From IMG/VR virus record IMGVR_UViG_3300031565_014856, positions 1 to 58,914 of that record: 58,914 nt of DNA. The stretch is one strand, 5' to 3'. Position numbers and translations under genes: made by a program. This stretch comes from a virus. Lineage: Duplodnaviria > Caudoviricetes. The notes below the pieces were generated by a model. The model did not search any database, had not been told where the DNA came from, and was given only the letters and a program-made list of their open reading frames with translations. Shown here in pieces: positions 1-58,914 of this stretch (positions within the stretch are counted from its first letter, which is position 1; each line of letters begins with the position of its first letter).

Positions 1-348
1 TCATTTCCTTCTTGCGTATTCATTTAAGTCAAAACACCATCCAATTTCTTCTTTACTAGTTGGATATTCACACGTGTCATAACATATTAGTTTTTGATCA
101 TAACATTCTATAATTCCTGGCCATAAACCTAACCACTTATCGTGTTGAACGTTGTCACAACAATCTTCAAATATTGTTTGGTCTCCACAATTTAAACAAT
201 GAGATATATCGCAGCAACTTCCATGGGTTTGGCCCGGTTTTACACCGCAGTCGGGGCAGTTACTAACCTTTTCTTTTTTCCAAAGTTGTTCAACAATTTC
301 GTCAATCTCACTTTGTGATAAACCTTTTTCTTTTGGTGTCAAAAACAT
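1..348 (-). CDS. hypothetical Cys-rich (Zn-binding) protein
   Basis: ORF with CPDC, CLNC and CC motifs, tiled with neighbours. Confidence 0.6.
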   Translation of the reverse strand: MFLTPKEKGLSQSEIDEIVEQLWKKEKVSNCPDCGVKPGQTHGSCCDISHCLNCGDQTIFEDCCDNVQHDKWLGLWPGIIECYDQKLICYDTCEYPTSKEEIGWCFDLNEYARRK

Positions 349-359
349 TGCTTTATTTT

Positions 360-740
360 TTAATCATTGGTCCCTTCAATTAACGATTTAACATAATCAT
401 CAGTGCTTCCTGGATCCGGATTGTATGGGACAAGTTTTTCTTCCATCTTTGATAGAAGTTCGGATTTACATTTATGTGTTTCTATTTCACCATTATCATC
501 TTTGTATTGTATTGTATAAGTTTCAGAGCTCCACTTCTCTTCATCGCTCCATCGAATTTTTATCAAAAAATAACTGGTGACAGCTCCATCAACAGAATCC
601 TCAGATGTTATTTTCATGGTAACATCATCACCAATCTTAAACAGGGCATCCATTTTTTCAGGATCTGTGGAAATTTGAATTCCTCCAACCAATAGGCCGA
701 TGATTACGATCCAAATAAGCAAATTTAAAAAGTCTCTCAT
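360..740 (-). CDS. hypothetical membrane-anchored protein
   Basis: N-terminal hydrophobic helix; overlapping stop/start with neighbour. Confidence 0.6.
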   Translation of the reverse strand: MRDFLNLLIWIVIIGLLVGGIQISTDPEKMDALFKIGDDVTMKITSEDSVDGAVTSYFLIKIRWSDEEKWSSETYTIQYKDDNGEIETHKCKSELLSKMEEKLVPYNPDPGSTDDYVKSLIEGTND

Positions 741-1114
741 TTCCTTTTAATTTTAATAGTATCTACCGGAATAGTTTTCTTATCATCCCAAGGAGACTTA
801 GTCCAAACAAATGTGCTATCGGTAACAGACTTGATACGAATATCTCCTGTAACAGCATCGTCATGTCCTTGGGCATAAGCGGATTTTTTTGCCTTATCAA
901 TGTCATTATCTGAATCCGAAATTAGAACCTTATAATTTACAGTTCCATGGATTCCATCAAATTGTCCTTCTGCATAGGATTGGGCTGTGGCTTGATTGAG
1001 GCCCCTTTGTCCAACAGACATTACCGCAGAAAAGGCCGCAAAAAGAAGTACTAAGATTATTAGTACTGCTAAAGTACCGCCGGTCCACTTGAGAAATTTT
1101 ACTACTTTTTTCAT
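737..1114 (-). CDS. hypothetical membrane-anchored protein
   Basis: N-terminal TM segment; tiled. Confidence 0.6.
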   Translation of the reverse strand: MKKVVKFLKWTGGTLAVLIILVLLFAAFSAVMSVGQRGLNQATAQSYAEGQFDGIHGTVNYKVLISDSDNDIDKAKKSAYAQGHDDAVTGDIRIKSVTDSTFVWTKSPWDDKKTIPVDTIKIKRK

Positions 1115-1116
1115 GA

Positions 1117-2289
1117 TTACTTTATTTTTAAAATGTGTTTACAAATTTCAATTTCTTTTTCATCCCCGAGGTGTTTACCATTGGTATCAGAGAGTTTAAT
1201 GGTTGGAGTCCAGTCGTCGCCCTCGGGCTTCGCCTCTGTCATCTTTATTACCATGTTTAATGGCTTTAATCCAACATCATTGGTGAAGTTTGTGCCAATG
1301 CCGAATGAACACATGATCTTTCCTCTGCAGTACTCTTTGATTTCGACTGCTTTTTCAGGATTTAAACTATCTGAGAAGATAATTACTTTCGATTTGGGAT
1401 TTATTCCCAATTTATTGTAATGTGCGATGGTTTTATCCACAAATTCTACGGGATCTCCACTATCCTGACGAATTCCATCATAAAGTTTGGCAAATTTCGT
1501 TTCAAATGACTTGAAGAAAACATCGGTCGTGAATGTATCTGATAGCGCAATACCAAGGCTCCCCCTATAAACTTCAGACCAGTGTTCCATTGCAAGTGAA
1601 TTGGCCATCTTGTAACCATACTTTGCGGCATGAAACATGAACCACTCATGGGCTTGGGTGCCCAGCGGTTTGATGTTATTTAGAAATGCAAGGTATACAT
1701 TAGATGTTCCTGTGAAGTTTTCATTTCTTCCATTGTTAGCAAACTGCGCAACAACCTCTGCATGGTTATCAAATGATTCTCTTCGGCGAGTTCCTAAGTC
1801 TCCATAATGTATACCATTCATACGGAAGAGTAACATCTTTTGGGCGTTGTTTTTTTCACGAGTCTGAGCATCCCATTTTTTACCGCCTGTCATCTTAAAA
1901 TACAATTCAGAAATGGCAGCCATTAAATTTGTTTCCCATAGGATTGTACGGTGCCAATAACCCTCTATTGAAACGTCAAGGTCAGAACCAGACTGAATGA
2001 TACCAACTTCAGAAGAATCAAATCTGTATCCGTATAAGAAATCAAGATACGTTGGTTCAAGGAAACCATTACACCTCGTATGGAGAAATATTTTTTCATG
2101 TTTAGTCATTGCGAGGGCTTCCATTTCCTTTACTTCTTGACGAAGCGCTTCTCCAAACCCCTCCGGAAACGCAGTTTTTCCCCTATTGATAAACTTATAG
2201 CGTACCTTCGCTCTCGGAAAGAGCTTGATCACTGCTTGTTGCATTGTTAATTTATAGAGGTCGAGATCTAAAATGCTTTTTATAATCAT
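1117..2289 (-). CDS. pncB: nicotinate phosphoribosyltransferase
   Basis: LDLDLYKLTMQQAV N-terminus, DLGTRRR, GTQAHEW (phospho-His), GIRQDSGDP, FGIGT. Confidence 0.93.
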   Translation of the reverse strand: MIIKSILDLDLYKLTMQQAVIKLFPRAKVRYKFINRGKTAFPEGFGEALRQEVKEMEALAMTKHEKIFLHTRCNGFLEPTYLDFLYGYRFDSSEVGIIQSGSDLDVSIEGYWHRTILWETNLMAAISELYFKMTGGKKWDAQTREKNNAQKMLLFRMNGIHYGDLGTRRRESFDNHAEVVAQFANNGRNENFTGTSNVYLAFLNNIKPLGTQAHEWFMFHAAKYGYKMANSLAMEHWSEVYRGSLGIALSDTFTTDVFFKSFETKFAKLYDGIRQDSGDPVEFVDKTIAHYNKLGINPKSKVIIFSDSLNPEKAVEIKEYCRGKIMCSFGIGTNFTNDVGLKPLNMVIKMTEAKPEGDDWTPTIKLSDTNGKHLGDEKEIEICKHILKIK

Positions 2290-2582
2290 GATTCAAATTC
2301 CTCCTTTAGTTTCAGATAAGTTTGGTATCTTCTTTTGCGACTGTCCTCTTTCATGAACGTTTCTCGCTTGGTTCTTTCTTCATGTTCTCCATCCGTCTCA
2401 AGGCGTGTTCTTTCAACGATTAAATAAAAATGAGGATCCCATGCTTCATTTTCGGATTGGTATCCTTCGTCATATCCAGCAGTGATGATGTCATCAGGCT
2501 GAAGTTCGATTTTTATGGAGCTTACTGGAATCGGATGATTTTCCTGTAAATGTAAGGCTTCATATTTTACTTCTTTTTTCAT
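2286..2582 (-). CDS. hypothetical protein
   Basis: tiled ORF with ATGA overlap. Confidence 0.6.
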   Translation of the reverse strand: MKKEVKYEALHLQENHPIPVSSIKIELQPDDIITAGYDEGYQSENEAWDPHFYLIVERTRLETDGEHEERTKRETFMKEDSRKRRYQTYLKLKEEFES

Positions 2583-2836
2583 TGTTGTTTGTTTTTATAA
2601 TGGAATCCCACGGGCCTGAGTGAATCGTTGTCCTGTAGAAGACTTTGTAATGGGTCTTTAAATGGTCCAACTGGTCCGTTGTGGATATCTCTAATGTCAA
2701 TTTCTTTTAGCTCTCCTATATCTGGTGGAGTTTCTCCAATCAGTCTCCAGAGAATGTCCATACCAGTATAATAATCATCATCTGTATGAATCGTTTTAAT
2801 AGCTAATCTTATCAATGCCTTCTCTTTTGCTGTCAT
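2579..2836 (-). CDS. hypothetical protein
   Basis: tiled ORF. Confidence 0.55.
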   Translation of the reverse strand: MTAKEKALIRLAIKTIHTDDDYYTGMDILWRLIGETPPDIGELKEIDIRDIHNGPVGPFKDPLQSLLQDNDSLRPVGFHYKNKQQ

Positions 2837-3066
2837 AATATTGGAGGATTTTTCTGCATTTCTCTGTAAATATAATCACTTATTTTAATTAAAGTCAATT
2901 TTCTTCTTATAAAATACCAAAAATTGTTCCAGTCTCTTGCTAAATTTAAGTCAATCTTTACTGGCGTGAAGCACTTCCACTTCTCCTTTTTTGGTACCTG
3001 AAACCTTACTTTAAATTGAATTTCAAGTACGTATCCATTTATGGTCATCCAATTTCTTGGTTTCAT
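2833..3066 (-). CDS. hypothetical protein
   Basis: tiled ORF. Confidence 0.5.
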   Translation of the reverse strand: MKPRNWMTINGYVLEIQFKVRFQVPKKEKWKCFTPVKIDLNLARDWNNFWYFIRRKLTLIKISDYIYREMQKNPPIL

Positions 3067-3512
3067 TTGAGTAAAGTAAGCGGATTATAAATAATGGATA
3101 ACAATAGTATGGTAAACACTCCATCAAGAAACAATATTAACCATACGTTAAAACTAAATTTTTCTCTCCTTCCAATCATCGGTTTTATTGCATACATTGA
3201 GGCTGTTGATAAACCTATCATTAAAAGTCCTATCCACCACCATGGAGTGAAAAATGTAAGAAGAACAAAAAGCAAATAGATGTATCCAATAAATTGCAAT
3301 ACCGGATTCTTTTGCATTAAGAAACTCCGATTATTTTTTTCGGTGCTTAAACTAAGTTTTAGTTTTTCGCCAGTATGTTTCTTTTTAAAATCTGCGATCT
3401 TTAAAGAAATAAGAACGTTATTCCAAATTATTTTTGGAATAATAACGATTTTTACGGCCTCCCATAATATGAAAGCCAATGCGATGTGTTGTACTACTTG
3501 GTCGAAATTCAT
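3063..3512 (-). CDS. hypothetical membrane protein
   Basis: several hydrophobic helices. Confidence 0.6.
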   Translation of the reverse strand: MNFDQVVQHIALAFILWEAVKIVIIPKIIWNNVLISLKIADFKKKHTGEKLKLSLSTEKNNRSFLMQKNPVLQFIGYIYLLFVLLTFFTPWWWIGLLMIGLSTASMYAIKPMIGRREKFSFNVWLILFLDGVFTILLLSIIYNPLTLLK

Positions 3513-3522
3513 GTTAATGTTG

Positions 3523-4455
3523 TTAAAAAATTAAACTTCCTTCGTCATCCCACTGGCAATATAGCTTTCCGTTCTCACGTAGGATTACATATTTTAATGA
3601 ATCTAAATTATCTTTGCTCATACAGTCATCGTCAACTGCTGTTGACATTCCATCAATTGAATAAACCATGGGTCCAAAGGGAAGTCTGTAAAGTGGTGTG
3701 CCTTCACCATTGTGATGATACCCGGTTTGAAATTCCTCATCTTTTTCTCCAGCGATATATTCGTTAATGCGCCTAAACACAGTTTCGTTACATGCATTTT
3801 CATCCACCCAAATGGATTCTGGGTTATCTTCTCCTCCTCCATATAATTTTCTGAAGGTAATTTGGTCTGCGCCCAATTCTTTGCATCGTATTAGGATGTC
3901 TTCAGGATACATTTTATCATAGACATTTGTCATATTAAGGGATAAACGAAGGTTAAACCCGCTGTCTTTGATGAATCCACAGAGCTCTTCCAGCTCTCGT
4001 CTTAAATTCAAAGGGGTTCCAATTAAATCCCAATTATTTGCAGAATCATTAATATCAGAAACTGATAGCGAAATGGTATTTACGCCTAATGATTTCAACA
4101 GTTCCACATTTGGGTAACGATCATCTGTTCGTATCGTAGAACCTGGAATAGATTTTTCACAATCCATCAACATGACACCCGTTGTTTGAAGTTCAACGTT
4201 TGGAAAGGGGTGTCCCTCTTTGTTCAGGGCATCCCATAATTGGTTCAAAAACCACTTATTTTGAAGGGCCTCTCCGGTGCCTGTGATGATAAGGGTGTTT
4301 ACGTTGTTGTTAGCTGCGTATTTAATTCTTTTGCGATATGAGATCATATCGAATCTGGTTTCATACGGGTTGTTGTGCATCCTCGATACACAGAATGGGC
4401 AGTTGTTTACACATCCTTTTGTGGGAATAACTACTGATATGCTTTGGATTTTCAT
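3523..4455 (-). CDS. radical SAM protein
   Basis: CxxxCxxC motif (CVNNCPFC) and TGTGE motif. Confidence 0.85.
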   Translation of the reverse strand: MKIQSISVVIPTKGCVNNCPFCVSRMHNNPYETRFDMISYRKRIKYAANNNVNTLIITGTGEALQNKWFLNQLWDALNKEGHPFPNVELQTTGVMLMDCEKSIPGSTIRTDDRYPNVELLKSLGVNTISLSVSDINDSANNWDLIGTPLNLRRELEELCGFIKDSGFNLRLSLNMTNVYDKMYPEDILIRCKELGADQITFRKLYGGGEDNPESIWVDENACNETVFRRINEYIAGEKDEEFQTGYHHNGEGTPLYRLPFGPMVYSIDGMSTAVDDDCMSKDNLDSLKYVILRENGKLYCQWDDEGSLIF

Positions 4456-4706
4456 TTTTTGAGTATAAAAACTTTGAATAATAAAAAGAACATAGATGCT
4501 AATAATATCGTTGTGAAAATCATTGCGTAAGCACCCACATAAAACTTCTCAAAAAGGTTGTATTTGTTAACAACATCGAGTGTCTCAAAGAGATTACCGT
4601 CCGCTAATTTAAAAAACATAACGGCGATGTATGTATCTGCGATCATCATAAACACCAAAAAGATGCTTAGAATGATTAAAGCTATTTTAATTAGATTATT
4701 TTTCAT
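4452..4706 (-). CDS. hypothetical membrane protein
   Basis: two TM helices; tiled. Confidence 0.55.
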   Translation of the reverse strand: MKNNLIKIALIILSIFLVFMMIADTYIAVMFFKLADGNLFETLDVVNKYNLFEKFYVGAYAMIFTTILLASMFFLLFKVFILKK

Positions 4707-5092
4707 GCTACCGCAACGTTAAGTTTGTTGTGAATGTCAATTACGGTCTCTTTCTCAATATGGAATCCTTCAGGAATCATCGCCTTGAGCTTCTCCTCGT
4801 CGGAGATAGAAATGATTTGCTTCCAATACTTAGGCATTTTCTTCATCAAAATTGCCATTTGCTTCTCTGACAACCACTTCCGATTGTTATACTGCTTAGC
4901 AAAGGATGAAAGGATCTCTCCGTCAACCCCAGTAAAACCTACACCGTTATATTCGGATGTGGTTTCATACTCTTGTTCGTCTGCGGTTTGGAATTCAAAA
5001 ATCTTGGTGAGTCCGTGGAGTGCCCAACGGGTGTCGTTTGCGAGTTTACCTCTTACGAATTCTTTGATCTGTTGTTTTGTTATTTTTGCCAT
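4703..5092 (-). CDS. hypothetical protein
   Basis: ORF directly downstream of a conserved promoter motif. Confidence 0.65.
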   Translation of the reverse strand: MAKITKQQIKEFVRGKLANDTRWALHGLTKIFEFQTADEQEYETTSEYNGVGFTGVDGEILSSFAKQYNNRKWLSEKQMAILMKKMPKYWKQIISISDEEKLKAMIPEGFHIEKETVIDIHNKLNVAVA

Positions 5093-5120
5093 TGTCTTAA
5101 AGTTTAATTACTTTTATGAT

Positions 5121-5160
5121 AGCTAATATAACAATAATACCCGAAATAAAAAAATTTTGG
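5121..5160 (-). promoter_or_regulatory. recurrent phage promoter (TTTTTnnnTCGG..N..TTATATT(T/A)G); representative copy
   Basis: Near-identical motif also at ~9222, 12094, 17734, 18311, 22010, 24214, 28334, 41544, 44742, 46343, 48127, 50592, 51481, 53405, 54212, 55206 (minus) and 55715 (plus); matches Bacteroidota -7 element TAnnTTTG. Confidence 0.8.
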
Positions 5161-5196
5161 TGAATTTTTATCACCTAAGGACTAAAATTTATCATT

Positions 5197-5676
5197 TTAT
5201 AGCTGTTGAGGACCATTTGGTGTCCCAAACATCAATTGTCCAGTAGCATCATCATAAAAAACCACACCATCGGCTACTTGAGGCGGATCGTCAAGATTTA
5301 GTTTTGGGGTTGGCGCCTTATCCTCTTTCATTAAATTCCTAATGATTTCCTTTTCTTTTTTGGTACGTTCAGAATTCTTCTTTTTGAGAATGTCCTCAAT
5401 TACTGCACCACCAGGACCACATATGTCAAAGTGTTCTATAAAATTTTCTATCATTGATAAAGTTTTTGGTCCGCAAGTTCCAGTTCCTGTCCAAACCATA
5501 CTAGTTCCATCCCAAGTTAATATGTGTCCCTCAAAAGGGTTTGTTTCAATATTTATGCTTAGTGTATCCCCATCTATAACACCACCTAATAGAACTTCAT
5601 TACATGGATTCGCTATAATGCTCCTGTCAGAATAGGCTTCCTGATAATCTACTGAGTATGTAAGTCCATCAGCCAT
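5197..5676 (-). CDS. hypothetical protein
   Basis: tiled ORF. Confidence 0.6.
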   Translation of the reverse strand: MADGLTYSVDYQEAYSDRSIIANPCNEVLLGGVIDGDTLSINIETNPFEGHILTWDGTSMVWTGTGTCGPKTLSMIENFIEHFDICGPGGAVIEDILKKKNSERTKKEKEIIRNLMKEDKAPTPKLNLDDPPQVADGVVFYDDATGQLMFGTPNGPQQL

Positions 5677-6163
5677 GTTGTCTCGTTATTTTAATTTTGG
5701 GTTTCTTCTTCTTTGATTTTGCGATAATTTTCTTAAGAAGTTTTTTATCAGTATTGCTGCGTTCAGAGTGAGGTTTATCAAGTATTCTTGTTAGTTTTGG
5801 AATGTCTCTTATAGGAACATCATATGCTTCAATGAATGCTTCAACGTGTCCTATTATTTCGTCATCCTCTTCGTCATCCTCTTCGACTTCGTTTATTCTT
5901 CTTCTTTGTACTGCTAATAATCTTTCTTGAAGTTCGTTCAATCGTTCTTGATGTGTGCGGGTTTGTTCTTCATCACGTCTATCTCGTTCTCGTCTGTGTC
6001 TGCCCCATATACCTGAATCCCATATACCATCACGATGTGCCTGTTCAGCAAGTTCCGATGCAGCTTCTGCAGCAGCTTCTACCTCTTTTTCATAATCACT
6101 TTGAAGACCTCCCCCAAAGTCTTCATATGATTTATCATACCATCCGTCTGTTATATCAGCCAT
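5669..6163 (-). CDS. hypothetical acidic/basic protein
   Basis: tiled ORF; shares IL(D/K)KxxSER(S/T) segment with 5197..5676. Confidence 0.6.
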   Translation of the reverse strand: MADITDGWYDKSYEDFGGGLQSDYEKEVEAAAEAASELAEQAHRDGIWDSGIWGRHRRERDRRDEEQTRTHQERLNELQERLLAVQRRRINEVEEDDEEDDEIIGHVEAFIEAYDVPIRDIPKLTRILDKPHSERSNTDKKLLKKIIAKSKKKKPKIKITRQHG

Positions 6164-6692
6164 CTTTTAATAATTTATCTAGGTGTTCCCACATTTCTTC
6201 AAATCTTCCATCACGCAAATTCTTTGAGAAAAATTCATGTTCATCACGGTACATGTTTATCATTGAAGATTTTTCGGTAACGGAAAATGTAACGTTAGCA
6301 ATTCTATCACATAGCTTGATGAAAGTACAGTGCTTGTATGCTTTTATACCATCATAATACGTTTTGTTAGCTCTTTCTTTTCGTGTCTTTCCCTTTTCGT
6401 TACAACACACATAAGAATATTCCGCAATTGTTTTGTTGGTTTCGTCTTTTACGTTATTGTAGGTTTCTCTTGCGTCTTCAATGATATCATGACACCAACA
6501 CCCGCCGATTACATCAGATCTATCGATCTCAGGTATTAGGTGAATGAACTCTATCGCTGTATCAACTGTCATCTGTAAGTGATACGCATAGGGATACAAA
6601 GCATTGTAGTGATGATTTACTTCTCTATGCCGTCTTATCGCATAATCTTTTGCTATCTCATCTACTGAGAGGAATTCTCTGTATTCTGGCAT
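6156..6692 (-). CDS. HD-domain protein, RelA/SpoT-hydrolase (small alarmone hydrolase)-like
   Basis: PYAYHL, HDIIED and IKLCDRIAN motifs. Confidence 0.8.
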   Translation of the reverse strand: MPEYREFLSVDEIAKDYAIRRHREVNHHYNALYPYAYHLQMTVDTAIEFIHLIPEIDRSDVIGGCWCHDIIEDARETYNNVKDETNKTIAEYSYVCCNEKGKTRKERANKTYYDGIKAYKHCTFIKLCDRIANVTFSVTEKSSMINMYRDEHEFFSKNLRDGRFEEMWEHLDKLLKDG

Positions 6693-6761
6693 TTTTTCTT
6701 ATTTTTATCTCTATAACCTTGCCATCCAAATTCTCGGATGCGTTCTTGCAATCCGTTCCTC

Positions 6762-6944
6762 TTAGGACGAGTTCTGTTTTTGCTTCTTTTTTCTCGGTGT
6801 TGTTGCTTTTCTGGCATTTATGTATCTTCTTTCGGTTGTTTGTATTTGATCATAATTAACGAATAAATTTCTGTCACCACACATTTCGCATTCTGGAGAT
6901 GCTTTACCCCAGTTTTGTAAGTATGGAATTTGAGGTGTAATCAT
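6762..6944 (-). CDS. hypothetical protein
   Basis: ATG at 6944 overlapping upstream stop; CEMC motif. Confidence 0.4.
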   Translation of the reverse strand: MITPQIPYLQNWGKASPECEMCGDRNLFVNYDQIQTTERRYINARKATTPRKKKQKQNSS

Positions 6945-7159
6945 TCTACACTGGGAACACCAACTCCATCTGTGTTCCCAAGATTCACTATCGCCCATCG
7001 ACTATCATTTACTATTCGGTCCATCACATTTATTCCAGACTCCATGCTTGCAACAGCATGGGCCATTATATATGGAACATAAATGTATCCACCATATTCC
7101 ATGGCCAAGGAATTTTCTTGACCAGTTTCCCAATGCCTTATGAATTCTTCTTTAATCAT
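6941..7159 (-). CDS. hypothetical protein
   Basis: tiled ORF. Confidence 0.5.
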   Translation of the reverse strand: MIKEEFIRHWETGQENSLAMEYGGYIYVPYIMAHAVASMESGINVMDRIVNDSRWAIVNLGNTDGVGVPSVE

Positions 7160-7227
7160 CGCAAAACATTGATTCTATTACTAAGAGATCTAATTGTCTC
7201 GTTTCCCAACGTCTTATAAATTCTTCT

Positions 7228-7875
7228 TTATTCATATAAATGAGAATAGAATTCTTCTACAACCACCCCAGAATCATCAAATTCCAAAAGTACATCATTA
7301 ACATCTTCAGCGATTGCTCGTGTTCCTTCAATGAATATTCTCGTTTCATACCCAAAATACGCGGCATCTTTTGCCGTATCTTTAACGCAGTAATCAAGAG
7401 CGAGCCCAACAATGTCCACAGCTCTAACTCCCTTTTCGATTAGGAATTCATGGAGCCCAGTATTTTCATGACCATCTCCAAACGCTCCATACGGGTGGCA
7501 GTGGCTTTCAATTCCTTTCTTGATGATATAAAATTCTCCGTTTATTAAACTAAAGTCAATATCATCATGTAACTCAGCCCCTTTTGTATTCTGTACACAA
7601 TGTATAGGCCATAGAACTTCAGGCTTCCCGTGTATCTCCATCTCTTCAAACGGCTTCTTCCCCGCGTGCGATGCCGCGAAATAGATATTATCCGGTTTGT
7701 GCCAATCTTTCGTAAAAATAACGAGGTCATATTTTGGTAGTAATTCATTTATCACTGGAACTATCTTATCTCCTTCTTTCACAGCTAACGCTCCGCCCAT
7801 CCCGTTATCGTAATCTTCTTTACTTGCGGGCATAAAATCATACTGTGCGTCAACCACTATCAGTGCTTTCTTCAT
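7228..7875 (-). CDS. pncA: nicotinamidase
   Basis: ALIVVDAQYDF, DWH, WPIHCVQ, GLALDYCV (catalytic Cys). Confidence 0.92.
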   Translation of the reverse strand: MKKALIVVDAQYDFMPASKEDYDNGMGGALAVKEGDKIVPVINELLPKYDLVIFTKDWHKPDNIYFAASHAGKKPFEEMEIHGKPEVLWPIHCVQNTKGAELHDDIDFSLINGEFYIIKKGIESHCHPYGAFGDGHENTGLHEFLIEKGVRAVDIVGLALDYCVKDTAKDAAYFGYETRIFIEGTRAIAEDVNDVLLEFDDSGVVVEEFYSHLYE

Positions 7876-7920
7876 TTTTGAATTTTTAGAGGTTCATACT
7901 ATTATAGTATTCATTTGTTC

Positions 7921-8223
7921 TTAGTTTTCATTATCAAACGTAAATTCTTCATTACAGTGCGGACACAACCACGTTTCTTTCCATGTGTATAATGGTTCCG
8001 GGGCAATGGCGTATTTGCTGATAATGTGAGTGTGGTGACCACTTACGTGTTCTATCTTTGGATAGTATTCAGGCGGTACGGGTAATTCAGTTTCTACGAT
8101 ATCATCGTGGCACAAATCAAACACCTGTTTTCCATTATCGTCTAACCGATAATACGTGCCATCAAATTCGGCTTCATCCCATCCGCATTGTGGGCAATTA
8201 TATTGCTCTAAGTTAAACTCCAT
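7921..8223 (-). CDS. hypothetical Zn-ribbon protein
   Basis: CPQC...CPHC; probable start at ATG 8223. Confidence 0.55.
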   Translation of the reverse strand: MEFNLEQYNCPQCGWDEAEFDGTYYRLDDNGKQVFDLCHDDIVETELPVPPEYYPKIEHVSGHHTHIISKYAIAPEPLYTWKETWLCPHCNEEFTFDNEN

Positions 8224-9037
8224 CAATTGCAGATTTTGGTATGTTAAAGGGGTTATTCCTTTTAAACTCAGTTCGATGGTATCTTTGAAGAACCGGATCA
8301 TCTAAATCGCCAATTCCCGATGCAAGGTGAGACTGTAATCTTAAATCGACGAGTTTGTATCCATCTCTTGAAGATCCCTCCCATGTTGGTAAAATTTGGT
8401 CAAGATCAGTCTTTGAAATTCCAAGACCATCAGTTGCCTGGCATTCAATACATTCTTTTAGGGCTTTTTTCTGGAAATCAAATTCTGATTCATTTTCCAT
8501 GATCCAATCTGCCATTTCATAAACCTCAGTTTTCCAGAGGTTCTGAATCATTCCATAATCCCCAACATCTCCATGCAACGTCCAAAAACCAAGAAGATAT
8601 TCCGTATAATTATCTGTTGATAAAACCATACCTTTATGAATTTGCGCCAAATCATAAAGATAAATCATCCGTAAACGAGCCTTAATGTTTCCCCTGCGAA
8701 TCTTCTCGTTGGGTTCTTCAACGTCCCATCCCTCTGGTCCGGTTACTCCCCATATGCTCGTAAAGGCTGATCCCAATTCATATACATCATCAAATGTATG
8801 GCAAAAAGCTTTTCCAACCAGTTCTCCTCGATCTACTTCATCAATTCCATTTCCAAGAGTGATGCTTCGCCCATGCAATTGGATTCCCAATTCGTCGCAT
8901 ACGGGTTTTGCTAATGCAGCACATAGCGTACTGTCAATCCCACCAGATATTCCCATTACAAGGGATTGAATTTTGTTTTTTTCAATGTAACTTTTTAATT
9001 CTGCCCTGATGTTTTGTGTTGCTTTTTCGTAGTTCAT
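8213..9037 (-). CDS. nadE: NH3-dependent NAD+ synthetase
   Basis: GISGGIDS, NIKARLRM, STDN, GFWTLHGD, KTEVY. Confidence 0.93.
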   Translation of the reverse strand: MNYEKATQNIRAELKSYIEKNKIQSLVMGISGGIDSTLCAALAKPVCDELGIQLHGRSITLGNGIDEVDRGELVGKAFCHTFDDVYELGSAFTSIWGVTGPEGWDVEEPNEKIRRGNIKARLRMIYLYDLAQIHKGMVLSTDNYTEYLLGFWTLHGDVGDYGMIQNLWKTEVYEMADWIMENESEFDFQKKALKECIECQATDGLGISKTDLDQILPTWEGSSRDGYKLVDLRLQSHLASGIGDLDDPVLQRYHRTEFKRNNPFNIPKSAIDGV

Positions 9038-9201
9038 TTATGTTTTCTTTCGTTAATTTCTTTTTCTTCCATTTTGCTGATGTATTGATCCACTGTTTTT
9101 AGTTCGGATTTCATTTCTTCTAACAGCTCTTCATCAACCTCGTTTTTGATGGACTCCTTGAGTCTATCTCTGTACTGATAATAATCTCTTACTGTTTCCA
9201 T
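9034..9201 (-). CDS. small hypothetical protein (not in ORF track)
   Basis: METVRDYYQY... directly after a promoter motif and overlapping the nadE start. Confidence 0.5.
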   Translation of the reverse strand: METVRDYYQYRDRLKESIKNEVDEELLEEMKSELKTVDQYISKMEEKEINERKHK

Positions 9202-9255
9202 GATTTCCTAAAATTGGTTGTTGCTAATATAACAAAAATCCACGACAAATAAAAA

Positions 9256-9585
9256 TCAATCCACTTTTAGTTTATATGGTGGTTGAGATGCAATTTGAAC
9301 GTAAATGTTGTTGTACTCTTCAATCTCTTCTTTCGTGAGCTCCCGTGTTGTTGACTTTGGGAAGCATACATTAAAGAATCCGAATCCAGTTACCCAGTTT
9401 CCGATAACATACTCATCTGTCTCATTACCAACAATACAGAGATCTGCTTTTTCTCTTGAAAGCTCTCCCATTTTATGAAAAGCTTTGGTAGCCATTAGAT
9501 ATCTGTGGCCGCCTTCAATTTCAGTCATTTTGGAGGTTTGTGCTTCAACTATTCTAGCACTTTCTTCAGTTGTAATTTTATCCAT
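9256..9585 (-). CDS. hypothetical protein
   Basis: tiled; probable start at ATG 9585. Confidence 0.55.
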   Translation of the reverse strand: MDKITTEESARIVEAQTSKMTEIEGGHRYLMATKAFHKMGELSREKADLCIVGNETDEYVIGNWVTGFGFFNVCFPKSTTRELTKEEIEEYNNIYVQIASQPPYKLKVD

Positions 9586-10081
9586 TTTGTCTTTGTTTAG
9601 GTACATATAATAGTCCACGATCTTCAACCCATTTCTTTAATTCTTCTGCATTAGGAACTTCTTGAACGTTTACTTTTTTCAACAACGCAGGGTTTATCTT
9701 TACGCGATCATATAAATAAAGATAATAGACGTTCTTAATCCCAGTCATTGAGATGTTCTTGAGACACTCATTACAAGGAGAAAGGGTTGTATACATATCA
9801 CAACCTTCTACCTCAACAGGGTGTCTTGCAGAGAACATGAGAGCATTCATTTCAGCATGAATCTCATTATCATCACTCCATGCTGAGTGTTTTACCCTAT
9901 CAAAATTGTCTTTATCGAACACGTTACAACAATTTGGCATTCCTCCAGGAGTACCATTAACTCCACTTGAGATAATCCTTCCATCCCTTACAATCAACGC
10001 GCCAACATGGTGCGAAACGCACTTACTCTCGTCTGCCAAAAGAAATGCCATTTTAATATATAGCCCGTGTTTTGTTTTCAT
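9578..10081 (-). CDS. dCMP deaminase
   Basis: HAEMNA and PCNEC Zn motifs; VGALIV. Confidence 0.88.
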   Translation of the reverse strand: MKTKHGLYIKMAFLLADESKCVSHHVGALIVRDGRIISSGVNGTPGGMPNCCNVFDKDNFDRVKHSAWSDDNEIHAEMNALMFSARHPVEVEGCDMYTTLSPCNECLKNISMTGIKNVYYLYLYDRVKINPALLKKVNVQEVPNAEELKKWVEDRGLLYVPKQRQNG

Positions 10082-10536
10082 GTTATTTTAGTTTTGTGTT
10101 TGGTACCATCTTCATCTACATATGTAAGTTTGACGCCTTCAAACACCAAAAACGAATATTCAGTATCGCCCTGTACTCCATCTACAAATTCCCAGGCATG
10201 TTCATCATTTTCATCATAATCTTCAGAATCAACAGCACAATTTTCAAACATCATCCTTTCTAAAAATTTACATTCCTCTTCTGTGATCTGTTTTTCTTCA
10301 ACAAATTTGCTCATGTCATTACGGTCAAATACGATTCCCCAATGACCGCCAAGAGGTTTCAACGCATTCAACAACCTAACATATCTTTCTAGGTATGGGT
10401 TATCAGCAGAAACATGCACCTTTTCGCTCGTGTTTCCATTAGCATCACCTATCATGTATTCATACTTGAGAATGTAATAGGGATCACTCTTCTTTTTGTT
10501 TTTCTTTTCTTTTTCTTTTACTATTTCTATCATCAC
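10078..10536 (-). CDS. hypothetical protein
   Basis: tiled ORF. Confidence 0.6.
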   Translation of the reverse strand: MMIEIVKEKEKKNKKKSDPYYILKYEYMIGDANGNTSEKVHVSADNPYLERYVRLLNALKPLGGHWGIVFDRNDMSKFVEEKQITEEECKFLERMMFENCAVDSEDYDENDEHAWEFVDGVQGDTEYSFLVFEGVKLTYVDEDGTKHKTKIT

Positions 10537-11300
10537 GCTAGTTTTTTACCTTTTAATAATTCTCTTATAAATCTATTTTCCTCAGTGCCCATAACTTCTT
10601 TTATCCATTGCTTATAGACATTTGGGAATATCAGGCTTATTTCTTCATATGTTTTTCCTGTAATAGAATATGAATCAAATTTTTGTTTGGTGTTATCCGG
10701 AAAATCTATTGAAAGAATATAATCTATCAAATCTGGATAATCCTTATAATTAAATACCCTTTCATCCGCAATAAAACATACTGCAGTTAAGGCATCTTCT
10801 AAATCAGGTTCAGTGAAATATGACATTTTTATAGATCTCGCAATGCCGTCCCCTAATGATAACTGGTCGGCTAATTGATTTAGACTGCCCTTTGAAACTC
10901 CATCAAAATCTCTTTGAGAATTTGTGGTTCCACCATTAAGTATAATCCAGGTTTTCCAGTTTTTTGCAAAATCAATGAACTCCTCATCATCTTTGTAATT
11001 TAGAGCATATTCTACTGCAGCATGTCCTGCTTGTATTGCCTGTTGTATCGGCGAAAGATTATAGGGTACGAAAAAATACATTCTTAATTCCATGTTGTTA
11101 TTTTTAATATTTACGATTTTTCTCGTGGTAACCATCGTGCACTTATCCGCGATTTCCTCGATTCTCTTTTTTGGAATGTCGTAATGATCTTTATGAAACC
11201 AACAATGTTTGATGTTAAGATCATCAGCCATTACATGTAAATTGTCTATAGAATAAGGTTTACAGACAAGGTGTCTCTTGCTATCGCAAAAGTATTTCAC
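10533..11300 (-). CDS. fusion of small DUF4031-like domain and Pth2-like peptidyl-tRNA hydrolase domain
   Basis: N-part RHLV..LHVMA..HYDI; C-part QQAIQAGHAA ... EPDLEDALTAVCF. Confidence 0.6.
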   Translation of the reverse strand: MKYFCDSKRHLVCKPYSIDNLHVMADDLNIKHCWFHKDHYDIPKKRIEEIADKCTMVTTRKIVNIKNNNMELRMYFFVPYNLSPIQQAIQAGHAAVEYALNYKDDEEFIDFAKNWKTWIILNGGTTNSQRDFDGVSKGSLNQLADQLSLGDGIARSIKMSYFTEPDLEDALTAVCFIADERVFNYKDYPDLIDYILSIDFPDNTKQKFDSYSITGKTYEEISLIFPNVYKQWIKEVMGTEENRFIRELLKGKKLA

Positions 11301-11557
11301 TCCTTATAATTTTTGATCATTTCCTTAATTTCTGGTGTCACTTCTGCTTTAGGAATGTAAGCAAGCCCAATTCCTTCTTGTTGCATGCTCATTTGTTTAC
11401 GAATTATTATAACCGCAAAGACCGATCCAACATCATCCTGAAAATACGTTACCCCGTCCTTAAATTCGTTGGGGTTTGTACGATCTGAAACTTTGACATT
11501 GCAGGATGTTGTTGCGAAAGCAACAACTATTAAAAATACTGATAAAATTTTCTTCAT
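11297..11557 (-). CDS. putative lipoprotein
   Basis: signal peptide ending TTSC. Confidence 0.55.
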   Translation of the reverse strand: MKKILSVFLIVVAFATTSCNVKVSDRTNPNEFKDGVTYFQDDVGSVFAVIIIRKQMSMQQEGIGLAYIPKAEVTPEIKEMIKNYKE

Positions 11558-11793
11558 GATTTTGTTATTTGTTTAAGAAATATACGTTTGTTTTTTATGC
11601 CTATATAAGGATCTTTAGCATATGATTCATAAGCCCCCATTAACATGACTAACATAAACAGGACTGTTGATATTGAGGCGAAAATAAGCACGCTCATTGT
11701 ACCGAATGAAAATAAAATACAAAACACAATAAAGGTTTTTAGTGTAAGTATCCAAAATTGTTTGGCTGAAATTCTTTTTATGAATCGTTTCAT
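11554..11793 (-). CDS. hypothetical membrane protein
   Basis: hydrophobic; probable start at ATG 11793. Confidence 0.5.
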   Translation of the reverse strand: MKRFIKRISAKQFWILTLKTFIVFCILFSFGTMSVLIFASISTVLFMLVMLMGAYESYAKDPYIGIKNKRIFLKQITKS

Positions 11794-11797
11794 GTTT

Positions 11798-12091
11798 CTA
11801 TTTTTCAGGAAGCATATACCAATTAATTGTTCGTTTTTCAGTAATTGGCCCATTTTCTTCGTTTGGTATGATAATGATAGTCATCTGACCATAAAATTCT
11901 TCTTTCTTTATTTCCATTTTAATATCACCGCATTTTAAAATAACGAGACTGTCAGTCCTTTCCACTAATGGCATGCAAAAAACGAAAGACATTGCTGTAT
12001 CGTTAGTGGTGGCTTCATCTAACTTAAGCTGCCCAAATGACACTGTTGAGAAGGTTATTAAGATGGCGAGTACTATGTAAATTCTTTTCAT
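11798..12091 (-). CDS. hypothetical secreted protein
   Basis: Bacteroidota-like signal peptide ending SFG-Q. Confidence 0.55.
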   Translation of the reverse strand: MKRIYIVLAILITFSTVSFGQLKLDEATTNDTAMSFVFCMPLVERTDSLVILKCGDIKMEIKKEEFYGQMTIIIIPNEENGPITEKRTINWYMLPEK

Positions 12092-12158
12092 AGGCCAAAT
12101 ATAACAAAAAACCCCGAGATAAAAAATCCCGGGGTTGTTAATAATCCGTTAAAAAGTT

Positions 12159-12353
12159 TTATACTAAAGATACGTTTACCGCATTTAATCCCTTTTTACC
12201 TTCAACCAGTTCAAATTCAACTTCATCGTTTTCATTTAAAGTGGTTTCATTAATACCAGAAACGTGAACAAAATGTTCTTTTTCTGAATCATTTTCTTTG
12301 ATAAAACCAAAACCTCGGTCTGTGTCAAAGAATTTTACTTTTCCTTGTTTCAT
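12159..12353 (-). CDS. cspA: cold-shock protein
   Basis: GKVKFF, RGFGFI (RNP1), HFVHVS (RNP2), GKKGLNAVNV. Confidence 0.93.
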   Translation of the reverse strand: MKQGKVKFFDTDRGFGFIKENDSEKEHFVHVSGINETTLNENDEVEFELVEGKKGLNAVNVSLV

Positions 12354-12381
12354 TTAATTTGTTTATTTAATTTATAATAAA

Positions 12382-12407
12382 GAAGACCGAGAAAACTCCC
12401 GGTCTTC
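12382..12407 (-). terminator. intrinsic terminator after the TROVE gene
   Basis: GAAGACCGGGAG-TTTT-CTCGGTCTTC followed by T-rich tract. Confidence 0.7.
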
Positions 12408-12415
12408 GTTCATTC

Positions 12416-14092
12416 TTATATCTCGATAGCGTTTATAGCATCGATGACTTCGTTGATATTTACTTCCATTTGTGGAATTTTTTCGTAAATATCTTGAGTG
12501 TATCCGTAAAGACGGAATACCTTTTGTCCACCCTTTATAGGAGCGGTTGTTGAATATCCAACAACATCAATCAAGTAAACGTATGGGGTTCCAAACTTGT
12601 TTACATACTTCTTGAAGTTGTCTTCAACTCTACTGTATCCATCTTGCATGTCAGAGATTATTACAACTCTGTCATACTGAGTGTTATTATCTGCGAACAG
12701 ATTGAAGCAAGACGCAAAGTCAGTACCGTGACTACACTTTCCGTTGTAAGAAGTAAACTTCTTCTTCAGAGTGTTAACAGAATCAGTTGGGTTCCATCCA
12801 GTAATCTTTTCAGACCATGATGCAAAGTGATAAACATCACCTCCGATGCCCTTTGCAAAAGTAGCGGCAACTAGTGCAGCCTTCTCAGCAGGGGTTGAGC
12901 TGGATCTCTTACCACCTGGAAGCGCAACGCCTCTACCAGTCATAGAACCAGATGTATCGAATACAACTGCAGTTCTACCTTCAGGAAGCAATTCCTTAAG
13001 GTTTGGAATGGAAGCTTCATACGCCTTTCCAAGCGCATCGGCAACCTTAGCCAATTGACGACCGTTGAATTCAAGAAGCATAACTTCAAGAGCAAGGTCA
13101 ATTTGGTGTGGCCATACAAGTGACTTCTTAATGAACTTAGGTTCAATAAGCAATTCACACGCAGCATCCAATAGAGGAGTATCATTAGTCTTAAGAATGT
13201 TTCTCAAGTTACGAAGCAATGCCAAGTAACCAATCTTCTTAGTCTTGATAAGTTCCGCATAGTTTTCAGTCTTTTGTTCAACGAGAACCTTTTCAGCTTC
13301 CGCCTTAGTGATTTCGCCTGACTTAACTGCTTCTGCAACCTTCTTACCAGTTTCAGTGTTCTTATCTTCAACAGTATTGAACTGCTTTAGGATTCCAAGA
13401 ACAAGAGCACGAAGTGCAGGAACTCTTACAGTTCCTTCAACAACTTCGTTGAATGTGTCCTTTTCGAACTTTGTACCAACAATAGCCTTGATGTAATCTG
13501 CAGTTGGTACATCAACGTAGCCATTCTTTTCAGTTGGAACTGGGTGAACAGCGTTAACGATGTCAACCAAACTCAAAGTGCTAGACTTCATTTGGTACTT
13601 AGCAAGTTCGTACGCATCAGCGTTTTCAATAGCGCCCTTGAAACCTCTCTTCATGGCACCTGGAATGGTATTGGTCTTATTCTTCGCACGGTAGCACGCA
13701 AGAATTTCCATCATATCGTCAAGACGATAGATTATACCACCTTCGTTGCCCTTACGGTTTCTCTTAGAGAAGAATCTCTTTCCAAGTTCATCACCAGAAA
13801 GGTGAGGCAATAGATTAACCGCTCCAACGTGGGTAACGGATCTTTGACCGAATACGCTACGTGCATAGACGAGTGCCTTTGCAGCAAAGAGCTTATCTTT
13901 CTTCGCGATGGTATCAATAACTTCGCGCAAACGAGTTTCGCGTTCTGATTCCTTTTCATAAAAGGTATTCTGGATTCCTGTGGATAGGATTCCTACGAGT
14001 TCATGTTCTGGTCTTTGGGTTTGACCGGATCCACCTTGGTGAGTAGTAGTCTTTTGAACTACAGGTTCTCTCTTTTGATTGTACTTAGACAT
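12416..14092 (-). CDS. Ro60/Rsr-like TROVE-domain RNA-binding protein with C-terminal vWA domain
   Basis: N-terminal NTFYE, ALVYARSVFGQRS, LAKY, ALLRNLRN; vWA MIDAS DTSGSM, GTD, IISDMQ. Confidence 0.88.
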   Translation of the reverse strand: MSKYNQKREPVVQKTTTHQGGSGQTQRPEHELVGILSTGIQNTFYEKESERETRLREVIDTIAKKDKLFAAKALVYARSVFGQRSVTHVGAVNLLPHLSGDELGKRFFSKRNRKGNEGGIIYRLDDMMEILACYRAKNKTNTIPGAMKRGFKGAIENADAYELAKYQMKSSTLSLVDIVNAVHPVPTEKNGYVDVPTADYIKAIVGTKFEKDTFNEVVEGTVRVPALRALVLGILKQFNTVEDKNTETGKKVAEAVKSGEITKAEAEKVLVEQKTENYAELIKTKKIGYLALLRNLRNILKTNDTPLLDAACELLIEPKFIKKSLVWPHQIDLALEVMLLEFNGRQLAKVADALGKAYEASIPNLKELLPEGRTAVVFDTSGSMTGRGVALPGGKRSSSTPAEKAALVAATFAKGIGGDVYHFASWSEKITGWNPTDSVNTLKKKFTSYNGKCSHGTDFASCFNLFADNNTQYDRVVIISDMQDGYSRVEDNFKKYVNKFGTPYVYLIDVVGYSTTAPIKGGQKVFRLYGYTQDIYEKIPQMEVNINEVIDAINAIEI

Positions 14093-14129
14093 AATTGCCT
14101 CCTTTCATTAATTAAATTTATACTAAAAT

Positions 14130-14166
14130 AAAAAAGCCCGAGTGACGTGTGTCTTCTCGGGCTTTT
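14130..14166 (-). terminator. terminator/attenuator hairpin in the TROVE gene leader
   Basis: AAAAGCCCGAG...CTCGGGCTTTTTT located between the motif RNAs and the TROVE start codon. Confidence 0.8.
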
Positions 14167-14205
14167 GTAATCCAAATAATCGTAATAAAATGGAATATAA
14201 AGTTA

Positions 14206-14293
14206 GTCGAGAAAATTGGTGAGAGTTTTTCTGTCTGGCTTTCGCCTGATCTTTCTTATGGTTGAAACGAAGTATCTCTTACCTTACTACAAC
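14206..14293 (-). ncRNA. Y-RNA-like motif RNA copy 1 (TROVE leader)
   Basis: GUUG-UAGUAA-GGUAAGAG-AUACUUCG...CUCUCACC-AAUUUUCU-CGAC; motif shared with four other loci. Confidence 0.75.
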
Positions 14294-14327
14294 AGTGCTT
14301 TTCAATATTTTAAAGAACAAAAATTTT

Positions 14328-14392
14328 GTTGAGAAAATTGAGCAGAGTATTTTTTCATTTTTCCTACGAAGTAACTCTATTCTTACTACAAC
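14328..14392 (-). ncRNA. Y-RNA-like motif RNA copy 2 (minimal)
   Basis: GUUG-UAGUAA-GAAUAGAG-UUACUUCG...CUCUGCUC-AAUUUUCU-CAAC. Confidence 0.75.
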
Positions 14393-14495
14393 TAAATTTT
14401 ATATTGGTAAATATATACCAAGTTTCGCTTCTGCGAAAATATTTTTTGTTAATTTTTTGTTAAGATTCAATTTATATATAGAATCCCATTTTTAC

Positions 14496-14723
14496 TCAAT
14501 TGATACTTAGTGCCGAGGATGCTTGATATGTTATGTCGCCGATATAAGGTTGGCTCCAGTCTTGCACATACACATCCTCATATTCTTCGGTTATTATCTC
14601 TCTTCCGAGATAACGTCCTTCACAATCGTACTTGTCGATTGTTTTGGTTACTCTTTTGACCATCTTCATTTGTGGGTTCCATGTTGAGATACCCGGATAA
14701 GTTACATTACAATTTTCCATCAC
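14496..14723 (-). CDS. hypothetical protein
   Basis: tiled ORF. Confidence 0.5.
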   Translation of the reverse strand: MMENCNVTYPGISTWNPQMKMVKRVTKTIDKYDCEGRYLGREIITEEYEDVYVQDWSQPYIGDITYQASSALSIN

Positions 14724-15534
14724 AGTTTATTATTTTACATTCAATCAATTCAAATATACGTTGTGCCTGTAACTTTGTGTTTTCTTTTCCATCTATGTTT
14801 CCATCCACTTTAATAAGAGGATTTTTTGGAACTTCATAAGGTGCACTTATTCCTGTGAAATTTTTTATCTTTCCGTCAATTGCCTTTTGGTAGAGTCCCT
14901 TCACATCTCTATCCATACATTTTTCAATATCTGTGTTAACATAGATCTCGTTAAACCCATCACCAATTATCTTTTTAGCATTGGCTCTTGAAGATCTATA
15001 TGGAGATATGAAAGCTGTTAATACTATTATGCCCGCATCGTTGAAAAGTTTTGCTACTTCGGCAATCCTTCTTATGTTTTCTTCGCGATCGGTTTTCTTA
15101 AATCCTAAGTCAGCATTAATTCCCCATCGTATGTTGTCACCATCAAGAATGAATGTTTTATATCCTTTATTGAATAATAATTTGTCAAGTTCTTCAGCTA
15201 TTGCAGATTTTCCGCTACCCGATAATCCGGTAAACCAAAAAACCGTGGGGTTCTGGTGTAGTTGTGCAGCCCTCTCTTCCTTGCTTTCACCCAACGGTTT
15301 AGGATGAATATTGGCAGGTTTTAATATTTTCTTAGCGAACCTAATTCGCGTAAACCAAAATCTCTCATGATAATAATAAGCAAGCATTTTCACAAACACT
15401 TCGATCAATCCTATATTAAGGGCCATTTGTATGTCGCCACTTAGAAACCATGCAATGGCAATTGTAATTAACGTAGCTGTTATCCTCCATGTTACTGTCT
15501 TTAGAAGATGTCTCTTTTTATCATTTCCAACCAT
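14707..15534 (-). CDS. cysC: adenylyl-sulfate kinase with N-terminal DUF2061-like membrane domain
   Basis: WFTGLSGSGKS, LDGDNIR, DREENIRR, FISPY, RDVKGLY, FTGISAPYE; N-terminal KTVTWR..YYYHERFW. Confidence 0.9.
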   Translation of the reverse strand: MVGNDKKRHLLKTVTWRITATLITIAIAWFLSGDIQMALNIGLIEVFVKMLAYYYHERFWFTRIRFAKKILKPANIHPKPLGESKEERAAQLHQNPTVFWFTGLSGSGKSAIAEELDKLLFNKGYKTFILDGDNIRWGINADLGFKKTDREENIRRIAEVAKLFNDAGIIVLTAFISPYRSSRANAKKIIGDGFNEIYVNTDIEKCMDRDVKGLYQKAIDGKIKNFTGISAPYEVPKNPLIKVDGNIDGKENTKLQAQRIFELIECKIINCDGKL

Positions 15535-15582
15535 CTTAAAATAAATTGTAGGTACAAAATATATATTAAAACATTAGAATTA

Positions 15583-16002
15583 ATGAGGGCGAAATTCATA
15601 CATGAATCTTTGAAAGATATACTTAAACCAAAGGATTTGGTCGATGTAATTAAGGAGATGGATTGGAAACAAAAAATTGTATTTTACTATTCCAATTATA
15701 CTTACTATGATGGGATGCCTCTAATAACTAAAATCGGAGATGAATTAAAAAAATATCCTCGATTTAGTAAAATTCATATGGCTTTAAGTAGTGGTTTTTC
15801 ACATCTCCCAATGGCATCTCTTACATTTGATTATAAAGAAAAGAAACTTGCATATTTTGAATTTAGGTTGGCAGAATTTGAAAATGCAAACGATACTCGT
15901 TTAATTTTACCAGGTGATAATCCATATGCCGGTCAAGGCACGCCAGTAAAATCAATCCACGACGTTATTAAGTACATTACTCGATATCAAAAATCTGCTT
16001 AA
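15583..16002 (+). CDS. hypothetical protein (reads on + strand; ORF track labels it -)
   Basis: ATG at 15508 and 15583 and TAA at 16000-16002 all read on the + strand. Confidence 0.6.
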   Translation: MRAKFIHESLKDILKPKDLVDVIKEMDWKQKIVFYYSNYTYYDGMPLITKIGDELKKYPRFSKIHMALSSGFSHLPMASLTFDYKEKKLAYFEFRLAEFENANDTRLILPGDNPYAGQGTPVKSIHDVIKYITRYQKSA

Positions 16003-16019
16003 TCACATCCTTCTGGTCG

Positions 16020-16093
16020 CGATCCCAGCGGGACTCGAACCCGCGACGCTTGCTTTTAGAGAGCAACGCTCTGACCAACTGAGCTATGGGACC
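16020..16093 (-). tRNA. amber suppressor tRNA (anticodon CUA)
   Basis: Full cloverleaf: GGTCCCA/TGGGATC acceptor, anticodon arm TTGCT-CTCTAAA-AGCAA, T-loop TTCGAGT. Confidence 0.88.
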
Positions 16094-16114
16094 ATAGGGG
16101 CCGAAGCCCCATTT

Positions 16115-16423
16115 TTATGATCTATACTTTTTAAGGATTTCCTCAAGAGAAGTTTCGAAATGAGACTTATCATATTCAGTTTCGAATTTTCCGCTATCAA
16201 TCTCTGACAGTTCTCTTCCTCTTAAAATCGCATAAGCTGCGTACATCACTCTTAATTTTTGGCGATTATGAAAGTGATTCATTGTCGCTTCCCAAGGTTC
16301 CATCGTTCTGGTTCCCGAAAACCTTACGGTTTTTCTTTGGTTTCTTAATTCTTTCTGCTCTGCAGCTAACACTCGGATATCTTCCTTTAATTGTTTTACG
16401 TTTACTTTTTCTATTGTTTCCAT
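16115..16423 (-). CDS. hypothetical protein
   Basis: clean ORF between the suppressor tRNA and the Pth2-like gene. Confidence 0.65.
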   Translation of the reverse strand: METIEKVNVKQLKEDIRVLAAEQKELRNQRKTVRFSGTRTMEPWEATMNHFHNRQKLRVMYAAYAILRGRELSEIDSGKFETEYDKSHFETSLEEILKKYRS

Positions 16424-16524
16424 GATTTTTCTTATTTTATTTATGAATTTTAATTACTTACTATGAAAAGTGATTACTTTTCGTCTAAAAATATGAAAAA
16501 TCATTATGGCGGCCGTATGTGTAT

Positions 16525-16650
16525 CTAGGTTTCTTTCATGGTTTCTTTCTTTTTTAAAATATAAATTATTCCATTCTTTTTTGAGACTGTATATCCAAAA
16601 ATATTTAAAACTTCTTCCCAGGTTGGATTTTTATTTTCAGATTTTTCCAT
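16525..16650 (-). CDS. 41-aa ORF ending MKET-TAG, followed in frame by IHIRPP-TAA-TGA
   Basis: translated by hand; starts 1 nt after the Pth2-like stop. Confidence 0.45.
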   Translation of the reverse strand: MEKSENKNPTWEEVLNIFGYTVSKKNGIIYILKKKETMKET

Positions 16651-16651
16651 T

Positions 16652-16984
16652 TTAATTTAATGTTAACGGTAAATGTGCACAAAGTTTTCGAGCTTTATCC
16701 GTCGGTTCCAACGCAATCGCCGTAACCTGGTTCCCTATATCAGGTTCCTTAAAAACTGAATAGTCTAAACCACGCATCTGCGCCTTTTTTAATAATTTGA
16801 GGAGTGATTGTTCGTCCGGAACGGACAAGAAAACTAAATACTTTGATTCTGTATTCCATTTTGTAGCAATTTCTGGGTGCTCATGTTGAAACTCAATTGC
16901 CGCGTGTGCTGATTGAACAGCTTGGTAACCCGGAGATATGTCTCGACGGGTGATAACGATTAATTTGCTCTAAGTGTCTTTCAT
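16652..16984 (-). CDS. Pth2-like peptidyl-tRNA hydrolase with in-frame TAG at codon 5 (readthrough or pseudogene)
   Basis: MKDT*SKLIVITRRDISPGYQAVQSAHAA...KYLVFLSVPDEQSL...FKEPDIGNQVTAIALEP; missed by ORF track. Confidence 0.8.
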
Positions 16985-17042
16985 TTTGTTTAATTTATAT
17001 ATTTATATATCAAAAATTGTGCCAAGTTTTAACTTAATGACA

Positions 17043-17339
17043 CTATGTCACTACTTCATTCTTTTTTATGACATTATATGTCAATTCTAATTCGAGGGCA
17101 TCTATTTTATCTTGCATCTCTTCTTGCATCTCTTCAAACGCTCGTGTCATATCCTCTTCCATAGATTTTAGTTCCACTTTTAGTTCTTCAATCGTAGTTT
17201 CCATACACTCGCAGGGTTCAACCTTTATTTCGAAGGATTTACTTGACCCCACCCAATATGTTTTTTCTGATGTGGATAAAGTAGATTTACATACATCGCA
17301 TGTAACGTCAATTTCTATTTCGCTTTCAAATGATGCCAT
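17043..17339 (-). CDS. hypothetical protein (Zn ribbon plus coiled coil)
   Basis: CDVC...PCEC. Confidence 0.55.
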   Translation of the reverse strand: MASFESEIEIDVTCDVCKSTLSTSEKTYWVGSSKSFEIKVEPCECMETTIEELKVELKSMEEDMTRAFEEMQEEMQDKIDALELELTYNVIKKNEVVT

Positions 17340-17731
17340 TATTTATAAACTCTACGATGATGAGGTGTATGACGAGATCTAAATGTACGTTCTTTCTTAA
17401 CAGGAAGATCATTATTCATTACAAAATCTATGAATTCCTGCGGGGGCAAATAATCATGTTCCTCAATGTAATGTATTATCATTTCGGGGACATCATAGTG
17501 AAGTTTACCTTTTATCTGCCATATAAACTGTGTGCTGCTTGTAGCATTTTTACAAAATGGGCAAGTATGCCAACCTTTCGTATGAACGCGAACATCAAGT
17601 GTTTTGAGTTTTTCAACAAATTCAGAAGGACATTTCCCTTTGGTGTACTGTTTTCCTTCATCAAGCCACGCAATTTTTGTGTGCTTAATGCCGAAGTGGG
17701 TCTCTTCTATGTGTAGGTCTTCGAAATACAT
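17339..17731 (-). CDS. hypothetical protein
   Basis: GWHTCPFC and HYIEEHDYLPPQEF; downstream of promoter motif. Confidence 0.65.
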   Translation of the reverse strand: MYFEDLHIEETHFGIKHTKIAWLDEGKQYTKGKCPSEFVEKLKTLDVRVHTKGWHTCPFCKNATSSTQFIWQIKGKLHYDVPEMIIHYIEEHDYLPPQEFIDFVMNNDLPVKKERTFRSRHTPHHRRVYK

Positions 17732-17772
17732 ATTGCTAATATAAACTAAAAACCCGAATTAAAAAATATTTG

Positions 17773-17856
17773 TGACCATAGGGAGAGTCGAACTCCCACA
17801 TTCTTGCGAACACTAGCCCCTCAAGCTAGCGCGTCTACCAATTCCGCCATATGGCC
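17773..17856 (-). tRNA. tRNA-Leu(GAG)
   Basis: cloverleaf with long variable arm; loop TTGAGGG. Confidence 0.92.
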
Positions 17857-17880
17857 ATGACCCGCCGAAGCGGGCTTTAA

Positions 17881-18252
17881 TTAACGTAAAATTTTAAAGT
17901 TGTCTTTGTACTTTTCGTCAACCGTAATCCAGATTCTTACATTATCTGGACCCTTTTCAACCTGTTCTTCAACCTTTTTTCTATAATCTTCACCTGGCAT
18001 GATGTAGATTGATTTGGTTGGATAATGAACCAGAACATAGGCAAAGATATACTTTGCTTGATGTAGTTGAGCTGGATGGCTTTGAAATTCGAGGTTACCC
18101 TCGGTTGAGGATGTAGAAATGATGATGGGTTTGTTACCACCAACGATGAATGCACTACGTGCGCGCTCACCTGCAGCGCTTTTAACAACGTTAAATCCTT
18201 TTTCGGTAAGTGTACCGAGGGCATGGATACGGCCTTCTCTTTCTTTACTCAT
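17881..18252 (-). CDS. hypothetical protein
   Basis: isolated ORF followed by hairpin CCCGC-TTCG-GCGGG. Confidence 0.6.
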   Translation of the reverse strand: MSKEREGRIHALGTLTEKGFNVVKSAAGERARSAFIVGGNKPIIISTSSTEGNLEFQSHPAQLHQAKYIFAYVLVHYPTKSIYIMPGEDYRKKVEEQVEKGPDNVRIWITVDEKYKDNFKILR

Positions 18253-18353
18253 TTTATATAAATTTAGTTTAACTTAACGAGCCATCAACGACCCGCATTA
18301 ATAATATACTTGAATATAACAAAAATATCTGAGATAAAAAAATTTTGGGGCAA

Positions 18354-18626
18354 TTATTTTCGCCTTTTTTTCACCTTCTTATGATAAGAGTTTGTCTTCC
18401 TTTTCTTTATTCTCTCCAGAAGCAATGGAAGATATCCTAAATCTTTTATGACCATTCTCATGGCATTGTGCTTTCTATGAAGAGCTTTTGATATAGAAGA
18501 AGTGCTGTAAACTTGATGCCACTCTCCAGTTTTTTTACTGATTTGTGAGACGATATATTTCTTTCCTTTTTTCTCGAGTTTAACTCGATCGGAAATCTTA
18601 TCGTATATTCTCATTCTCGAACCCAT
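18354..18626 (-). CDS. hypothetical basic protein
   Basis: start moved to ATG 18626 to avoid the tRNA. Confidence 0.5.
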   Translation of the reverse strand: MGSRMRIYDKISDRVKLEKKGKKYIVSQISKKTGEWHQVYSTSSISKALHRKHNAMRMVIKDLGYLPLLLERIKKRKTNSYHKKVKKRRK

Positions 18627-18649
18627 GGCTTTTATTTTATTTATCTTCG

Positions 18650-18731
18650 TAGCTCCCAAGGGAATCGAACCCTTACTCCCAAAAGAACTGGATTTTGAAT
18701 CCAGCGCGTCTACCTATTCCGCCAGGGAGCC
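18650..18731 (-). tRNA. tRNA-Leu(CAA)
   Basis: cloverleaf; loop TTCAAAA; long variable arm. Confidence 0.92.
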
Positions 18732-19034
18732 TTTTTTATTTAAAGAATGAGCAAGCTCTCTACCATTCTTTGCTTGCCACTCAAGTTGATCATAAATAAA
18801 TTCCACTTCGTTTTCTCCTGGTGGAATTCCTTTTACTGTATCATCGTGTACAGCTATTGAAAAATATTCATGTTTATCTTCAGTGTACATTTCTGCTCTT
18901 CCAGAATTTGAATTTTCATTCATCATTTGAAACGTGAGGCTTTGAATCAAATTCAACGCCTCTTTTGGAGATACCTGGATCATGTATCCCGGCCCACTCT
19001 GGGAGTCCATTTTACTCCATTTAATAACTTTCAT
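18714..19034 (-). CDS. hypothetical protein
   Basis: tiled; 3' end overlaps tRNA-Leu 5' end. Confidence 0.5.
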   Translation of the reverse strand: MKVIKWSKMDSQSGPGYMIQVSPKEALNLIQSLTFQMMNENSNSGRAEMYTEDKHEYFSIAVHDDTVKGIPPGENEVEFIYDQLEWQAKNGRELAHSLNKKGSLAE

Positions 19035-19416
19035 GTGCGTGTTGTTTTATTGTTTGATAAATTCTTTCCAAACTATCATCGATAACAACTGATTCGGCGG
19101 TTACCTTGTAAAATTTCTGTATGGCTTTTTTTGTTTTGAATATGTATTTCCAGGATGGACGAGATCCATGATACCTAAGGAGGGTTTTCTTATCTACTTC
19201 GTCATAAAACTCGCCTTCACTCATCCATGCGTAATACTTGTTTGCATTCCAAAATGAGTATCGAACCCCATTATTAAATGTAACAATTCGTTTATATTCT
19301 TGTGGGGGTCCAACCTCTAAAATTCCACTGTCTAAGCAGGCACGCAATAAAGAAGTTGCGCCTTTATTTTCTTCATATAATCCTGTAACAACACCAAGTC
19401 TTAATTTATAGAACAT
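19021..19416 (-). CDS. hypothetical protein
   Basis: tiled ORF. Confidence 0.55.
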   Translation of the reverse strand: MFYKLRLGVVTGLYEENKGATSLLRACLDSGILEVGPPQEYKRIVTFNNGVRYSFWNANKYYAWMSEGEFYDEVDKKTLLRYHGSRPSWKYIFKTKKAIQKFYKVTAESVVIDDSLERIYQTIKQHAHESY

Positions 19417-19825
19417 CTTTTTCTTTTATGGGTGTAAATCCTGCGAGTCCAATATCTATTGCGTCAGCAAAGTGATGCATAGTATCTTCAAATGTGTGGC
19501 CAAACTTTGTTCGAGTATAGTAAAACATTCCAATCTTTTCGTCCCACCTCGCCTCTTCTGTATGTCTGGTAAGGCTTCCTGTACCTTCCATGGCAATATA
19601 AGTAACTCCGTCTTTCAGTTGATCCTTTGGGATGATTGCTTTTAAAGTATCTTGTTCAAATTTCAAAACATATTCATGACCCTTGACACGATTTATTACT
19701 TCTTTTTTCGCGTCATAACGAGTAGGAATTCTTTTTTCTATTCGCTCGGCTTGAGCAATTATATCTTCCCATTTTTCGGGCCAATATTCCTGTAATTTTT
19801 GTAATATGTCTTTGTCTAGATCCAT
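19406..19825 (-). CDS. hypothetical protein
   Basis: tiled ORF. Confidence 0.6.
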   Translation of the reverse strand: MDLDKDILQKLQEYWPEKWEDIIAQAERIEKRIPTRYDAKKEVINRVKGHEYVLKFEQDTLKAIIPKDQLKDGVTYIAMEGTGSLTRHTEEARWDEKIGMFYYTRTKFGHTFEDTMHHFADAIDIGLAGFTPIKEKDVL

Positions 19826-20184
19826 TATTCAGGTTTTTCAATAAAATTAAAATCAATGTCTTTCATCATGGAATCATAGTCTTCACCTGCTTCTTCCATA
19901 TCATCATCTCCATACTCAAACATCCAAGTTATCTTTCCTTTCATTTTCTCTATCTCACTCATGAGTTTGAGAAGCATCTTTGCAGCTCCCGTATTAAAAT
20001 ACTCAAAATCGAAAGTTACGTCCAACTTATTTCCCTTTTTTGTTTTGCTGATGATTTCAATAATTTCGTTGTAAAACTCTTGAGGATGCTCATGAACAGA
20101 ACGACCTCCAATGTATAAAATCCCTTCGTTATCAAAAATAACTTGTGGTGTCTTTTCTCCGGCTTTGATATTTAAAATTTCCAT
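19825..20184 (-). CDS. SiaC/DUF1987-family protein
   Basis: TPQV.F, GRS.HE, FEYFNT, W...DDDMEEAGEDY. Confidence 0.8.
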   Translation of the reverse strand: MEILNIKAGEKTPQVIFDNEGILYIGGRSVHEHPQEFYNEIIEIISKTKKGNKLDVTFDFEYFNTGAAKMLLKLMSEIEKMKGKITWMFEYGDDDMEEAGEDYDSMMKDIDFNFIEKPE

Positions 20185-20192
20185 AAGGCTTT

Positions 20193-20393
20193 TTATTTAT
20201 TTATCCAATAGGTCTTACTTAAATATCGTTCTCTTGTTTGCTCCTCTGTTTCGTTTAACTTGGTAAAGACGTATATTCTAAGTTCGGGTATGTGAATTCG
20301 TTTTCGTCCCTCAAGACTTTTCTTTTGGGCTTCCCGCAACTTAGGGCTCAGTTTATCTCCTTCACCAGTCAACTTGTAAAATTTCTGTGCCAT
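20193..20393 (-). CDS. hypothetical protein
   Basis: ORF after tRNA. Confidence 0.5.
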   Translation of the reverse strand: MAQKFYKLTGEGDKLSPKLREAQKKSLEGRKRIHIPELRIYVFTKLNETEEQTRERYLSKTYWINK

Positions 20394-20406
20394 AATTAAA
20401 GTTTAG

Positions 20407-20479
20407 TAGCGGGTACCAGGATCGAACTGGTGGCCTTTGGGTTATGATTCCAACGCTCTGCCAGCTGAGCTAACCCGCC
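20407..20479 (-). tRNA. tRNA with CAU anticodon (Met elongator or Ile2)
   Basis: cloverleaf; loop ATCATAA. Confidence 0.88.
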
Positions 20480-20480
20480 A

Positions 20481-20714
20481 TTAAATTTTTATTTTGAACG
20501 AATCTTGAACTATTATTCTATCAGGATACGTCCATCCTATTTTTTGGTTACCATCGGTAATGATTCCAACACTATCATTATATTTTCGTGTTGTATCAAT
20601 TTGTTCAATGGTTACTTTTTTAAAATCTTTACTGTGACCATAAGAATGCACTCTTACGCCACGTGAACCTACAGTAATAGGTGTTCCAAGAAAATCGTTT
20701 ACTTCTACTTTCAT
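20481..20714 (-). CDS. hypothetical protein
   Basis: tiled ORF. Confidence 0.55.
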   Translation of the reverse strand: MKVEVNDFLGTPITVGSRGVRVHSYGHSKDFKKVTIEQIDTTRKYNDSVGIITDGNQKIGWTYPDRIIVQDSFKIKI

Positions 20715-21403
20715 TTTTCTTCTTTTAATAAAATTTCGTCAACCATACCATAATCTTTGGCTTCCTGTGCAGTCATCCAGAAATCTCTGTCTGAATCTCC
20801 TTCTACTTCTTCGAAGGTTTTACCGGAGTGTTTAGCGATGATTTCATAAAGTTCTTTTTTCATCTTTAAGATCTCTCTAGTAGTGATCTCAATATCTGAT
20901 GCTTGTCCTTGTGCTCCTCCAAGGGGTTGGTGTATCATTACCCTTGAGTGTGGAAGCACTGACCTTTTTCCATCAGTTCCTGCACAAAGTAAAACGGCTC
21001 CCATTGAAGCTGCCATTCCTGTACAGATGGTGGCAATGTCACATTCGACATATTGCATGGTATCATAAATTCCCAATCCCGCATGAACCGATCCTCCAGG
21101 GGAATTGAAATAAATTTGTATGTCCTTTCCTGGATCCGCAGAAGCTAAGTAAAGCAACTGTGCCTGGATGATATTTGCAACGTAATCGTTGATTGGTGTT
21201 CCAAGGAATATGATCCTGTCCATCATCAACCTGGAAAATACGTCCATGGATGCGACATTCAATTGTCTTTCCTCAATAATCGTTGGCGAAATATAGTTAT
21301 TATAAGCCGCTGTGATGTTGTGTAAAGACATGCTTGTGATGCCCCTGTCCCTTGCAAATAATTCAAAATCTCTGTTCATGTTATTGTGTTTTTTATTATA
21401 CAT
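20711..21403 (-). CDS. clpP: ATP-dependent Clp protease proteolytic subunit
   Basis: MDVFSRLMMDRIIFLG, NSPGGSV, GMAASMG, MIHQP, DRDFWM; true start may be 21379. Confidence 0.95.
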   Translation of the reverse strand: MYNKKHNNMNRDFELFARDRGITSMSLHNITAAYNNYISPTIIEERQLNVASMDVFSRLMMDRIIFLGTPINDYVANIIQAQLLYLASADPGKDIQIYFNSPGGSVHAGLGIYDTMQYVECDIATICTGMAASMGAVLLCAGTDGKRSVLPHSRVMIHQPLGGAQGQASDIEITTREILKMKKELYEIIAKHSGKTFEEVEGDSDRDFWMTAQEAKDYGMVDEILLKEEK

Positions 21404-21564
21404 ATTATCATGGATATTATCACGAATACTATCATTCCTATGGATCCAAAAATGGAAATATTAAATAAACTTATGTGTAATTTTATTCCTATTAAAACCC
21501 ATATCAAATATAGAATTATGGAAACTATCCAAATTTTTTCTCCTGTAGAAAACACTTTTTTCAT
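21376..21564 (-). CDS. small membrane protein
   Basis: two TM helices; tiled. Confidence 0.5.
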   Translation of the reverse strand: MKKVFSTGEKIWIVSIILYLIWVLIGIKLHISLFNISIFGSIGMIVFVIISMIICIIKNTIT

Positions 21565-21995
21565 ATGACTCTAAATGTTTGTGATTCCATTACTGGCCAG
21601 AAATATTTAGCATCATTAAATCCTTCATCATCAGGAAATTTAGAAAGATAAAAATCTCTATCCTTTTCAATTAAACGAGCTCTCATGCCCCTATGAAAAT
21701 TTTCGTCTCCTAACCACCAAGGTTTGTTACCATCACTTTCAGCTTTAAAGTATTCATATTTCGTATTAATTCCGTGTTTTACTTTAGAAACCCTTAAGAA
21801 CGTATCGAAATAAACTTTAAACTCATTTGTAAAACCAACCCACATTTTAACTGCCGGGTGATTTGCCCATCCAGCACTTCGTCCTTCAAGAACATTTAAA
21901 ATTTGTGCAGCTTCTACAACTTGTTTCCAACAACGTTTTTTATCTAAAACAACTGCAGATTCTAAATATCCTTCGTAAGGTAAAAATGTTTGCAT
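21561..21995 (-). CDS. pyrimidine-dimer DNA glycosylase/endonuclease V-like protein
   Basis: MQTFLPY, LDKKRCWKQVVEA.QI, HPAVKMW, PWWLG, L.EKD..FY. Confidence 0.75.
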   Translation of the reverse strand: MQTFLPYEGYLESAVVLDKKRCWKQVVEAAQILNVLEGRSAGWANHPAVKMWVGFTNEFKVYFDTFLRVSKVKHGINTKYEYFKAESDGNKPWWLGDENFHRGMRARLIEKDRDFYLSKFPDDEGFNDAKYFWPVMESQTFRVI

Positions 21996-22042
21996 ACTTT
22001 TTATTTTGGGTAAATATAACAAAAATAATTGTAACGAGGAAA

Positions 22043-22117
22043 TGGTAGCCCGTAGGGGAATCGAACCCCTGTTACCAGGATGAAAACCTGGCGTCCTAAC
22101 CCCTAGACGAACGGGCC
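22043..22117 (-). tRNA. tRNA-Glu(UUC), CCA encoded
   Basis: cloverleaf; loop TTTTCAT. Confidence 0.92.
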
Positions 22118-22204
22118 ATTTATTTGGAAAGTATTCTTGCCCACCCTCTTGCTATTAGGTAGCTTAATCCCCAAATTCCTATAATTATTAGTGTAGCCAT
22201 ATTA

Positions 22205-22402
22205 TTAATTATAAAAAACAACAGAATCTCTTGTTATGGTATGAAGACCATCCTCTTCAAATTCAATTCTATCAAAATAAATAATTTCTTCTTTCACCTC
22301 AACTTTAGGTTTAAAATCAAGGTGAATTGGCGGAGATTTTTGTATGGTGTAATCCGTAATAAGCAAAAATCCACCTAATAAAAATATAATTATTGTGCTC
22401 AT
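22205..22402 (-). CDS. small hypothetical membrane-anchored protein
   Basis: start at ATG 22402, after the tRNA. Confidence 0.45.
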   Translation of the reverse strand: MSTIIIFLLGGFLLITDYTIQKSPPIHLDFKPKVEVKEEIIYFDRIEFEEDGLHTITRDSVVFYN

Positions 22403-22404
22403 AG

Positions 22405-22490
22405 TACCCGGAGTGGGAATCGAACCCACACGGCCATTACTGGCCACTGGATTTTAAGTCCAGCGCGTCTACCAATTCCGCCACCCGGGC
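22405..22490 (-). tRNA. tRNA-Leu(UAA)
   Basis: cloverleaf; loop CTTAAAA. Confidence 0.92.
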
Positions 22491-22571
22491 AGGTAGTTAA
22501 ATTTAACAATACAGTCTAACCCACGATCGTTGCTGCAACTGCACCCCATTCAGCTTTTGGGTGTTAAATAG

Positions 22572-22789
22572 AGACGGGGGACGGATTCGAACCGCCGACC
22601 TCCAGGTTGTTGTACTTCCTCCTTACCTTCAAATCTCTTTTTTACAATTACCAGGGAGCGACCCCAGATCAAGCAAAATGACCTAAATGATGATTTATCA
22701 GAAGTATCGATACCCATACTTAAAGCTTAATGCATGCTCTTTAAGATGTCATCGATCCTGACGCTCTGTCCGGGCTGAGCTACCCCGCC
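22572..22789 (-). ncRNA. tRNA-like RNA whose anticodon loop is replaced by 150 nt
   Basis: intact acceptor GGCGGGG/CCCCGTC, D arm, anticodon stem TCAGG/CCTGG and T arm; loop spans 22607-22756. Confidence 0.75.
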
Positions 22790-22972
22790 ATTCGTATTTC
22801 AGAACTCCAGAACGGAGCACCGTGGAACCTTTCCTCACTTTCATAAATATCGGTCTACCACACATTTGGGTAACAACTCCCAATGCGAACTGTTTCGTCT
22901 GCCCAGGTTGCCTTAACGGCTGGCTTACTTATCAGTTCAGGCTATTAACAACACAACAAAGAACGTTAACTG

Positions 22973-23055
22973 TGGGGAGAGGAGGATTCGAACCTCCGAA
23001 GGCGAAAGCCAATGGATTTACAGTCCATCCCATTTAACCACTCTGGAATCTCCCC
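22973..23055 (-). tRNA. tRNA-Tyr(GUA)
   Basis: cloverleaf; loop CTGTAAA; variable arm. Confidence 0.92.
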
Positions 23056-23311
23056 GTTTGATGGGTTAAAGTTGCAACTAAAACCCATCTAAATGACATC
23101 AACCGCCGTTTTATCTATCATATCTATAATTATTATCCATATTTGATTTTCTAATACCGGATTTTTATAAGTGATATTAAGGTAATCAAGGACCAACAAT
23201 TCTCCGTAGAGAATGAATCTAATTAACATTTGGCTAACAGCTTTCTAGAACACTGCCGGATAAATCGTTTACCTTGCTCTCATCTGTACTGGTATGCACA
23301 GCAAAAGCGCA

Positions 23312-23378
23312 TGACGTGGGAGTTGCACCCACTTCTCCTTGTGTATAGACAAGGTGACTTACCTAATAGTCTAAATCA
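23312..23378 (-). ncRNA. degenerate tRNA-like element
   Basis: D arm GACT/AGTC, stem CCTTG/CAAGG, T arm GTGGG-TGCAACT-CCCAC, only a 4-bp acceptor. Confidence 0.45.
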
Positions 23379-23432
23379 AAAGGTTAACGAAACCTAGTTG
23401 AATCAAGTATTTTCAAAGAACTCTTTCTTTAG

Positions 23433-23517
23433 TGGGAAGGGAATGGACTCGAACCATCGAAGACCTGAAGGCCACCCTATTTACCATAGGGCCCGTTTGC
23501 CGCTCTGGAACCTTCCC
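23433..23517 (-). tRNA. atypical tRNA-Tyr(GUA)-like (G33, extra nucleotide at T/acceptor junction)
   Basis: loop TGGTAAA; Tyr-type D arm and variable arm. Confidence 0.7.
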
Positions 23518-23555
23518 GTAACGTTAGGAAGATTCGCGTAATCTTCCTAACTAAG

Positions 23556-23773
23556 TGAATTAACCGCCGTATTTCCATGGGCTAACAGATTTTCGAAACC
23601 TGCTGGGTCGGCTCTTAATAGTTTCCTGATGTGGCATATGATCCTCCACCTTGCGGTTTCCTCATGAGCATAAGCACCTCCACTACTCGTCTGCCAAACG
23701 GCCGTCTGCTGTTTTGGAACAACGTAATTGGTCACCACAGACGAACATCTTTAATTCTCTCCCAGTTAATTCA
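23556..23773 (-). ncRNA. structured ~218-nt ncRNA of unknown class
   Basis: 11-bp closing stem TGAATTAACTG/CGGTTAATTCA, GC-richer than flanks, internal hairpins, preceded by boxA-like site. Confidence 0.5.
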
Positions 23774-23789
23774 AGTATTTTTCAAAGAA

Positions 23790-24056
23790 CTAATACAACC
23801 AGTTAATCACTGATTCATATCTAAAATCACTATCTTCATTTAACTGCTCCAATTCTTCTTCTGTCATCTCCCTTCCGTCATATTCTGCGTAGGATATAAA
23901 GGCATCGCAAAAGTCTGGAGCATCTCTGTGATCAATATCTTCTATTTCAATGCTTCCGATTTTGGAGTAATCAAAAATAAATTTATTTCTAGCATTCTCT
24001 TTTTGATTGTGCTCCCAATTTTCTATAGTTTTATCTTTTGACATTAGTTCAACCAT
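23790..24056 (-). CDS. hypothetical protein
   Basis: acidic ORF with DAPDFCDAFISYA motif. Confidence 0.6.
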   Translation of the reverse strand: MVELMSKDKTIENWEHNQKENARNKFIFDYSKIGSIEIEDIDHRDAPDFCDAFISYAEYDGREMTEEELEQLNEDSDFRYESVINWLY

Positions 24057-24261
24057 ATATCTCGTTCAACACACCAAGTATTCATTTTCATTCCAATGTT
24101 AAACCAAACGTCAACGTCGGTTTGAGTGTTGGCATTTTGAATCCTCTTGCAAATAAAATCGGCTATTTTTTGAAGAATCTTTGTTTTCATTATGTGTTGT
24201 TTTGTTAATCTGAGGCTAATATAACCATAATTACCGAAACGAGAAAATTTTTAATTAAAAA

Positions 24262-24379
24262 AGTAGAGAAAATTTAAGAGTGTATTGAGGATTTGAACCC
24301 CGTGTCCCGAAGGACGCCTGTTTTTCAGACAAGTGTGTATACCAATTTCACGATGAAACACTACTTAGTTACTACTACT
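24262..24379 (-). ncRNA. Y-RNA-like motif copy 3 replacing the acceptor stem of a type II tRNA body (anticodon GAA)
   Basis: AGUAG-UAGUAA-...UUUCAUCG + D arm + CUUGU-CUGAAAA-ACAGG + variable arm + T arm + CACUCUUA-AAUUUUCU-CUACU. Confidence 0.8.
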
Positions 24380-24383
24380 ATTG

Positions 24384-24468
24384 TGGAACCAAGAGGACTC
24401 GAACCTCCGACCTCTGGTATTTCACACCAGCGCTCTACGCGTATTGCTACCATCTGAGCTACGGTTCC
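24384..24468 (-). tRNA. atypical tRNA-Phe(GAA) with enlarged D-loop and G32
   Basis: D-loop contains GTA-GCAA-TAC hairpin; loop GTGAAAT. Confidence 0.75.
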
Positions 24469-24547
24469 ATAAAGACGAGGAAAACCCTAAAGTTTATTAC
24501 GATGAGAAGTCTGCCACCAAAAAGGCAGCCACAACAACCCGTCAGTG

Positions 24548-24620
24548 TGGGGAGAGGCAGAATCGAACTGCCGACACATGGATTTTCAGTCCATTGCTCT
24601 ACCAACTGAGCTACCTCCCC
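24548..24620 (-). tRNA. tRNA-Phe(GAA)
   Basis: canonical cloverleaf; loop CTGAAAA. Confidence 0.93.
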
Positions 24621-24624
24621 ATAG

Positions 24625-24704
24625 TGGGATGAGACGGAGTCGAACCATCACAGCCAAGGCGGGGGTTTTACAGACCCTTGGGCTCACCCATGCCCAGCCA
24701 TCCC
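24625..24704 (-). tRNA. tRNA-Tyr(GUA), divergent
   Basis: loop CTGTAAA; variable arm; D stem GGGC/GCCC. Confidence 0.8.
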
Positions 24705-24711
24705 ATAATAG

Positions 24712-24795
24712 TCACCGGTACGGGGGTCGAACCCGTGTTTGTAGCTTGAAAGGCTACTGTCCTAAGCGCAATGCAACCGACTAGACGAACCGGCG
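24712..24795 (-). tRNA. tRNA-Glu(UUC) with enlarged D-loop
   Basis: loop CTTTCAA; D-loop about 10 nt longer than usual. Confidence 0.8.
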
Positions 24796-24837
24796 ATTAA
24801 TATGTTAGCCATTTTTACTGTTTTTGTACAGTTTTAG

Positions 24838-25281
24838 CTAACATGTTAGTCTATTTTTATGATTTCTTCCTCTAAATGTCGGAGTTTGAGAATGGCAATT
24901 TGGACAAAGAATTTGTAAATTTTTTAATCTATTGTCTTTATTATTTCCATTTATATGATCAAGCTCCAAAACTAAAACTTCTTCAAACCATTCTTCCCCT
25001 TGACCACATTTTTCACATTTAGGTTTTTTGTATCCTTCAGCAATCAATCTATTTTTTAAATTATAAGATCTCATGTTTTTCTTTCCTGAAAAAACATCTT
25101 CTAAAAGAGTAACAAGTTTTTGCGTTCCTTTGCCCCCTTGATTTGGTTTCCAACATTCAAGTTTTAAAGCTCTTCTTTTAAAAGTTTGATATGGAATTCC
25201 TACTCTTTTTGCTGCTAATGACATTGTTGCCTCTTCATTACAGGCTTTAATAATATCATCCATTAATTCTTTTTCACTCAT
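24838..25281 (-). CDS. HNH endonuclease within the tRNA array
   Basis: CEKCG, LELDHINGNNKDNRLKNLQILCPNCHSQT. Confidence 0.88.
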   Translation of the reverse strand: MSEKELMDDIIKACNEEATMSLAAKRVGIPYQTFKRRALKLECWKPNQGGKGTQKLVTLLEDVFSGKKNMRSYNLKNRLIAEGYKKPKCEKCGQGEEWFEEVLVLELDHINGNNKDNRLKNLQILCPNCHSQTPTFRGRNHKNRLTC

Positions 25282-25327
25282 GGTAAACACTTTATTTTAT
25301 ATATCTAAGTGTCTACCAAATTTTAAG

Positions 25328-25412
25328 TGACCTCGGAGAGACTCGAACTCTCACTCCCTTAACGGGAACTAGGGCCTAAACCTAGCGCGTCTACCAATTC
25401 CGCCACGAGGCC
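25328..25412 (-). tRNA. tRNA-Leu(UAG)
   Basis: cloverleaf; loop TTTAGGC; variable arm. Confidence 0.9.
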
Positions 25413-26860
25413 AGATGTCTTGGTACAGAAGGAGGAATGATATCTATGAATGTTTCAAACACAGATATTATCACTCTTTTGTACCTTGTTAAAGATGGAT
25501 TTCCATTGTCTGTTACTGATAATATTATGTGTATCTCTGTATTTTCTGCATCTAACGGAATGTTCACATATGATTGTTGAGATGTTGGATTGTCTATCGT
25601 CACATTTCCATTATATGTTCCTGGCTCTTTATAATACCACCATTCGTAACTTAAAACATCTCCATCAGGATCGGTTGCAGTTGATGATAGGTTTATTACA
25701 TCTCCTTTAAACGCATCAATGTATAAAATTTCATTATCCACTATCGGAGGGTGATTAACATTTTCATATGAAGGTGTCAAGCTCCAATCCATCATAGCCG
25801 CAAATTCATTTTGAAAAGGTTCCCACCACCTAAATATTGTTGCATATTTGCTTGTGTATCCGTTCCATGTATCTTCAGCCGGTCCATACATATAATATGG
25901 ATCAAAATCACTTTCTGCATATTCCCTTTGTCTTGGGGGTCCTAAATTAAGATAAGACCGTATACCTGTGACTGGAACTTTTGTTGAACGTCCACCCCAA
26001 CTCCCGTGCCAAGGTTGTTCAGGATCATTAAGTCCATTGTTTACTAAGTATAACAAAACTGGAGTATCTCCTTCTTTTAAATATCTTCTCGGAGGATACA
26101 TTGCACCTAAAACTCCATGACTTCTTACATTGTTATTTGCCCATTCATCACTAGCAAAGGAAGGATCACCTTTCGCGCATTCTCCACAAAAAGGATAAAA
26201 ATAAAGTTGTTCATCTGCTATGGGATCCATTGCACAAAACATATTGTCCCATCTTAAATACCAAAGATCTGGATAATGAGAGGCATCCATCAACCAAGCA
26301 CCACTATCATCTTGACCAGCATTATCTAATACTCTTAATTTACTTACAGCATTATTAACTGCGTCAACCCCTTCAGTTTTTCTTATGTGTTCCAACGCCT
26401 GAGCTAAAACGGCTCCATCGCCCCATATACTTATCCAAATCGGTCTATCATCATCTCTATTGATTGCATCTATTATTATTTGAGCTCCATCTGAAATAGG
26501 TTCTTCATTTAATGCATAAGCAGTACCATAGTCTGCAGGGCCAAGTGCTGTTACCGATCTTAATGATTCAGGAGAAGGATACCCATTTGCATGAACAGAT
26601 AGGTTAGGTAAAACGATTTCATAAGCATCTATCACATCGTAAATAGGTTCCACAAACCTGTAACGCATATTGTGAGAGCATGTAGCTACCAATCCTTCGA
26701 TGTCAAACATATATGAATATGTCATTAGTCTGACTAAGCTCATCGCATCATCTGTTTCTTTATTGGGATCAATGTTTGGGTCTGCCAAAACAATTAATCG
26801 GTGTTGGCCAGAAACAAATACTGCTATGAATAAAAATAAAATTATGAGGAACGATCTCAT
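25391..26860 (-). CDS. secreted DUF1593 / nucleoside-hydrolase-like protein with Ig-like C-terminal domain
   Basis: signal peptide from ATG 26860; ETDDAMSLVRL, RPIWISIWG, QDDSG, EGDTP, SWGGR, DPDGD..YEWW. Confidence 0.8.
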   Translation of the reverse strand: MRSFLIILFLFIAVFVSGQHRLIVLADPNIDPNKETDDAMSLVRLMTYSYMFDIEGLVATCSHNMRYRFVEPIYDVIDAYEIVLPNLSVHANGYPSPESLRSVTALGPADYGTAYALNEEPISDGAQIIIDAINRDDDRPIWISIWGDGAVLAQALEHIRKTEGVDAVNNAVSKLRVLDNAGQDDSGAWLMDASHYPDLWYLRWDNMFCAMDPIADEQLYFYPFCGECAKGDPSFASDEWANNNVRSHGVLGAMYPPRRYLKEGDTPVLLYLVNNGLNDPEQPWHGSWGGRSTKVPVTGIRSYLNLGPPRQREYAESDFDPYYMYGPAEDTWNGYTSKYATIFRWWEPFQNEFAAMMDWSLTPSYENVNHPPIVDNEILYIDAFKGDVINLSSTATDPDGDVLSYEWWYYKEPGTYNGNVTIDNPTSQQSYVNIPLDAENTEIHIILSVTDNGNPSLTRYKRVIISVFETFIDIIPPSVPRHLASWRNW

Positions 26861-26876
26861 TTTTATTTTATTTATT

Positions 26877-26952
26877 TGGTCGAGGTGGCCGGGCTCGAAC
26901 CGACGGCCCCGTGCTCCCAAAGCACGTAATCTACCAACTGATCTACACCTCG
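26877..26952 (-). tRNA. tRNA-Pro(UGG), CCA encoded
   Basis: cloverleaf; loop TTTGGGA. Confidence 0.92.
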
Positions 26953-27013
26953 AAAATATGGCAGCCAACCCGCCTAATGCAGGCACTTACCATAAAAAAT
27001 TAGCTAATTTTTG

Positions 27014-27086
27014 TCGGGGTGGCCGGGCTCGAACCGACGACCTCCTGGTCCCAAACCAGGCACGCTACCAACTGCGCTACACCCCG
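27014..27086 (-). tRNA. tRNA-Pro(UGG)
   Basis: cloverleaf; loop TTTGGGA. Confidence 0.92.
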
Positions 27087-27101
27087 TTTTGTAGTCTTTC
27101 C

Positions 27102-27195
27102 CACTGTCACTCATCTCGACCAACGGTCACGGGAATCGAACCCGTACCTATACCCCTAATGGGTAGTGACTTGCCATTTGTCCATTCCGGCAGTG
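27102..27195 (-). ncRNA. tRNA-like element with defective acceptor stem (loop CATTAGG)
   Basis: good T arm ACGGG-TTCGATT-CCCGT and D arm; outer stem CACTG/CAGTG. Confidence 0.5.
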
Positions 27196-27204
27196 TTGAT
27201 TCAG

Positions 27205-27285
27205 TTACCCTGAGAGGAATCGAACCTCTGTCTCCGGGGCCAAAACCCGACGTGTTGTGCTTGCGCTCCTTTATACTACAGGGCA
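27205..27285 (-). tRNA. tRNA-Gln(UUG) with enlarged D-loop
   Basis: U1-A72; loop TTTTGGC; D-loop contains GC-GCAA-GC. Confidence 0.8.
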
Positions 27286-27294
27286 ATGTAGTTG

Positions 27295-27368
27295 AGTCCA
27301 CACCCAGGATCGAACTGGGTTCCCCGCCATACCAAGGCGGCATTCTATGCCTTCTAAACTATGCGGAC
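27295..27368 (-). tRNA. tRNA-Thr(GGU)
   Basis: cloverleaf; loop TTGGTAT. Confidence 0.85.
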
Positions 27369-27421
27369 TGGTAAGAGGCTTTGCACCTCGGATGAGAGTC
27401 ACTTAATCACTCTTAAGTTTT

Positions 27422-27550
27422 TGGTGGGGAAGGTTGGAGTTGAACCAACTGACTTTAGTATTTCAAACTAACGTTTAACCGATGAAACTCTATGCGTTAC
27501 TATGAAGAAATTCAAGAAAATTGCGAGAGCATTTTTAAAACTTCTTCCCC
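27422..27550 (-). ncRNA. tRNA(GAA)-like RNA with Y-RNA-like motif copy 5 inserted in the D-loop, CCA encoded
   Basis: acceptor GGGGAAG/CTTCCCC-A-CCA; D-loop holds CUCUCGC-AAUUUUCU-UGAA[UUUC]UUCA-UAGUAA-CGCAUAGAG-UUUCAUCG; anticodon loop TTGAAAT. Confidence 0.8.
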
Positions 27551-27554
27551 ATTG

Positions 27555-27627
27555 TTGACCCTCCAGGGCTCGAACCCGGACTCTTGTGGACCAAAACCAC
27601 ACGTGTTACCAATTACACTAAGGGTCA
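27555..27627 (-). tRNA. tRNA-Gln(UUG)
   Basis: cloverleaf; loop TTTTGGT. Confidence 0.92.
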
Positions 27628-27666
27628 ATTTGCACGTCTTTCCGTGCTGTCAATCATTTCGATCCC

Positions 27667-27779
27667 AAATGGATGTTTACCGCTTACACTAATTGAACTT
27701 TAACGACAATGCTAATGATGCATTGTGCGGTTCAATGATGGATTCGAACCATCCTCCCATTATTTTGAGATGTCCATTC
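27667..27779 (-). ncRNA. circularly permuted tRNA-like RNA opened at the anticodon loop (YrlA-like topology)
   Basis: order: GAATGG, variable arm, T arm GATGG-TTCGAAT-CCATC, ATTGAAC, hairpin linker, GTTCAAT, D arm, CCATTT. Confidence 0.7.
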
Positions 27780-27781
27780 AG

Positions 27782-27854
27782 AGCCGGAGACAGGAATCGA
27801 ACCCGCGACATCTTCATTACAAGTGAAGCGCTCTACCTACTGAGCTACTCCGGC
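27782..27854 (-). tRNA. tRNA-Thr(UGU)
   Basis: cloverleaf; loop CTTGTAA. Confidence 0.92.
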
Positions 27855-27861
27855 ATTACAA

Positions 27862-27996
27862 ACTGAGAAAATTGACTAGAGATATTTTATCGTGCTACCA
27901 ATTACACTAATCCCGCATAAACATGGAGCGGGACCCAGGATTCGAACCTGGACTAATCGTTCCCAAAACGAAGTAACTCTTGGTCGTTACTACAGT
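27862..27996 (-). ncRNA. Y-RNA-like motif copy 4 enclosing a circularly permuted tRNA-Pro-like module
   Basis: ACUG-UAGUAA-...UUACUUCG, loop UUUGGGA, T arm, GUCCCGC-U-CCA-linker-GCGGGAU, D arm, CUCUAGUC-AAUUUUCU-CAGU. Confidence 0.82.
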
Positions 27997-28002
27997 CTAT
28001 AG

Positions 28003-28073
28003 AGGTCCCTCCCAGATTCGAACTGGGGTCTCTGGTTTTGCAGACCAGCGCCTAACCGCTCGGCTAAGGGACC
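28003..28073 (-). tRNA. tRNA-Cys(GCA)
   Basis: cloverleaf; loop CTGCAAA; U73. Confidence 0.92.
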
Positions 28074-28111
28074 ATGGAAAACAGTACGTCAAAGAACATA
28101 TAACTTCTTCT

Positions 28112-28149
28112 AAAAAGAAAAACCCTCCAGTCTGTGTAGAAAGGAGGGT
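28112..28149 (-). terminator. attenuator terminator upstream of the tRNA operon
   Basis: ACCCTCC...GGAGGGT followed by TTTTCTTTTT. Confidence 0.75.
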
Positions 28150-28179
28150 GAAGAAGTTATATATGATATGATAATTTCC

Positions 28180-28275
28180 TTAACCTGTCTCTCCTTTCTG
28201 AGCGTAAAATGGCTCCTCACAGAGTTGCGTTAGCATCTGAGTTAAAAAGGGTTGATATGTTAAAGTTGTTATCAT
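28180..28275 (-). CDS. putative 31-aa leader peptide (MITTLTYQPFLTQMLTQLCEEPFYAQKGETG)
   Basis: short ORF between promoter and terminator; contains the antiterminator strand AGAAAGGAG. Confidence 0.6.
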   Translation of the reverse strand: MITTLTYQPFLTQMLTQLCEEPFYAQKGETG

Positions 28276-28384
28276 CACAATTTTTCTTATATTATTATAT
28301 ATAGCGTTCGTTGTTAAAAGTTTTGTAACTGAGTGCAAATATTACACTTTTTTCTGAAATAAAAAAATTTTAGTGAACTTTTTT

Positions 28385-28666
28385 TTAAAATTTTTCTGCC
28401 ATTACGTGTTCAAACTCGCGTTTTTTAGCTTTCTTTCTCCTTATCTTTCCATCAAATTTATGGGATAAATTTAATTCTTCTCTCTTTTCGTTTATCCTTA
28501 TATAAAGAGTTTCATGCACCAGGGTTGGATTTATTACCCCGCTTCTTTTAACCATATTGGTATAAAGTTCGGCTAATCTTTCACATGTTTTGAGTTGTTT
28601 TACATTCGTACAAGAGTCTATGACCTTGAAAATTTTTTTTATTGGTACAATTTTAATTTCGTCCAT
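28385..28666 (-). CDS. hypothetical protein
   Basis: clean ORF. Confidence 0.55.
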   Translation of the reverse strand: MDEIKIVPIKKIFKVIDSCTNVKQLKTCERLAELYTNMVKRSGVINPTLVHETLYIRINEKREELNLSHKFDGKIRRKKAKKREFEHVMAEKF

Positions 28667-28717
28667 TTATTATATTATTTGAATAGTGGTATCTTGAAAA
28701 ATGCAATACTTTACAAT

Positions 28718-29683
28718 TTATATATTATCGACACATTGTATGGTATTGTATAATTTTTGTACATAATCTTCATCCTGAACGTTTGCCGTTAACCTTTCTG
28801 GGTTTGTGATAATTTGCGTATCTCTATCATTTATCCAAGGATTTAATATCCCGGTCCATCTTCCACCTTCCATAGATTTATATTCAAAAACATCATCATG
28901 ATTTACAATATCTTTAAATCCCAATAACATTTGAATTACATAATTGTGTTTTGGACAAATACGTAAGGCTTCCGTTTGTATTTTTCTCTTTCGTTTTGAA
29001 TCCGGTAAGAGATATAATTGCCACGCGTGTTGGTGCAGTGCGTAAATAGGATATAACCTACGTGCCCACCTTTTAATTATATCTGGTTTCATGTTATTAT
29101 TTATCTTCACAAAATCCTCTTGATGGCTTTCTTCTTCAAAAGGAACTAACTTATAAATAATATCATTCCACCAACGACTTACTTTCGTTACTGGTAAACT
29201 AACTGCCAAATATAACCACGTATAAAATTTAGATCCACAAATAGCTCTCATCCAGCACCATAATTCTGGAGTGAATCTAGCAAATTTACTTATCCTAAAT
29301 CTAAGGTGAGTTACAAATTCTTTTATAAATTCATCGGAATAACCGGCATATTTATACGCTAGAACAGTGTATAATGTATGATCTCTTGATAGGCCAATTT
29401 CATCCGGGAAGCGATGTGGATACCTATATCCTTGATAATAATATTTACCAAATAGTAAGCGTTTTATTCCTTTACGCTCAACTTTTTCCCAACACGATTC
29501 AATCCCTTCAAGAAACCTTTCATCGCCATAACAATAATATGCTATGAAATTTCTTCCTATTGCGTCTCCTTTTCCGTTTTCGCCGTTAGGTTTCCAACCG
29601 GGATTTTGTCCCAACATCATTTTGTATTCCTGATCCACAAACCACTGTGTTTCAGTTGCTTCCCAATTAAATTCTGAGGCCAT
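28718..29683 (-). CDS. hypothetical protein
   Basis: 321-aa ORF; no recognised motif. Confidence 0.7.
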   Translation of the reverse strand: MASEFNWEATETQWFVDQEYKMMLGQNPGWKPNGENGKGDAIGRNFIAYYCYGDERFLEGIESCWEKVERKGIKRLLFGKYYYQGYRYPHRFPDEIGLSRDHTLYTVLAYKYAGYSDEFIKEFVTHLRFRISKFARFTPELWCWMRAICGSKFYTWLYLAVSLPVTKVSRWWNDIIYKLVPFEEESHQEDFVKINNNMKPDIIKRWARRLYPIYALHQHAWQLYLLPDSKRKRKIQTEALRICPKHNYVIQMLLGFKDIVNHDDVFEYKSMEGGRWTGILNPWINDRDTQIITNPERLTANVQDEDYVQKLYNTIQCVDNI

Positions 29684-29715
29684 TTTTATTTTATATATTA
29701 GGCCTCAAAAACCGC

Positions 29716-30144
29716 CTATATATTATACTTTTCCTCTAATTTTTTGGCTATCTCTTCGGTTGGTACTTCTTCTGGATAAGCAAATTTTTTCCAAACGAGC
29801 TTATCACCAACATAAAAACCGTAACGTCTTTCGTTTTCAAGAGGTTTAATCGTTAATTTCGGGAAACCATCTGGAAAGAATTCTTCTAAAAACTCCCCTG
29901 CATCTTCCCACTCCCCATATGCGTCAGTATGTTCTAGCAAATATCCTACGGCCGTTTGAATATTTTCTTTAACAGAGATAGGAGATTCAGATTCAAATGT
30001 AATACTTCCGGTACATGGTTCAGCCCATCCTTCATCTAGGTGGTCTTGGTCCCATTCGATCAATTCTTTTGATTCCATCCATTGGGGGTAAGCCGACCCA
30101 TCACCCCCATTCTGGACAGAATAATAAACTGTTAATGTATGCAT
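29716..30144 (-). CDS. hypothetical protein
   Basis: tiled ORF. Confidence 0.6.
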   Translation of the reverse strand: MHTLTVYYSVQNGGDGSAYPQWMESKELIEWDQDHLDEGWAEPCTGSITFESESPISVKENIQTAVGYLLEHTDAYGEWEDAGEFLEEFFPDGFPKLTIKPLENERRYGFYVGDKLVWKKFAYPEEVPTEEIAKKLEEKYNI

Positions 30145-30899
30145 TAATTCATTGCTTGTAACTGTGAATAATCTACTTCGTTATCTACAGGACCAAAGTA
30201 CGCTATAATTTCCATATCACTCAACGAACGAATTTGTTGATATAATTTAATTGAAGACTCCATGTCAATTCTGACAATAAGCTTTCGGAGACCATTTTCA
30301 TAGCCTCTTGCGCTCGCAAATCTTTTTCCATCATCATTCGTATATCCTCTATCTTGTACAAGATTGTGAATGTCTTTATCCACAAGGTACCTCTCCTTAA
30401 GCAATTTCATATAAGGTTCGATAGATTCATTTGGGTGATTATACTTATAGAGTATCTGTCCATCATCATAGGTTCCAACATTCCATACGGAATGGGTTGC
30501 TGCAGCTTTTCCTTTTGTCCCTAAGTGTGATTCTAATATACCTTGCGCAAGAACAAAAACTATGTCCATTTTATACTCTTCGCATTTCTCGACAAGATAT
30601 TCCAGATCTAATTCTGTGTCCGGGACAATTTCATATGTAATTCTCTTTACTTCATTAATTAATTGCGTTTGCGCTCTTTCCCTTACAGTATTCGAATACA
30701 TCGTATTAGGATCTATTAGAATGGTTTGTGCGTTCGCTGGATTTGCGTCCCCGCTAGGAGACGATCCAACCGAGCCGGCAAAAAGCAAAAATGTTGCCAA
30801 TAAAGCAACTTTGAACAGTTTTGAAGATTTAGTCGGCAAACTTCGTAAGAAGCTCCAAATAATTGCAACTCCTTTTTCGATTTGTGTTTCTACTCTCAT
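30144..30899 (-). CDS. glucosaminidase-like (lysozyme-fold) cell-wall hydrolase with N-terminal anchor
   Basis: FVLAQGILESHLG, WNVG, FASARGYE. Confidence 0.7.
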   Translation of the reverse strand: MRVETQIEKGVAIIWSFLRSLPTKSSKLFKVALLATFLLFAGSVGSSPSGDANPANAQTILIDPNTMYSNTVRERAQTQLINEVKRITYEIVPDTELDLEYLVEKCEEYKMDIVFVLAQGILESHLGTKGKAAATHSVWNVGTYDDGQILYKYNHPNESIEPYMKLLKERYLVDKDIHNLVQDRGYTNDDGKRFASARGYENGLRKLIVRIDMESSIKLYQQIRSLSDMEIIAYFGPVDNEVDYSQLQAMN

Positions 30900-31063
30900 A
30901 AATTGTTTTTTAGTTTAACATAGTGTCGTAAGAGACACATTTAAAGTATAAAAGTAACAACATTTTTGACACGGTGACACAAAATACTGACTTTTTTACA
31001 TAAAAATGATCTATTTTTACATAGATGCTCTCTTATAACATTTTTTTTGGGTTGTTTTAAGTA

Positions 31064-31600
31064 CTAATCGTCGAACAAGGAAACATTACTTCCTGATGAA
31101 TCAGTACTGGCCTCTCCAGAGGCTATATGGTTGGGTAATATTAAGTTATGCTCAGAAATCATTTCTTCTTTGCTTTCTTCTATATATCTATCGGATTTTA
31201 CTAGTTTTTCACCCAATTTGATGGTCCTAAACCTCATGTAAGGTTTATCTTTTATTTTACCATCAATAAGTTTAAGTGTATCAAATACGGTAACTTCTTC
31301 TTCTTCAATAAGCCTTGCGATGGTTATTTTGTCATCCTCACCACTCAGAAGTACATATTGTCCGTGGTTTTTATTATGAAACCAATTTTTTAAATCTTTG
31401 TAAAAGATTCCGCCTCTTCCGTTCTTCCATTTAACATAAGCAGCGCCGGTACAGTCCTTATCCAAGTGCAGCTGTAATTCATTATCAACTAAGCCAATTA
31501 TTATTCCATCCACTTCGTTTGGAACTAATTCATCAATTTTTACATCTTTGATTGATAGGTTTTTTTCTTCTACTGCGTCAAGAATCTTTTCTATGTCCAT
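31064..31600 (-). CDS. hypothetical protein
   Basis: tiled ORF. Confidence 0.6.
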   Translation of the reverse strand: MDIEKILDAVEEKNLSIKDVKIDELVPNEVDGIIIGLVDNELQLHLDKDCTGAAYVKWKNGRGGIFYKDLKNWFHNKNHGQYVLLSGEDDKITIARLIEEEEVTVFDTLKLIDGKIKDKPYMRFRTIKLGEKLVKSDRYIEESKEEMISEHNLILPNHIASGEASTDSSGSNVSLFDD

Positions 31601-31832
31601 TGTTAAATATGTTAGGATTGTATAATTTATTTCTAAGATCTAAGTTAAAAGAGATCAATCTGATTTCTTCGTCTGCTGATTTTATATTGCCGTCTTCTAT
31701 TAAAGTTTTAATTTTATGAAGCCACGTATCTTCAAACACTTCATATTCATTTAAGAATATTTTCGCTCCATCTATTCCTCCTTTTTCCCAATGGAGAATT
31801 AATCCCTTTACTGTTGCTTTTAGCTTGTCCAT
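31578..31832 (-). CDS. hypothetical protein
   Basis: tiled ORF. Confidence 0.55.
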   Translation of the reverse strand: MDKLKATVKGLILHWEKGGIDGAKIFLNEYEVFEDTWLHKIKTLIEDGNIKSADEEIRLISFNLDLRNKLYNPNIFNNGHRKDS

Positions 31833-32230
31833 TTTTCAAATCTCAACAATTCTTTTTTAAATTCGTCTGGAAAAATTTCTGTAGCCTCTCTCACAGCCTT
31901 CTGATCAAAACCCATTTTAGAAGCATAATCATTCAATGTACTTTCTTTAAAGTTTGATTTCTTTTCCTTAGATTCCTTGGCTTTTTTAACTCCCTTAGTG
32001 AACATCCAATATGGAGTCTTGGTGAATTGTTTTCTTAAGAAATGCTGCCAAAAATCAACAACACCAACTTCGTTTATCTTTTGGTGTTGTAAAACTTGAG
32101 CTTGTAATGGGAACTGAATGGACATTCTACGATTTATCATGAAGAAATGTTTTCTCTTCTCGCCGGGAGTTACATTCTTGTAACTTTGTGGGTCCTCAAA
32201 CATTATCTTGGTGAGTTCAAATAGCTCCAT
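31820..32230 (-). CDS. possible clamp-loader small subunit (T4 gp62-like)
   Basis: FMINRRMS...DFW..F...W..K pattern and size; near the RFC-like gene. Confidence 0.45.
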   Translation of the reverse strand: MELFELTKIMFEDPQSYKNVTPGEKRKHFFMINRRMSIQFPLQAQVLQHQKINEVGVVDFWQHFLRKQFTKTPYWMFTKGVKKAKESKEKKSNFKESTLNDYASKMGFDQKAVREATEIFPDEFKKELLRFEKWTS

Positions 32231-32327
32231 TTATCTCTATTTATATAAAGGGTCTTTTCCTGAGGGCTTGGTTACCCAATTATATGTATGCTCAAGAAAA
32301 AGTTTTGGTACATGTGTTAAATTTTTG

Positions 32328-32660
32328 TTAAGATCCTATGGATCTTGTTTTGGTTTTTAATTTTATTCTATTGTTTGTTTGTTGACATTCTGGTACTAAT
32401 CTGTTAATGGACCAATATATGTTAGCTGAAGGATCATACATATTCAATGCTGATTTGATTGTTCTTAAAACCCATGTGGCTTCTTTTATTGTGTCAAAAA
32501 CAACGGCATAAGGACCCTCATCATCCTTTTTTATATCCTCAAGCACAATGCTTATAAGTGCAATTTCGCCATCACGGATTTTTCCAATATAATAAAATGC
32601 GGCATCTTTTTTCAGACCCAATTCCAATCCTGTTATTGTACATTTAATCGCCTTCCCCAC
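32328..32660 (-). CDS. hypothetical protein
   Basis: tiled ORF. Confidence 0.5.
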   Translation of the reverse strand: MGKAIKCTITGLELGLKKDAAFYYIGKIRDGEIALISIVLEDIKKDDEGPYAVVFDTIKEATWVLRTIKSALNMYDPSANIYWSINRLVPECQQTNNRIKLKTKTRSIGS

Positions 32661-32925
32661 TTGCCAAATTTATTCGTATGTTATTTAATGCGGTTGTTTT
32701 GCCGAGTTCTGCTAATAAATCAGTATATTCTTGAACTTTAGTTTCTCCTGGGTAAAACACTTGGACCGAAGTGTTCTGTTCAGCCACAGGTAAAATAATG
32801 ATATGATAATCTTCGCCTATTGATTTTCGAATAAAATCTGTGTATTCCTTTGATACCTGCTTCCAATCTAAACCTTCTTTTGCGGTCGCAAGATTTAAAA
32901 GCATTACAAATATTGGTTTTATCAT
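32644..32925 (-). CDS. hypothetical protein
   Basis: tiled ORF. Confidence 0.55.
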   Translation of the reverse strand: MIKPIFVMLLNLATAKEGLDWKQVSKEYTDFIRKSIGEDYHIIILPVAEQNTSVQVFYPGETKVQEYTDLLAELGKTTALNNIRINLASGEGD

Positions 32926-33335
32926 AATTTACCTTCGTTAACTTGAGGTGAGTTTTCTGCCCAGAATTTACGATAATGTTTTGTTTGATCACCTATTTTC
33001 TTCTTCTTGCCGTTTAGCGCTCGGTGCCAAGAGGTGAGTATTATGGCACTCATATCATCTGGGTGATAGATACCCTTCTCGTTAAACCATTGAACGAGGG
33101 GCGCTCTCTCATCTGCCGGTTCTTTTTTACAATCTGCCCACAATCCGAGATTGTTTCGGATGTACATTCCAAGTCCCATGTGAGATACAGCGATCGCTTT
33201 TTTCTCTTTCATTCGAGCAAATTCTCGATGATCAACTACCGTGTTTGCGAGCCAATCAAAACACTCATCCAAATTTTGAATTCGGTAAACCAGATTTTCC
33301 TGTTTGGTTTCCCATTGTTTAATTTCTTTTGACAT
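32922..33335 (-). CDS. DUF6794-like hypothetical protein
   Basis: HMGLGMYIRNNLGLW...GIYHPDDMSAIIL. Confidence 0.6.
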   Translation of the reverse strand: MSKEIKQWETKQENLVYRIQNLDECFDWLANTVVDHREFARMKEKKAIAVSHMGLGMYIRNNLGLWADCKKEPADERAPLVQWFNEKGIYHPDDMSAIILTSWHRALNGKKKKIGDQTKHYRKFWAENSPQVNEGKL

Positions 33336-33340
33336 TTTGT

Positions 33341-34525
33341 TTAAAATAATTCTTTGTTTAATCTGTCTACTTCTCTAAATATGGACGATTCGTTTCCTGA
33401 ATTCTTACCATTTACGTATTGAGTTCCTTCAAGGATGGTGTTCATGTTCCAATCCTGTGGACGTACATTGGGACGTTCAAGTTGTTCTTGTAACTTTTCG
33501 TCAAATCCCTGTGCGATATTCTCTGGAAACACGTGTCTCGCAAGAACAACGAGTTTAATTTGCCTCTGCAAACGCTCATTAATATCAAATGGCGGGCGCT
33601 GTCCAGAAAAATTGACCAATTGGTCATAAATAAGATTGGCTTTCTCTCCGAGATCAAGATAATCCGAGGCACCGATAAACTCGATTATTTTCTCGAATTT
33701 CGAATTCGTAATGCGAGTAGACATTTCCTCGCCTTTTTTGTTTTTACGAATTTCTCCATTTGGTTCTCTAACCATCCAACTATAAATAGAAGGAACGTTA
33801 TCTCCATCATCTCCACAAAAAATCTTCTTCAAAGCAATGTGATCTCCTTTCACCTCCTCAAAAAGCATCTTGTCAGTATTCTTTAACCTAAGGAAATCCT
33901 CTTTGTCCACATCGATAGCTCTATTAAATATGTCTCCTTCTGCACTGTTGTTTAACCATTCATCGAAGTGATCTGGAATAAAGAGTTTCTTTGAGGAATT
34001 CTTCCCCGTTGCAAATGGATTGAACACGGTAGAGAAAGCCATTTTTCCGTGATCGTGGGGCCAAAACTTTACCAACTGACGAATGTCTTCGTCCCCAGAC
34101 ACCAAAATTACATGCTGGTTCTGTTTATACAAAAGTTCATCTCTCCACAAACACATTATGTCATCAGCTTCCGCTGTATCAATCTTTGTTACTATGAATC
34201 CGGATTCATTCAGTATATCACCGAATTCTCTCATTACATTAAATACATTATCCCAATTTATCCCGGGACTTCTTTCACGATCTCCTTTGTATCCTTCATT
34301 CTCGTCAATTGGGATATCTTTACGCCAGGACCTTGAGTCGAGTGCAAAGAGTACACGAGAGGGGTTTGTTTGCCTTATGATGTAGGTTATATCAGTTGCA
34401 ATCTTTCTCATTAACTGATCTACCTCAAATTGATTGTCAAAACTATAATTCTTTGCGCCGTATCCACCAACGATGAATAAACTTCTAAAGAACATGTTTG
34501 GTAAGTCAAAAATTACGTTAGTCAT
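33341..34525 (-). CDS. 5'-3' exonuclease / flap endonuclease (T4 RNase H-like)
   Basis: IFD..N, ALD..SWRK, YKGDR, EADD, SGDED, GDDGDNVP. Confidence 0.85.
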   Translation of the reverse strand: MTNVIFDLPNMFFRSLFIVGGYGAKNYSFDNQFEVDQLMRKIATDITYIIRQTNPSRVLFALDSRSWRKDIPIDENEGYKGDRERSPGINWDNVFNVMREFGDILNESGFIVTKIDTAEADDIMCLWRDELLYKQNQHVILVSGDEDIRQLVKFWPHDHGKMAFSTVFNPFATGKNSSKKLFIPDHFDEWLNNSAEGDIFNRAIDVDKEDFLRLKNTDKMLFEEVKGDHIALKKIFCGDDGDNVPSIYSWMVREPNGEIRKNKKGEEMSTRITNSKFEKIIEFIGASDYLDLGEKANLIYDQLVNFSGQRPPFDINERLQRQIKLVVLARHVFPENIAQGFDEKLQEQLERPNVRPQDWNMNTILEGTQYVNGKNSGNESSIFREVDRLNKELF

Positions 34526-34526
34526 A

Positions 34527-34841
34527 TTATTTTTCTAATTTTATTCTGATATTTTCTCCTGCTTTTTCAAGTACCTTTTTAATAAGATCTTGAATATTTG
34601 CCGCTATGAAATCTTCATTAACTTCTCTGAATTCTATAAATTTTCGAGTCACTTCACACCGAGAATCTATGTTATACATAATACGAGGAGTGGGCCACTG
34701 TTTGTAATAAACAGTTTGTACATTAGTAACTTTCCCTTTTATTATTCTAACATCGCCAATTTGTGCCGTGGAATCTTTAAGATATCGTTCTGTTAAAAAC
34801 ACTACATCGTCGTCGATACTAAATTTAGTTTTAAATTCCAT
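34527..34841 (-). CDS. hypothetical protein (paralog of next gene)
   Basis: M.(F/I).T.(F/Y)....V.FL and GDV shared with 34844..35188. Confidence 0.55.
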   Translation of the reverse strand: MEFKTKFSIDDDVVFLTERYLKDSTAQIGDVRIIKGKVTNVQTVYYKQWPTPRIMYNIDSRCEVTRKFIEFREVNEDFIAANIQDLIKKVLEKAGENIRIKLEK

Positions 34842-34843
34842 AT

Positions 34844-35188
34844 TTAAAATGGTAAATCATCAGGGTCCTCATTTATGATAGCTTCCTCAAGTCTTTTTCT
34901 TTTGGATTCTGCGTTTTCAAGTTGAATTTTCATGTTGCTCTTGAAAAATTTCATTACATCATGTTCATTCCTAAATAAAAATTTTTCACTTATTTCAGGC
35001 CAATTATTATTGTTGTAACTATCCGTATCTAATAATAATTTATAAACTATTTCTTGAACTCCATTATCAGTACAAAGTATTTCAAATCCTTTAATCATTC
35101 CACACCTTACGTTTACATCTCCGGTTTTATTACCGTGTTCCAAGAAGAAAACATTCTCCCGTAAATTATATTCGGTTTCTATTTTCAT
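34844..35188 (-). CDS. hypothetical protein
   Basis: ends DDLPF. Confidence 0.55.
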   Translation of the reverse strand: MKIETEYNLRENVFFLEHGNKTGDVNVRCGMIKGFEILCTDNGVQEIVYKLLLDTDSYNNNNWPEISEKFLFRNEHDVMKFFKSNMKIQLENAESKRKRLEEAIINEDPDDLPF

Positions 35189-35268
35189 CGAGGATCGTAA
35201 TCGTTATCATAATATGGAAGTATGGGATAAATTTAATCAATAAAAAATGAAAAAAGAAAGAATTTTTG

Positions 35269-35628
35269 TTAAGAGTTCGTTAAAATATTATTCATCTCCG
35301 TTTTATAAAGATGTTTTCGAACTTTGTTCTCAGGAATTTCCCGCTTTTTTCGAAGTGAATATCTCTTATTTAATTCATCAAAACGGGGCGTTAATGTCCA
35401 GTATCCTCGTTCAAAGTCCTTGCGATCTTTAAACAAACTCTTAATGTTATTTGTGGAGCGTTGTTGATATATGAACATCCCGATGAAAATAAATCCAAGA
35501 AAAAGTGCTTCCTTGGCCGCTACAATAAAATAAGCAGTACCAAGGAGCAGGGGTGCTACGTGAGCAAATACTTGAAAACACCACAATATGTAAAATGTTA
35601 CCCGACCTCCCATGATTTTTCCATCCAA
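35269..35628 (-). CDS. hypothetical membrane protein
   Basis: two TM helices. Confidence 0.55.
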   Translation of the reverse strand: MDGKIMGGRVTFYILWCFQVFAHVAPLLLGTAYFIVAAKEALFLGFIFIGMFIYQQRSTNNIKSLFKDRKDFERGYWTLTPRFDELNKRYSLRKKREIPENKVRKHLYKTEMNNILTNS

Positions 35629-35831
35629 GGATCCTCTTCCTTGTGTTCGTTATCGATTCGTTCTTTCATATATCCTATGTACTCTCGTACAGTTGCTTTT
35701 TCATCCGTGAAATCACCTTCGCATAGATATCCGTCTGACTCCCTTGTTATGGTAAAATACAGGAATTCATCACCGCCCATTGACATTTCACGCTTTACTT
35801 CTATTTCGTATCCCTTATAATGTGAGATCAT
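35598..35831 (-). CDS. hypothetical protein
   Basis: tiled ORF. Confidence 0.55.
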   Translation of the reverse strand: MISHYKGYEIEVKREMSMGGDEFLYFTITRESDGYLCEGDFTDEKATVREYIGYMKERIDNEHKEEDPWMEKSWEVG

Positions 35832-36775
35832 CGTAAAATATGTTGAATTTTAAAAACACACGCTAATAACGTAATTAGAGGATCTATGACAAATTGTTTT
35901 TGGTATTGATACTCAGCAACAGCAATAATAACTTCTGGTATTTTGTCAATTTTTCCTGGAGAAGCATTTTTTAAATATTCTACAAAATCTTTTCCAAGTG
36001 CTGCTAGGGCATCATCAATCTTTGCTCCATATTGAGCAGAAATGAATTTATAATTAGTAATTGGATCTGGTTTCAATAAACAAACATCGTATAATTCCTT
36101 AAAATCATAATTGATGTTGAAATTCTTTGGATCAAGTTTTTTAACTCCTCTTCGATAAAATGCCTGAACTTTTTGTATAAGGGTTCTCATGTCTGGATAA
36201 TCATTCCTTACAAACTTAACAAGCAATTCATCTGTATACTCTACCTTAATGGCATCCAATATTTTAGCTATTCGTTTTGCATATTCTCCAACAAGAAATT
36301 CCTCTTCTTCAATATCCACAGAATCATATGAAATCATGTGAAATCTTGACTGCATTGGTTCAGGAACTTTGTGTATGAAATTACACGTTGCTACAAAGCG
36401 AGTGGTTGAGCTGAAACGCTCCATGACTGATCTAAGGGCCTTAAAGAATTCATCTGATGCTCCATCTATTTCATCTAACATTACTACCTTAATGTTCTCA
36501 GAACCACCTTCTAATGACATCGTTGAACAGAAGTGTGTAATTGTTTCGCGAATCGTATCTATTCTACCTTCTGATGATGCGTTGATATATTTGTGTGGGT
36601 GATTTTCTGCAAGGAAAAACATTGTTGAAGTTTTTCCTGTGCCGGCCGAACCATACAACAAAAGATTGTCATTAATTCCTTTTGACAATTCTTCTTTAAT
36701 TCTCGGCGGCGCAATGAGTTGCGCTAGATTTTTTGGTCTGAACTTCTCTGTAAACAATTCATTTACAACACTCAT
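35828..36775 (-). CDS. clamp-loader AAA+ subunit (RFC / T4 gp44-like)
   Basis: EKFRPKNL, GSAGTGKT, INAS, LDEIDG, ALR, QSR. Confidence 0.9.
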   Translation of the reverse strand: MSVVNELFTEKFRPKNLAQLIAPPRIKEELSKGINDNLLLYGSAGTGKTSTMFFLAENHPHKYINASSEGRIDTIRETITHFCSTMSLEGGSENIKVVMLDEIDGASDEFFKALRSVMERFSSTTRFVATCNFIHKVPEPMQSRFHMISYDSVDIEEEEFLVGEYAKRIAKILDAIKVEYTDELLVKFVRNDYPDMRTLIQKVQAFYRRGVKKLDPKNFNINYDFKELYDVCLLKPDPITNYKFISAQYGAKIDDALAALGKDFVEYLKNASPGKIDKIPEVIIAVAEYQYQKQFVIDPLITLLACVFKIQHILR

Positions 36776-36813
36776 ATGTTTTTATTGTAATATGTAAAAA
36801 ATATGTAAAGGTT

Positions 36814-37050
36814 TTATCCTTTTCGTTCTTTGATCTTCTTTATGAGAGCTCTTAATGGATTGATGATCCAAGCAAAAACGATACCAACCACTATAAATAG
36901 TGACAATGGTGCCCATGGAATGATTGCTGCGTAATACATCCACTCTGCACCAATAAATTTGTACAAAAAGCCAAATATTACGGATAGCGCCAATAAAACG
37001 CCAATCCAAAACCAAGGTCTTTTGATCCTTTCTTTTAAGTTAAGCTTCAT
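36814..37050 (-). CDS. small membrane protein
   Basis: two TM helices. Confidence 0.55.
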   Translation of the reverse strand: MKLNLKERIKRPWFWIGVLLALSVIFGFLYKFIGAEWMYYAAIIPWAPLSLFIVVGIVFAWIINPLRALIKKIKERKG

Positions 37051-37421
37051 TCGAACATTACGATTAATTTATTATCATCTGTAATCAGACGGTGCCCCTT
37101 CCAATTATTTCCGATAGCATTCTTAACGTCTCTTACGAAATTAGGAGACTTTTCGATAAATGTAAATTCAATGGCGGGTCCGTTCCATTTTACAGATTCT
37201 ACGTTTTCATCGGGACCACTATACACAGTAAAACGAGTAACGATATTAACGGGTTTATCTGCCAACCCGTTTGCTTCATTAGCAAGGCGTTCTTCAAGAT
37301 CTTGATAATTATTTCTCCACCAACTTAAGTTGTTGTCTAACACTACGATAGCTGATTCTATAAATGGAAAGGTATCTTTAATAGAGTTGGTAAATGTTGT
37401 GGCACCTATAAGTTTTTTCAT
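37047..37421 (-). CDS. hypothetical protein
   Basis: tiled ORF. Confidence 0.55.
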   Translation of the reverse strand: MKKLIGATTFTNSIKDTFPFIESAIVVLDNNLSWWRNNYQDLEERLANEANGLADKPVNIVTRFTVYSGPDENVESVKWNGPAIEFTFIEKSPNFVRDVKNAIGNNWKGHRLITDDNKLIVMFE

Positions 37422-37437
37422 TACTCTTTTATTTTAT

Positions 37438-38007
37438 TTATCTCTTCGCCCAGGGCAACCGTGTAATAAAATCATAATAGGATCGAATTATTTGATCGTG
37501 ACCCCACGCCCAATCGTAATGATGCAAATCTTCAATGTGTACCCATTTCATTTTTCCTACTTCTCCTTCAATCTCGTTATTATCAGCGTGTAATACAGGA
37601 AACCACCTTTGTTTAGTGTATAAACCATATCTCAGTGATACATTTTGTTTATTGTTATCGGTGGGATTTGTTTGAACGTGCCATGGTTGATCGATGTTAA
37701 CGCTATAAACCTGAATAGCGTCCTCAATCATATTGGATATATTGATGCCAACTTCTTCCCAGGTTTCCCGTATGAGCGCATCTGTACCTGATTCATCATA
37801 ATCAAGATATCCAGCGACGTTATTCCATAATCCGATATTATCTGCCGCATTTTTACCTCGTTCAGAAACAAGTGCGTATGGTCCTGGACTATCAAAATCT
37901 ATAACATCTATAAGTATTACACCATTGACAGCAACGCTTCTGCTTTCCCAGATTATTCTTCCGTCTTTAACTTTGTGCCATTTATTTGGCGTATTATTGA
38001 ATGTCAT
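37438..38007 (-). CDS. NUDIX hydrolase
   Basis: GYLDYDESGTDALIRETWEEVGI Nudix box. Confidence 0.85.
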   Translation of the reverse strand: MTFNNTPNKWHKVKDGRIIWESRSVAVNGVILIDVIDFDSPGPYALVSERGKNAADNIGLWNNVAGYLDYDESGTDALIRETWEEVGINISNMIEDAIQVYSVNIDQPWHVQTNPTDNNKQNVSLRYGLYTKQRWFPVLHADNNEIEGEVGKMKWVHIEDLHHYDWAWGHDQIIRSYYDFITRLPWAKR

Positions 38008-39302
38008 ACGTCTCTCCCTTCATTATAAATTGCTTTTACTGTTGGAAACCTTAAACTTATTTCTCCGTGTTGATTTACGGTTTCTTCAAAATATTGAACC
38101 GTTATTTCCTTGCCCACAATTCTGTCAGGGTATTTGTAGAAATACTGGCGTTGTTCAATTGAAAATCCAGATCCAACCGAAACTGGGTATCCTTTATGTT
38201 CTATCCAGACACTCCTGACCATATCCTCGGTGACCTCCAGGCCGTCAACTATGATCCTAAATGGACCAATATCAATGTCCTGTACAATGTACTCGGCGTC
38301 AAAAAACTGCTTACATTTAAGAAGATTGTTTGATCTCTTTCCCTCATATGGAGCGTCCTTACGTATCATAATTCCTTCCCATCCATTCTTTTGGGCCATT
38401 GTATTTAGTTCGGTCAAGTGTTCACCTGACTCAACTTTCCATTGTTCAACGTGGCTAAGAACATCTCCATAATAATTATCCATCATAAACCTGATAAACT
38501 TTTGTCTTTCTGATGAAATTTGAGAGCTGTACTTCTTTTGAAAATGATCAAGATCTAACAAATCAAATATCTTAAACCGGGGATTTTGAATGGTGTGATC
38601 TTTTTTATTGTATTCCTTTAAGATAGCCTGGAAATCTTCGTCTCCGTTTTCGTTTACTATACATAATTCACCATCAAGCACAGTATCTATTAAATTTAAA
38701 GGTAACAATGCTTCTTTTACTTTATCAAGTGTAAGAAATTCATTACCGTTTCGAGAGTATGCTTTGATGCTTCCGTCGTGATCGATAATTACAATACATC
38801 GAACTCCATCAAGTTTCCTACTAGCATACCAAGTATCCTTTTTAAAATCCACCTTCTTCACCATCTTCTCATCATACTTATTTGCCAACGCGACATCAAA
38901 TGTAGGAATAAGATCAGGGAAAACTTTGTTTATGATTTTCTCAGACACCCTCGTTTTAAGGTTACGATCAAATATATTAAGAATGATTTCTTTATATTCA
39001 ATATTATCTCTGATAAATGCATTGACATCGGCAATAGCTTCGTGCCCCGTTATTCTTCTATTTCCAAGATCGTCCAATAAATCTAGAATATCTTCATGAG
39101 ATTGACGTGATACCAAATCAGATCTTTTGATTATATTCTTTGGGGTTACATAATATTGTACGAATGGGTTATGAGTAGCTTTCAAAATGGCCTTTATGAA
39201 TTCTGTATCATATTCAGGCTTTGAAAGTGTAGCAGTTTTTTCGAGTGTTGAATTCGAAACATTGAGCTCATCAATGAGCTGTTTGAGAAGATTAAATTCC
39301 AT
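38004..39302 (-). CDS. ATP-dependent DNA ligase
   Basis: KLDGVR, LDGE, EGIMIR, LLKCK, VGSGFS, SLRFP. Confidence 0.93.
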   Translation of the reverse strand: MEFNLLKQLIDELNVSNSTLEKTATLSKPEYDTEFIKAILKATHNPFVQYYVTPKNIIKRSDLVSRQSHEDILDLLDDLGNRRITGHEAIADVNAFIRDNIEYKEIILNIFDRNLKTRVSEKIINKVFPDLIPTFDVALANKYDEKMVKKVDFKKDTWYASRKLDGVRCIVIIDHDGSIKAYSRNGNEFLTLDKVKEALLPLNLIDTVLDGELCIVNENGDEDFQAILKEYNKKDHTIQNPRFKIFDLLDLDHFQKKYSSQISSERQKFIRFMMDNYYGDVLSHVEQWKVESGEHLTELNTMAQKNGWEGIMIRKDAPYEGKRSNNLLKCKQFFDAEYIVQDIDIGPFRIIVDGLEVTEDMVRSVWIEHKGYPVSVGSGFSIEQRQYFYKYPDRIVGKEITVQYFEETVNQHGEISLRFPTVKAIYNEGRDV

Positions 39303-40398
39303 ATCTTTGTTTTCTTATTTTTAGTAACAGATCATCTAAAAGTTCTTGATCTATGTCTTTTGGTAAATCACATTCATCATAAACCTTATCGAGTTCTTCG
39401 ATCATCGCCTCTGCTTCTTTAACGAGTTTGTCATATTCATATTCTCCTCGTCTTATCTCCATAAGAATTTTTATTTCTTCATCGGGTCTGCGAACGTTGA
39501 TAAATTTGATCTTTGGGATTTCCAATGCAACATTCAAAAGACGAAATGTATGCATCATATTTTTGGAATCGTAATTTTTTCCGTGAGACTTATTCATCTT
39601 AACACGATCAGGGTTTCTTTCTTTCAGCCACGTTTGATATTCCTTATATCTTTTGCAATGTGTTGAGTACGCGTCCTTATTAAATATAAGGTATCCAATA
39701 ACCATTAATCCTTTGGGAATGGAAGTTAACTGTACATCATTTGCTGTAACAGGATCAGAAACTATGCCGCTTCCTTCGTGTCTACGGTGAAGTTGATACA
39801 TTGCATAAACATCATGTGCGTGGTCAACTTTTGCTAAACCAAAATCTCTTTGATCTATAGTATCTAACGTTCCAGATTGGTAGTACCTGTTAAAGTATTC
39901 ATTAAGAGTGATTGAACCTCCTTCTTGAAGAACATAACAGAAGTCCAATACATTCTTACGAGTCATCTGTGATTCTTCCCAGTTCATCTTCTTGTTATAC
40001 CCTTTGGCCTTTTTGATTTGATCGATAGCATATCCAGCAAAGGAGTAACGACACGTTTTCGTTAGAAATTTTGATGCGTGATAAGAAATGGATCCCCATT
40101 CTGTAGAATCGTGTTGAACACAATCTTCCGGGGCAAAAAGCAGTTCAAGAACTGTTGGGTTGTTTGTGCGAACAAGAGCAAGAAATCTACTAAGTTCGTA
40201 GTAGACGATATCATTTAAGTCGTCTGCAACCTGCTCAACATACCCATGTTTGAGTATGTCTTCCAACGGTTGCACAAAAACTCCTCGCAAATCTGTGTCG
40301 GATGTCGGTAACGATGTCCCATATGCATGGGATCCCATTATTGCTTCGAAGATAATTAAATCTTCGTCTTTTAAATATTGTATCGTGTAGTTTTTCAT
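39292..40398 (-). CDS. Pol-beta superfamily nucleotidyltransferase
   Basis: GSHAYGTSLPTSDTDLRG, NPTVLELL, YDSKNMMHTFRL. Confidence 0.8.
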   Translation of the reverse strand: MKNYTIQYLKDEDLIIFEAIMGSHAYGTSLPTSDTDLRGVFVQPLEDILKHGYVEQVADDLNDIVYYELSRFLALVRTNNPTVLELLFAPEDCVQHDSTEWGSISYHASKFLTKTCRYSFAGYAIDQIKKAKGYNKKMNWEESQMTRKNVLDFCYVLQEGGSITLNEYFNRYYQSGTLDTIDQRDFGLAKVDHAHDVYAMYQLHRRHEGSGIVSDPVTANDVQLTSIPKGLMVIGYLIFNKDAYSTHCKRYKEYQTWLKERNPDRVKMNKSHGKNYDSKNMMHTFRLLNVALEIPKIKFINVRRPDEEIKILMEIRRGEYEYDKLVKEAEAMIEELDKVYDECDLPKDIDQELLDDLLLKIRKQRYGI

Positions 40399-40449
40399 TT
40401 TAACTTTTCATTTTATCCATAGCGGGCCCATCATTTATTCATTGTGTTA

Positions 40450-40827
40450 TTACCAGCTCCAGTCGTAATGATGATGCCATTTAACGAATGGAAATATTAT
40501 CATAAAAAGACAACCACCTAACATAACAGCGGCTTGTACAATATTTAAGAATTTTCCTTTAAAACCCTCAAAACCCTCAATCAACCATGGAAAACCACCG
40601 TCTGACATTTCCCATATTATGGAAATTCCTGAAGCCAACCCAATTATCAAGAGGGGTATGGTCCATACGAGTAACCAATGTTCCCATCTTATAGTTAAGT
40701 GTATTTTTGGTTTTTCACAATAATTTACCAACTTATGGAAAGTTTCAATTGCTTCATATCCTATATTAAGACGATCTCTGAATTCTTTGAGTATTTCGTC
40801 TCTAGATTTTCCAACTAAGATTTTCAT
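40450..40827 (-). CDS. hypothetical membrane protein
   Basis: two TM helices. Confidence 0.55.
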   Translation of the reverse strand: MKILVGKSRDEILKEFRDRLNIGYEAIETFHKLVNYCEKPKIHLTIRWEHWLLVWTIPLLIIGLASGISIIWEMSDGGFPWLIEGFEGFKGKFLNIVQAAVMLGGCLFMIIFPFVKWHHHYDWSW

Positions 40828-41144
40828 ATCTTCTTAATTTCGGCCTTTAATTTTTCACAAACGGTTTTTTGTCCACGAACAAAGTTCTTTACCATAACTT
40901 CGTCTTTACCAAGTTGTTCGAGTTCAATATCCATATCTTTGTCGATTTCGTCTATCATTTCTGTAAATGATTCAACAGCCTCATCAACACTCTTTGCATT
41001 CTTTGCTGTAAGAGTACGATTCAAATCCAACTTTGTGATTATTGCGTCTGCAAAATCTTGTGGGCTAAAATTTGAAGATGGATCAATCTTTCCGGCAAGT
41101 GATGCCTGAATTAAATTAATTAATATGGTTTTTTCGTCTTTCAT
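40824..41144 (-). CDS. hypothetical protein
   Basis: tiled ORF. Confidence 0.55.
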   Translation of the reverse strand: MKDEKTILINLIQASLAGKIDPSSNFSPQDFADAIITKLDLNRTLTAKNAKSVDEAVESFTEMIDEIDKDMDIELEQLGKDEVMVKNFVRGQKTVCEKLKAEIKKI

Positions 41145-41527
41145 TAGTCGTCTGCGTTAGTGTATGATTGAGCTACTTTTACTATTGACCAAACTATGGC
41201 TGCGGTTGGAACCGCAAACCATAAAATTACCCAAAAAATATTTATGAATGAAAGCATGCTTGGTGTTCCAGGTTCTATCGGAAACCAAAAGAACTTTTCG
41301 GTAAGGGCAACACCGGCCTGAATCATCCATGATAAACAAAAAACCCAGACAAAAACAGCTAAAGCCCATATCCTTGTTCTTTGTGGACGAGTGTATCCTC
41401 TTGCGAATCGTTTTAGGTCGCGTTTATATTGATGATTACCTTCATGCCCTTCTAAACGATGAATGGTCATAAAATCATCTATCATTTGTGATCTCGTCTT
41501 TGGTTTTAAAATGCTTCTGAAACTCAT
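41144..41527 (-). CDS. hypothetical membrane protein
   Basis: two TM helices; downstream of promoter motif. Confidence 0.55.
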   Translation of the reverse strand: MSFRSILKPKTRSQMIDDFMTIHRLEGHEGNHQYKRDLKRFARGYTRPQRTRIWALAVFVWVFCLSWMIQAGVALTEKFFWFPIEPGTPSMLSFINIFWVILWFAVPTAAIVWSIVKVAQSYTNADD

Positions 41528-41576
41528 GTTGTGTTTATTTGATTGCTAATATAATAAAAATACCCGAGAAATAAAA

Positions 41577-42407
41577 TTATTCTGTTAAAAATTTAAACCC
41601 ACCAGAGGCCATTAATGCTTCTATCTTATTTCCGTCTAAATCTTTAAGAAATGCTGAAAGGTCCTCATTGACCCTTTGAAACGTATCTTTTATTTGCTGG
41701 CAAAAGGCTTCACGTTCTTCAGTCCATTCTACTATGGAGAATTCATTCTCGAATGACTCGACGCTCTGGTTGTGATTGGGTAGCGGAAGGAATAAATCAT
41801 CTCTCTCCTTAAAATGGCTGTTATGGTGTTGAATGGATGCTCCTGGGGATGCATATCCAATTTTTGTAATGTACCTTTTCTTTGGACCTTTTGTTTTTTC
41901 CATTATTCCTGAAAATGCCGTAGTCATTACTTCATATCCAATAAAATAATTAAACAATTGTTTAATAACCTCTCCTTTATATGCGCCATTTAGATTATTT
42001 CCCCAATGATTACGATCATGCTCAAACTTTATGAAGATCATTTTTTTCAGTGTGGCATTCTCAATGCTATGTTTTTCATTTATTTTAGAGGTGAGTTCAT
42101 GGAAATAATCCTGAAGCGTGCTTATTAGTTTGGCTGTTTGTGTCTTTTTGAATTTATAGGTGATTTCTCTATCTGCAAAACAACCACTTACTTTCTTGTT
42201 ATTCACATCGTATGATGTCTTGAATTCCGGCTCTGTGTCTGCAAGTTCTTTAAACATAAAATCTGGAATTGTCACTTTAAACTCAAGGTTTCCACGAAGC
42301 ATACTATCTTCAGGAATTGTTGAATTAACAGGCAGCTCTACCCACTCCCATTTTTTGAGATCTTTTGTAGGTATACAAAATTCCGCTTTAAATTTTTGAT
42401 ATTTCAT
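41577..42407 (-). CDS. hypothetical protein
   Basis: 276-aa ORF. Confidence 0.65.
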   Translation of the reverse strand: MKYQKFKAEFCIPTKDLKKWEWVELPVNSTIPEDSMLRGNLEFKVTIPDFMFKELADTEPEFKTSYDVNNKKVSGCFADREITYKFKKTQTAKLISTLQDYFHELTSKINEKHSIENATLKKMIFIKFEHDRNHWGNNLNGAYKGEVIKQLFNYFIGYEVMTTAFSGIMEKTKGPKKRYITKIGYASPGASIQHHNSHFKERDDLFLPLPNHNQSVESFENEFSIVEWTEEREAFCQQIKDTFQRVNEDLSAFLKDLDGNKIEALMASGGFKFLTE

Positions 42408-43213
42408 TATGATTTTTCTAAAAATTCTTTTTCTTCTTTCGACAATGAATTCATTCCGCTTTTGGAAATTTTATCCAATATTCTATCCATATTCATTGAT
42501 GAATTTGACTGTACAGATACCTTTTGTCGGGGCTTGCGGTATGTTGTTTTTTCTGCGGCACAACGAGATTCCTTTCCCAATCCGATAGATGCAAACCATT
42601 TATCAAGCCACCCAAGAATGTTATGTCCTTTTCTTCTATATGAATATCCATACCATGCTCCAAATAGGGCCCCTCCGAGGTGTCCAATCGTTCCAACAAT
42701 ATTGCCGCTAAAGTCTATTACAATTCCAAACAACACGAAGACCAAAGCCACCCATTTTAGTTTAACTCTTCCTATTAAAAACAGGTTCAATTGAAAATTT
42801 GGATTATAAATTGCGGTGGCAACCATTACTGCAAAAACTGAACAACTTGCTCCAAGTGCGTATCCATTAAATGGTGTTAAACGACCTACCAACAATATTA
42901 ATGCGATACCAGTAATTCCACCAACTACGTAAAGGCTCAATACAGATTGTCTTTTGAAAAAGTGTTGTGCAAGCCACCCAAATAACATGAGAATTATCAT
43001 GTTTCCGAATAGGTGTCTGAATCCTTCATGTAAAAAATTGGCAGTGATGAGCGTCCAGAATTTCATTAAGGCTCCTCCTCCTAAAGGAACGGCGAACCAA
43101 TTAACAATGAATGGAGAGCCAACACTTCTCATAATGTTTGCTAACAAGAATATTGCGATGTTGGCAACGATGATCTGAATGTACAGATCTTTGATTGATA
43201 GGTTTCTAAACAT
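42407..43213 (-). CDS. rhomboid intramembrane serine protease
   Basis: FLH...HLFGNM, GAS, HLGGALFG; C-terminal DRILDKISKSG..SLSKEEK. Confidence 0.88.
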   Translation of the reverse strand: MFRNLSIKDLYIQIIVANIAIFLLANIMRSVGSPFIVNWFAVPLGGGALMKFWTLITANFLHEGFRHLFGNMIILMLFGWLAQHFFKRQSVLSLYVVGGITGIALILLVGRLTPFNGYALGASCSVFAVMVATAIYNPNFQLNLFLIGRVKLKWVALVFVLFGIVIDFSGNIVGTIGHLGGALFGAWYGYSYRRKGHNILGWLDKWFASIGLGKESRCAAEKTTYRKPRQKVSVQSNSSMNMDRILDKISKSGMNSLSKEEKEFLEKS

Positions 43214-43230
43214 GATTTATTTCCTTAGGT

Positions 43231-43410
43231 TTATACTTCTCTATTGTAAACAGCCCATAAATTTTGGGCAGATTCTAAGACAGAATATTTTGTGTCGTTA
43301 TAAGCGTCGATAAGTTCGGAATTATCCATAGTCCACTTTACGACATCAGGTACATACTCATCATGTGCTTGAGCAATTTTAATTAGGTGGTGAATAATTT
43401 GTTCGGTCAT
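43231..43410 (-). CDS. small hypothetical protein (not in ORF track)
   Basis: 59-codon ORF filling the gap between neighbours. Confidence 0.45.
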   Translation of the reverse strand: MTEQIIHHLIKIAQAHDEYVPDVVKWTMDNSELIDAYNDTKYSVLESAQNLWAVYNREV

Positions 43411-43421
43411 TATTTCTTAGG

Positions 43422-44222
43422 TTATTTGTTTATGATTACGTTGTCAATAAACTTTTCTCTGTTATGAAACTGGAAGGGCTGCATCTTTGCATCAGTACCA
43501 AAGTCTTCATTATAAAATAAATCTTTAAGCATGAAATTGATAATGACGTCTGGAGTTCCAAACTGTGCAAGGAATTCATACACTTGTTCATTGGTATAGT
43601 CAGAACCAAATTTGTCATGGATGCTTATGTCTTCAAGATTATCTAAGATGAAATAAGGTTCTGCTGGGATTTTAGTTCGTGTCAGATCATAGAAATAACT
43701 GGCGTTTGCATAAGCCAATTGTATCTCAACATCAGTTGTATCTGTGTTGTTGTATAATATTTTTAATGCTACGTTAGCATTGGCGGCGTCTCTCGCCTGA
43801 AAAATATCGATGGTATACATTTCGTTGTCTACCGGCATCTGATCGGTGTCTATTTGTCCAAGGATGGTTATCCGTGATTTGGGGTCGCTCATTGAATATG
43901 GCGATATAGTAAGTGTTCTTCCAACGAATAAAAAATCCGTGTCTTGTGAAATTATTCTCTTCTTCATTCCAGGATTTGTTATGATGATGCTTGTACCCGA
44001 AAAATGAATCGGATTTTCAAATGCATGATCTACGGGGGTGTATGCACATCCAGGAGCTTCAGCTTTACGTGGAGCAGTACCTGTCGCAGCATAATATTCA
44101 GGGCTACCATATTTAATTTCTTGGGCGCACACCGCAAAAGCAGTTAGCCATAATAGTGTTACTGATATCGCAGTTATGATAAGTATCTTGTCCAATCTCG
44201 ATTTGGTTTTAAATGTTTTCAT
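43422..44222 (-). CDS. hypothetical secreted protein
   Basis: signal peptide ending AVCA-Q. Confidence 0.6.
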   Translation of the reverse strand: MKTFKTKSRLDKILIITAISVTLLWLTAFAVCAQEIKYGSPEYYAATGTAPRKAEAPGCAYTPVDHAFENPIHFSGTSIIITNPGMKKRIISQDTDFLFVGRTLTISPYSMSDPKSRITILGQIDTDQMPVDNEMYTIDIFQARDAANANVALKILYNNTDTTDVEIQLAYANASYFYDLTRTKIPAEPYFILDNLEDISIHDKFGSDYTNEQVYEFLAQFGTPDVIINFMLKDLFYNEDFGTDAKMQPFQFHNREKFIDNVIINK

Positions 44223-44224
44223 GA

Positions 44225-44629
44225 CTATTTGTAAATGGGTTTAACTTCAATTTCTACAGAATCAACCGAGGAAGTTAGCGGAAAAGATTTCCAGTTTACG
44301 CTACTCCCAAGATGAACTTTCAATCTATAATCATACTCCAAATATTCAGCGATAGGAAAATCTTTGACGACTCCATAAATTTTCCTGCCCTTTTCGAGCG
44401 TTCCTCCGTTGTCAAGAAACTCGTTAATGGAAACTTTTGTCGTCCTAGATTGAACCCTATTGGAGTGTTTGATTGTAGCTTTGGTGAAACACCTAGCACA
44501 GCAATATCCTAATAAATAAATCGTTGACCATTCTCCACTACTTCTTTTTACTTGTGTACCGTCATGTTCTTTTTGACAATCCGGGTTTTTACATACCCGT
44601 GGTTCTAAAAATGCTCTTTTTTCTTTCAT
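44225..44629 (-). CDS. hypothetical Cys-rich protein
   Basis: CKNPDC...YCCARC. Confidence 0.55.
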   Translation of the reverse strand: MKEKRAFLEPRVCKNPDCQKEHDGTQVKRSSGEWSTIYLLGYCCARCFTKATIKHSNRVQSRTTKVSINEFLDNGGTLEKGRKIYGVVKDFPIAEYLEYDYRLKVHLGSSVNWKSFPLTSSVDSVEIEVKPIYK

Positions 44630-44642
44630 TGTGTGTTTGTTT

Positions 44643-44726
44643 GCGGCTTCGGAGAGATTCGAACTCTCACCCCTTTCGGTTTCCTGGCTCCATCATCAGG
44701 GCTCTCATCCTGCGTGGCTCAGCCGT
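44643..44726 (-). ncRNA. degenerate type II tRNA-like element
   Basis: T arm GAGAG-TTCGAAT-CTCTC, CC-GAAA-GG variable arm, CGGCT/AGCCG ends; anticodon arm irregular. Confidence 0.45.
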
Positions 44727-44813
44727 GTTTCATTTTCTTAAGTAAATATAACCATTTCCTGCGACAGTAGAAAATTTTAAATGTTAAAAAATGTTAAAAA
44801 TTAAGAAAATGTT

Positions 44814-44847
44814 AAAAAAATCCCTTGATCGAATGACCAAGGGATTT
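44814..44847 (-). terminator. intrinsic terminator after SPFH gene
   Basis: AATCCCTTG...CAAGGGATTTTTTT. Confidence 0.65.
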
Positions 44848-44905
44848 GTGGTGGTCTGTACTTTGGGACATCATACAGAACCTATATAGTTCGACAGAAC
44901 CTTTA

Positions 44906-46309
44906 TTATTTACCGGTTGCCGCTGGAGTTGTAAGTTGCTTAGACATTGCCCCCATTATAAGGGTTTCAAGTGGTCCATTTACAGTTCCTTTTCCGCCTG
45001 CTCCACCTTGAGTATTAAAATAGGTGGTTGGCCACGTTGTCTTTGCTAATTCAGCCATCATTGCTACCTGAGCATCAAGTCTCATTTTAAGCTCTTGTTC
45101 AGGAGTAATACCAGCGGTAACTTTCTTAGTAATCTCATATGCATCAGCATCTGCCTTTACCTTAACTGTTTGTGAGTTAAGTTTCTGAGTCTCAAGTTGG
45201 ATTTGAGCTAATTCCTTATTAGTAGCCTCTTCTTTAAGTTTGGTCTCAATAGCGATAAGCTTTTTAACTTGTTCTTTTTCTTGAGCTACACGTTCAGCCG
45301 CCTTATCTCTTTCACCTTCGGCAATTATCCTTTGTTGAGTGGCCTTGGCAGTTTCGATTTTTTGTTGTTCTAACTGTCTGAGAGCTGATTCATCCCTTTG
45401 TTTTTCAAGTCTTTGTTTAAAGGTAGGATCAAGGATCAGTTGGTCAACAATAACCTGGGATACAACGATGTTGTTCTCTGACAACTCATGTTGTATTCTA
45501 ACGGGTATACCATTTACTTCAACTTTTTCTACTTGATAAGTTGTGCGGATTTCCCTTATCTGCCTTTGCGTTCCTTTTTCTTCGATGTTAGCATAAATGG
45601 TATCTTGAAAAGTATTCTTATTAACCTTAAAAGTACCACCTTTTAATTGCTCTTCGAACGTTTGTCTAAATGATTGAGCCTCCCCGGAGATGTAGTCCTG
45701 AGCTGCAAACATGTAGGCGATCTGGATCAGCTGTTCTTTTACAGTGGGGATAATAGTGTTGTTTACAAGGTTAGACATTGAACGGAATTCAACAGCCAAA
45801 CTGATAAATGTAGCTTTATCTTCTGGTAATTGGAACCTTGTAGACACGAGTCCTTGAGCAGTTACTTGATCAATGAAACGTAAATCAACCGGCTTCATGA
45901 TTCCTTCGAGTTCTTTCTCATCATATTCAACACCTTCTCCGACGACTTTAACGTCAATGTACTTTTGCCATGGATCAAGTTTTGCAAATCCTCTCCATTT
46001 GATACCTTGAACCATTACGGCATCAAGCTTTCCACCCGGGTGAACGAGTAAGTAATTATAACCCCTATCAGCAAAGAAGAAAAGGTAAGGGATCATAAAC
46101 ACAAATAGACCCACAACAACAAGTGGGATGGACAGCTTCTTTTTCAAATTTACCATCCAGTCTGGGGATTTACTTTCAACAAGTTGTCTAACTTGTTCTC
46201 CCCTGTGGTTTACACCTTCCTGATATTTGTCTTCAGTAACTGTGAAGTACTTAATGATCAAAATGGCCAAACCGCTGATCAGAATTAAAATTCCTAATAA
46301 TTGAAACAT
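44906..46309 (-). CDS. SPFH/Band-7 (flotillin-like) membrane protein
   Basis: two N-terminal TM helices, SPFH-like core, long AxE-rich coiled coil, ADA motif. Confidence 0.75.
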   Translation of the reverse strand: MFQLLGILILISGLAILIIKYFTVTEDKYQEGVNHRGEQVRQLVESKSPDWMVNLKKKLSIPLVVVGLFVFMIPYLFFFADRGYNYLLVHPGGKLDAVMVQGIKWRGFAKLDPWQKYIDVKVVGEGVEYDEKELEGIMKPVDLRFIDQVTAQGLVSTRFQLPEDKATFISLAVEFRSMSNLVNNTIIPTVKEQLIQIAYMFAAQDYISGEAQSFRQTFEEQLKGGTFKVNKNTFQDTIYANIEEKGTQRQIREIRTTYQVEKVEVNGIPVRIQHELSENNIVVSQVIVDQLILDPTFKQRLEKQRDESALRQLEQQKIETAKATQQRIIAEGERDKAAERVAQEKEQVKKLIAIETKLKEEATNKELAQIQLETQKLNSQTVKVKADADAYEITKKVTAGITPEQELKMRLDAQVAMMAELAKTTWPTTYFNTQGGAGGKGTVNGPLETLIMGAMSKQLTTPAATGK

Positions 46310-46396
46310 AATTTAATAATTTAGGTTAAACATAAAATTTGATACAAATATAATTAAATTCTTTAAAAACTTGTTAAGAAAATTGTTAAGAATTTG

Positions 46397-46918
46397 TTAA
46401 GATTTTTTATTAATAATCTCATCAAAAACATCATAAACATCTTCACCAAGGGTTTCTATAATCTTAATAGCTTGTTTCTTCGCTTCTCTTCTTTTCTTGG
46501 CTTCTCTTGATGCAATTTCCTTTTCTTTCTTAAGCTTCGTTGCAAATTTCTTCTTAATTCTTTCGTAGTGTTGATTTGCGGCTTTATTCAAACGATCATT
46601 AACTTCCTTTTCGGATTCTGTGCGGTACCCATAAAAAACAATTCCTGCGCCATAACGAGTATGTTCGGTTCTAATTGTATTGATAGGACACCCTGAAGAT
46701 TTTGCTGCTGATGCAAACCATTCTTTTACTTTTTCTATAAATTCTTCTTGGTTTAATGATGCCATTGCCGGCGTATGAAGTTCAGAATTTCCTCGTTTAT
46801 AATACTTCTTTCTTTTTGGCGTGAAGTTACCAGTGGCGATCAATTCTTTTTTAATTTGTCTTTTGATCTTTGTAGTGCCCCCCTTGAATTCTTCGTATGA
46901 TAAATCTTTAAGTATCAT
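46397..46918 (-). CDS. hypothetical protein (paralog of 46949..47419)
   Basis: shared R.ES..E...R and G.(D/E).YDVF.EI motifs. Confidence 0.6.
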   Translation of the reverse strand: MILKDLSYEEFKGGTTKIKRQIKKELIATGNFTPKRKKYYKRGNSELHTPAMASLNQEEFIEKVKEWFASAAKSSGCPINTIRTEHTRYGAGIVFYGYRTESEKEVNDRLNKAANQHYERIKKKFATKLKKEKEIASREAKKRREAKKQAIKIIETLGEDVYDVFDEIINKKS

Positions 46919-46948
46919 TTTTATTATTTCTTGAAAAACATCATAAAC

Positions 46949-47419
46949 TTAACCATTGCTTTTTATTTCTTTAAACACATCGTAAATTTCATCACCAAAT
47001 TCATCCACTATTTTCTTTAATTGATCTTTACGCCACTGTCTTTGTTTTCTTTCCTTTTCGACCTCCACTTTTTGTCTTTTCTTAAGTGCTGACATTCTTG
47101 AAGTAAGGCTTCGCTGTTTCCTCTTTTCAAGCTCTTCATTTGATTCTATACGGGCTGAATAGAATATAATGTCTCGATCCCAAAAACGGTCTTTAATTTT
47201 AATGTAAATTTCTTCGATGGGTACATTGTATTGATTTGCGAGATTCGTTTTTAGTTCTTCAAGTACTTGAATAAACTCCTGAAGAGATCTACCTTCTTCC
47301 GGCAACATTAAATCACGACTGTACGAATAAAGTTGTTTCTCTTTAACTTTACGTGGAAGGGCATTTACTATTGTGCGGATTTCTTCCTCTGTTTTTGCGG
47401 CTTTTGTTTTTTGTGTCAT
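46949..47419 (-). CDS. hypothetical protein (paralog of 46397..46918)
   Basis: shared motifs as above. Confidence 0.6.
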   Translation of the reverse strand: MTQKTKAAKTEEEIRTIVNALPRKVKEKQLYSYSRDLMLPEEGRSLQEFIQVLEELKTNLANQYNVPIEEIYIKIKDRFWDRDIIFYSARIESNEELEKRKQRSLTSRMSALKKRQKVEVEKERKQRQWRKDQLKKIVDEFGDEIYDVFKEIKSNG

Positions 47420-47420
47420 G

Positions 47421-48107
47421 TTATTCGAGAACCAATCCTTGTCCAGAAATGTTCTTAATTTTCATGTTTATATTATTGTTACTGAAAATCTTTCGTATCC
47501 CACTAACGTAAACATCCATCGAACGGCTTGTGTAATAATCATTTTTACGCCACAATCTCTCAAGAATGAGTTCCTTTTTAACAGGTTTACCAAGATTATA
47601 TGCAAGCATCTCAATTATACCACCACTTTTTTCAGAAAACACACCGCCATTTTCCTTTGTGATTTCTACGCCATTATGATACAATGTTCTGGTGTTAGGG
47701 TCATAAACACAAGACCCAAATTCAATTTTATCTTTTCTTCGCGATGTAAGTCTCTGTAAGGCATCAAAGTTTTTCTCATAATTCATAACACTCTTGATAA
47801 TTAAACTAAACAAGAGTTCATAATCTTTTCCATCAAATTCAAAGTAAATATCAGCATTATTTGATTTAACAACGTTTTTGCCAATCACCACAACTGGTAT
47901 GTATGGGTGCTTCTTCTTTATAAAATCGATAGATTTTTGTGAATATGTCGTGGAATTATCGATAACAAAGGCGCTCACATCTCCAACTGCTATGCTATCA
48001 AATAGCATCTTCTCTGCATTTGCTGGGATGATCTCAGCGATGTTCTTTGAGATCTTTATAAACCCAGAAATTATATTGGAATCTTGTGCGTTAAGAACTA
48101 TTTTCAT
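47421..48107 (-). CDS. OmpR/PhoB-family regulator with degenerate receiver domain
   Basis: C-terminal winged helix ILERLWRKNDYYTSRSMDVYVSGIRK...IKNISGQG; probable start ATG 48107. Confidence 0.8.
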   Translation of the reverse strand: MKIVLNAQDSNIISGFIKISKNIAEIIPANAEKMLFDSIAVGDVSAFVIDNSTTYSQKSIDFIKKKHPYIPVVVIGKNVVKSNNADIYFEFDGKDYELLFSLIIKSVMNYEKNFDALQRLTSRRKDKIEFGSCVYDPNTRTLYHNGVEITKENGGVFSEKSGGIIEMLAYNLGKPVKKELILERLWRKNDYYTSRSMDVYVSGIRKIFSNNNINMKIKNISGQGLVLE

Positions 48108-48144
48108 AGATGAGAGTTTATTCGTTGCCAAATATAATCAAAAA

Positions 48145-48173
48145 AGTTAAGAAATTGTTAAAAACTTTGTTAA
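48145..48173. repeat. TGTTAA direct repeats at 11-12 bp spacing (putative regulator box)
   Basis: similar pairs or triplets at 12136, 14447, 32315, 44782, 46372, 53454, 55247, 55390. Confidence 0.6.
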
Positions 48174-48538
48174 GATTTTGTTAATTTTTTTCTATCGTTA
48201 CCTAGTGCATACCTAATTATTTCCATCAATTCAACTTCATCTCCAAGAAAAACCCTGTAAACATCATCCCTATAAGGATAAATTTCCCAATAAGGTTTAC
48301 CAACACATCCCAATCGATCATAACAATCCAAGTAAACACTAACCGATTTTCCGGTATCCTTTCTCTTAACCATGAACCTAACTATGGCACCAAGAGACGG
48401 AGGTATTATTTGAACCTCACAATTGCTTGGAAATGTTAAGTAAGGTATTTTTTTCGCCCACTTCTCATATTCCTGCAATTTTTCAGCCTGACGTATTTGA
48501 TCGAAATCATCAAAACTATGTGTAAATCTTACACTCAT
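48170..48538 (-). CDS. hypothetical protein
   Basis: SVYLDCYDRLGCVGKPYWEIYP. Confidence 0.6.
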   Translation of the reverse strand: MSVRFTHSFDDFDQIRQAEKLQEYEKWAKKIPYLTFPSNCEVQIIPPSLGAIVRFMVKRKDTGKSVSVYLDCYDRLGCVGKPYWEIYPYRDDVYRVFLGDEVELMEIIRYALGNDRKKLTKS

Positions 48539-49411
48539 TTACTTGTGTATTTTTTTAAAATGTTCCAGTGTTAAATTTTTATCATTTATAAGTTCTTCTA
48601 TTTCTTCTACGGTATTCCAACCAAAATAATCCGAAGAGTTTGTCCACACTCTTAAATTTTCATTGCGGCAATTTTGTTTCTTCGATTTCTTCGTATCGTA
48701 ATTTTCAAATTTAGCACCACAATAATGAAGTGAATATTCCCCAAACTTTCCTGTTTTCTGTAATCTTTCTCTGAAATTCAATCTGTTCTGTATCCATTCC
48801 AAATCAAGGGTTTCTTTATCAGCATCTTTCATTTGTTGTAACGAATCCTCAGGGATTCTATCAATGATTAACAGCGATAACGATGCGTTTCCAAATACAT
48901 TCGGCGTAAGATTCATAAATGTAATGGATGCGTTATGATCTAAAAATGCATTATAAATGGCCTGTAAGTTTTCTTTCTCCTCTCTTCCCTTAACGATTAT
49001 TCCAAACGATCCTTCTGCCCATGCGGATAACATGGGGTCTTTTCCGTGCTCAACATTACGTTCGATCATTTGTTTGTATTCTTGAAAATCATGCGGAAGA
49101 ATCTTGTGTTCCTCAGTCAATTTTGTTTCAAGAGAATATCTGGCATTTCGTTTTGGCAACTCATGTCTACTCATTATCAAAAATGCATATTCCCCTTTTG
49201 TGGCGAAGTAAAATTTATCCTTTATAGATTTCGCTGTGCAGGTTCTAGATTTTATACCCATCGTTCGACGAGTCAATTCAGGAATTCCTAATTCGCGCTT
49301 AATTCCCTTTATACCCCACTCATGTTCAGAGGTAAAATCGTATCCCAACGAAATTCCAACGAACACTTCTTCTATGTTTATAAATCCAAAATCGTTATAT
49401 GCTAATCTCAT
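48539..49411 (-). CDS. hypothetical protein
   Basis: 290-aa ORF. Confidence 0.65.
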   Translation of the reverse strand: MRLAYNDFGFINIEEVFVGISLGYDFTSEHEWGIKGIKRELGIPELTRRTMGIKSRTCTAKSIKDKFYFATKGEYAFLIMSRHELPKRNARYSLETKLTEEHKILPHDFQEYKQMIERNVEHGKDPMLSAWAEGSFGIIVKGREEKENLQAIYNAFLDHNASITFMNLTPNVFGNASLSLLIIDRIPEDSLQQMKDADKETLDLEWIQNRLNFRERLQKTGKFGEYSLHYCGAKFENYDTKKSKKQNCRNENLRVWTNSSDYFGWNTVEEIEELINDKNLTLEHFKKIHK

Positions 49412-49734
49412 AATATTTTGACTATTGGCTCATTTGTTATTGAAGTGCGTACGTATTTTCTAATGGTGCATTTTTTACACTTGTAAATATATTCTTCGCC
49501 GACTTGTCCATCATCGGTTGTTCGAGTTATTGTTGATCTTTTTTCAACTTCCCAATCGTGGACACACCCAGAAATTCGAGCCGCTCCACACTTTGTGCAA
49601 TATTGCCATCCATCTTCAACAGCACCCCACAAATGAATACATTGTTCTGTATTTGTTTTGTTAAATGGTTTAAATATTAAAACCAAAAGAATTAAAACAC
49701 CTATGATGCCAATACCTATAATTACATAAATCAT
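49408..49734 (-). CDS. membrane-anchored Cys/His-repeat protein
   Basis: TM helix followed by two CxHxW..CxKC units. Confidence 0.55.
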   Translation of the reverse strand: MIYVIIGIGIIGVLILLVLIFKPFNKTNTEQCIHLWGAVEDGWQYCTKCGAARISGCVHDWEVEKRSTITRTTDDGQVGEEYIYKCKKCTIRKYVRTSITNEPIVKIL

Positions 49735-50354
49735 TCCTTTGTATTTTTAGATTCTTCTTCCATTTTCTTTTTAAGATCCTGAAGAACTCCCAAATCAGCA
49801 AATGTCGTGACTTGTTTCTTTTCTACCTTGTGTTCAATTTCTTTCACATCTTTCTTTTCTTTGTGATTCAATTTATCACTTTCTTGAAATTGAGAAAAGA
49901 ATCTGCTTCTAGCCATCTTCTTAGTTAACCACACGATATTTTTATCGTCCCGTAAGATACCATTCTGAGCGAGATCCAGAAGATCCTTAATACATGATAA
50001 ACAAAGCGTTGTGTCTGTTTTTTCTCCGGTCCATCCAATCACTTTGTTTTTTACAACATGTTTAATAATTGGGTGGTCTTCACGTTTAAGTTCTTCACCT
50101 TCAACAAGTGTTCGTTTTAAGAAATCACTCATGTCCTCCCGAATTTCTTGTTCTTTTTCTCCAACCCCCTCAAAATATTCGGAAATAGAAAACAGTTTTT
50201 GTCCACACACATTACATGCGTGCTTCTGTCCATTTTTAAAATCCCAAATTTTCTGTGGTTTGTCTACTGGAAGGTAGGATTGAATTAAGTGATTGACGAA
50301 CCCCTTTGCTTTTGGTTCCTCGTAGAGCTTCTCGATTGTGCTTTTTTCTGACAT
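49731..50354 (-). CDS. hypothetical protein
   Basis: CNVC, CLSC; C-terminal TFADLGVLQDLKKKME. Confidence 0.6.
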   Translation of the reverse strand: MSEKSTIEKLYEEPKAKGFVNHLIQSYLPVDKPQKIWDFKNGQKHACNVCGQKLFSISEYFEGVGEKEQEIREDMSDFLKRTLVEGEELKREDHPIIKHVVKNKVIGWTGEKTDTTLCLSCIKDLLDLAQNGILRDDKNIVWLTKKMARSRFFSQFQESDKLNHKEKKDVKEIEHKVEKKQVTTFADLGVLQDLKKKMEEESKNTKE

Positions 50355-50373
50355 ATAGATTTATTTTACACTA

Positions 50374-50589
50374 CTACTCATATTCGATATTTATTATATC
50401 TTGATCTGAGACAATGATGGTTGTTTCATCATTTTTAAAAATAGTGTGGGGTTCACTTGGAAACATTTCTCCTCCTTTTCGTATTGGGCCAGTGAGTGTT
50501 GTGTGACCAAGTTCTATTAGATCTGTACAAACCTTTTCTACCTTAATGGGTCTATGATCCAAATACGTTAATTTTTTTACTGTTTTCAT
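50374..50589 (-). CDS. hypothetical protein
   Basis: directly after promoter motif. Confidence 0.5.
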   Translation of the reverse strand: MKTVKKLTYLDHRPIKVEKVCTDLIELGHTTLTGPIRKGGEMFPSEPHTIFKNDETTIIVSDQDIINIEYE

Positions 50590-50624
50590 GATCCAAATAT
50601 AACAAAAAAATCTGAAAGTAAAAA

Positions 50625-50828
50625 CTATTTCAGTATTTTTCTTTGTAAAATTACAATGACAATCATTGCAATGGCAGTCGGCATCGTTAAAATACTAAAC
50701 CAACCCAACCACCCAAGTTCAGTTGCTTTCGCAAGAATCAAAGGCAACGCTGCCCATCCAAGCGCAAAGATAACGATAAAAAAATGTAATGCTTTAAACA
50801 ACTTAACAAATCCGTCAAAATTTAACAT
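50625..50828 (-). CDS. small membrane protein
   Basis: two TM helices. Confidence 0.5.
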   Translation of the reverse strand: MLNFDGFVKLFKALHFFIVIFALGWAALPLILAKATELGWLGWFSILTMPTAIAMIVIVILQRKILK

Positions 50829-50846
50829 GGCTTTATTTTTTTTTAA

Positions 50847-51083
50847 TTAATCCAATTCATAATCACTCATTCCAGGAGAAAGAGCAAATTTCTTATATGT
50901 GTAATACGTTTCTCCTTTCTCAAACAACCATCCATCCCTTACCATGATACCCAAAAGGATGCTTACACCATATTCACTTCGGTTATGAAGGAAATCTCTT
51001 TCTATTAATTCTTCCATGGTGGCTGGCTTCATATAAAGAGAAGCTGCAATGTCCTTTTTGATATCTGATAAACCTGCGAGCAT
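50847..51083 (-). CDS. hypothetical protein
   Basis: tiled ORF. Confidence 0.5.
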   Translation of the reverse strand: MLAGLSDIKKDIAASLYMKPATMEELIERDFLHNRSEYGVSILLGIMVRDGWLFEKGETYYTYKKFALSPGMSDYELD

Positions 51084-51478
51084 TATCTAAGTTTTACGTT
51101 GAAACGTTTTTCCCATTTTTCCATTGTTTCTTCTGGAACGTTGTGTATGTTTTGACCATTATGGCGGTTTTCAACAATAACACTTGAAGATCTGTAACCA
51201 TATTTTAAGGCTAAATCCTGATAAGGTTTTAGCTCTCTTTCAGTGGTGCTTGTATTGGCAACCAAAATCACAGGGATTCCTTTTTCCATGAACCTTCTAC
51301 ACTTACGTTGACACCACGCGTGTGACTTACCTACATTTTCTGGTTTCCAGTTATAATTACCTTTACGATCAGTGTGAAAATCATCTGCGGTACAGATTGC
51401 CTTTGACCCAAATTTTTCAGCCAATGTTGATTTGCCACTACCTGGTAATCCTCTTACTATGATTAAATCTCTATCCAT
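51083..51478 (-). CDS. polynucleotide-kinase-like P-loop protein (AAA_33)
   Basis: VRGLPGSGKSTLA, ADDF, VANT, HNVPEE; start ATG 51478. Confidence 0.82.
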   Translation of the reverse strand: MDRDLIIVRGLPGSGKSTLAEKFGSKAICTADDFHTDRKGNYNWKPENVGKSHAWCQRKCRRFMEKGIPVILVANTSTTERELKPYQDLALKYGYRSSSVIVENRHNGQNIHNVPEETMEKWEKRFNVKLR

Positions 51479-51498
51479 GCGGCTAATATAACAATTTT

Positions 51499-51969
51499 TT
51501 ATAACATGAACACCTGAATTGTCCACAAAATTGCATTAAATGCCCACAACCAAGTTTGCCATTGTTTGTAACCATTCGATAATAACGAAAATACAAGCGC
51601 TGAACATGATGTTATGGCTGCTCCTATTACGGCAAAATCACTATCATTTCCATTGAACGTAGATATTATGCTGATAAACATAAATGTGACTGCTATTATA
51701 GCTGTAACTACAAATCCAATTTTCCAAAAGTCTTCGTTTTGTTCCCGTAGAATTCTTAAGTCGTTTCCTATTTGCATGGCTGCTTGTCCTTCACGTACTT
51801 CACGAAATCCCTGACGTTCCCTTGGAATATGAATCTCTCTGTCACTAAGATCAACCCGTACGTTCCTTCTATAATTTGTCATCCTATAACGATGATCTGG
51901 AATGTGTTCCTGGTTTGGGATGGGTTCCCCATCAGGAAGCAAAATCGGTGGTTCATTTCTTTCTGCCAT
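51499..51969 (-). CDS. hypothetical membrane protein
   Basis: C-terminal TM helices. Confidence 0.55.
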   Translation of the reverse strand: MAERNEPPILLPDGEPIPNQEHIPDHRYRMTNYRRNVRVDLSDREIHIPRERQGFREVREGQAAMQIGNDLRILREQNEDFWKIGFVVTAIIAVTFMFISIISTFNGNDSDFAVIGAAITSCSALVFSLLSNGYKQWQTWLWAFNAILWTIQVFML

Positions 51970-52333
51970 TTGTCAAGTGTTCTTTAAACTGTTCTTTAAG
52001 TTGTGTCATTTTTTCTACAAACGCCGGGAATCTTGTTAGGCCGGTGATGTATCTCTCTTGGTTTTCAGAAAAGTATGGATATAGCTTATCATTAATTTCA
52101 TAGAAAATAGGCATTTCCAATTTTGGATTAAATGTAAAACGCGCAAGTAATTCTCCACGATAATGAACCTCTCCGCCTCCAATCGTTGCCTGTTCAGCAA
52201 TATCAAGATTTGTGTAGGTATAAAGCCAATGAATCACGTTACCCATAGATTCGTATTGATAGTGACTCCAAAAACCACCCAGCGAATTTGAGTATAGGTT
52301 TTCAAATTTTATTTCGTCTTGTGACTTTTCCAT
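51953..52333 (-). CDS. hypothetical protein
   Basis: tiled ORF. Confidence 0.55.
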   Translation of the reverse strand: MEKSQDEIKFENLYSNSLGGFWSHYQYESMGNVIHWLYTYTNLDIAEQATIGGGEVHYRGELLARFTFNPKLEMPIFYEINDKLYPYFSENQERYITGLTRFPAFVEKMTQLKEQFKEHLTNGRKK

Positions 52334-52758
52334 TATTTTATATTTGCAAGTTCAAGTTTACGTGCTTCTAAAACGTTTTTGGCTTTTTCGAGATATTCCT
52401 TGCTGTAGTTTCTTTTATCTCTACACAAACGTTCGTAATCCCAGAAGGCCTGGTTTACTCGACTTTGTGCTTTCGCTCTTTGCTTTTTAATGAGCGCTTT
52501 TTTTACACGCTCCCCTTCATCAAGAACCTTCGATCCTGTTACAGTAAGTTCAATGATGTCAGGAGTGCCAAACTTTGGGTATTCGCTGGCCCAAAAAGTT
52601 ACTTGGGTACGGGCGGGTCCAATCTTCTGATAAACCTTGGCACTTTGGATATCATCAACCCATGATTGACCATATCCACTATATCCTTTTGCACGAAAGT
52701 ATTTTCCGTCTTTGGATTTTACGATGTAAAAAGTTAATTCTTCTGTCATGAGTCCCAA
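52333..52758 (-). CDS. hypothetical protein
   Basis: tiled ORF. Confidence 0.6.
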   Translation of the reverse strand: MGLMTEELTFYIVKSKDGKYFRAKGYSGYGQSWVDDIQSAKVYQKIGPARTQVTFWASEYPKFGTPDIIELTVTGSKVLDEGERVKKALIKKQRAKAQSRVNQAFWDYERLCRDKRNYSKEYLEKAKNVLEARKLELANIK

Positions 52759-52970
52759 AATATTAAAACATTAATAATAAGAGCGAAAGTAGTAAACACC
52801 AACCCTATGATTCCAAGGGTTAACGATGCTTGCCATACGCTCAGAACAAAGACGACGCCCATCATTGTGTTTGGGGCGATGTCTTTTCCATTTTCCATTC
52901 CGGACCATACAGATACCATAAACGTAATTGCAAACCAAATTCCGGAAACGAGTGCGATTGCTAATAACAT
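52746..52970 (-). CDS. small membrane protein
   Basis: hydrophobic ORF. Confidence 0.5.
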   Translation of the reverse strand: MLLAIALVSGIWFAITFMVSVWSGMENGKDIAPNTMMGVVFVLSVWQASLTLGIIGLVFTTFALIINVLIFWDS

Positions 52971-53133
52971 AGTTGTGCTGTTTATTTGTGAGTTTTTATC
53001 ATTTGATCAATGAAGTCATTTAACTTCTCTTCTTCAGGCTTTGTTTCCTCAATGAGACGATCCATTTCAGCGTTACGTGTTTTACACATCTCGTCAATTT
53101 CTTTGTCCGCTTTTGATTTTTTCCAAAACATAA

Positions 53134-53388
53134 TTAGATAGTTATAAGTGAATCAAATTGAGTACCGTCTTCTTCATTAAGTTTTGCAACGAATGAGGAT
53201 TGGTTTACGAACAATTTGTGTTGTCCTTTTGTAATTCTTTGTTCGAGGGTTAGGATGGCGTAAGGGGGAACTTCATTTTTTAGAATGAGATTCAATGCTT
53301 TTCTCCTTTTTCGGGTGGAATCTTTACCAAAAGTATAGATGCCAATTTTCCGCCCATCAAATTCTTGTATTGATTCTAAGATATACAT
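53134..53388 (-). CDS. hypothetical protein
   Basis: after promoter motif. Confidence 0.5.
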   Translation of the reverse strand: MYILESIQEFDGRKIGIYTFGKDSTRKRRKALNLILKNEVPPYAILTLEQRITKGQHKLFVNQSSFVAKLNEEDGTQFDSLITI

Positions 53389-53470
53389 AGTGCTGTTAAT
53401 TTAGTGCTAATATAATAAAAATCCCCGAGACTAAAAAATCCCGGGGATAGTATTTAACATTTTTTAACAT

Positions 53471-53992
53471 TTACACCTTGGAGTAATTACGTGCGGCGGT
53501 CTTTCCTTTACAGACATCGTCCGCGACGTGAGATGCAGCCCAAGCGTGAGGCTTGCCTTGTGCTTCGTAACCCATTCCCTTAACAAATCCAAGACCCGCT
53601 GCGTAAAGAACGTTAGAGTATTCTTCCACCTTACTGTTGTAGTCAAGGTGGATCTTAATGTTCTTAGTACAACCATCAAGCATTTGAGCAGTTTGAATGG
53701 TAAATTCTGCTTCAGCCCAAAGCTTTTGGTAGATGTCACTCTTTACACTTTTACTCTTGTCGTCGTAAGATGCAGAAATAACGTGAGCACCGTGACCCCT
53801 TCCGCTTTCGTCAACAAAGTGCATAACGATAACTGTGGAGTACTTAATACATTTTGTGTGCTCTTGTGAGTCACATCCAATGGTTACTTCTCCATAAGGA
53901 TTTTCCTTAATCCAATCTTTTACGTACTTGTTAACATCTGGAACGATAGTTCCATCAACTTTTCTAAAAATAAGGTTTTTCTTTTCGGTCAT
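53471..53992 (-). CDS. RNase H-like YkuK/DUF458-family protein
   Basis: IGCDSQ, KLWAEAE, IHLDYN, KPHAWAASHVAD. Confidence 0.82.
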   Translation of the reverse strand: MTEKKNLIFRKVDGTIVPDVNKYVKDWIKENPYGEVTIGCDSQEHTKCIKYSTVIVMHFVDESGRGHGAHVISASYDDKSKSVKSDIYQKLWAEAEFTIQTAQMLDGCTKNIKIHLDYNSKVEEYSNVLYAAGLGFVKGMGYEAQGKPHAWAASHVADDVCKGKTAARNYSKV

Positions 53993-54021
53993 GATACCCT
54001 CCTTTCTTGTTTTTATTAAAT

Positions 54022-54051
54022 AAAAAAAGCCTCCCTATCAAGAGAGGCTTT
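54022..54051 (-). terminator. attenuator terminator upstream of the YkuK-like gene
   Basis: AAAGCCTCTC...GGGAGGCTTTTTTT. Confidence 0.75.
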
Positions 54052-54076
54052 ATTCAGCTTTATGTGTTCTTAATAG

Positions 54077-54175
54077 TTACATCAGTCGAAATCTAGCACT
54101 CTCGCAAAATTGCATATCGGTCGCATACCCTAGAGGGGCGAGTGACGATAATGATATGCGATTTAACGTTTTCAT
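54077..54175 (-). CDS. putative 32-aa leader peptide (MKTLNRISLSSLAPLGYATDMQFCESARFRLM)
   Basis: short ORF between promoter (54212) and terminator; contains GAGAGTGCT complementary to the terminator 5' arm. Confidence 0.55.
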   Translation of the reverse strand: MKTLNRISLSSLAPLGYATDMQFCESARFRLM

Positions 54176-54229
54176 GATTGCTAAATTTTTATAATATATC
54201 TATTTATACACGGCAAATATAACAAAGTT

Positions 54230-54517
54230 TTACTTAATTACAACTTTTTTATCGTTTTTTTCTATGGTGTACCAAAGCTTTCCGGTTTTAAAGGCTTCAG
54301 TTACTTTTATTCCTTTCATATAATGGTTACCGAATGTTGTTCTTCGGTGTCTTAAACCAGGAAGGTGCTTATTGGCTTCTTCCTTTGTCGAGAATTTTTT
54401 AGCTCCATTAAGATCTCCCCATCGAGGAAGACCAAGCATATAGTCGTTAAAATAGTATAACCTACTTTTTCCGTCTTCGTTTATTTTTCGTTTTATAACG
54501 AATGTTTGCGTCTCCAT
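54230..54517 (-). CDS. hypothetical protein
   Basis: tiled ORF. Confidence 0.55.
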   Translation of the reverse strand: METQTFVIKRKINEDGKSRLYYFNDYMLGLPRWGDLNGAKKFSTKEEANKHLPGLRHRRTTFGNHYMKGIKVTEAFKTGKLWYTIEKNDKKVVIK

Positions 54518-54698
54518 AATCTAAGTTTTTAAGAGCTTCATATGGAGTCTCACCCGCGGACAGAATTTTATCCTGACAGATGATCATCCATTTTCCAGCT
54601 CCGCGTTGATACGTCTGCTTAACTATTACAGCTTCAATGGTGACCGCATAAACTTTGTCACTAAGCTTTTTTGCAAATACTCTTCCAGTCTTACCCAT
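54462..54698 (-). CDS. hypothetical protein
   Basis: tiled ORF. Confidence 0.45.
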   Translation of the reverse strand: MGKTGRVFAKKLSDKVYAVTIEAVIVKQTYQRGAGKWMIICQDKILSAGETPYEALKNLDYGDANIRYKTKNKRRRKK

Positions 54699-55182
54699 AA
54701 AAATAGATTTTAATGTCAGACCTTTTACGATAATTTCCTCGGGAAACGTAAACCTTCTTGGCTTTATTCCACTTGTTTACTTGTAACCCACTCCATTTAA
54801 CAATCTCCTTTGGGACTTGTTTCATGTTGTGTCCACGGTTACGAGCTTGAGCGATTTTCGAGAGTACATACGCTATGGCGCGTAATTCATACCCTTTGTT
54901 ATAAAACCCGTGTTCGTGTAGTTTCTGAATTGCAAATTGCTCTGCTTCGTACTCCTCAGCATAACGAGTTTTGCCTGATTCTTCAAGATGTCCTAACACT
55001 ACGTGTCCAATCTCATGAAAGCACACTCCAAGTGTATCATAGTCAACAGGTTTTGGTATCTTGATTTCTGTCGAACCGTAATAGGCCAAACCACATGAAG
55101 ACTTGCTCCACTGTTTGACTGTAATACCGCGTTGAGACAACTCATTTTCTACGATGCATTGCATCGCTTCTAATTTACTCAT
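54691..55182 (-). CDS. HExxH zinc metallopeptidase-like protein
   Basis: FHEIGHVVLGH...EYEAEQFA. Confidence 0.7.
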   Translation of the reverse strand: MSKLEAMQCIVENELSQRGITVKQWSKSSCGLAYYGSTEIKIPKPVDYDTLGVCFHEIGHVVLGHLEESGKTRYAEEYEAEQFAIQKLHEHGFYNKGYELRAIAYVLSKIAQARNRGHNMKQVPKEIVKWSGLQVNKWNKAKKVYVSRGNYRKRSDIKIYFYG

Positions 55183-55465
55183 ATCAAAGAACTTTTAGTT
55201 TATAAGGTAAATATAAGCATTTTTTCCGAGACTAAAAAATTAATTTTTAACAAAATCTTAACATGAGGCTGAAAACCAACCTCTTGGGGAGCATATAACT
55301 AAAGTCTTTACGCCTCGGGAAAGAAAGTCTTGCACCTGCGACCCCTGCCCGCCCGCGTATATGGAATAAATAATAAAAGGTTTTAAATCTTAACCGAACT
55401 TTAACATCCAAGAATGTCCAAACCCCACGAAATTTATTAAATTAGCTTAAAATAACTATGTACTG

Positions 55466-55711
55466 ATGGGAAAATCTTATCGTAAAACCCCAATCATTGG
55501 CATTGCCGGTGACTCAGAAAAGAAAGACAAGCAAATTGCTAACGGAAAATTCCGAAAAAGATCCAAACAAAAGCTTCACGAAGAAGATCTCGATGGATTA
55601 CCATACGATCTCGATGAAGTCTACAATAAATGGTCCATGGCCAAAGACGGAAAGACTTATCTCGATCCCGACTCCGATTATTATAAAGAAGGAAAGTGGC
55701 GTAGAAAATAA
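55466..55711 (+). CDS. small basic hypothetical protein
   Basis: MGKSYRKTP..., clean ORF at start of the plus-strand cluster. Confidence 0.65.
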   Translation: MGKSYRKTPIIGIAGDSEKKDKQIANGKFRKRSKQKLHEEDLDGLPYDLDEVYNKWSMAKDGKTYLDPDSDYYKEGKWRRK

Positions 55712-55747
55712 TTTTTATTTCTCAGATTTTTTGATTATATTTGTCAT

Positions 55748-56911
55748 ATGAAGTACATGCTTACATATGAGGATGGACAAGAAGTCTGCAAACACTACAA
55801 GAACTTCAATTTTTCTGAACACCAATTTCGAATAAGAGGTTTTAAAGTGTCTACGTTTGATTATTTCATATGTGGTTATAACGATTTCGCGAAGCCCCTT
55901 CCACACAAGTCCGAAGTGAATGCGTTTGATATGAGGGGTGTGACGTTCGTCTTTAATAAAGATGGAACTTTGTGGAATAAATTCTTCATGTTGCCAAAGT
56001 TCTTCAACCTGAATCAAATCGAGGAAACTCAATATCTTAAGGTAAAAGATAAGAAGATCAAACACATTTCTTGTAAGGAAGACGGATCATTGGTAACATT
56101 CATGATGACTCCTGACGAAAAGCTGTTTTCCAAGACCATAAGAGGATTTGATAACGATCAGGCGGTGGCTGCCATGAATTTACTTGGCGCATGGGAAGAA
56201 CGTATGATATGGGTGAAAACTCTTCTTCGACAGGGACTAACCCCGTTGTTTGAATACGTGTCTTGGGATAACAGAATCGTTCTAAAATATTCTAAGCCAC
56301 AGTTGAGATTCATTGGGGTAAGAGATAGTTACAATGGAATGTTCTTTCCTGCCTCTGAGATGAACCAGGCTTACATCCCTGAAGGTGTATATGTTATACC
56401 CAAGGTAGATGCGACTCTCGATGAGTTGATTGAGTTATCTAAGACCGAGGAGAACATTGAAGGATGGGTTGTGATATTCGAAGATGGTACCATGATCAAG
56501 ATCAAGACCCTGTGGTACTTTAACATACACGGTGTGAGAACCGAAAGCATCTTTAGAGAGGATTACATCATTAAGAATTATTATGAAGAAACACTGGATG
56601 ATGTGTTGGCGCAGTTGGATCCAAATGAAGACAAAGATGCGTTTGATTTTGTTAACGTGGTAACACACGCCATTGATAAGTATTCTAATCACATTGATGA
56701 ATGTGTAGAGGAAATGGCGAACCAATTGAATTTGAATTATAATGAAGATTGGAGCAAATTTGCCACAGAAATGCACAAGAAACCATACTTCCAATATGTA
56801 AAATTTTGGATACAGGATAAGAATGAATACAAGAAGCGTAAGATAGAAAATGTGTTGGCACTTACGTATAGATTAAAAAGAGCCCAACAAATAGTGGAAA
56901 AATGGAAATAG
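55748..56911 (+). CDS. T4 Rnl1-like RNA ligase
   Basis: PKFFNLNQ, KEDGSL (motif I), FEYVSWDNRIV, EGWV, KIKT.WY. Confidence 0.88.
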   Translation: MKYMLTYEDGQEVCKHYKNFNFSEHQFRIRGFKVSTFDYFICGYNDFAKPLPHKSEVNAFDMRGVTFVFNKDGTLWNKFFMLPKFFNLNQIEETQYLKVKDKKIKHISCKEDGSLVTFMMTPDEKLFSKTIRGFDNDQAVAAMNLLGAWEERMIWVKTLLRQGLTPLFEYVSWDNRIVLKYSKPQLRFIGVRDSYNGMFFPASEMNQAYIPEGVYVIPKVDATLDELIELSKTEENIEGWVVIFEDGTMIKIKTLWYFNIHGVRTESIFREDYIIKNYYEETLDDVLAQLDPNEDKDAFDFVNVVTHAIDKYSNHIDECVEEMANQLNLNYNEDWSKFATEMHKKPYFQYVKFWIQDKNEYKKRKIENVLALTYRLKRAQQIVEKWK

Positions 56912-57945
56912 TGGTTTTAAATAGAGATGACTTTCGTAACGGTGTTTTCGAACGCGATGGTTACCAATGTGTGATTTGTAAAGAACCCGCTGTTGATGCT
57001 CACCACATCATGGAAAGACGATTGTTTGCCAATGGTGGATACTTTCTTGATAATGGTGCATCGCTCTGTGAGAAGCATCACCTTGAAGCAGAAATGACTA
57101 CTTTAGATTGTGATACCATACGTTCTGCCGCGGGCATAACGCGCGTTATATTACCAGACCATCTCTATACCGAAGTGGAATATGATAAGTGGGGTAACGA
57201 AATACTTAAAAGCGGTGAGCGATTGCAAGGAGAATTGTTTAATGATGAATCAGTTCAAAAGATACTTAAACAAGGAAACGTACTTGGTGATTTTACAAAC
57301 AGAATCAAATATCCAAGAACGTATCACTTACCTTGGTCTCCAGGGATGAATAGGGATGATCGAATGATGACAGATGTGGGTATATTTGATGGCCAACAAG
57401 TGATGATATGTGAGAAACTTGATGGAGAAAACACGACCTGGTATAAAGATCACATGCACGCAAGATCAATAAATACAGATTCACACCCATCAAGAAATTG
57501 GGTAAAGAATTTATGGGCCCAAAAGGCGTACAATATTCCTGATGGGTGGAGAGTGTGTGGCGAGAATTTGTTTGCAAAACACGCCATACATTATGCTGAA
57601 GAAAACGGAAACGCCCTTAAAACATTTTTCTATATGTTCTCTATATGGGACGAAAGAAATGTGTGTTTAAGTTGGAAAGAAACAAAAGAATGGGCGGAAC
57701 TGTTAGAACTTGATTTAGTCCCAGTTTATTACGAAGGAGTTTACGATGAAGATGTAATAGAAAGGATTAATAAAACCATGGAACAAAATCCAGGAACTGT
57801 TGAGGGATATGTAATTCGTTTAACGAGGGAATATCACTATTCAGAGTTCAGGAATGTTTGTGGGAAATACGTAAGAAAAAACCACGTCCAAAACAACCAC
57901 GGACATTGGGCCCAACAAAAAATAACAAAGAATGAGCTCATATAG
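56902..57945 (+). CDS. RNA ligase with N-terminal HNH-like domain
   Basis: N-term RDGYQCVIC..DAHHI..NGASLC..HH; ligase KYPRTYHLPWS, EKLDGEN, GEN, EGYVIR, KYVR. Confidence 0.85.
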   Translation: MEIVVLNRDDFRNGVFERDGYQCVICKEPAVDAHHIMERRLFANGGYFLDNGASLCEKHHLEAEMTTLDCDTIRSAAGITRVILPDHLYTEVEYDKWGNEILKSGERLQGELFNDESVQKILKQGNVLGDFTNRIKYPRTYHLPWSPGMNRDDRMMTDVGIFDGQQVMICEKLDGENTTWYKDHMHARSINTDSHPSRNWVKNLWAQKAYNIPDGWRVCGENLFAKHAIHYAEENGNALKTFFYMFSIWDERNVCLSWKETKEWAELLELDLVPVYYEGVYDEDVIERINKTMEQNPGTVEGYVIRLTREYHYSEFRNVCGKYVRKNHVQNNHGHWAQQKITKNELI

Positions 57946-58147
57946 TATGATGTGGGAATGGGAAAAGGAACAGGAAAAGATTGTGCCAAAACCCATAGAT
58001 GAAAATTGCAAAGAGGGACAACGTATCTTTTGGATTCAATTTGGAAATGATACAAGATATGAAGGGACCCTTAAAAAATGGAAAAATGGCGGGCAATTTG
58101 CCGATATTGAAATGGATGATGGTAGCATAATAGAATTTGAATTTTAA
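57932..58147 (+). CDS. hypothetical protein
   Basis: tiled ORF. Confidence 0.5.
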   Translation: MSSYSMMWEWEKEQEKIVPKPIDENCKEGQRIFWIQFGNDTRYEGTLKKWKNGGQFADIEMDDGSIIEFEF

Positions 58148-58652
58148 AAAAGAAAAAATGGACGACCAAGCTAAAATTTACGTGATGCCGAAAGTTCAGT
58201 TTCACGACACTCTAAACAAAAATGATATCGATGATATGAATGTCGATGAATTTGTAAAAATTGCTTTCATAAGCATAAATGATTCTGATGGTGAGTATTA
58301 CCACCAACCGTTATTTCACCATGATCACCATAATGTTTTAAATCTATGGTTTGATGATGTTGAACACGATTTGGAAATTTCTCCAACAAACAAAGGTGTG
58401 AACAGTGCTTTTTCTAAAGAACAAGCAAAGAAAATAATTGAGTTTTTGGAATCAAACAAGCACGCAAAAACTGTATTGATTCATTGCGCTGCTGGTATAA
58501 GCAGAAGTGGTGCAGTGGGAAGGGTGGCGTTGGAATATCTTCAAGGCAACAGAGAACAATTCAAAATGAATAATAATCAAATAAGCCCCAATCCGCGAGT
58601 CGAAAGAATGTTAAATGAAGCATGGAGGGAATCAAAACAAAATCGTAGATAA
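58137..58652 (+). CDS. dual-specificity/tyrosine-phosphatase-like protein
   Basis: HCAAGISRS (CX5R), FDD loop, PN motif. Confidence 0.85.
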   Translation: MNFKKEKMDDQAKIYVMPKVQFHDTLNKNDIDDMNVDEFVKIAFISINDSDGEYYHQPLFHHDHHNVLNLWFDDVEHDLEISPTNKGVNSAFSKEQAKKIIEFLESNKHAKTVLIHCAAGISRSGAVGRVALEYLQGNREQFKMNNNQISPNPRVERMLNEAWRESKQNRR

Positions 58653-58653
58653 A

Positions 58654-58914
58654 ATGGATGCAACAAAGAAAACACCGTGTCCCAGCTGTGACTGTGACAA
58701 AATGGGTGGATGGGGAGGAAGCTTTGGGGGTAGAATAAATTCATGGAAGCTGAAGTGTCCCGAATGCGATTTTACAATCCTCATAGTCCCAATGAAACCT
58801 AAGTATGAATATACTATCTCTGCTCGTTCTGAAGAAGAAATAATAGAACGTGAAGAAAAACGGAACGAATGGAGCATTAAAAGAGACAAATTAAAAAAAT
58901 TAAGAGAAGAAATT
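58654..58914 (+). CDS. hypothetical Zn-ribbon protein, truncated by window end
   Basis: MDATKKTPCPSC...CPEC; open to the end. Confidence 0.5.
   Translation, partial: MDATKKTPCPSCDCDKMGGWGGSFGGRINSWKLKCPECDFTILIVPMKPKYEYTISARSEEEIIEREEKRNEWSIKRDKLKKLREEI

Follow-up and report, generated by a model that had tools for sequence, protein, structure and literature searches.

The window analysed here is a stretch of 58,914 nt from a virus of the class Caudoviricetes (IMG/VR record IMGVR_UViG_3300031565_014856), and it carries on its minus strand a gene for a Ro60/TROVE protein. The open reading frame 14092..12416 matched PHROG 850 'RNA-binding protein' (E 4e-28) and the TROVE chains 9L5Y/9KOP of Thermus phage phiLo (E 6e-15). 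An earlier note on this DNA had placed ahead of the gene, in minus-strand order, a promoter-like box, copy 2 of an RNA motif, the 9-mer GTTCTTTAA, copy 1 of the motif and a terminator, followed by the TROVE start, and each of these was found at the place claimed. The features of the locus, together with two further copies of the motif elsewhere in the window, are as follows.

14442..14463, minus strand: direct repeat TTAACAAAAAA-TTAACAAAAAA, read from the sequence, upstream of the promoter-like box
14408..14415, minus strand: promoter-like box TATATTTA, read from the sequence
14328..14392, minus strand: Y-RNA-like gene, copy 2 (distal), 65 nt; covariance model R1, 72.5 bits, E 6e-13
14310..14318 (with AA to 14308), minus strand: conserved 9-mer GTTCTTTAA between the copies, from enrichment and conservation
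14206..14293, minus strand: Y-RNA-like gene, copy 1 (terminator-proximal), 88 nt; R1, 58.7 bits
14208..14215, minus strand: putative antiterminator 5' strand UUUUCUCG, provided by the 3' strand of copy 1
14167..14205, minus strand: spacer with a weak internal hairpin, nested inside the putative antiterminator helix
14130..14166, minus strand: intrinsic terminator with an 11-bp stem and an inner 3-bp extension, then a T6 run
14152..14159, minus strand: putative antiterminator 3' strand CGAGAAGA, within the terminator 5' arm
14106..14098, minus strand: Shine-Dalgarno sequence GAAAGGAGG
12416..14092, minus strand: Ro60/TROVE gene, 558 aa, ATG at 14092; Pfam TROVE, E 9e-8
27862..27996, minus strand: third Y-RNA-like gene (YrlA-like), between two tRNA genes; R1, 42.4 bits; tRNA-like T and D arms
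24263..24378, minus strand: fourth, weaker Y-RNA-like gene, in the tRNA array; R1, 29.7 bits, E 6e-4; T-arm-like hairpin

In the window, 114 to 300 nt separate copies 1 and 2 from the TROVE gene downstream of them, and the same linkage was seen in related loci (designated by L numbers). A blastn search of the region against GenBank phages gave no matches. The element TTAACAAAAAA-TTAACAAAAAA was also present 5' of the first motif copy in L137, L141, L148, L150, L175, L187, L197, L198, L128 and L155, and is probably a promoter-associated element that is conserved in relatives. At the position of the promoter-like box, relatives carry TATATTTG, which fits TAnnTTTG, a promoter motif in the Bacteroides literature; a scan for sigma-70-type promoters also reported 14437..14410 on the minus strand, overlapping the box. 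The promoter scan found no minus-strand site from 14300 to 14092, and the terminator stands just before the TROVE start, indicating that TROVE needs read-through. The gap between terminator and TROVE start is 32 to 47 nt in the window (37 nt), L006, L137, L140, L141, L170 and L198. The sequence TTAGTATAAA, which the window and the L001 clade have in common immediately before TROVE, was considered as TROVE's own promoter and rejected, since it is not conserved in L137, L140, L141, L198 and L187, and the space is too small for a full promoter.

The motif was characterized from 36 instances, in which pairs 1-4/91-94 and 6-7/89-90, with a bulged U, were nearly invariant, and the inner helix covaried, with a change from AU to GC in 9 sequences at one pair. 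Both the invariant basal stem and the covarying inner helix are present in copy 2, and in the basal stem of copy 1 the 5' strand GUUGUAGUAAG pairs with the 3' strand CAAUUUUCUCGAC. A search of the leader against Rfam, at the gathering score and at E values up to 10, found no family. The third copy aligned end-to-end with Rfam YrlA RF02553 (model positions 1-114), with 18.6 bits and an E value of 0.085 against a gathering score of 69. The tRNA-like T and D arms were observed in both tRNA-array copies and in the second copy of L138/L160, and the leader copies are without them. From these features, we take the motif to be a divergent Y RNA, belonging to a new family invisible to Rfam. Because its scores are below the Rfam gathering score, it is filed here as a divergent Y-RNA-like family and not as a member of YrlA. 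Binding of Ro to the motif stem is an assumption, since the leader copies have no Rfam Y-RNA match and the score of the array copy falls far short of the YrlA gathering score. As the motif also occurs as a free-standing gene between tRNA genes, the Y RNA would be a product as well as a sensor.

Among the metagenome pattern matches, 34 of 63 were real by covariance model R1, and the 29 without an R1 match were dropped. A first 15-base motif pattern gave 115 stretches, which were chance matches only and whose loci were ignored; one of these also carried the TTT(T/C)CTC 3' strand, again by chance (L126 contig, no R1 match). A 22-base pattern gave 18 matches in genome contigs, none of which was real by eye or by R1, and thus no clue to the host. 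L008, with a TROVE protein 50% identical, has only a degenerate motif-like RNA with no R1 match and stands outside all counts.

The terminator at 14166..14130 has a predicted folding energy of -19.8 kcal/mol (z -6.4), with none of 200 shuffled sequences folding as well, and was also recovered by a separate terminator scan. We found that UUUUCUCG (14215..14208) can pair with CGAGAAGA (14159..14152) over 8 bp including one G-U, exactly as the earlier note had claimed. These strands were paired in the minimum free energy (MFE) fold of a transcript truncated before the terminator 3' arm. The MFE fold of the whole leader contained the terminator and not the alternative pairing, as expected of the full-length transcript. 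When the 20-nt 5' arm plus loop of the window's terminator was shuffled, a helix of at least 8 bp arose in 81 of 5000 sequences, and 13 of 5000 gave a duplex at least as stable as -9.6 kcal/mol; within the window itself, the pairing stands out only moderately. It is the homologous loci, and not the window, that give it weight. At the position of the spacer, relatives have stronger hairpins of unrelated sequence (e.g., L140, L141, L136, L147 and L186).

Conservation of the alternative pairing in homologous leaders was a check named in advance, and it was borne out by the terminator sequences, the predicted energetics and the exchange of terminator arms described below. We compared 20 distinct terminators located 3' of the last motif copy, from loci with TROVE proteins that share about 28 to 85% identity with that of the window, with 21 other terminators of the same loci and the window; control hairpins weaker than -13 kcal/mol were dropped, and exact duplicates were removed before terminators were counted. 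The sequence GAGA, the complement of the motif 3' strand, was present in the 5' arm or loop of 19 of the 20 motif-following terminators, as compared with 0 of the 21 controls. The mean duplex energy with the cognate motif 3' strand was -9.4 kcal/mol, in comparison with -3.1 kcal/mol for the controls (Mann-Whitney p 1e-6, with kinship ignored). The idea that these phages favour GAGA-type stems in general was rejected, as none of the 21 other terminators has one. The other terminators of the window have a common CCGGGA/UCUCGG flavour.

In transcripts ending before the terminator 3' arm, the antiterminator appeared in the MFE fold at 17 of 18 loci, and at 17 of 18 it was also predicted to be more stable than a forced closed basal stem, with a median difference of -5.8 kcal/mol (-5.5 kcal/mol in the window). 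When the 5' arms of the 21 other terminators were swapped in, a ddG of -4 or lower was reached in only 6 of 357 combinations, as compared with 15 of 17 for the native arms. The complementarity often extends into unpaired bases of the terminator loop, as in L137 (11 bp), L198 (10 bp) and L140 (9 bp); at some loci it is short, with 6 bp in L141 and L006 and 5 bp in L186. The match in L129 spans only 5 bp and lies in another register, and for this locus the closed stem is predicted to prevail. The two antiterminator strands of L171 are about 170 nt apart. The C before GAG in the arm is matched by a motif G only in the window, and not in L141 or L171. As the loci are related, these statistics overstate independence, and the sequences suggest only about four to six clear compensatory events.

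These results support well, at the level of sequence, a terminator/antiterminator switch, with the basal stem of the Y RNA as its putative anti-antiterminator. We propose that a conserved promoter drives two minimal Y-RNA genes, followed by an intrinsic terminator and, 37 nt further on, TROVE. The terminator 5' arm is complementary, without bulges, to the 3' strand of the nearer Y RNA. If the weak, bulged basal stem is open, the Y-RNA 3' strand would pair with the terminator 5' arm, and the resulting antiterminator would allow read-through into TROVE. If the basal stem is held shut, the terminator would form, and the two Y RNAs would be released without Ro mRNA. By shutting the basal stem on the nascent RNA, Ro would end its own synthesis, and the amount of Ro would be matched to that of Y RNA. 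The antiterminator helix would prevent termination, and the predicted protein-free default is the antiterminator, which agrees with the polarity claimed in the earlier note. Kinetics may favour termination whatever the thermodynamics, since local terminator hairpins fold faster than a strand invades a preformed stem. Analogy with every Y RNA studied so far makes the basal stem the likely Ro-binding site, and the basal stem of copy 1 is proposed to be both anti-antiterminator and Ro site. Ro may be the factor that holds the motif closed and decides between the two states, because the motif is a Y RNA by our assignment and Ro is the only protein that goes with it at almost every locus. We assign a probability of about 0.58 to this reading as a whole, namely a Ro-responsive Y-RNA attenuator, comprising the terminator/antiterminator switch and a self-limiting Ro. 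For the further notion that the nascent Y RNA senses free Ro in cis, that release of Y RNA shuts off Ro mRNA, and that a single element thereby sets the Ro:Y-RNA ratio, we put the odds at about even.

A possible but unlikely alternative is that the terminator is tuned and leaky, and is not regulated: the competing helix would set a fixed read-through, giving much Y RNA and little Ro mRNA, with no sensing of Ro. An arrangement of sRNA genes, then a terminator, then a further gene is common, TROVE can be reached only through the terminator, and the alternative helix would account for partial read-through without any protein. However, a weak terminator would suffice for this, yet a specific 5'-arm sequence is kept at about 30% TROVE identity. 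Moreover, the competing strand belongs to the invariant, presumably protein-bound stem of the Y RNA; since that strand is part of the basal stem, any protein on the stem must shift the balance.

We also considered that the switch is real and the sensor is not Ro, being instead PNPase or another host protein, temperature, RNA-processing enzymes, or a small protein encoded at the locus. Several relatives have one or two small ORFs in the interval from terminator to TROVE, so that the switch would gate a small operon and not TROVE alone. One such ORF, of 66-74 aa and no known family, adjoins TROVE in the L001, L129, L176, L186 and L147/L190 lineages, which speaks for its product as a sensor, but it is absent from the window, L006, L137, L140, L141 and L198, all of which keep the switch. 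Similarly, the gene after the switch in the L136/L173 lineage is not recognisably TROVE, whereas in all other assessable terminator-type lineages TROVE lies downstream on the same strand. Passages of PMC4201824 and PMC12135203 describe binding of PNPase by Y RNAs elsewhere. We regard a sensor other than Ro as distinctly improbable.

Another possible explanation is that the complementarity is a functionless by-product of descent, the terminator having arisen from a decayed third copy of the motif. Such a duplication is plausible for a motif found in tandem arrays, and in L136 and L141 a stretch of 8 to 9 nt from the motif 3' strand recurs in the terminator 3' arm. However, the Watson-Crick complementarity of the 5' arm was higher than the identity of the 3' arm to the motif strand in 17 of the 20 terminators, equal in 1 and lower in 2, and the terminators show no trace of the invariant UACUUCG or the GUUGUAGU bulges. 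Neutral sequence would not retain (Y)GAGAA, which is kept between loci while the neighbouring stem bases and the loops vary. Where the proximal copy has substitutions of its own, the arm changes with them: among the 14 two-copy loci, it pairs better with the proximal copy in 11, equally well in 1 and worse in 2, with a tracking G-C pair in the window, an A-U pair in L128 and L198, and a fifth-position G-C pair in the L001, L137, L140 and L171 lineages. The terminator 5' arm is thus, as far as its sequence tells, the constrained arm, and descent without function seems very improbable.

The Ro-responsive attenuator proposed here may be compared with known systems. In autoregulatory attenuation of transcription, an RNA-binding protein attaches to a copy of its natural RNA site within the leader of its own gene; PyrR and TRAP are of this kind. 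The present locus has in common with protein-dependent autoregulatory attenuation a terminator, a mutually exclusive antiterminator and an upstream putative protein-binding structure that would sequester one antiterminator strand, and the proposed outcome is also alike, in that the bound protein would cause termination and exert negative feedback on its own gene. It differs in that the sensing structure would be the ligand Y-RNA gene itself, released by termination, and not a mimic, and in that the protein is Ro60/TROVE and the system is phage-encoded. Y RNAs whose genes precede that of Ro and which come from a single precursor are described for M. smegmatis in passages of PMC4201824 and for Thermus phage phiLo (Yrl1/Yrl2) in passages of PMC12135203. 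As far as those passages go, our RNAs resemble YrlA/YrlB (RF02553; PMC4201824) and phiLo Yrl1/Yrl2 (PMC12135203) in forming a set of one to several small RNAs upstream of Ro on the same strand, with a stem formed from the 5' and 3' ends and a tRNA-like T/D-arm module in at least one copy per genome (27996..27862), and resemble the M. smegmatis case (PMC4201824) in that two RNAs would come from one precursor; the sequence of the basal stem, in contrast, differs from that of YrlA/YrlB and Yrl1/Yrl2. The word 'terminator' is absent from the main text of PMC4201824 and of PMC12135203, and 'autoregulat' is absent from PMC12135203.

Our literature search, which did not extend to the 2020 Annual Review on bacterial Ro60, found no report of such an autoregulatory circuit for Ro60, and no account, for any organism, of the way in which Ro60 is matched to Y-RNA levels. 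If true, the present reading would be the first described autoregulatory circuit for a Ro60 protein, with the ligand RNA gene itself as the attenuator, without a mimic, conserved across phage lineages whose Ro is about 30% identical to that of the window. It would show how one sRNA gene can serve at once as such and as the regulatory leader for the protein that partners its RNA. The switch is compact (about 170 nt) and conserved, making it a directly testable model, and it offers a defined minimal candidate for the Ro-binding stem in a large group of uncultured phages. The locus would also mark a new Y-RNA family that Rfam does not detect.

The 9-mer GTTCTTTAA, which we presume to resemble the rrn boxA, was found between the copies in the L001, L003, L137, L148, L197 and L198 lineages and is missing there in L006, L128, L136, L171 and L176, all of which have the GAGA terminator. 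A boxA-like element and a second promoter box, the latter sharing the TTTG/TTTA core, are equally possible identities for it. As in rrn/lambda boxA-Nus systems, it is a short conserved element in the leader of untranslated RNA genes, just past promoters and before tRNA arrays; unlike in those systems, there is no boxB/boxC context here, and several switch-keeping lineages are without the element. A literature search with the 9-mer and boxA returned only unrelated papers (primer matches). We give hardly any credence to the idea that a boxA-type processive antitermination complex loaded at GTTCTTTAA, and not the alternative helix, decides read-through: the enrichment of the 9-mer and its position ahead of untranslated RNA genes in the window and relatives favour it, but the lineages lacking the 9-mer and its equal fit to a promoter box do not, and such a complex, which could coexist with the switch, would leave the conserved 5'-arm sequence unexplained. 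In the window, GTTCTTTRA was observed 10 times as compared with 2.4 expected, a number reached in none of 100 shuffles, and its minus-strand copies precede tRNA genes.

The leader of the TROVE (Ro60) gene was read on the minus strand, on which its elements follow one another in the order listed here.

Elements of the TROVE leader, from sequence reading
14463..14442, minus strand: direct repeat TTAACAAAAAA-TTAACAAAAAA
14438..14423, minus strand: small hairpin
14415..14408, minus strand: promoter-like box TATATTTA
14392..14328, minus strand: motif copy 2 (distal)
14318..14310, minus strand: GTTCTTTAA, within the spacer between the motif copies
14293..14206, minus strand: motif copy 1 (proximal)
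Between copy 1 and the terminator, minus strand: 39-nt spacer
14166..14130, minus strand: strong intrinsic terminator (dG -19.8 kcal/mol, z -6.4)
14092, minus strand: ATG of a 558-aa ORF, preceded by a Shine-Dalgarno sequence

The earlier note had given the order and coordinates of the leader elements together with an 8-bp complementarity between the 3' strand of copy 1 (UUUUCUCG) and the 5' arm of the terminator (CGAGAAGA); every position proved correct and the complementarity is present, confirming the observation on which the proposed attenuator was built. None of 200 shuffles gave a fold as good as that of the terminator. The 558-aa ORF matched Pfam TROVE (E 9e-8), PHROG 850 'RNA-binding protein' (E 4e-28) and the TROVE protein of Thermus phage phiLo, whose structure is solved (9L5Y/9KOP; E 6e-15), and its tblastn matches include, among others, phage proteins annotated 'Ro-like RNA binding protein'. 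By similarity, it is a TROVE/Ro60 protein. Upstream of it on the minus strand lies a gene for an APS kinase fused to DUF2061 (14707-15534; Pfam E 1e-62), downstream one for a cold-shock-domain protein (12159-12353; E 2e-19), and the viral record, of which the window is a fragment, carries 18 tRNA genes on the same strand as the leader.

In the window alone, the alternative pairing is only moderately unusual, as a helix of at least 8 bp arose in 81 of 5000 shuffles of the terminator arm and a duplex energy as good as the native one in 13 of 5000; the weight of the case comes from the relatives (related viral or metagenome loci, L001 and so on). These were drawn from eight viral contigs encoding TROVE proteins 50 to 67% identical to that of the window, and from searches with a 22-base motif pattern. 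In viral contigs, the pattern gave 10 loci, of which 8 were real, six of them already collected through TROVE and two (L128 and L129) new. In metagenome contigs it gave 63 loci, 34 of which matched R1, our covariance model of the motif, at E up to 1e-3; the remaining 29 had no R1 match and were rejected as chance matches in coding DNA. Removal of duplicates left 20 distinct terminators following the last motif copy.

We found that 19 of these 20 terminators carry GAGA in the 5' arm or loop, usually as (Y)GAGAA(A), whereas the 21 other distinct terminators taken from these loci and from the window all lack it. GAGA is the complement of the invariant UUUUCUC of the motif, and the mean duplex energy with the cognate motif strand was -9.4 kcal/mol, versus -3.1 kcal/mol for the other terminators (Mann-Whitney p 1e-6, among loci that share ancestry). 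The bases at the stem foot vary (GCC, GGC, GCU, GGUC, ACC, UGCC), as do the loops, and the conserved part of the terminator is specifically the set of bases that pair with the motif. The feature is kept in L170 and in the clade of L147, L155 and L190, whose TROVE proteins are 28 to 33% identical to that of the window. The complementarity takes in further bases, left unpaired or forming wobble pairs within the terminator itself, in L137 (11 bp), L198 (10 bp), L001 (10 bp) and L140 (9 bp). Among 14 two-copy loci, the arm matches the proximal copy more closely than the distal copy in 11, both equally in one and the proximal copy less well in two (sign test p 0.011, several of these loci belonging to one clade). 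The proximal copy of the window has G for A next to CUC and the arm has C for U, while L128 and L198 have A in the proximal copy and U in the arm; the fifth position is G in the L001, L003, L137, L140 and L171 lineages, with C in the arm. Uncompensated changes occur in the arms of L141 and L171, which have C before GAG, with A in the motif. It is very probable that the alternative pairing is genuine and maintained by selection.

For 18 loci we folded the RNA as it stands immediately before the termination decision, beginning with the last motif copy and running through the terminator loop. The minimum free energy structure holds the helix between the motif strand and the 5' arm in 17 of them, with the basal stem of the motif open and its inner helix intact. 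A fold constrained to a closed basal stem lies a median of 5.8 kcal/mol above the antiterminator state (5.5 in the window), and the closed stem is favoured in L129 alone. When the native 5' arm was replaced by the arms of the 21 other terminators, the effect disappeared: the median ddG was +1.6, and values of -4 or lower were reached in 6 of 357 swaps versus 15 of 17 native cases; no control arm matched the native ddG in 16 of 17 loci. The nested spacer often folds a hairpin of its own, in sequence unrelated between loci. Since the antiterminator state is the more stable, read-through is the predicted default, and a factor contributing a few kcal/mol to keep the basal stem shut would switch the RNA to termination. 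Conservation of the pairing in homologous leaders, which the earlier note had named as a check, is thus borne out by both the GAGA signature and the predicted helix, and the polarity it proposed, with the antiterminator forming when no protein is bound, agrees with this default.

Past the switch, TROVE follows on the same strand in all assessable terminator-type lineages except L136/L173; L175, L189 and L197 fall outside this count because their contigs end too early. The gap between terminator and TROVE is 32 to 47 nt in the window, L006/L187, L137, L140, L141, L170 and L198, and 240 to 814 nt, with an intervening ORF of 66-74 aa, in the L001/L003/L148, L176 and L186 lineages. A 104-aa ORF additionally precedes TROVE in L147/L190, and in L129 and L128 TROVE starts about 1.5 to 2 kb past the motif. 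A promoter scan of the minus strand between 14300 and 14092 gave no sigma-70-like site, and where the gap is short a promoter would not fit, so TROVE expression must pass through the terminator. The 66-74 aa ORF (L001 1891-2091, with equivalent sites in L129, L176, L186, L147 and L190) is conserved between terminator and TROVE, has no Pfam or PHROG family match and is missing from the window; its product may be a partner of the phage Ro. In L136/L173, the switch is followed by an unknown viral protein of at least 569 aa with no detectable TROVE similarity. In L173 (190-480 and 477-2183), an element of about 22 nt (ATAGGTAAAAGAnGTTCCTATAA) occurs three times between the GAGAAA terminator of the motif pair and this protein. 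GC-richer, structured-looking stretches, of about 170 nt between motif and terminator in L171 (about 2090-2260) and 3' of the small ORF in L129, may be further non-coding RNAs.

An alignment of 36 motif instances showed a basal stem that hardly varies (GUUG/CAAC, bulged U and AG/CU, then a conserved asymmetric internal loop), clear covariation in the inner helix and an invariant UACUUCG. R1 found four copies in the window, two in the leader and two in the tRNA array.

Y-RNA-like genes of the tRNA array, found with R1
27996..27862, minus strand: third Y-RNA-like gene; exceeds the leader copies in length and has a T arm plus a D-arm-like hairpin
24378..24263, minus strand: fourth Y-RNA-like gene; exceeds the leader copies in length and has a T arm plus a D-arm-like hairpin

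The third gene gave a full-length alignment with Rfam YrlA; its score of 18.6 bits (E 0.085) is well short of the gathering score of 69, and the motif is therefore, on this score, no formal YrlA member. In seven other loci, tRNA genes flank the motif at a distance of 3 to 9 nt and no terminator was found within 300 nt at the scan threshold, so the motif RNA is also a free-standing small RNA. These features agree with those of known bacterial and phage Y RNAs, which are encoded near Ro, with at least one per genome carrying a tRNA-like domain. Two RNAs likewise lie upstream of the Ro gene in M. smegmatis, where they come from a single precursor upstream of Rsr (PMC4201824), and in phage phiLo, where two Y-like RNAs bind Ro60 (PMC12135203). 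The motif thus appears to be a divergent Y-RNA family, and its basal stem is, by analogy, likely the Ro site.

We consider the best overall reading, with a probability of about 0.58, to be that Ro, by binding the basal stem of the proximal Y RNA as it is transcribed, keeps the 3' strand of that RNA off the 5' arm, so that the terminator forms, whereas without Ro the antiterminator would form and Ro mRNA would be made. That the alternative pairing modulates read-through is probable in itself. One rival is a fixed, unregulated leak through the terminator, and another a sensor other than Ro, whose role as effector is the weak link of the reading. As far as computation goes, the attenuator interpretation is supported, and the leader switch merits a bench test. 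Nearest among known systems is the autoregulatory attenuation exerted by RNA-binding proteins, for example by L20 on the B. subtilis infC leader (PMC1865079); the proposed switch differs in that the gene for the ligand RNA would itself be the sensor, with Ro60 as the protein. Full-text searches of the papers available found no report of attenuation or autoregulation of Ro60 or Y RNAs.

A further rival would have boxA-type processive antitermination decide read-through. The 9-mer GTTCTTTRA occurs 10 times in the window against 2.4 expected, including 14310-14318, 23413-23421, 23782-23790, 28089-28097 and 55184-55192 (minus strand), and its copies on the gene strand precede tRNA genes or follow closely on promoter-like boxes. 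We take it to resemble boxA, and it may be either a boxA-type site, as the earlier note suggested, or a second promoter box. The lineages closest to the window retain it between the motif copies, but others lack it there and still have the switch, which argues against this rival. The remaining rival, that the complementarity is a by-product of descent from a decayed motif copy, would predict a 3' arm resembling the motif 3' strand, but the constrained arm is the 5' one, its Watson-Crick complementarity being longer than the 3'-arm identity in 17 of 20 terminators, equal in one and shorter in two (Wilcoxon p 4e-4).

The 9-mer copies at 23421 and 23790 lie within a longer common repeat starting GTTCTTTGAAAA. 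The terminator after TROVE (12382-12407, minus strand) contains UUUUCUCG, identical to the 8-mer of the copy 1 3' strand, which is probably a coincidence because the relative L140 does not share it. In several relatives the promoter-like box is TATATTTG, which fits TAnnTTTG, a Bacteroides promoter motif named in the literature, and hints at a Bacteroidota host; a motif search of the genome collection for the host gave no real match. The direct repeat of TTAACAAAAAA precedes the TATATTT(G/A) box by about 25 nt, also in L128, L137, L141, L148, L155, L187, L197 and L198, and its conservation across diverged phage contigs suggests that it may be a phage-specific promoter or regulator site.

Follow-up and report, generated by a model that had tools for sequence, protein, structure and literature searches.

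The window considered here is the whole of an IMG/VR virus record (58,914 bases) whose completeness is estimated at 15%, and it is for that reason regarded as a piece of a very large phage. Almost all of its genes are carried on the minus strand, and a tRNA array spans 16–28 kb, with 18 calls made by ARAGORN. At gathering thresholds, all 18 Rfam matches in the window were tRNAs, with no other family represented. Rnl1-like and Rnl2-like RNA ligases and an RlaP nucleotidyltransferase, which are tools of tRNA repair, are also encoded. When the region was compared with GenBank phages by blastn, similarity was found at the tRNA level only, and no record covered 80% of the query. Inside the array, 10 kb upstream of a TROVE gene and on the same strand, lies the RNA at 24262–24379, the parts of which are collected in Table 1. 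Three bases lie between this RNA and the preceding tRNA-like gene, and behind it comes a U run which, to judge from its sequence, is likely to serve 3' end formation; many relatives likewise end in U runs. The first-pass annotation had assigned the RNA a promoter, an assignment that was not upheld, as the promoter-like site (24202–24231) lies on the plus strand and such sites did not rise above shuffles in the window (19 vs. 16.7). The same was found for terminator-like sites (8 vs. 5.3).

Table 1. Coordinates in the window of the Ro60-like gene, the RNAs beside it and the parts of the RNA at 24262–24379 (helices I, H2 and II are entered by their 5' strands).
Feature	Positions	Strand	Basis
TROVE/Ro60-like protein gene, presumed partner, 558 residues	12416..14092	(-)	Pfam; PDB; full-length similarity
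Y-like RNA 2, same stem module, upstream of Ro gene	14204..14295	(-)	sequence; alignment
Y-like RNA 1, same stem module, upstream of Ro gene	14326..14394	(-)	sequence; covariance-model match; alignment
Run of U directly 3' of helix I	24256..24261	(-)	sequence; not called by terminator scan
Whole RNA, stem module and tRNA body, 118 nt	24262..24379	(-)	sequence; covariance-model matches; covariation
Helix I, AGUAG, pairs with CUACU (24262-24266)	24375..24379	(-)	RNAfold; all 6 helix I pairs double-changed across relatives
Conserved 5' motif UAGUAAC	24368..24374	(-)	invariant in 8/8 sequences of alignment A1
Conserved 3' motif AAUUUUCU	24267..24274	(-)	sequence; AG/CU pairs in RNAfold
Short helix H2, UAAG, pairs with CUUA (24275-24278)	24364..24367	(-)	RNAfold; double changes across relatives
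Acceptor-like helix II, AGUGUUU, pairs with AUACACU (24279-24285)	24356..24362	(-)	RNAfold
Linker CAUC, final UC at the place of tRNA positions 8-9	24352..24355	(-)	alignment A6
D arm GUG-AAAUUGGUAUA-CAC, 3-bp stem, GG in loop	24335..24351	(-)	direct reading
Anticodon arm CUUGU-CUGAAAA-ACAGG, anticodon GAA at 24324-24326	24317..24333	(-)	direct reading
Long variable arm GUCC-UUCG-GGAC, 4-bp stem	24304..24315	(-)	direct reading; RNAfold
T arm GGGG-UUCAAAU-CCUC	24287..24301	(-)	direct reading; RNAfold; all 4 pairs double-changed across relatives

By direct reading of the minus strand, the D, anticodon, long variable and T arms were found to follow one another in tRNA order, and the ends to form a UAGUAA-type motif closed by AGUAG/CUACU, both as described in the first-pass annotation. 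The two motif strands, UAGUAAC and AAUUUUCU, are able, as read from the sequence, to pair as A-U, G-C, U.U, A-U and A-U; since both strands are invariant, this pairing lies beyond a test by covariation. The 5' motif, variants included, was found in all of the RNAs that carry this stem module. With RNAfold, the RNA was folded into a cloverleaf atop a long, interrupted stem. The statement that the acceptor had been replaced by the motif held for the motif stem, but not for a simple replacement: in the normal register, 3 of the 7 acceptor positions pair, and a two-base slip allows helix II (AGUGUUU/AUACACU) to form 6 of 7 pairs, with a CA bulge before U8, and to run unbroken into the motif stem. 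The acceptor is thus remodelled and extended, not simply missing, and because helix II occupies the acceptor place and continues into the module, no free 3' end is left for charging, so that the RNA can reasonably be inferred not to be chargeable. The fold of the single sequence is weak (z = −1.99, with 12 of 200 shuffles as good), as is that of a 251-nt context (z = −0.80), and the 8-mer AATTTTCT by itself is not enriched (16 found vs. 11.9 expected); the evidence beyond chance for this RNA therefore comes from homologues, covariation and strain variants.

The tRNA body was evaluated with two tRNA finders and against the other genes of the array. The RNA is not among the 18 ARAGORN calls in the window, and its score with the Rfam tRNA model RF00005 (22.1 bits, E = 0.3) lies below the gathering score of 29. 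It has no 7-bp acceptor that keeps register with U8 and the T stem and runs out into a discriminator and free 3' end; what it does have is a D arm with GG, a T loop of the UUCRANY kind, a 7-nt anticodon loop, U33 and a purine at 37, and the bases for the tRNA tertiary contacts (U8, GG, UUC and A58) are all retained. Class II tRNA-Leu and tRNA-Phe(GAA) share with the RNA the 3-bp D stem, a AAUUGGUA-kind loop, the long variable arm, the T loop and the 7-nt anticodon loop. It differs from them in having no normal-register acceptor and in a mismatch of body and anticodon, the Phe triplet GAA standing on a body with the long variable arm of the Leu kind. Among the 19 tRNA and tRNA-like genes of the window, identities of 40/59 and 38/58 were obtained with tRNA-Leu genes and of 42/58 with tRNA-Gln, so that Leu is not clearly singled out by the body sequence. 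A covariance model made from the RNA also finds the tRNA-Leu genes of the window at 25–36 bits. As judged from sequence, the body is like the tRNA-Leu of the window in architecture, and modestly so in its bases.

A pattern drawn from the D arm and the anticodon loop led to one other giant-phage contig (L002, 322 kb), in which the whole RNA is conserved and the orthologue is called tRNA-Phe by ARAGORN. Compensatory changes were found in helix I, in the acceptor-like helix (a G-C pair of helix II in the window is A-U in L002) and in the anticodon stem, where 3 of the 5 pairs differ on both sides; the variable arm reads GGCC-GAAA-GGCU. A second pattern scan gave 12 stretches, of which seven, on six contigs, were kept as true relatives. 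The other five (L014, L015, L016, L020 and L024) were dropped because they lack a matching 3' half; by reading, four of these look like coding sequence and L016 is uncertain. The seven and further relatives were recovered by a first covariance model built from the two orthologues, and still more by a second built from 13, which also matched the published 635-kb phage genome LR745206.1. The covariance-model search for homologues, suggested as a check in the first-pass annotation, thus returned relatives in which the arms are conserved with compensation. The outcome that would have marked a decaying pseudo-tRNA, arms not conserved in the homologues, did not occur, and all helices are kept.

In alignment A4 (13 rows, 11 distinct), 94.4% of the cells pair and 23 of 29 pairs are double-changed, a number reached by none of 500 shuffles, and the covariation score is 0.587, compared with 0.073–0.127 when the partners are slid. 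Alignment A6 has 18 rows, 16 of them distinct (13 tRNA-bodied members, one whole tRNA within the module and two permuted forms, the last two forced onto the covariance model). The corresponding values in A6 were 93.9% of cells paired, 25 of 27 pairs double-changed (again reached by 0/500 shuffles) and a score of 0.694 vs. 0.081–0.129; A4 and A6 were both fitted to the model, which favours the structure, and the strongest covariation counts are those of such alignments. All five anticodon-stem pairs carry double changes in A6. Helix I is anchored on the invariant motifs without gaps, even in the model-fitted alignments. Across the relatives, the first pair of the D stem is invariant and the other two vary, and the UC that ends the linker is present in 17 of the 18 rows of A6, L040 being the exception. 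RNAalifold, when applied to the raw MAFFT alignment A1, recovered the anticodon and T arms only (9 pairs); by reading, A1 has the 3' sides of the long-range helices out of alignment.

Strain variants were provided by contigs from four soil runs aligned to the region. The DNA occurs in 16 public runs, none of them listed as an RNA run. In a variant of ~91% identity, found in three of these runs, U13-A105 of helix H2 is changed to A-U and U20-A99 of helix II to C-G, and in another variant contig U66 and A75 are both lost, which amounts to one whole pair of the variable stem. In place of GAA, the strain variants carry the anticodon UAG and, probably, UAA, both of them Leu triplets, which suggests that the identity of the triplet may be unimportant. 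An origin of the family by recent copying of a single sequence is excluded by the 40–60% divergence of the relatives.

The product of the gene at 12416–14092 was recognised by the Pfam TROVE model with 32.1 bits (cut-off 23), matched the Ro60 of Thermus phage phiLo (PDB 9L5Y/9KOP) over residues 241–545 with an E value of 5.6e-15, and aligned at 90–100% coverage with phage genes annotated as 'Ro-like RNA binding protein'. Directly upstream of this gene and on its strand stand two short RNAs, both composed of a helix I, UAGUAAG facing CAAUUUUCU, a 3-bp helix, a helix II and UACUUCG. The same pair of RNAs was found upstream of TROVE homologues (50–67% identity) in six of eight viral loci, the remaining two being a locus cut inside the second RNA and one with a divergent copy; covariance-model matches of the Ro-adjacent kind were present in 5 of 17 metagenome TROVE loci. 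The module was found upstream of a Ro gene even in LR745206.1, where the protein identity is only 33%, and wherever the flanks were read it occupies this upstream, same-strand position, over a range of 85% to 33% protein identity. In the unfitted MAFFT alignment of the Ro-adjacent RNAs (n = 15, 12 distinct), 90.7% of the cells are paired and 8 of 17 pairs are double-changed (0/500 shuffles), with a covariation score of 0.332 vs. 0.053–0.092 for slid partners; its count of further pair types was also reached by 60 of the 500 shuffles.

A TROVE protein is encoded in all five of the larger records with module RNAs (the window, G001, G002, G003 and G004). Three fragments with module RNAs show no TROVE gene, which is weak evidence because they are 22–29 kb long and 6–7% complete. 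In G003, a tRNA-bodied member takes the place of a Y RNA, ~250 nt upstream of the gene for Ro. The suggestion that the RNA at 24262–24379 is a Ro-tethered tRNA mimic is in this way supported by association, namely by the TROVE gene, by the module on RNAs beside Ro genes and by the member of G003. An invariant helix between covarying helices would, moreover, have the look of a protein site, by analogy with the Ro sites of Y RNAs, which are described as lying in such helices (10.1101/312249).

The stem module was found with five kinds of cargo. The first, in the two Ro-adjacent RNAs, consists of short loops. The second is a permuted tRNA domain with a closed acceptor, as in YrlA (27860–27998 and others). 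In the third (~27422–27550), a tRNA whose anticodon is GAA, and which possesses a true acceptor and encoded CCA, has the module inserted as a hairpin between its acceptor and D arm, and a circular permutation of this form is present in G002. In the fourth, a whole tRNA with its own 7-bp acceptor is enclosed by the module (L021:1638-1768 and G002:3328-3458), and the tRNA enclosed in G002 has an encoded ACCA; such complete tRNAs, one of them with ACCA, would be compatible with the module acting in tRNA maturation, which counts against a Y-like reading. The fifth is the type of 24262–24379, in which the acceptor side is continued by the module. That this type is a third way of grafting, as previously claimed, was confirmed by the permuted and the inserted-module forms in the same window. 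Most copies of the module sit in tRNA arrays.

Thirteen distinct members of the fifth kind were collected, with the anticodons GAA, UAA and UCU (two members each) and CAA, UUU, UGU, UGA, AUA and AUU (one each), the anticodon loop of the remaining member being irregular. The loop pattern C-U-NNN-A-A is kept in 12 of the 13, and the 5' strand up to the D stem is common to all tRNA-bodied members, across nine different anticodons. Two of the members have A34 anticodons. Short variable loops are found in the members with UGA and AUA, anticodons that in bacteria would need bodies with long arms. The shared 5' strand in spite of the anticodon, the disagreement of body and anticodon and the A34 anticodons argue against a decoding tRNA.

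The RNA at 24262–24379 matches the architecture of Y RNAs in its length (118 nt, in a range of 80–130), its long end-stem, its conserved helix and its separate effector module. Y RNAs are described as having the Ro site in a stem of paired ends and as bearing tRNA-like effector domains, with genes that stand upstream of Ro and on its strand, and those with tRNA-like domains are known from bacteria and phages (PMC4201824; bioRxiv 10.1101/312249). In connectivity, the RNA at 24262–24379 is nearest to Deinococcus radiodurans Yrn1, which is bound by Rsr (Ro60), and does not resemble YrlA. As described, Yrn1 has an end-stem with the Ro site at the place of the tRNA acceptor, a stem-loop between the D-like and T arms at the place of the anticodon arm, a T arm, and a gene on the strand of the Ro gene (PMC4201824; 10.1101/312249). 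Its 'anticodon' loop is of 6 nt, and it is described without a variable arm or a full D arm (PMC4201824), whereas the RNA at 24262–24379, in a comparison made by description, has a canonical anticodon loop of 7 nt, U33 included, together with a complete D arm and a long variable arm; its invariant stem motif is another one, and it lies in a tRNA array. The Ro site of Yrn1 is reported to resemble that of animal Y RNAs (PMC4201824; 10.1101/312249). The RNA at 24262–24379 is a far more complete tRNA than Yrn1 and is joined to a different invariant stem, and its family employs several connectivities in parallel.

YrlA (Salmonella, Mycobacterium and phage; RF02553) is alike in being associated with Ro60, in its tRNA-mimic effector domain and in having no free CCA end, and its connectivity (T arm, closed acceptor, D arm) is that of the window copy at 27860–27998. 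It is described as having its ends at the anticodon-stem side, a closed acceptor hairpin and no anticodon loop (10.1101/312249); the RNA at 24262–24379 is the reverse on all three points, with the D, anticodon, variable and T arms in order and the ends on the acceptor side. GNCGAAN0-1G, which PMC4201824 gives as the conserved Ro-site motif of the bacterial Y RNAs known, does not occur in 24262–24379, and no match to RF02553 was obtained on any of the five module RNAs at E values up to 10; nor did permissive scans of the five show a match to Y RNA or to another family. The sole RF02553 match (22.3 bits) fell on a tRNA-Phe/Tyr at 24596–24650. The absence of this motif and of a YrlA match, and the distance of 10 kb from the Ro gene within a tRNA array, count against a Y-like reading. 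One phage Ro60 of this arrangement has already been studied, that of Thermus phage phiLo (Yrl1 and Yrl2; PMC12135203; PDB 9KOP, 9L5Y), in which a Ro60 homologue follows directly on two Y-like RNA genes, as in the window. The phiLo RNAs are described as chosen for a CGAA motif that lies in an internal bulge, whereas the motif in the window differs and tRNA bodies are attached, and the term 'tRNA-like' occurs 0 times in the text of PMC12135203. Full-text searches of the literature turned up no account of phage Y RNA chimeras that bear an anticodon.

With slightly better than even confidence, the RNA at 24262–24379 is read as a phage Y-like RNA associated with Ro60, whose effector domain is an acceptor-less tRNA mimic. 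The earlier observation on this RNA was essentially right; rather than a dead tRNA gene, the RNA is probably a tRNA look-alike that stays uncharged and is held by Ro60. Its ends pair into a long stem made of the variable helix I, the invariant UAGUAAC/AAUUUUCU with its U.U mismatch, H2 and helix II, and this stem is the common module of the family and, presumably, its Ro60-binding site. Atop the stem, an unpermuted tRNA body replaces the loose loops of ordinary Y RNAs. What the analysis shows directly is this structure, its conservation and the tie of the module to Ro genes in the genomes; Ro binding, the lack of charging and the partner belong to the inferred part. Ro60 would hold and stabilise the RNA through the stem, and the exposed tRNA elbow and anticodon arm could then engage a tRNA-recognising protein, such as a nuclease, a repair ligase, a modification enzyme or PNPase, the RNA acting as a tether or decoy without decoding. 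Since the features of the L-shape and the anticodon arm are kept and there is no chargeable end, the RNA appears suited to occupying readers of tRNA shape outside translation. The Rnl1-like and Rnl2-like ligases and RlaP, being repair tools, would make a role in a contest over tRNA cleavage plausible.

An unlikely alternative is that the module is under selection and serves another factor, either as an RNA-processing or termination cassette or as a site for a ligase or nucleotidyltransferase, and that its adjacency to Ro is incidental. The missing Ro-site motif and YrlA match, the location of most copies in tRNA arrays with U runs at their ends, and the RNA repair enzymes encoded nearby would all agree with such a role; what speaks against it is that the module keeps its place immediately upstream of Ro, on the strand of that gene, while protein identity falls from 85% to 33%, a placement that is described as the classic arrangement of Y RNA genes (10.1101/312249).

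It appears improbable that the RNA is the precursor of an odd working tRNA, from which RNase P and 3' processing would remove the module before CCA is added and the product decodes. YrlA of M. smegmatis is described as being cut by RNase P and then receiving CCA (PMC4201824), and this pathway would suit the complete tRNAs enclosed by the module in L021 and G002 (the latter with ACCA), a further member (L018:555-664) in which a normal-register acceptor would form 6 of 7 pairs, the call of the L002 orthologue as tRNA-Phe and the retention of the bases for tertiary contacts. Against it stand the three normal-register acceptor pairs of 24262–24379 and the unbroken continuation of its helix into the module, the use of one 5' strand across nine anticodons, which fits synthetase identity poorly, the disagreement between body type and anticodon in several members, the two A34 anticodons, and the failure of both tRNA finders on this RNA in the window (Rfam below threshold, ARAGORN silent). 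The reading as a decaying pseudo-tRNA(Leu) with a mutated anticodon, a ruined acceptor and no function, to which the sub-threshold tRNA score, the weak fold z-score and the change of anticodon among close variants might point, was rejected on covariation and is scarcely credible, because the helices are kept by compensatory changes, found in every helix among 13 distinct relatives and within strains, with the flanking motifs invariant and C-U-NNN-A-A in nearly all anticodon loops.

If the RNA is a Ro60-held, uncharged tRNA look-alike, a wider proposal can be made, tentatively and as an unlikely one: the giant phages of this group would maintain a panel of such look-alikes as protected baits for host enzymes that attack anticodon loops. 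The panel would offer GAA, CAA, UAA, UUU, UCU, UGU, UGA, AUA and AUU, and its members would link tRNA body and Ro module in three or more ways. The baits might spare the working tRNAs by drawing the attack to themselves, or they might offer the cleaved loop, on a Ro60 platform, to the Rnl1 and Rnl2 ligases of the phage; on this view, an arms race would lie behind the rapid exchange of the triplet (GAA, UAG, UAA) among strains that are nearly identical.

This phage family bears on the question of what the tRNA-like domains of bacterial Y RNAs are for, the role of YrlA being stated as unknown in 10.1101/312249. The family offers a natural experiment, in which one conserved Ro-type stem module is combined with tRNA bodies in several connectivities, some members having full anticodon loops of many identities and some a closed or open acceptor, with RNA ligases and large tRNA arrays close by. 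Should Ro60 bind the module, tRNA shape, and perhaps the anticodon arm, would be what the Ro particle presents to a partner, and that partner would be findable by pull-down. A distinct Ro-site sequence would also be added to those known, and the tRNA arrays of phages would be seen to contain a class of RNAs, derived from tRNA, that tRNA finders overlook.

The 118-nt RNA (24262-24379, minus strand) that joins a tRNA body to a Ro-type stem module was found beside a tRNA-like gene with a good 7-bp acceptor, a GAA triplet in the anticodon loop GUGAAAU and a D loop enlarged by about 12 bases. This gene was matched by Rfam with 28.5 bits over model positions 10-63, and no call was made on it by ARAGORN. 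The GAA triplet occurs in four RNAs of the window, this gene and the true tRNA-Phe included.

Further combinations of tRNA parts and the module were identified in the window and in related records. In the RNA at 27422-27550, the module is inserted as a closed hairpin that separates the acceptor from the D arm, and the Rfam match (33.6 bits) was limited to model positions 9-63. An RNA of another record (G002:3825-3971) is a circular permutation of this design, with the module open and the acceptor closed. The module RNA at 27860-27998 carries a permuted tRNA domain as cargo, in the order T arm, closed acceptor hairpin, UA and D arm; its connectivity is that of YrlA, the known bacterial and phage Y RNA family, and the Rfam YrlA model gave no match to it at E values up to 10. 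The module also encloses complete tRNAs with their own 7-bp acceptors in two other records, and the one with the UCA anticodon would be expected to read UGA.

Coordinates of the features described (positions in the window unless another record is named)
Feature	Position	Strand	Remarks
Nicotinate phosphoribosyltransferase	1117-2289	-	
Isochorismatase-family (nicotinamidase-like) protein	7228-7875	-	
NAD synthase	8213-9037	-	
CUA-anticodon tRNA	16019-16093; L002 3266-3339	-; -	ARAGORN label 'Pyl'
tRNA-like gene	24383-24468	-	directly upstream of 24262-24379 RNA
True tRNA-Phe	24547-24620		
531-residue ORF	25391-26986	-	Sde182-type nucleoside hydrolase-like domain
~40-base element copy	27087-27126	-	before tRNA-Pro
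tRNA-like RNA with inserted Ro-type module	27422-27550	-	acceptor GGGGAAG/CUUCCCC, encoded ACCA, anticodon GAA, T arm
Permuted tRNA-like RNA	27628-27780	-	lacks UAGUAAC module
Module RNA with permuted tRNA domain	27860-27998	-	
ATP-dependent ligase	38004-39302	-	
RlaP 'RNA repair pathway' nucleotidyltransferase	39292-40398	-	
Rnl1-like RNA ligase	55748-56911	+	
Rnl2-like RNA ligase	56902-57945	+	
Module RNA around complete tRNA	L021:1638-1768	+	anticodon UCU
Module RNA around complete tRNA	G002:3328-3458	-	anticodon UCA, encoded ACCA

Other elements were observed in the array. An element of about 40 bases, of the form GRUCGARAUGAKUGACAG..GGAAAGAC, immediately precedes tRNA-Gln (27554-27627) and tRNA-Pro (27013-27086). 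The region at ~22545-22790 (minus strand) looks like a tRNA gene interrupted by an insert of ~170 bases, with the acceptor strand, D arm and start of the anticodon stem in its 5' half and, far downstream, the T arm and acceptor strand in its 3' half; no group I intron was matched there by Rfam at E values up to 10. The 531-residue ORF as listed overlaps a tRNA-Pro (26877-26952), and its true start probably lies further downstream.

Shortly 5' of the first Y-like RNA next to the Ro60 gene, a conserved TAnnTTTG-like box was noted in the window (~14396-14430, minus strand) and in the records L006 and L009-L011. This box, which may resemble the -7 promoter element of Bacteroidota, could give a clue to the identity of the host.

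Three of the tabulated genes, encoding the phosphoribosyltransferase, the nicotinamidase-like protein and NAD synthase, are an NAD salvage set carried by the phage. The two RNA ligases, RlaP and the ATP-dependent ligase form an RNA repair set, and the Ro60 gene lies in the same window. The CUA-anticodon tRNA, common to the window and the related 322-kb phage L002, is a possible amber suppressor, hinting that TAG is perhaps a sense codon late in infection.

Follow-up and report, generated by a model that had tools for sequence, protein, structure and literature searches.

A 129-nt RNA encoded in the tRNA array of a large soil phage has the shape of a tRNA cloverleaf and carries within its D loop a 42-nt, three-helix module (the cassette), which is also found in small RNAs encoded beside the phage's Ro-like gene. 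The molecule is very probably a real structured RNA under selection, and the finding is conserved and unusual, a variation on the theme of Y RNAs and tRNA mimics. Since the cassette is common to the D loop and to the Ro-adjacent RNAs, the molecule is probably a Y RNA that binds Ro and retains a free tRNA end. The fuller prediction, of a tRNA-derived Y RNA that is processed like a tRNA and docks the phage Ro protein, is drawn from gene neighbourhood and architecture and is given slightly better than even chances.

Genomic location and general features

The window, meaning the whole stretch of DNA that was analysed, covers 58.9 kb and is a fragment of a virus record with an estimated completeness of about 15 %; its genes are almost all on the minus strand. 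The candidate RNA is located inside a tRNA array extending between approximately 16.0 and 28.1 kb, in which ARAGORN called 18 tRNAs, and its 5' end is 1 nt past the CAA tail of a tRNA-Gln, a distance normal for tRNAs. Also present in the array are several degenerate tRNA-like sequences, which score 22-28.5 bits with Rfam. The neighbouring ORF at 28718-29683 had no relatives among the viral contigs. The features of the candidate RNA and of the related elements are shown in Table 1.

Table 1 Features of the candidate RNA, the related cassette RNAs and the Ro-like gene in the 58.9-kb window
Feature	Position	Strand	Remarks
TROVE/Ro-like protein, 558 aa	12416..14092	-	Pfam TROVE 32.1 bits (cut-off 23)
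Stand-alone cassette RNAs A (14328-14392) and B (14206-14293)	14206..14392	-	directly upstream of Ro
Element C	24263..24378	-	cassette strands at the ends, running into the acceptor stem of a tRNA-Phe-like body
Whole candidate RNA	27422..27550	-	129-nt tRNA-shaped cloverleaf with the cassette inside the D loop; model R1 147 bits
Acceptor stem, 3' strand CUUCCCC (27432-27426), A73 (27425) and encoded CCA (27424-27422)	27422..27432	-	
T arm GUUGG-UUCAACU-CCAAC	27433..27449	-	
Anticodon arm UUAGU-UUGAAAU-ACUAA	27455..27471	-	GAA at 27462-27464; 3/5 pairs covary
3' flank UUUCAUCGGUU	27477..27487	-	family motif U[AU]C[AU]UCG, then a second G
Cassette, 42 nt, three helices	27488..27529	-	helix 3, helix 2, internal loop, capped outer helix
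Loop strand UAGUAAC	27496..27502	-	invariant in 7/7; the 5' strand in stand-alone Y-like RNAs
Cap hairpin UGAA-UUUC-UUCA	27503..27514	-	closes what is the terminal helix in stand-alone RNAs
Loop strand AAUUUUCU	27515..27522	-	the 3' strand in stand-alone Y-like RNAs
D stem, 5' strand, nt 10-13 GUUU	27538..27541	-	4/4 pairs with AAAC 27473-27476
Acceptor stem, 5' strand GGGGAAG	27544..27550	-	7/7 pairs with 27426-27432; 4/7 pairs covary in the family
Element D	27862..27996	-	cassette strands at the two ends, enclosing a permuted tRNA-like body

Structure of the candidate RNA

A sequence-only reading of this DNA had described a full tRNA(GAA) with CCA, and each of these parts was recovered on the minus strand, namely the fully paired acceptor stem, A73, the encoded CCA, the anticodon arm with its UUGAAAU loop, and the T arm. 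Nucleotides 10-13 of the D stem come after the acceptor stem plus two A residues and pair with the four nucleotides immediately 5' of G26. The anticodon arm consists of a 5-bp stem and a 7-nt loop with U33, the variable loop is 5 nt long, and position 8 is A, not U. The D loop measures 61 nt and contains a three-helix hairpin together with a GG, the norm for tRNAs being approximately 7-11 nt with G18G19. The insert of about 55 nt proposed from the sequence was thus placed in the correct loop and its size was underestimated. Comparison with homologues puts the D stem (10-13/22-25) at its canonical place, which makes the reading of a D-loop insert the right one. An insert between the acceptor stem and the D arm, first suggested by the Rfam alignment, was overturned by the D-stem pairing of the homologues. 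The single-sequence minimum free energy fold of the candidate, in which the linker is paired differently from the consensus, was dropped for the covariation-supported structure.

From 5' to 3', the D loop consists of an A-rich linker, CUCU, helix 2, the 8-mer loop strand, the capped 3-4-bp helix, UAGUAAC, the return strands of helix 2 and helix 3 (AGAG), U[AU]C[AU]UCG and a G. Helix 3, formed by CUCU 27529-27526 with AGAG 27491-27488, is invariant in 7/7 sequences, and helix 2 pairs GC 27524-27523 with GC 27495-27494 in the candidate and has two or three paired nucleotides in the family. All four pairs of the cap helix covary (UGAA/UUCA, CAU/GUG, UAG/CUA). The cassette lies 5' of G18G19 in a solvent-exposed stretch of the D loop, and the 3' flank probably supplies G18G19 (27480-27479). 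Two further details of the sequence-only reading were borne out: the motif strands do stand in reversed order, the 8-mer preceding UAGUAAC inside a loop closed by 4/4 D-stem pairs, and the closing stem is indeed capped by UUUC.

Neither loop strand alone is enriched in the window, the 8-mer being found 16 times (11.9 expected) and the 7-mer UAGUAAC seven times (5.3 expected). The two occur together on the minus strand within about 130 nt at 24242-24374, 27496-27522 and 27866-27992. The pairing of the motifs in the candidate exceeds chance, and the whole arrangement recurs elsewhere with covarying stems. All 15 elements examined contain UAGU(A/G)A, (A/G)(A/G)UUUUCU, a CUCU/AGAG-type helix and U[AU]C[AU]UCG; by this definition the candidate is a cassette RNA, with the strand order reversed and the outer helix capped.

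Homologues and covariation

Homologues were sought with exact patterns built from the cassette. True homologues accounted for two of three matches in viral contigs, 7 of 13 in metagenome contigs, and three of six in genome and metagenome-assembled genome (MAG) contigs, the last on small contigs titled as an Elusimicrobia MAG; as the Elusimicrobia assignment comes from the record titles of small contigs, no host was concluded from it. The other matches were without tRNA context and were therefore attributed to chance. With the window copy included, the D-loop form comprises seven distinct sequences in five types, with D loops of 58-63 nt. A stricter pattern returned nothing beyond the homologues L132 and L134, and the pattern CAATTTTCTN{8,20}TAGTAAC returned 119 stretches, none of which combined AGAG, CUCU and T-loop context, and these were discarded as chance matches. 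A BLAST search of the candidate against the records behind four loci (L003, L004, L009 and L010) gave 14-nt matches only, and among 50,697 GenBank phage records there was no homologue of the candidate, the only matches being 26-30 nt of T arm and acceptor at E >= 0.1.

A covariance model (R1) was built from five family sequences, and it scored family members at 77-147 bits versus at most 46.6 bits for ordinary tRNAs. In the alignment fitted to R1, 94.4 % of 180 cells pair, compared with 44-51 % after the 3' partners have been displaced by 1-3 columns. Compensatory changes were found in 13 of 27 pairs (acceptor 4, cap helix 4, anticodon stem 3, T stem 1, helix 2 1), a count that does not represent independent events, since the sample comprises few sequences, four of which, those with a GGGGAAG acceptor, are related. 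The covariation score was reached by none of 500 shuffles. RNAalifold recovered the acceptor stem, helix 3, the cap, the anticodon stem and the T stem from the same alignment, which is itself fitted to the structure of R1. The D stem has 4/4 pairs in five of the seven sequences and 2/4 in L144 and L143; it occurs as GUUU/AAAC in the window copy, L132 and L134, and as the compensatory GUUC/GAAU in L137 and L139. In the two soil DNA runs that hold the window, a variant contig covers 27452-27553 at approximately fourfold greater depth, and in it the cap-helix partners 27512 and 27505 change together.

Invariant columns concentrate in the cassette (CUCU, A-UUUUCU, UAGUAAC, AGAG, U.C.UCG), which is the most conserved part of the family RNA. 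Absence of the insert from relatives had been named in advance as grounds for giving up the idea; the insert is instead kept in five types, and both the cap helix and every tRNA stem show compensatory changes. The same evidence bears on the proposal that the candidate is a non-functional chimera that arose when a Y-like RNA gene recombined with a tRNA gene within an array rich in repeats. The degenerate tRNA-like sequences of the array and one low-depth contig joint between similar cassettes (27490 to 27961) are in keeping with such an origin, but an arrangement that persists through five sequence types, each helix showing compensatory changes and the cassette nucleotides staying invariant, is not. 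The proposal is already disfavoured by the covariation and is regarded as highly improbable.

The anticodon loop is less constant. It is UUGAAAU in the window copy, CUUGAAAU in L144, UCGUAAU (GUA, with C33) in L137 and L139, CUCAUAA in L132 and L134, and UUCAUAA in L143, the last two with CAU. The four types with a standard T loop, UUCAA(C/A)U, also have GG after UCG; in L137 and L139 the D-loop GG and the T-loop UC are both gone. This pattern fits an elbow contact between G18G19 and the T loop that most members retain and that has decayed in one lineage. At the positions of the Levitt pair, L132 has G15-C48 and L137 and L139 have A15-U48, with no fit in the window copy.

Comparison with canonical tRNAs

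The candidate resembles a canonical tRNA (RF00005) in the canonical placement of its acceptor, D, anticodon and T stems, in A73 and CCA, and in its location within an array; it differs in the structured 61-nt D loop, in A at position 8, and in homologues whose anticodons are not conserved. The Rfam tRNA model matched it locally, over positions 9-63, at 33.6 bits (gathering score 29), and no full-length match was obtained. In that alignment a second GUUU (27488-27485), which is present only in the window copy, is taken as the D stem. ARAGORN, which the sequence-only reading had expected to miss the RNA or flag it as pseudo, made no call for it in the window, and in L132 and L134 it called just the 3' 71-73 nt, as tRNA-Met. 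By these model tests the candidate falls outside the standard tRNAs, even with its four stems all in canonical places. CCA is encoded in five of six complete family sequences (L134 has CAA), versus 7 of 70 ordinary tRNAs in the same arrays.

The RNA could nevertheless be a working, decoding tRNA-Phe(GAA) that tolerates an enlarged D loop, with the insert serving the tRNA itself, for example through stability, escape from host nucleases that attack tRNAs or recognition by a phage enzyme. The window copy has much of what this would call for, including the cloverleaf, ACCA, U33, the GAA anticodon, a G18G19-like GG and a standard T loop, and the insert occupies a variable, exposed part of the D loop in an RNA with tRNA-like spacing in an array. 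However, a canonical tRNA-Phe(GAA) scoring 72 bits is already present at 24547-24620, and position 8 is A. The relatives that share the acceptor, L137 and L139, carry GUA with C33 and have neither the D-loop GG nor the T-loop UC, and other relatives carry CAU. The changed anticodons and elbow of the relatives indicate that the conserved part is the cassette with the acceptor and CCA, and not the decoding elements; the loss of U33, the D-loop GG and the T-loop UC in L137 and L139 likewise makes it less likely that charging or decoding is what the family conserves. Ribosomal decoding is probably not the conserved function, and the tRNA-Phe explanation is considered unlikely.

Searches with Rfam over the window, 27400-28010 and 14100-14480 gave nothing except tRNA-related and noise matches, and no ribozyme or intron matched 27400-28010 at E <= 10. 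The latter result counts against excision of the insert in the manner of an intron, by which a small hairpin RNA would be released and the tRNA pieces rejoined, possibly by phage RNA ligases. Functional small RNAs are known within archaeal tRNA introns, and the window encodes an Rnl1-like and an Rnl2-like ligase; yet the boundaries do not resemble a bulge-helix-bulge, the flanks of the cassette (the A-rich linker and UCGG) are conserved as part of one structure, and to our knowledge no bacterial or phage endonuclease acts on a site in the D loop. Excision is regarded as highly improbable.

Related cassette RNAs in the window and in a megaphage

Four further elements of the window (A, B, C and D) contain the parts of the cassette in the opposite strand order, and in them paired 5' and 3' ends replace the capped helix. 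RNAs A and B lie 114-300 nt upstream of the Ro gene and are followed by a terminator-like hairpin. Element C has a CUGAAAA loop and a long variable arm, and the Rfam tRNA model matches it at 24279-24351 with 22.1 bits. The body of element D consists of a Pro-like anticodon hairpin, a T arm, an acceptor stem closed by an 11-nt loop, and a D arm. The cassette joins this body at the 26/27 junction, between the complete D arm (GUGU/GCAC) and the anticodon stem. A joint from 27490 to 27961, between similar cassettes, was seen in one contig (side 22, depth 6.6) and was discounted as a probable artefact, caused by repeats or by another organism.

The candidate shares with element D, and with the homologue of D in LR745206.1, the cassette strands, the AGAG/CUCU helix, the A-rich linker and the UUACUUCG flank, and like element D it has a tRNA-like body with T, D and anticodon hairpins. 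Piecewise alignment of the candidate with element D scored 53 and 34.5, where shuffled sequences averaged 31.9 and 20.0. In element D, unlike the candidate, the cassette strands are the ends of the RNA and the acceptor stem is closed by a loop. The candidate had been proposed to be a circular permutation of element D with the same three-dimensional arrangement. The shared cassette with its flanks (the A-rich 5' linker and the 3' U[AU]C[AU]UCG) upholds the relationship, but the arrangement is only approximately the same, because the cassette is attached at the 26/27 junction in D and in the D loop 5' of G18G19 in the candidate, so that opening and closing the chain does not interconvert them.

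LR745206.1 is a 635-kb uncultured megaphage, in which the D-type element lies approximately 127 kb from a Ro gene whose product is 33 % identical. The best R1 match in this genome (41.1 bits) was another composite tRNA-like sequence without a cassette and was rejected. Cassette RNAs are also found far from Ro in the tRNA arrays of L134 and L144.

The Ro gene and gene content of the window

The Ro-like protein was compared with PDB by means of a profile of seven Ro homologues, which matched 9l5y/9kop (E 1e-25) and Xenopus Ro60 (1yvp, E 0.0015), and a DxSGS (MIDAS-like) motif is invariant in the alignment of the homologues. Downstream of the tRNA array and on the same strand, the gene order is APS kinase, RNAs A and B, and Ro. 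Ro homologues with 50-67 % identity were found at eight loci in viral contigs, and a tandem pair of cassette RNAs precedes Ro on the same strand in the window and at 6/8 of these loci. Of the two exceptions, L005 is truncated 381 nt upstream, and the divergent L010 still has UACUUCG. The helices of the Ro-adjacent pairs covary (GAC/GUC, GGU/ACC, GAGAG/CUCUC, CAGGA/UCCUG). The candidate itself is on the same strand as Ro and 13.3 kb away (27422 versus 14092). No member of the D-loop type was found in three Ro-containing fragments from relatives (G001-G003), and no Ro gene was found in L132 (a 59.8-kb record) or L134, both of which are fragments with a D-loop member.

The window also encodes a nucleotidyltransferase of the RlaP family, a DNA ligase, NAD-salvage enzymes and ClpP, in addition to the two RNA ligases. 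Such a gene repertoire is typical of very large phages. TROVE proteins are reported beside RNA-repair ligases in some jumbo phages (Iyer et al. 2021, PMC7824862).

Bacterial Y RNAs are described as lying less than 4 kb from rsr, on the same strand (PMC4201824). The placement of the cassette RNAs beside Ro mirrors this arrangement, and it is on this basis that the cassette is taken as a putative Ro-binding module; Ro is moderately favoured as its partner. The cassette might instead bind another protein, such as an exoribonuclease, a phage RNA ligase, RlaP or a different phage protein, its adjacency to Ro reflecting co-regulation only. The cassette bears no resemblance to YrlA or to the metazoan Ro-binding motif, and cassette RNAs are scattered far from Ro (C, D and the candidate in the window, those of L134 and L144, and that of LR745206.1), both of which would suit such a partner. 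The stand-alone pairs upstream of Ro in the window and at six of the eight loci speak against it, as they match the known bacterial arrangement (PMC4201824), and a partner other than Ro is accorded a low probability.

Comparison with YrlA and tmRNA

The YrlA model (RF02553, gathering score 69 bits) had no match at E <= 10 in 27400-28010 or 14100-14480, and the sole weak match in the window (22.3 bits) overlaps ordinary tRNAs at 24596-24650. The motif GNCGAAN0-1G is absent from 14 of 15 elements (7/7 family members and 7/8 stand-alone or chimeric RNAs), and the single match lies within an internal hairpin. The candidate is not a member of Rfam YrlA.

The two RNAs are nevertheless alike in several respects. 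Like YrlA, the candidate combines a putative Ro-binding stem with a tRNA-like domain that includes a T arm, D features and a 7-bp acceptor, and it comes from a genome that encodes a Ro orthologue adjoined on the same strand by Y-like RNAs. RNAs A and B are within about 4 kb of Ro on that strand, and the candidate lies beyond this distance. In Mycobacterium smegmatis, RNase P cuts the closed acceptor stem of YrlA, and the RNA gains CCA in vivo while Rsr is bound to it; protection from exonucleases has been proposed for this cleaved and CCA-tailed form (PMC4201824). Its free acceptor end with CCA is shared by the candidate. In contrast to YrlA, the candidate is a single chain with a complete cloverleaf, including the anticodon arm, and an encoded CCA. 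Its module sits in the D loop with the distal helix capped, whereas that of YrlA replaces the anticodon stem, and the module sequence is unlike that of YrlA and is found inside a tRNA array. By analogy, the candidate would be in effect a single-chain relative of the RNase P-cut M. smegmatis YrlA that keeps the anticodon arm. No Y-RNA module in a tRNA D loop is described in the literature covered, to which the phage tables of Chen 2014 (22 phages) do not belong.

A tRNA-like acceptor/T domain with a CCA end that is joined to an additional functional RNA domain is also seen in tmRNA, which is without an anticodon arm and in which the extra domain is an mRNA-like reading frame with pseudoknots. 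The Rfam tmRNA models gave noise only on 27400-28010 (12.2 and 5.8 bits). tmRNA is discussed in PMC4201824.

The points that weigh against a tRNA-derived Y RNA are those given above: GNCGAAN0-1G is absent, YrlA does not match, Ro is 13.3 kb away, the Ro-containing fragments G001-G003 are without a D-loop member and the L132 part is without Ro (all of these being fragments), the family consists of seven sequences in five types only, and position 8 is A.

Proposed function

As a predicted tRNA-derived Y RNA, the candidate would be transcribed within the phage tRNA array, and its array location and tRNA-like spacing imply that RNase P and 3' trimming should release a 129-nt RNA ending in ACCA. 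The released RNA would fold as a cloverleaf from which the cassette projects at the exposed part of the D loop, and the cassette would dock the phage Ro protein, as is proposed for the Ro-adjacent small RNAs. The candidate could then link Ro to a partner able to recognise tRNAs that have an anticodon loop and a free CCA end, candidate partners being translation factors and enzymes of tRNA processing or repair (the Rnl1-like, Rnl2-like and RlaP proteins of the window). Another possibility is that the Ro-bound RNA is shielded from exonucleases by its stable tRNA fold and its CCA end, as has been proposed for M. smegmatis YrlA. Contigs of the RNA run X18 cover only 27552-27627 and 27781-27855 (tRNA-Gln-like and tRNA-Thr-like) with less than 99 % likeness, and are neutral on expression of the candidate.

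Charging of the candidate in vivo is doubtful. A more speculative proposal, rated less probable still, is that the RNA serves both as a tRNA that can be charged and as a Y RNA, so that Ro would hold, via the cassette, a CCA end (possibly aminoacylated) and an anticodon loop, and the set of chimeras, with Phe-, Pro-, Met- and Tyr-like loops in different topologies, would couple Ro to tRNA surveillance. If this were so, the chimeras could be decoys or sensors for host anticodon nucleases, and damaged tRNAs could be fed to the phage's own Rnl1/Rnl2 repair enzymes.

Mimicry of tRNA by bacterial Y RNAs is known, and a free, CCA-tailed end has been hinted at only by M. smegmatis YrlA. The present family is a natural, conserved molecule that has every tRNA arm, an encoded CCA, an anticodon loop and the module of the Ro-adjacent RNAs, and as a single-chain, easily expressed substrate it makes charging of a Ro-bound RNA, and the tethering of tRNA-binding proteins to Ro, testable. 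It bears on the place of Ro systems alongside RNA repair and the tRNA arrays of phages. Large phages carry in these arrays an entire class of chimeric RNAs that tRNA finders and Rfam overlook, and the D loop of a tRNA can accommodate a 42-nt structured domain.

Cassette and tRNA-like sequences

Element C, a chimera of the cassette (the conserved hairpin module common to phage Ro-adjacent small RNAs) and a tRNA-like body in the tRNA array, is a third mode of joining the two. Its body is tRNA-Phe-like, has a long variable arm and the loop CUGAAAA, and is connected through its acceptor stem, which continues the terminal cassette strands. The presence of element D, another such chimera, varies among relatives, because a related-genome contig from sequencing run X6 fuses tRNA-Cys to tRNA-Thr (side 47 and depth 5.6 at the joint) and lacks the 144 nt of element D (window 27857-28002).

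Cassette RNAs with the standard strand order were found within the tRNA arrays of four contigs bearing D-loop-type members, that is, homologues of the tRNA-shaped RNA with the cassette inside its D loop, and some are long enough for tRNA-like bodies.

A further permuted tRNA-like sequence of the window is without the cassette. It lies between tRNA-Thr(UGU) and tRNA-Gln, is covered by neither tRNA finder nor Rfam call, and runs from a T arm (GAUGG-UUCGAAU-CCAUC) through the two acceptor strands, the 3' strand first and the 5' strand after a long hairpin, to a D arm and finally an anticodon-like hairpin. The composite tRNA-like sequence of the megaphage LR745206.1 is also without the cassette; its acceptor stem encloses, 5' of a normal D arm, a group of hairpins that includes an additional Phe-like anticodon hairpin. 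A stand-alone cassette RNA follows some 160 nt further downstream, near L163 1800-1880.

Coordinates of RNA and gene features
Feature	Location	Strand	Remarks
Element C	window 24263-24378	-	
Permuted tRNA-like sequence	window 27628-27780	-	
Degenerate tRNA-like sequences	window 27121-27191, 27205-27275, 24392-24459, 23316-23373	-	Rfam tRNA, sub-threshold
Apparent tRNA halves	window about 22577-22790	-	GGCGGGGUAGCUCAG... + ...GGUUCGAAUCCGUCCCCCGUC
tRNA, anticodon CUA (amber suppressor)	window 16019-16093	-	ARAGORN label Pyl
T4 Rnl1-family RNA ligase, second RNA ligase (Pfam RNA_ligase), dual-specificity phosphatase-like protein	window 55748-58652	+	
RlaP, ATP-dependent ligase	window 38004-40398	-	
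NAPRTase, isochorismatase-family protein, NAD synthase, radical SAM protein (NAD-related gene cluster)	window 1117-9037	-	
Composite tRNA-like sequence, 139 nt	L163 1501-1639 = LR745206.1 342653-342791		
Standard-order cassette RNAs	L134 1633-1768, 4037-4142	-	
Standard-order cassette RNA	L144 7385-7547	-	
Standard-order cassette RNA	L137 1193-1262		
Standard-order cassette RNAs	L139 401-470, 1166-end		

Other tRNA and RNA-repair genes

The four degenerate tRNA-like sequences scored 23-28.5 bits, slightly under the Rfam threshold, and contig L137 conserves the 27205-27275 sequence. The apparent tRNA halves, which are separated by roughly 150 nt and have no ARAGORN or Rfam call, may belong to one tRNA gene that is interrupted or contains an intron. 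The CUA-anticodon tRNA is conserved in contigs of relatives (L003 7584-7656 and L008 1842-1913), a hint that phages of this group reassign or suppress TAG. The genes of the ligase and phosphatase block, the sole plus-strand block in the window, together with RlaP and the ATP-dependent ligase, constitute an RNA-repair gene set.

Follow-up and report, generated by a model that had tools for sequence, protein, structure and literature searches.

What kind of RNA is encoded by a 147-nt gap in a phage tRNA array, in which tRNA-like arms follow one another in a permuted order inside an enclosing stem? The window, that is, the whole stretch of 58,914 nt analyzed here, is a 58.9-kb fragment of an uncultured virus record with a completeness estimate of 15%. 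ARAGORN places 18 tRNA genes on its minus strand between 16 and 28 kb. The RNA under study, M1 (27855-28001, minus strand), is the complete 147-nt spacer from tRNA-Cys (28073-28002) to tRNA-Thr(UGU) (27854-27781). Presumably, 3' processing of tRNA-Cys and the RNase P cut at position +1 of tRNA-Thr define its two ends. Within the spacer, ARAGORN called no tRNA and no Rfam family was matched at its gathering score; the Rfam tRNA model (RF00005) aligned with the 5' part alone, at 15.8 bits versus a gathering score of 29. An earlier note had described a circularly permuted tRNA-Pro-like module in this place, and each element that it listed is indeed found on the minus strand and in the order given.

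Read 5' to 3' on the minus strand, M1 opens with the first strand of helix A (UAGACUG, 27993-27999), followed by the conserved 5' loop strand UAGUAAC (27986-27992), whose T9 to A14 are invariant in 23/23 rows of alignment A1 (see below), and by the first strand of helix B (GACCAAGAGU, 27976-27985). Next come UACU (27972-27975), also invariant in A1, and an anticodon-like hairpin of 4 bp with a 7-nt loop, UCGU-UUUGGGA-ACGA (27957-27971). The segment UUAGU (27952-27956) separates this hairpin from the T arm, CCAGG-UUCGAAU-CCUGG (27935-27951), after which lie the acceptor 3' strand GUCCCGC (27928-27934), a discriminator U (27927), and CCA (27924-27926). A linker of 7 nt, UGUUUAU (27917-27923), leads into the acceptor 5' strand GCGGGAU (27910-27916), which forms a 7-bp acceptor helix with GUCCCGC; UA and the D arm, GUGU-AAUUGGUA-GCAC (27892-27907), follow. 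The enclosing stem is completed by the second strand of helix B (CUCUAGUC, 27874-27881), paired with its partner over a small internal loop, the 3' loop strand AAUUUUCU (27866-27873), conserved in A1, and the second strand of helix A (CAGUUUG, 27859-27865). M1 thus carries all four arms, U8, A14, G18G19, the T loop, and NCCA.

A BLAST search of phage records returned one relative, located between tRNA-Gly and tRNA-Ala in the 635-kb uncultured phage LR745206.1; its parts are ordered as in M1, and every helix shows compensatory changes. Strand-pattern scans yielded 8, 16, and 6 stretches from viral contigs, 54 from metagenome contigs, and 8 from genome contigs. Among 74 distinct pattern matches, 52 have at least 4/6 helix-A pairs, while the 22 with fewer than 4/6 are chance-like. 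Alignment A1, with 23 members, served as the basis of covariance model R1, which gave 149 matches at an E value of ≤0.01, spread over 54/86 sources. No R1 match was found in the other 32, and 7 of the 8 genome-contig stretches were without one, L091 being the sole genome contig that has it. M1 itself scored 129.5 bits with R1 (27858-28000), its sequence being included in the R1 seed. At an E value of ≤1e-8 we obtained 44 full-length relatives ("class P"), corresponding to 33 clusters at 85% identity, all in uncultured phage contigs.

The MFE of M1 is -42.6 kcal/mol (z = -2.97), a value equalled by 1 of 200 shuffled sequences, and the covariation-supported fold, when enforced, comes to -41.0, or 1.6 kcal/mol above the MFE. 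The single-sequence MFE structure contains a 5' hairpin, GUAAC/GUUAC, which we dropped as the main fold because the covarying 5' strand of helix B makes up its "loop"; it may still form as an alternative state. In the 44-row alignment of the full-length relatives (A3), 95.2% of pair cells are paired, compared to 68.9% in shuffled alignments (none of 500 reached the observed value) and 34 to 51% with the partners slid, and 24 of 30 pairs change on both sides; since A3 was fitted to R1, these pair counts are biased towards the model. Helix A changes on both sides in 6/6 modelled pairs (99.2% of cells paired) and helix B in 3/5 inner pairs (95.7%). For the T stem the figures are 3/4 pairs and 98.8%, for the D stem 3/4 and 96.3%, and both-side changes occur in 6/6 modelled pairs of the acceptor. 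The closing pair of the anticodon-like hairpin also changes on both sides (UA in 15 rows, AU in 9, CG in 8, GC in 6). A 4-bp junction helix, UACU/AGUA, the equivalent of the anticodon stem of YrlA, is 65 to 98% paired per pair, without compensatory change; the AGUA after the D arm is present in most relatives. Tertiary positions are kept as well: U8 and A14 in 44/44 rows, and the Levitt pair 15:48 as A:U in 20/44 and G:C in 16/44. The fold of M1 is therefore established by covariation, and M1 is a member of a large family. The module noted earlier had been placed at 27862-27996, which lies within 28001-27855, and both helices of its enclosing motif covary.

The same data bear on the idea that M1 is what remains, without function, of two decayed tandem tRNA genes. 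The succession from T arm through 3' strand, spacer, and 5' strand to D arm does look like the junction of adjacent tRNA genes, and Chen et al. (2014) warn that dimeric tRNAs can mimic YrlA in searches (PMC4201824). A remnant is contradicted by the 44 relatives, in which compensatory changes preserve every helix; among these are the long-range helices A and B as well as the acceptor, which joins the two would-be genes. Neither would-be gene is complete on its own. We consider this explanation extremely unlikely. A dimeric origin is another matter: Wang et al. (2018) set out the model of a dimeric-tRNA origin for YrlA and point to its resemblance to permuted tRNA genes (10.1101/312249). Such an origin fits M1 well, because the anticodon arm of the first tRNA is recognizable and the 5' half of the motif aligns as a D-arm remnant. 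The Rfam tRNA model aligns this half as a D arm weakly in M1 (15.8 bits) and clearly in M3, a sister RNA described below (33.6 bits).

The hairpin upstream of the T arm resembles a kept anticodon arm because of its 7-nt loop, the U at loop position 2, and its spacing of 5 nt from the T stem in M1, which is the ordinary variable-loop length. As aligned, the loop has 7 nt in 32/44 rows; these have U at position 2 in 32/32 cases and a purine at position 6 in 27/32. At 4 bp, the stem is one pair short of 5, and the UCG that opens it belongs to the invariant motif. The loop triplet is UGG in the window, UUG in L062, GCA in LR745206.1, CAU in ten rows, and GUU in six. Even L062, the closest relative, with an identical helix B, has the loop AUUUGGA compared to UUUGGGA in M1. 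Calling the module tRNA-Pro-like was thus an overstatement: the term describes the loop alone and not an identity, because the triplet is unconserved among the 44 relatives. The discriminator of M1 is U with G1-C72, and U73 with G1-C72 is not known to belong to the bacterial ProRS identity set. Two tRNA-Pro(UGG) genes are already present in the phage, according to ARAGORN.

These features bear on the reading of M1 as a true circularly permuted tRNA gene, in which the outer stem would be excised, positions 26 and 27 ligated into a circle, and the linker opened by RNase P and 3' trimming, leaving a working tRNA(UGG). The full set of arms and tertiary nucleotides with NCCA, together with the RNA ligases that the phage encodes, would suit such a gene. 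The 4-bp stem, the drift of the triplet among close relatives, the two existing tRNA-Pro(UGG) genes, and the apparent misfit with ProRS identity argue against it, as do the 4/33 clusters in which the acceptor is closed. A bulge-helix-bulge was not seen by eye at the M1 junction in alignment A3, where the flanking UACU/AGUA pairing has a bulge on one strand only. We therefore regard a working permuted tRNA gene as very unlikely. The possibility had been raised for YrlA by Wang et al., and their account describes the permuted tRNA genes of Cyanidioschyzon merolae, which give rise to working tRNAs via a splicing endonuclease, a ligase, and a circular intermediate (10.1101/312249). M1 is like these genes in that the 3' half lies upstream of the 5' half and in that a linker-closed acceptor could be opened by RNase P plus 3' processing. 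It is unlike them in showing no bulge-helix-bulge, in its short anticodon-like stem, in having relatives with a closed acceptor, and in an outer stem that is a conserved, separate module.

At the acceptor end, 29 of the 33 clusters join the two strands by an unconserved A/U-rich linker; the linker of M1 is not conserved even in its nearest relative, L062. Directly after the discriminator, 18 clusters have CCA, 7 have CUA, and 4 have CAA (C-N-A in 29/33). A closed acceptor hairpin is found in 4/33 clusters, for example in L005, closely related to L003 with its open acceptor; the family can therefore do without a free CCA end. The 17 full-length tRNA genes of the phage itself have C74 in 17/17 cases and encode CCA in only 2/17, so the 3' strand of the module resembles the end of a tRNA gene, and a more complete one than most. 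Processing of the linker has a direct precedent in Mycobacterium smegmatis YrlA, since the 7-bp acceptor helix of M1 matches that of this RNA. According to Chen et al. (PMC4201824), M. smegmatis YrlA is the one YrlA with a 7-bp acceptor; RNase P cuts it in vitro, the 7-bp helix being the stated determinant of cleavage for YrlA of this type, and in vivo it occurs as two Rsr-bound halves, with CCA on the 5' half. Because N-CCA follows the 7-bp acceptor of M1, whose only closure is a linker that is A/U-rich and unconserved, an RNase P cut would be expected, and by analogy cleavage of the linker in M1 is plausible.

We then compared M1 to known RNAs. As in YrlA (RF02553), the family is linked to a Ro60 gene on the same strand, and a closing stem is followed by T arm, acceptor-like helix, and D arm, with tRNA tertiary nucleotides that include a covarying 15:48 pair; covariation at 15:48 was reported for YrlA by Chen et al. 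(PMC4201824). Chen et al. also describe a fourth stem-loop, "V", which many YrlAs have ahead of the T arm, with a conserved YUAY before it. In M1, the UACU before the hairpin forms, with the preceding U, the sequence UUAC at the YUAY position, and this UUAC is invariant in 23/23 rows of A1. The proposal that M1 is a YrlA-like Y RNA gains from this sequence, from the T-acceptor-D order, and from a phage G member that scores 36.2 bits with YrlA (see below). M1 had been set apart from YrlA as described for its kept anticodon arm, and this holds in part: the published YrlA structure is drawn without an anticodon loop (10.1101/312249), whereas the "V" stem-loop already occupies that topological place (PMC4201824).

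The differences from YrlA are of several kinds. M1 scores 18.6 bits with the Rfam model, aligned end to end, versus a gathering score of 69 (E = 0.099 in a 171-nt search), and Rfam YrlA had no match at the gathering score in the window or in 16 related loci. The motif GNCGAAN0-1G, which Chen et al. (2014) link to Rsr binding (PMC4201824), is absent near the 5' end by inspection of 28001-27855, where the 5' strand reads UAGUAAC...GUUACUUCG; the loop strands UAGUAAY and AAUUUUCU distinguish the family as well. In M1, the stem-loop before the T arm ends in a loop of anticodon type (7 nt, with U at position 2). In addition, 18/33 clusters encode NCCA themselves, and there are many copies per genome, mostly within tRNA arrays, rather than one beside Ro. 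In the literature searched, we found no Y RNAs with an anticodon-like arm or with this motif; the supplements of Chen 2014 may list some of these phage RNAs.

A member in a cultured phage connects the two groups. In Bacillus phage G (JN638751.1, 405191-405350), R1 detects an RNA at 63.4 bits, to which Rfam YrlA gives 36.2 bits. A stretch of 2 kb that contains about five short motif RNAs separates it from the TROVE gene gp540, which lies downstream. Like M1, it has helices A and B, UUACUUCG, a hairpin with a 7-nt loop, T arm, and D arm, as well as a 7-bp acceptor followed by A-CCA; the linker is 21 nt long, and the loop strands differ, being AGCGGUAA and AAAUAAUCU. Phage G is named as Y-RNA bearing in PMC12135203, which cites Chen 2014; the RNA listed by Chen et al. 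may or may not be this exact one. Weaker R1 matches flank the Ro genes of Arthrobacter phage Atuin, Streptomyces phage Satis, and a crAss-like phage, and Satis and Atuin also have sub-threshold YrlA matches. From the phage G scores, these weaker R1 matches, and the sub-threshold YrlA matches, it follows that the family grades into YrlA.

Two further systems offer partial parallels. Yrn1, a Y RNA that Ro binds in Deinococcus radiodurans, allows a structure with T arm and "anticodon arm" to be drawn (Chen 2014, PMC4201824). Its orientation is shared by M4, a sister RNA in the window, while that of M1 is the opposite, as in YrlA; the Yrn1 loop has 6 nt, and its D arm is doubtful. Yrl1 and Yrl2 of Thermus phage phiLo are likewise phage Y-like RNAs located upstream of a phage Ro60 gene (phiRo60); they were picked by a CGAA motif, and the part of their description available contains no tRNA-like domain (PMC12135203).

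The window encodes its own Ro60 (TROVE) ortholog of 558 aa (12416-14092, minus strand), which matches Pfam TROVE with an E value of 9.3e-8 and the Ro60 structures of phiLo (9KOP/9L5Y), the sole solved structure matched by sequence, with an E value of 5.6e-15. Using this protein in tblastn, we found a Ro ortholog in 16/54 sources with an R1 match and in 0/32 without (Fisher p = 3e-4), a tally in which sources were not de-duplicated, several being one contig in two collections, and in which median source lengths were 4.8 kb with and 5.8 kb without a match. In the 16 sources with Ro, 65/65 RNA matches are on the strand of Ro, and in 15 of them the nearest RNA lies 75 to 813 nt away. Whole-record searches detected TROVE in 4/5 records and in 5/12 records. 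Of the seven TROVE-less records among the 12, five are fragments (11% or less), one is the record of a chance pattern match, and one is a 78%-complete genome of 316 kb, which carries the RNAs and gave no TROVE match. M1 is on the strand of Ro at a distance of 13.8 kb from the gene; YrlA is reported within 4 kb. The window also has a copy of the motif alone (14324-14396, minus strand; R1 39.3 bits, E = 2.9e-4), composed of helix A, UAGUAAG, helix B, and AAUUUUCU with no tRNA body, which lies 232 nt upstream of the Ro start. Between it and the Ro gene, a second short motif RNA (14206-14293, minus strand), recognized by eye only, is followed by a terminator-like hairpin. The family is genomically linked to Ro, in line with the tether to Ro that had been suggested for M1.

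Which part of the RNA would bind Ro? The motif, made up of helices A and B and the loop strands, occurs many times per phage. It consists of helix A, UAGUAAY, a variable but always complementary helix B, and (G)UUACUUCG, with (A)AAUUUUCU and then helix A on the 3' side. When both helix-B strands were searched as 10-mers, neither was repeated within the window; what is repeated as a "motif" is the loop strands, not the helix. Conservation of these strands speaks for a specific protein partner; of the genes tested, Ro alone is consistently linked. On the strength of this genomic linkage, the motif is presumed to be the Ro-binding part.

The sister RNAs show how differently the motif can be placed. 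In M4 (24259-24382, minus strand; R1 34.3 bits; Rfam tRNA 22.1 bits at 24279-24351), it encloses a D-anticodon-variable-T body in normal order and replaces the acceptor stem. M3 (27422-27550, minus strand), identified from its sequence and an Rfam tRNA score of 33.6 bits, resembles tRNA-Phe(GAA) and has an ordinary 5' end and a 3' ACCA; here the motif interrupts the RNA after the acceptor strand and before the D arm, and a loop closes its helix A. In another locus, L019, an RNA of the M3 type is opened at helix A, and its acceptor is closed by an 18-nt linker after ACCA. Aligned after rotation, M3 and L019 score 138.5, compared to 58.5 unrotated and 58.7 ± 6.9 for shuffles. The two are circular permutations of one RNA, which lends indirect support to processing. 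Elsewhere, the motif surrounds complete tRNAs (L044, 955-1026, 56.4 bits; L057, 2661-2732, 54.7 bits; L084, 5689-5761, 59.8 bits), acceptor-less tRNA bodies (M4 in the window and L026-L030), or nothing (L059). Because it encloses all of these, the motif stem is a constant handle with variable tRNA-derived cargo, following the modular plan of Y RNAs. Copies of the motif also stand in tandem, about 20 nt apart, inside tRNA arrays.

Some of these arrangements suggest a different use, in which the motif would be a leader-trailer stem for processing or chaperoning the tRNA array, read by a nuclease or another phage protein; M1 would then organize processing of the array, and the nearness of Ro would reflect operon context. 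Paired leader and trailer are indeed what the motif provides around the three complete, high-scoring tRNAs, and the tandem copies inside arrays point the same way. That cargo-less copies directly adjoin Ro genes and that the Ro linkage persists on short, independent contigs are harder to reconcile with a processing stem, and the conserved loop strands, with Ro as the only consistently linked gene tested, favor a specific protein partner. We judge a processing stem to be unlikely.

Rather than working as a tRNA, M1 most likely imitates one as an RNA partner of Ro. We consider it moderately probable that M1, encoded by a very large uncultured phage, is a YrlA-type Y RNA of tRNA shape that Ro binds, that RNase P probably nicks, and that would serve tRNA surveillance or repair during infection. 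M1 would be cotranscribed with the tRNA array and freed by the cuts that process the flanking tRNAs; the sequencing runs listed for 26800-28400 of the window are all DNA, with no RNA run among them. The helix A/B module with UAGUAAY and AAUUUUCU, which also stands alone upstream of the Ro60 gene, would bind Ro, and the rest folds as a tRNA-shaped effector domain consisting of T arm, two-strand 7-bp acceptor, D arm, and anticodon-like hairpin. RNase P would cut 5' of the acceptor 5' strand, and exonucleases would trim back to CCA, as has been demonstrated for M. smegmatis YrlA. The product would be a nicked, two-piece tRNA mimic held on Ro. During infection, it may recruit damaged tRNAs or tRNA-recognizing enzymes to a particle for RNA surveillance and repair that is built on Ro. 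Such recruitment is the likely job because the window encodes an Rnl1-like ligase (55748-56911), an Rnl2-like ligase (56902-57945), and an RlaP-family nucleotidyltransferase (39292-40398); an ATP-dependent ligase (38004-39302) is encoded as well. Ro, Y RNA, and RNA ligases have been tied together in RNA repair (10.1101/312249 and PMC7824862).

The tRNA-like features could also serve a decoy, with M1 soaking up host defenses that target tRNAs, such as anticodon nucleases or acceptor-modifying toxins, with or without Ro. The 7-nt loop with its regular U and purine, the acceptor end that mimics tRNA gene 3' ends, and the tRNA-repair-type ligases of the phage would all be at home in this scenario. 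Against it, the triplet differs between close relatives (the window and L062), so that no single nuclease target is conserved, and members with a closed acceptor exist. A decoy is, in our view, rather improbable. For the Ro-bound RNA, a bolder extension is that the opened, Ro-tethered RNA of the M1 type is truly acted on by the CCA-adding enzyme and by either an aminoacyl-tRNA synthetase or an anticodon-loop enzyme, to which we give an outside chance. If this were true, giant phages would carry "tRNAs on a Ro handle" with varied anticodon-like loops, which could feed or sense the machineries of translation and tRNA damage, for instance as a charged or cleavable tRNA surrogate for Ro-bound ligases or nucleases. 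The handle, grafted at the acceptor end, at the 26/27 junction, or in the acceptor-D gap, would then be a natural, modular tether between tRNA and protein.

What is new in M1 is the anticodon-loop appearance of the stem-loop that precedes the T arm. Combined with the encoded CCA, this suggests that recognition by the effector goes beyond the tRNA elbow. Mimicry of tRNA by Y RNAs has precedents, and to the question of what their tRNA-like half binds the family brings natural variants by the dozen: tRNA bodies of several topologies, a naturally circularly permuted gene pair among them, sit on a single conserved stem linked to Ro. Since the family is missing from Rfam-based annotation, such RNAs go unannotated or pass for broken tRNAs in large phage genomes. 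The member in cultured Bacillus phage G makes Ro binding, RNase P nicking, CCA status, and charging directly testable. Through its size, its modular topologies, and this cultured-phage member, the family is relevant both to the Ro/Y RNA field and to the field of phage tRNAs.

Besides the YrlA-type RNA, the window contains a second permuted tRNA-like RNA (M2; 27628-27780, minus strand). In M2, the parts run from the T arm through the acceptor helix (AUUGAAC/GUUCAAU), within which an internal hairpin sits, to the D arm. The whole is closed by a long-range stem (GAAUGGA/UCCAUUU), as is classical YrlA, and is followed by another hairpin with a 7-nt loop. The minimum free energy of M2 was -38.9 kcal/mol (z = -2.0). 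M2 is missing the UAGUAAY motif, and an Rfam search returned no match for it.

The neighboring RNA M3 (27422-27550, minus strand) resembles tRNA-Phe(GAA), with normal ends and ACCA. In M3, the Ro-linked motif is an insert with the acceptor strand on one side and the D arm on the other. The M3 RNA is also encoded, in circularly permuted form, at locus L019 (538-688, minus strand).

Covariance model R1, which describes the motif RNAs, matched up to seven times per 4- to 11-kb locus in L003, L005, L032, L079, and L084. In these five loci, the motif RNAs are arranged in tandem with a spacing of about 20 nt and flank the Ro gene on either side. Other RNAs were detected at related loci. A GOLLD RNA (258.6 bits) lies in L041 (4883-5303, plus strand), where it is placed between a class-P RNA, a full-length relative of the YrlA-type RNA, and the Ro gene; L044 carries a freshwater-1 RNA (5251-5313, minus strand; 73.2 bits). 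In Bacillus phage G (L095; JN638751.1), at least five unannotated short RNAs lie at about 406600-407300, in the interval that separates gp539 from gp540 (the TROVE gene), and have in common the pattern GAAGCGG...CAGUUACUUC...AAUAAUCU.

The window also encodes two other gene sets. The four genes of an RNA-repair set (38004-40398, minus strand, and 55748-57945, plus strand) code for an ATP-dependent ligase, an RlaP-family nucleotidyltransferase, and Rnl1-like and Rnl2-like RNA ligases. An NAD salvage and synthesis cluster (1117-9037 and 37438-38007, both minus strand) comprises NAPRTase, an isochorismatase-family protein, NAD synthase, and a NUDIX protein; the same stretch also encodes a radical SAM protein. 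Embedded in the tRNA array are ORFs for an HNH endonuclease (24838-25290) and an Sde182-type protein (25391-26986), both on the minus strand. The latter combines a nucleoside hydrolase-like part with a C-terminal domain, and its frame as listed overlaps tRNA-Pro (26877-26952).

We tallied the gene ends of the 17 full-length tRNA genes of the window (16 to 28 kb, minus strand). Position 74 was C in all 17 and position 76 was A in 13, while CCA was encoded in only 2 (CUA in 5 and CAA in 4); the ends show a C-N-A pattern. An apparent tRNA (22571-22789, minus strand), called by no tool, is interrupted by roughly 160 nt of inserted sequence. Its 5' portion (22789-22762) supplies the 5' strand of the acceptor and the D arm, and its 3' portion (22600-22571) supplies the T arm and the 3' strand of the acceptor; it may be an intron-containing tRNA. 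Finally, a tRNA with the anticodon CUA (16019-16093, minus strand; 67.5 bits as a tRNA), labeled "Pyl" by ARAGORN, is a possible amber suppressor. If so, it would be a hint that the phage recodes TAG.
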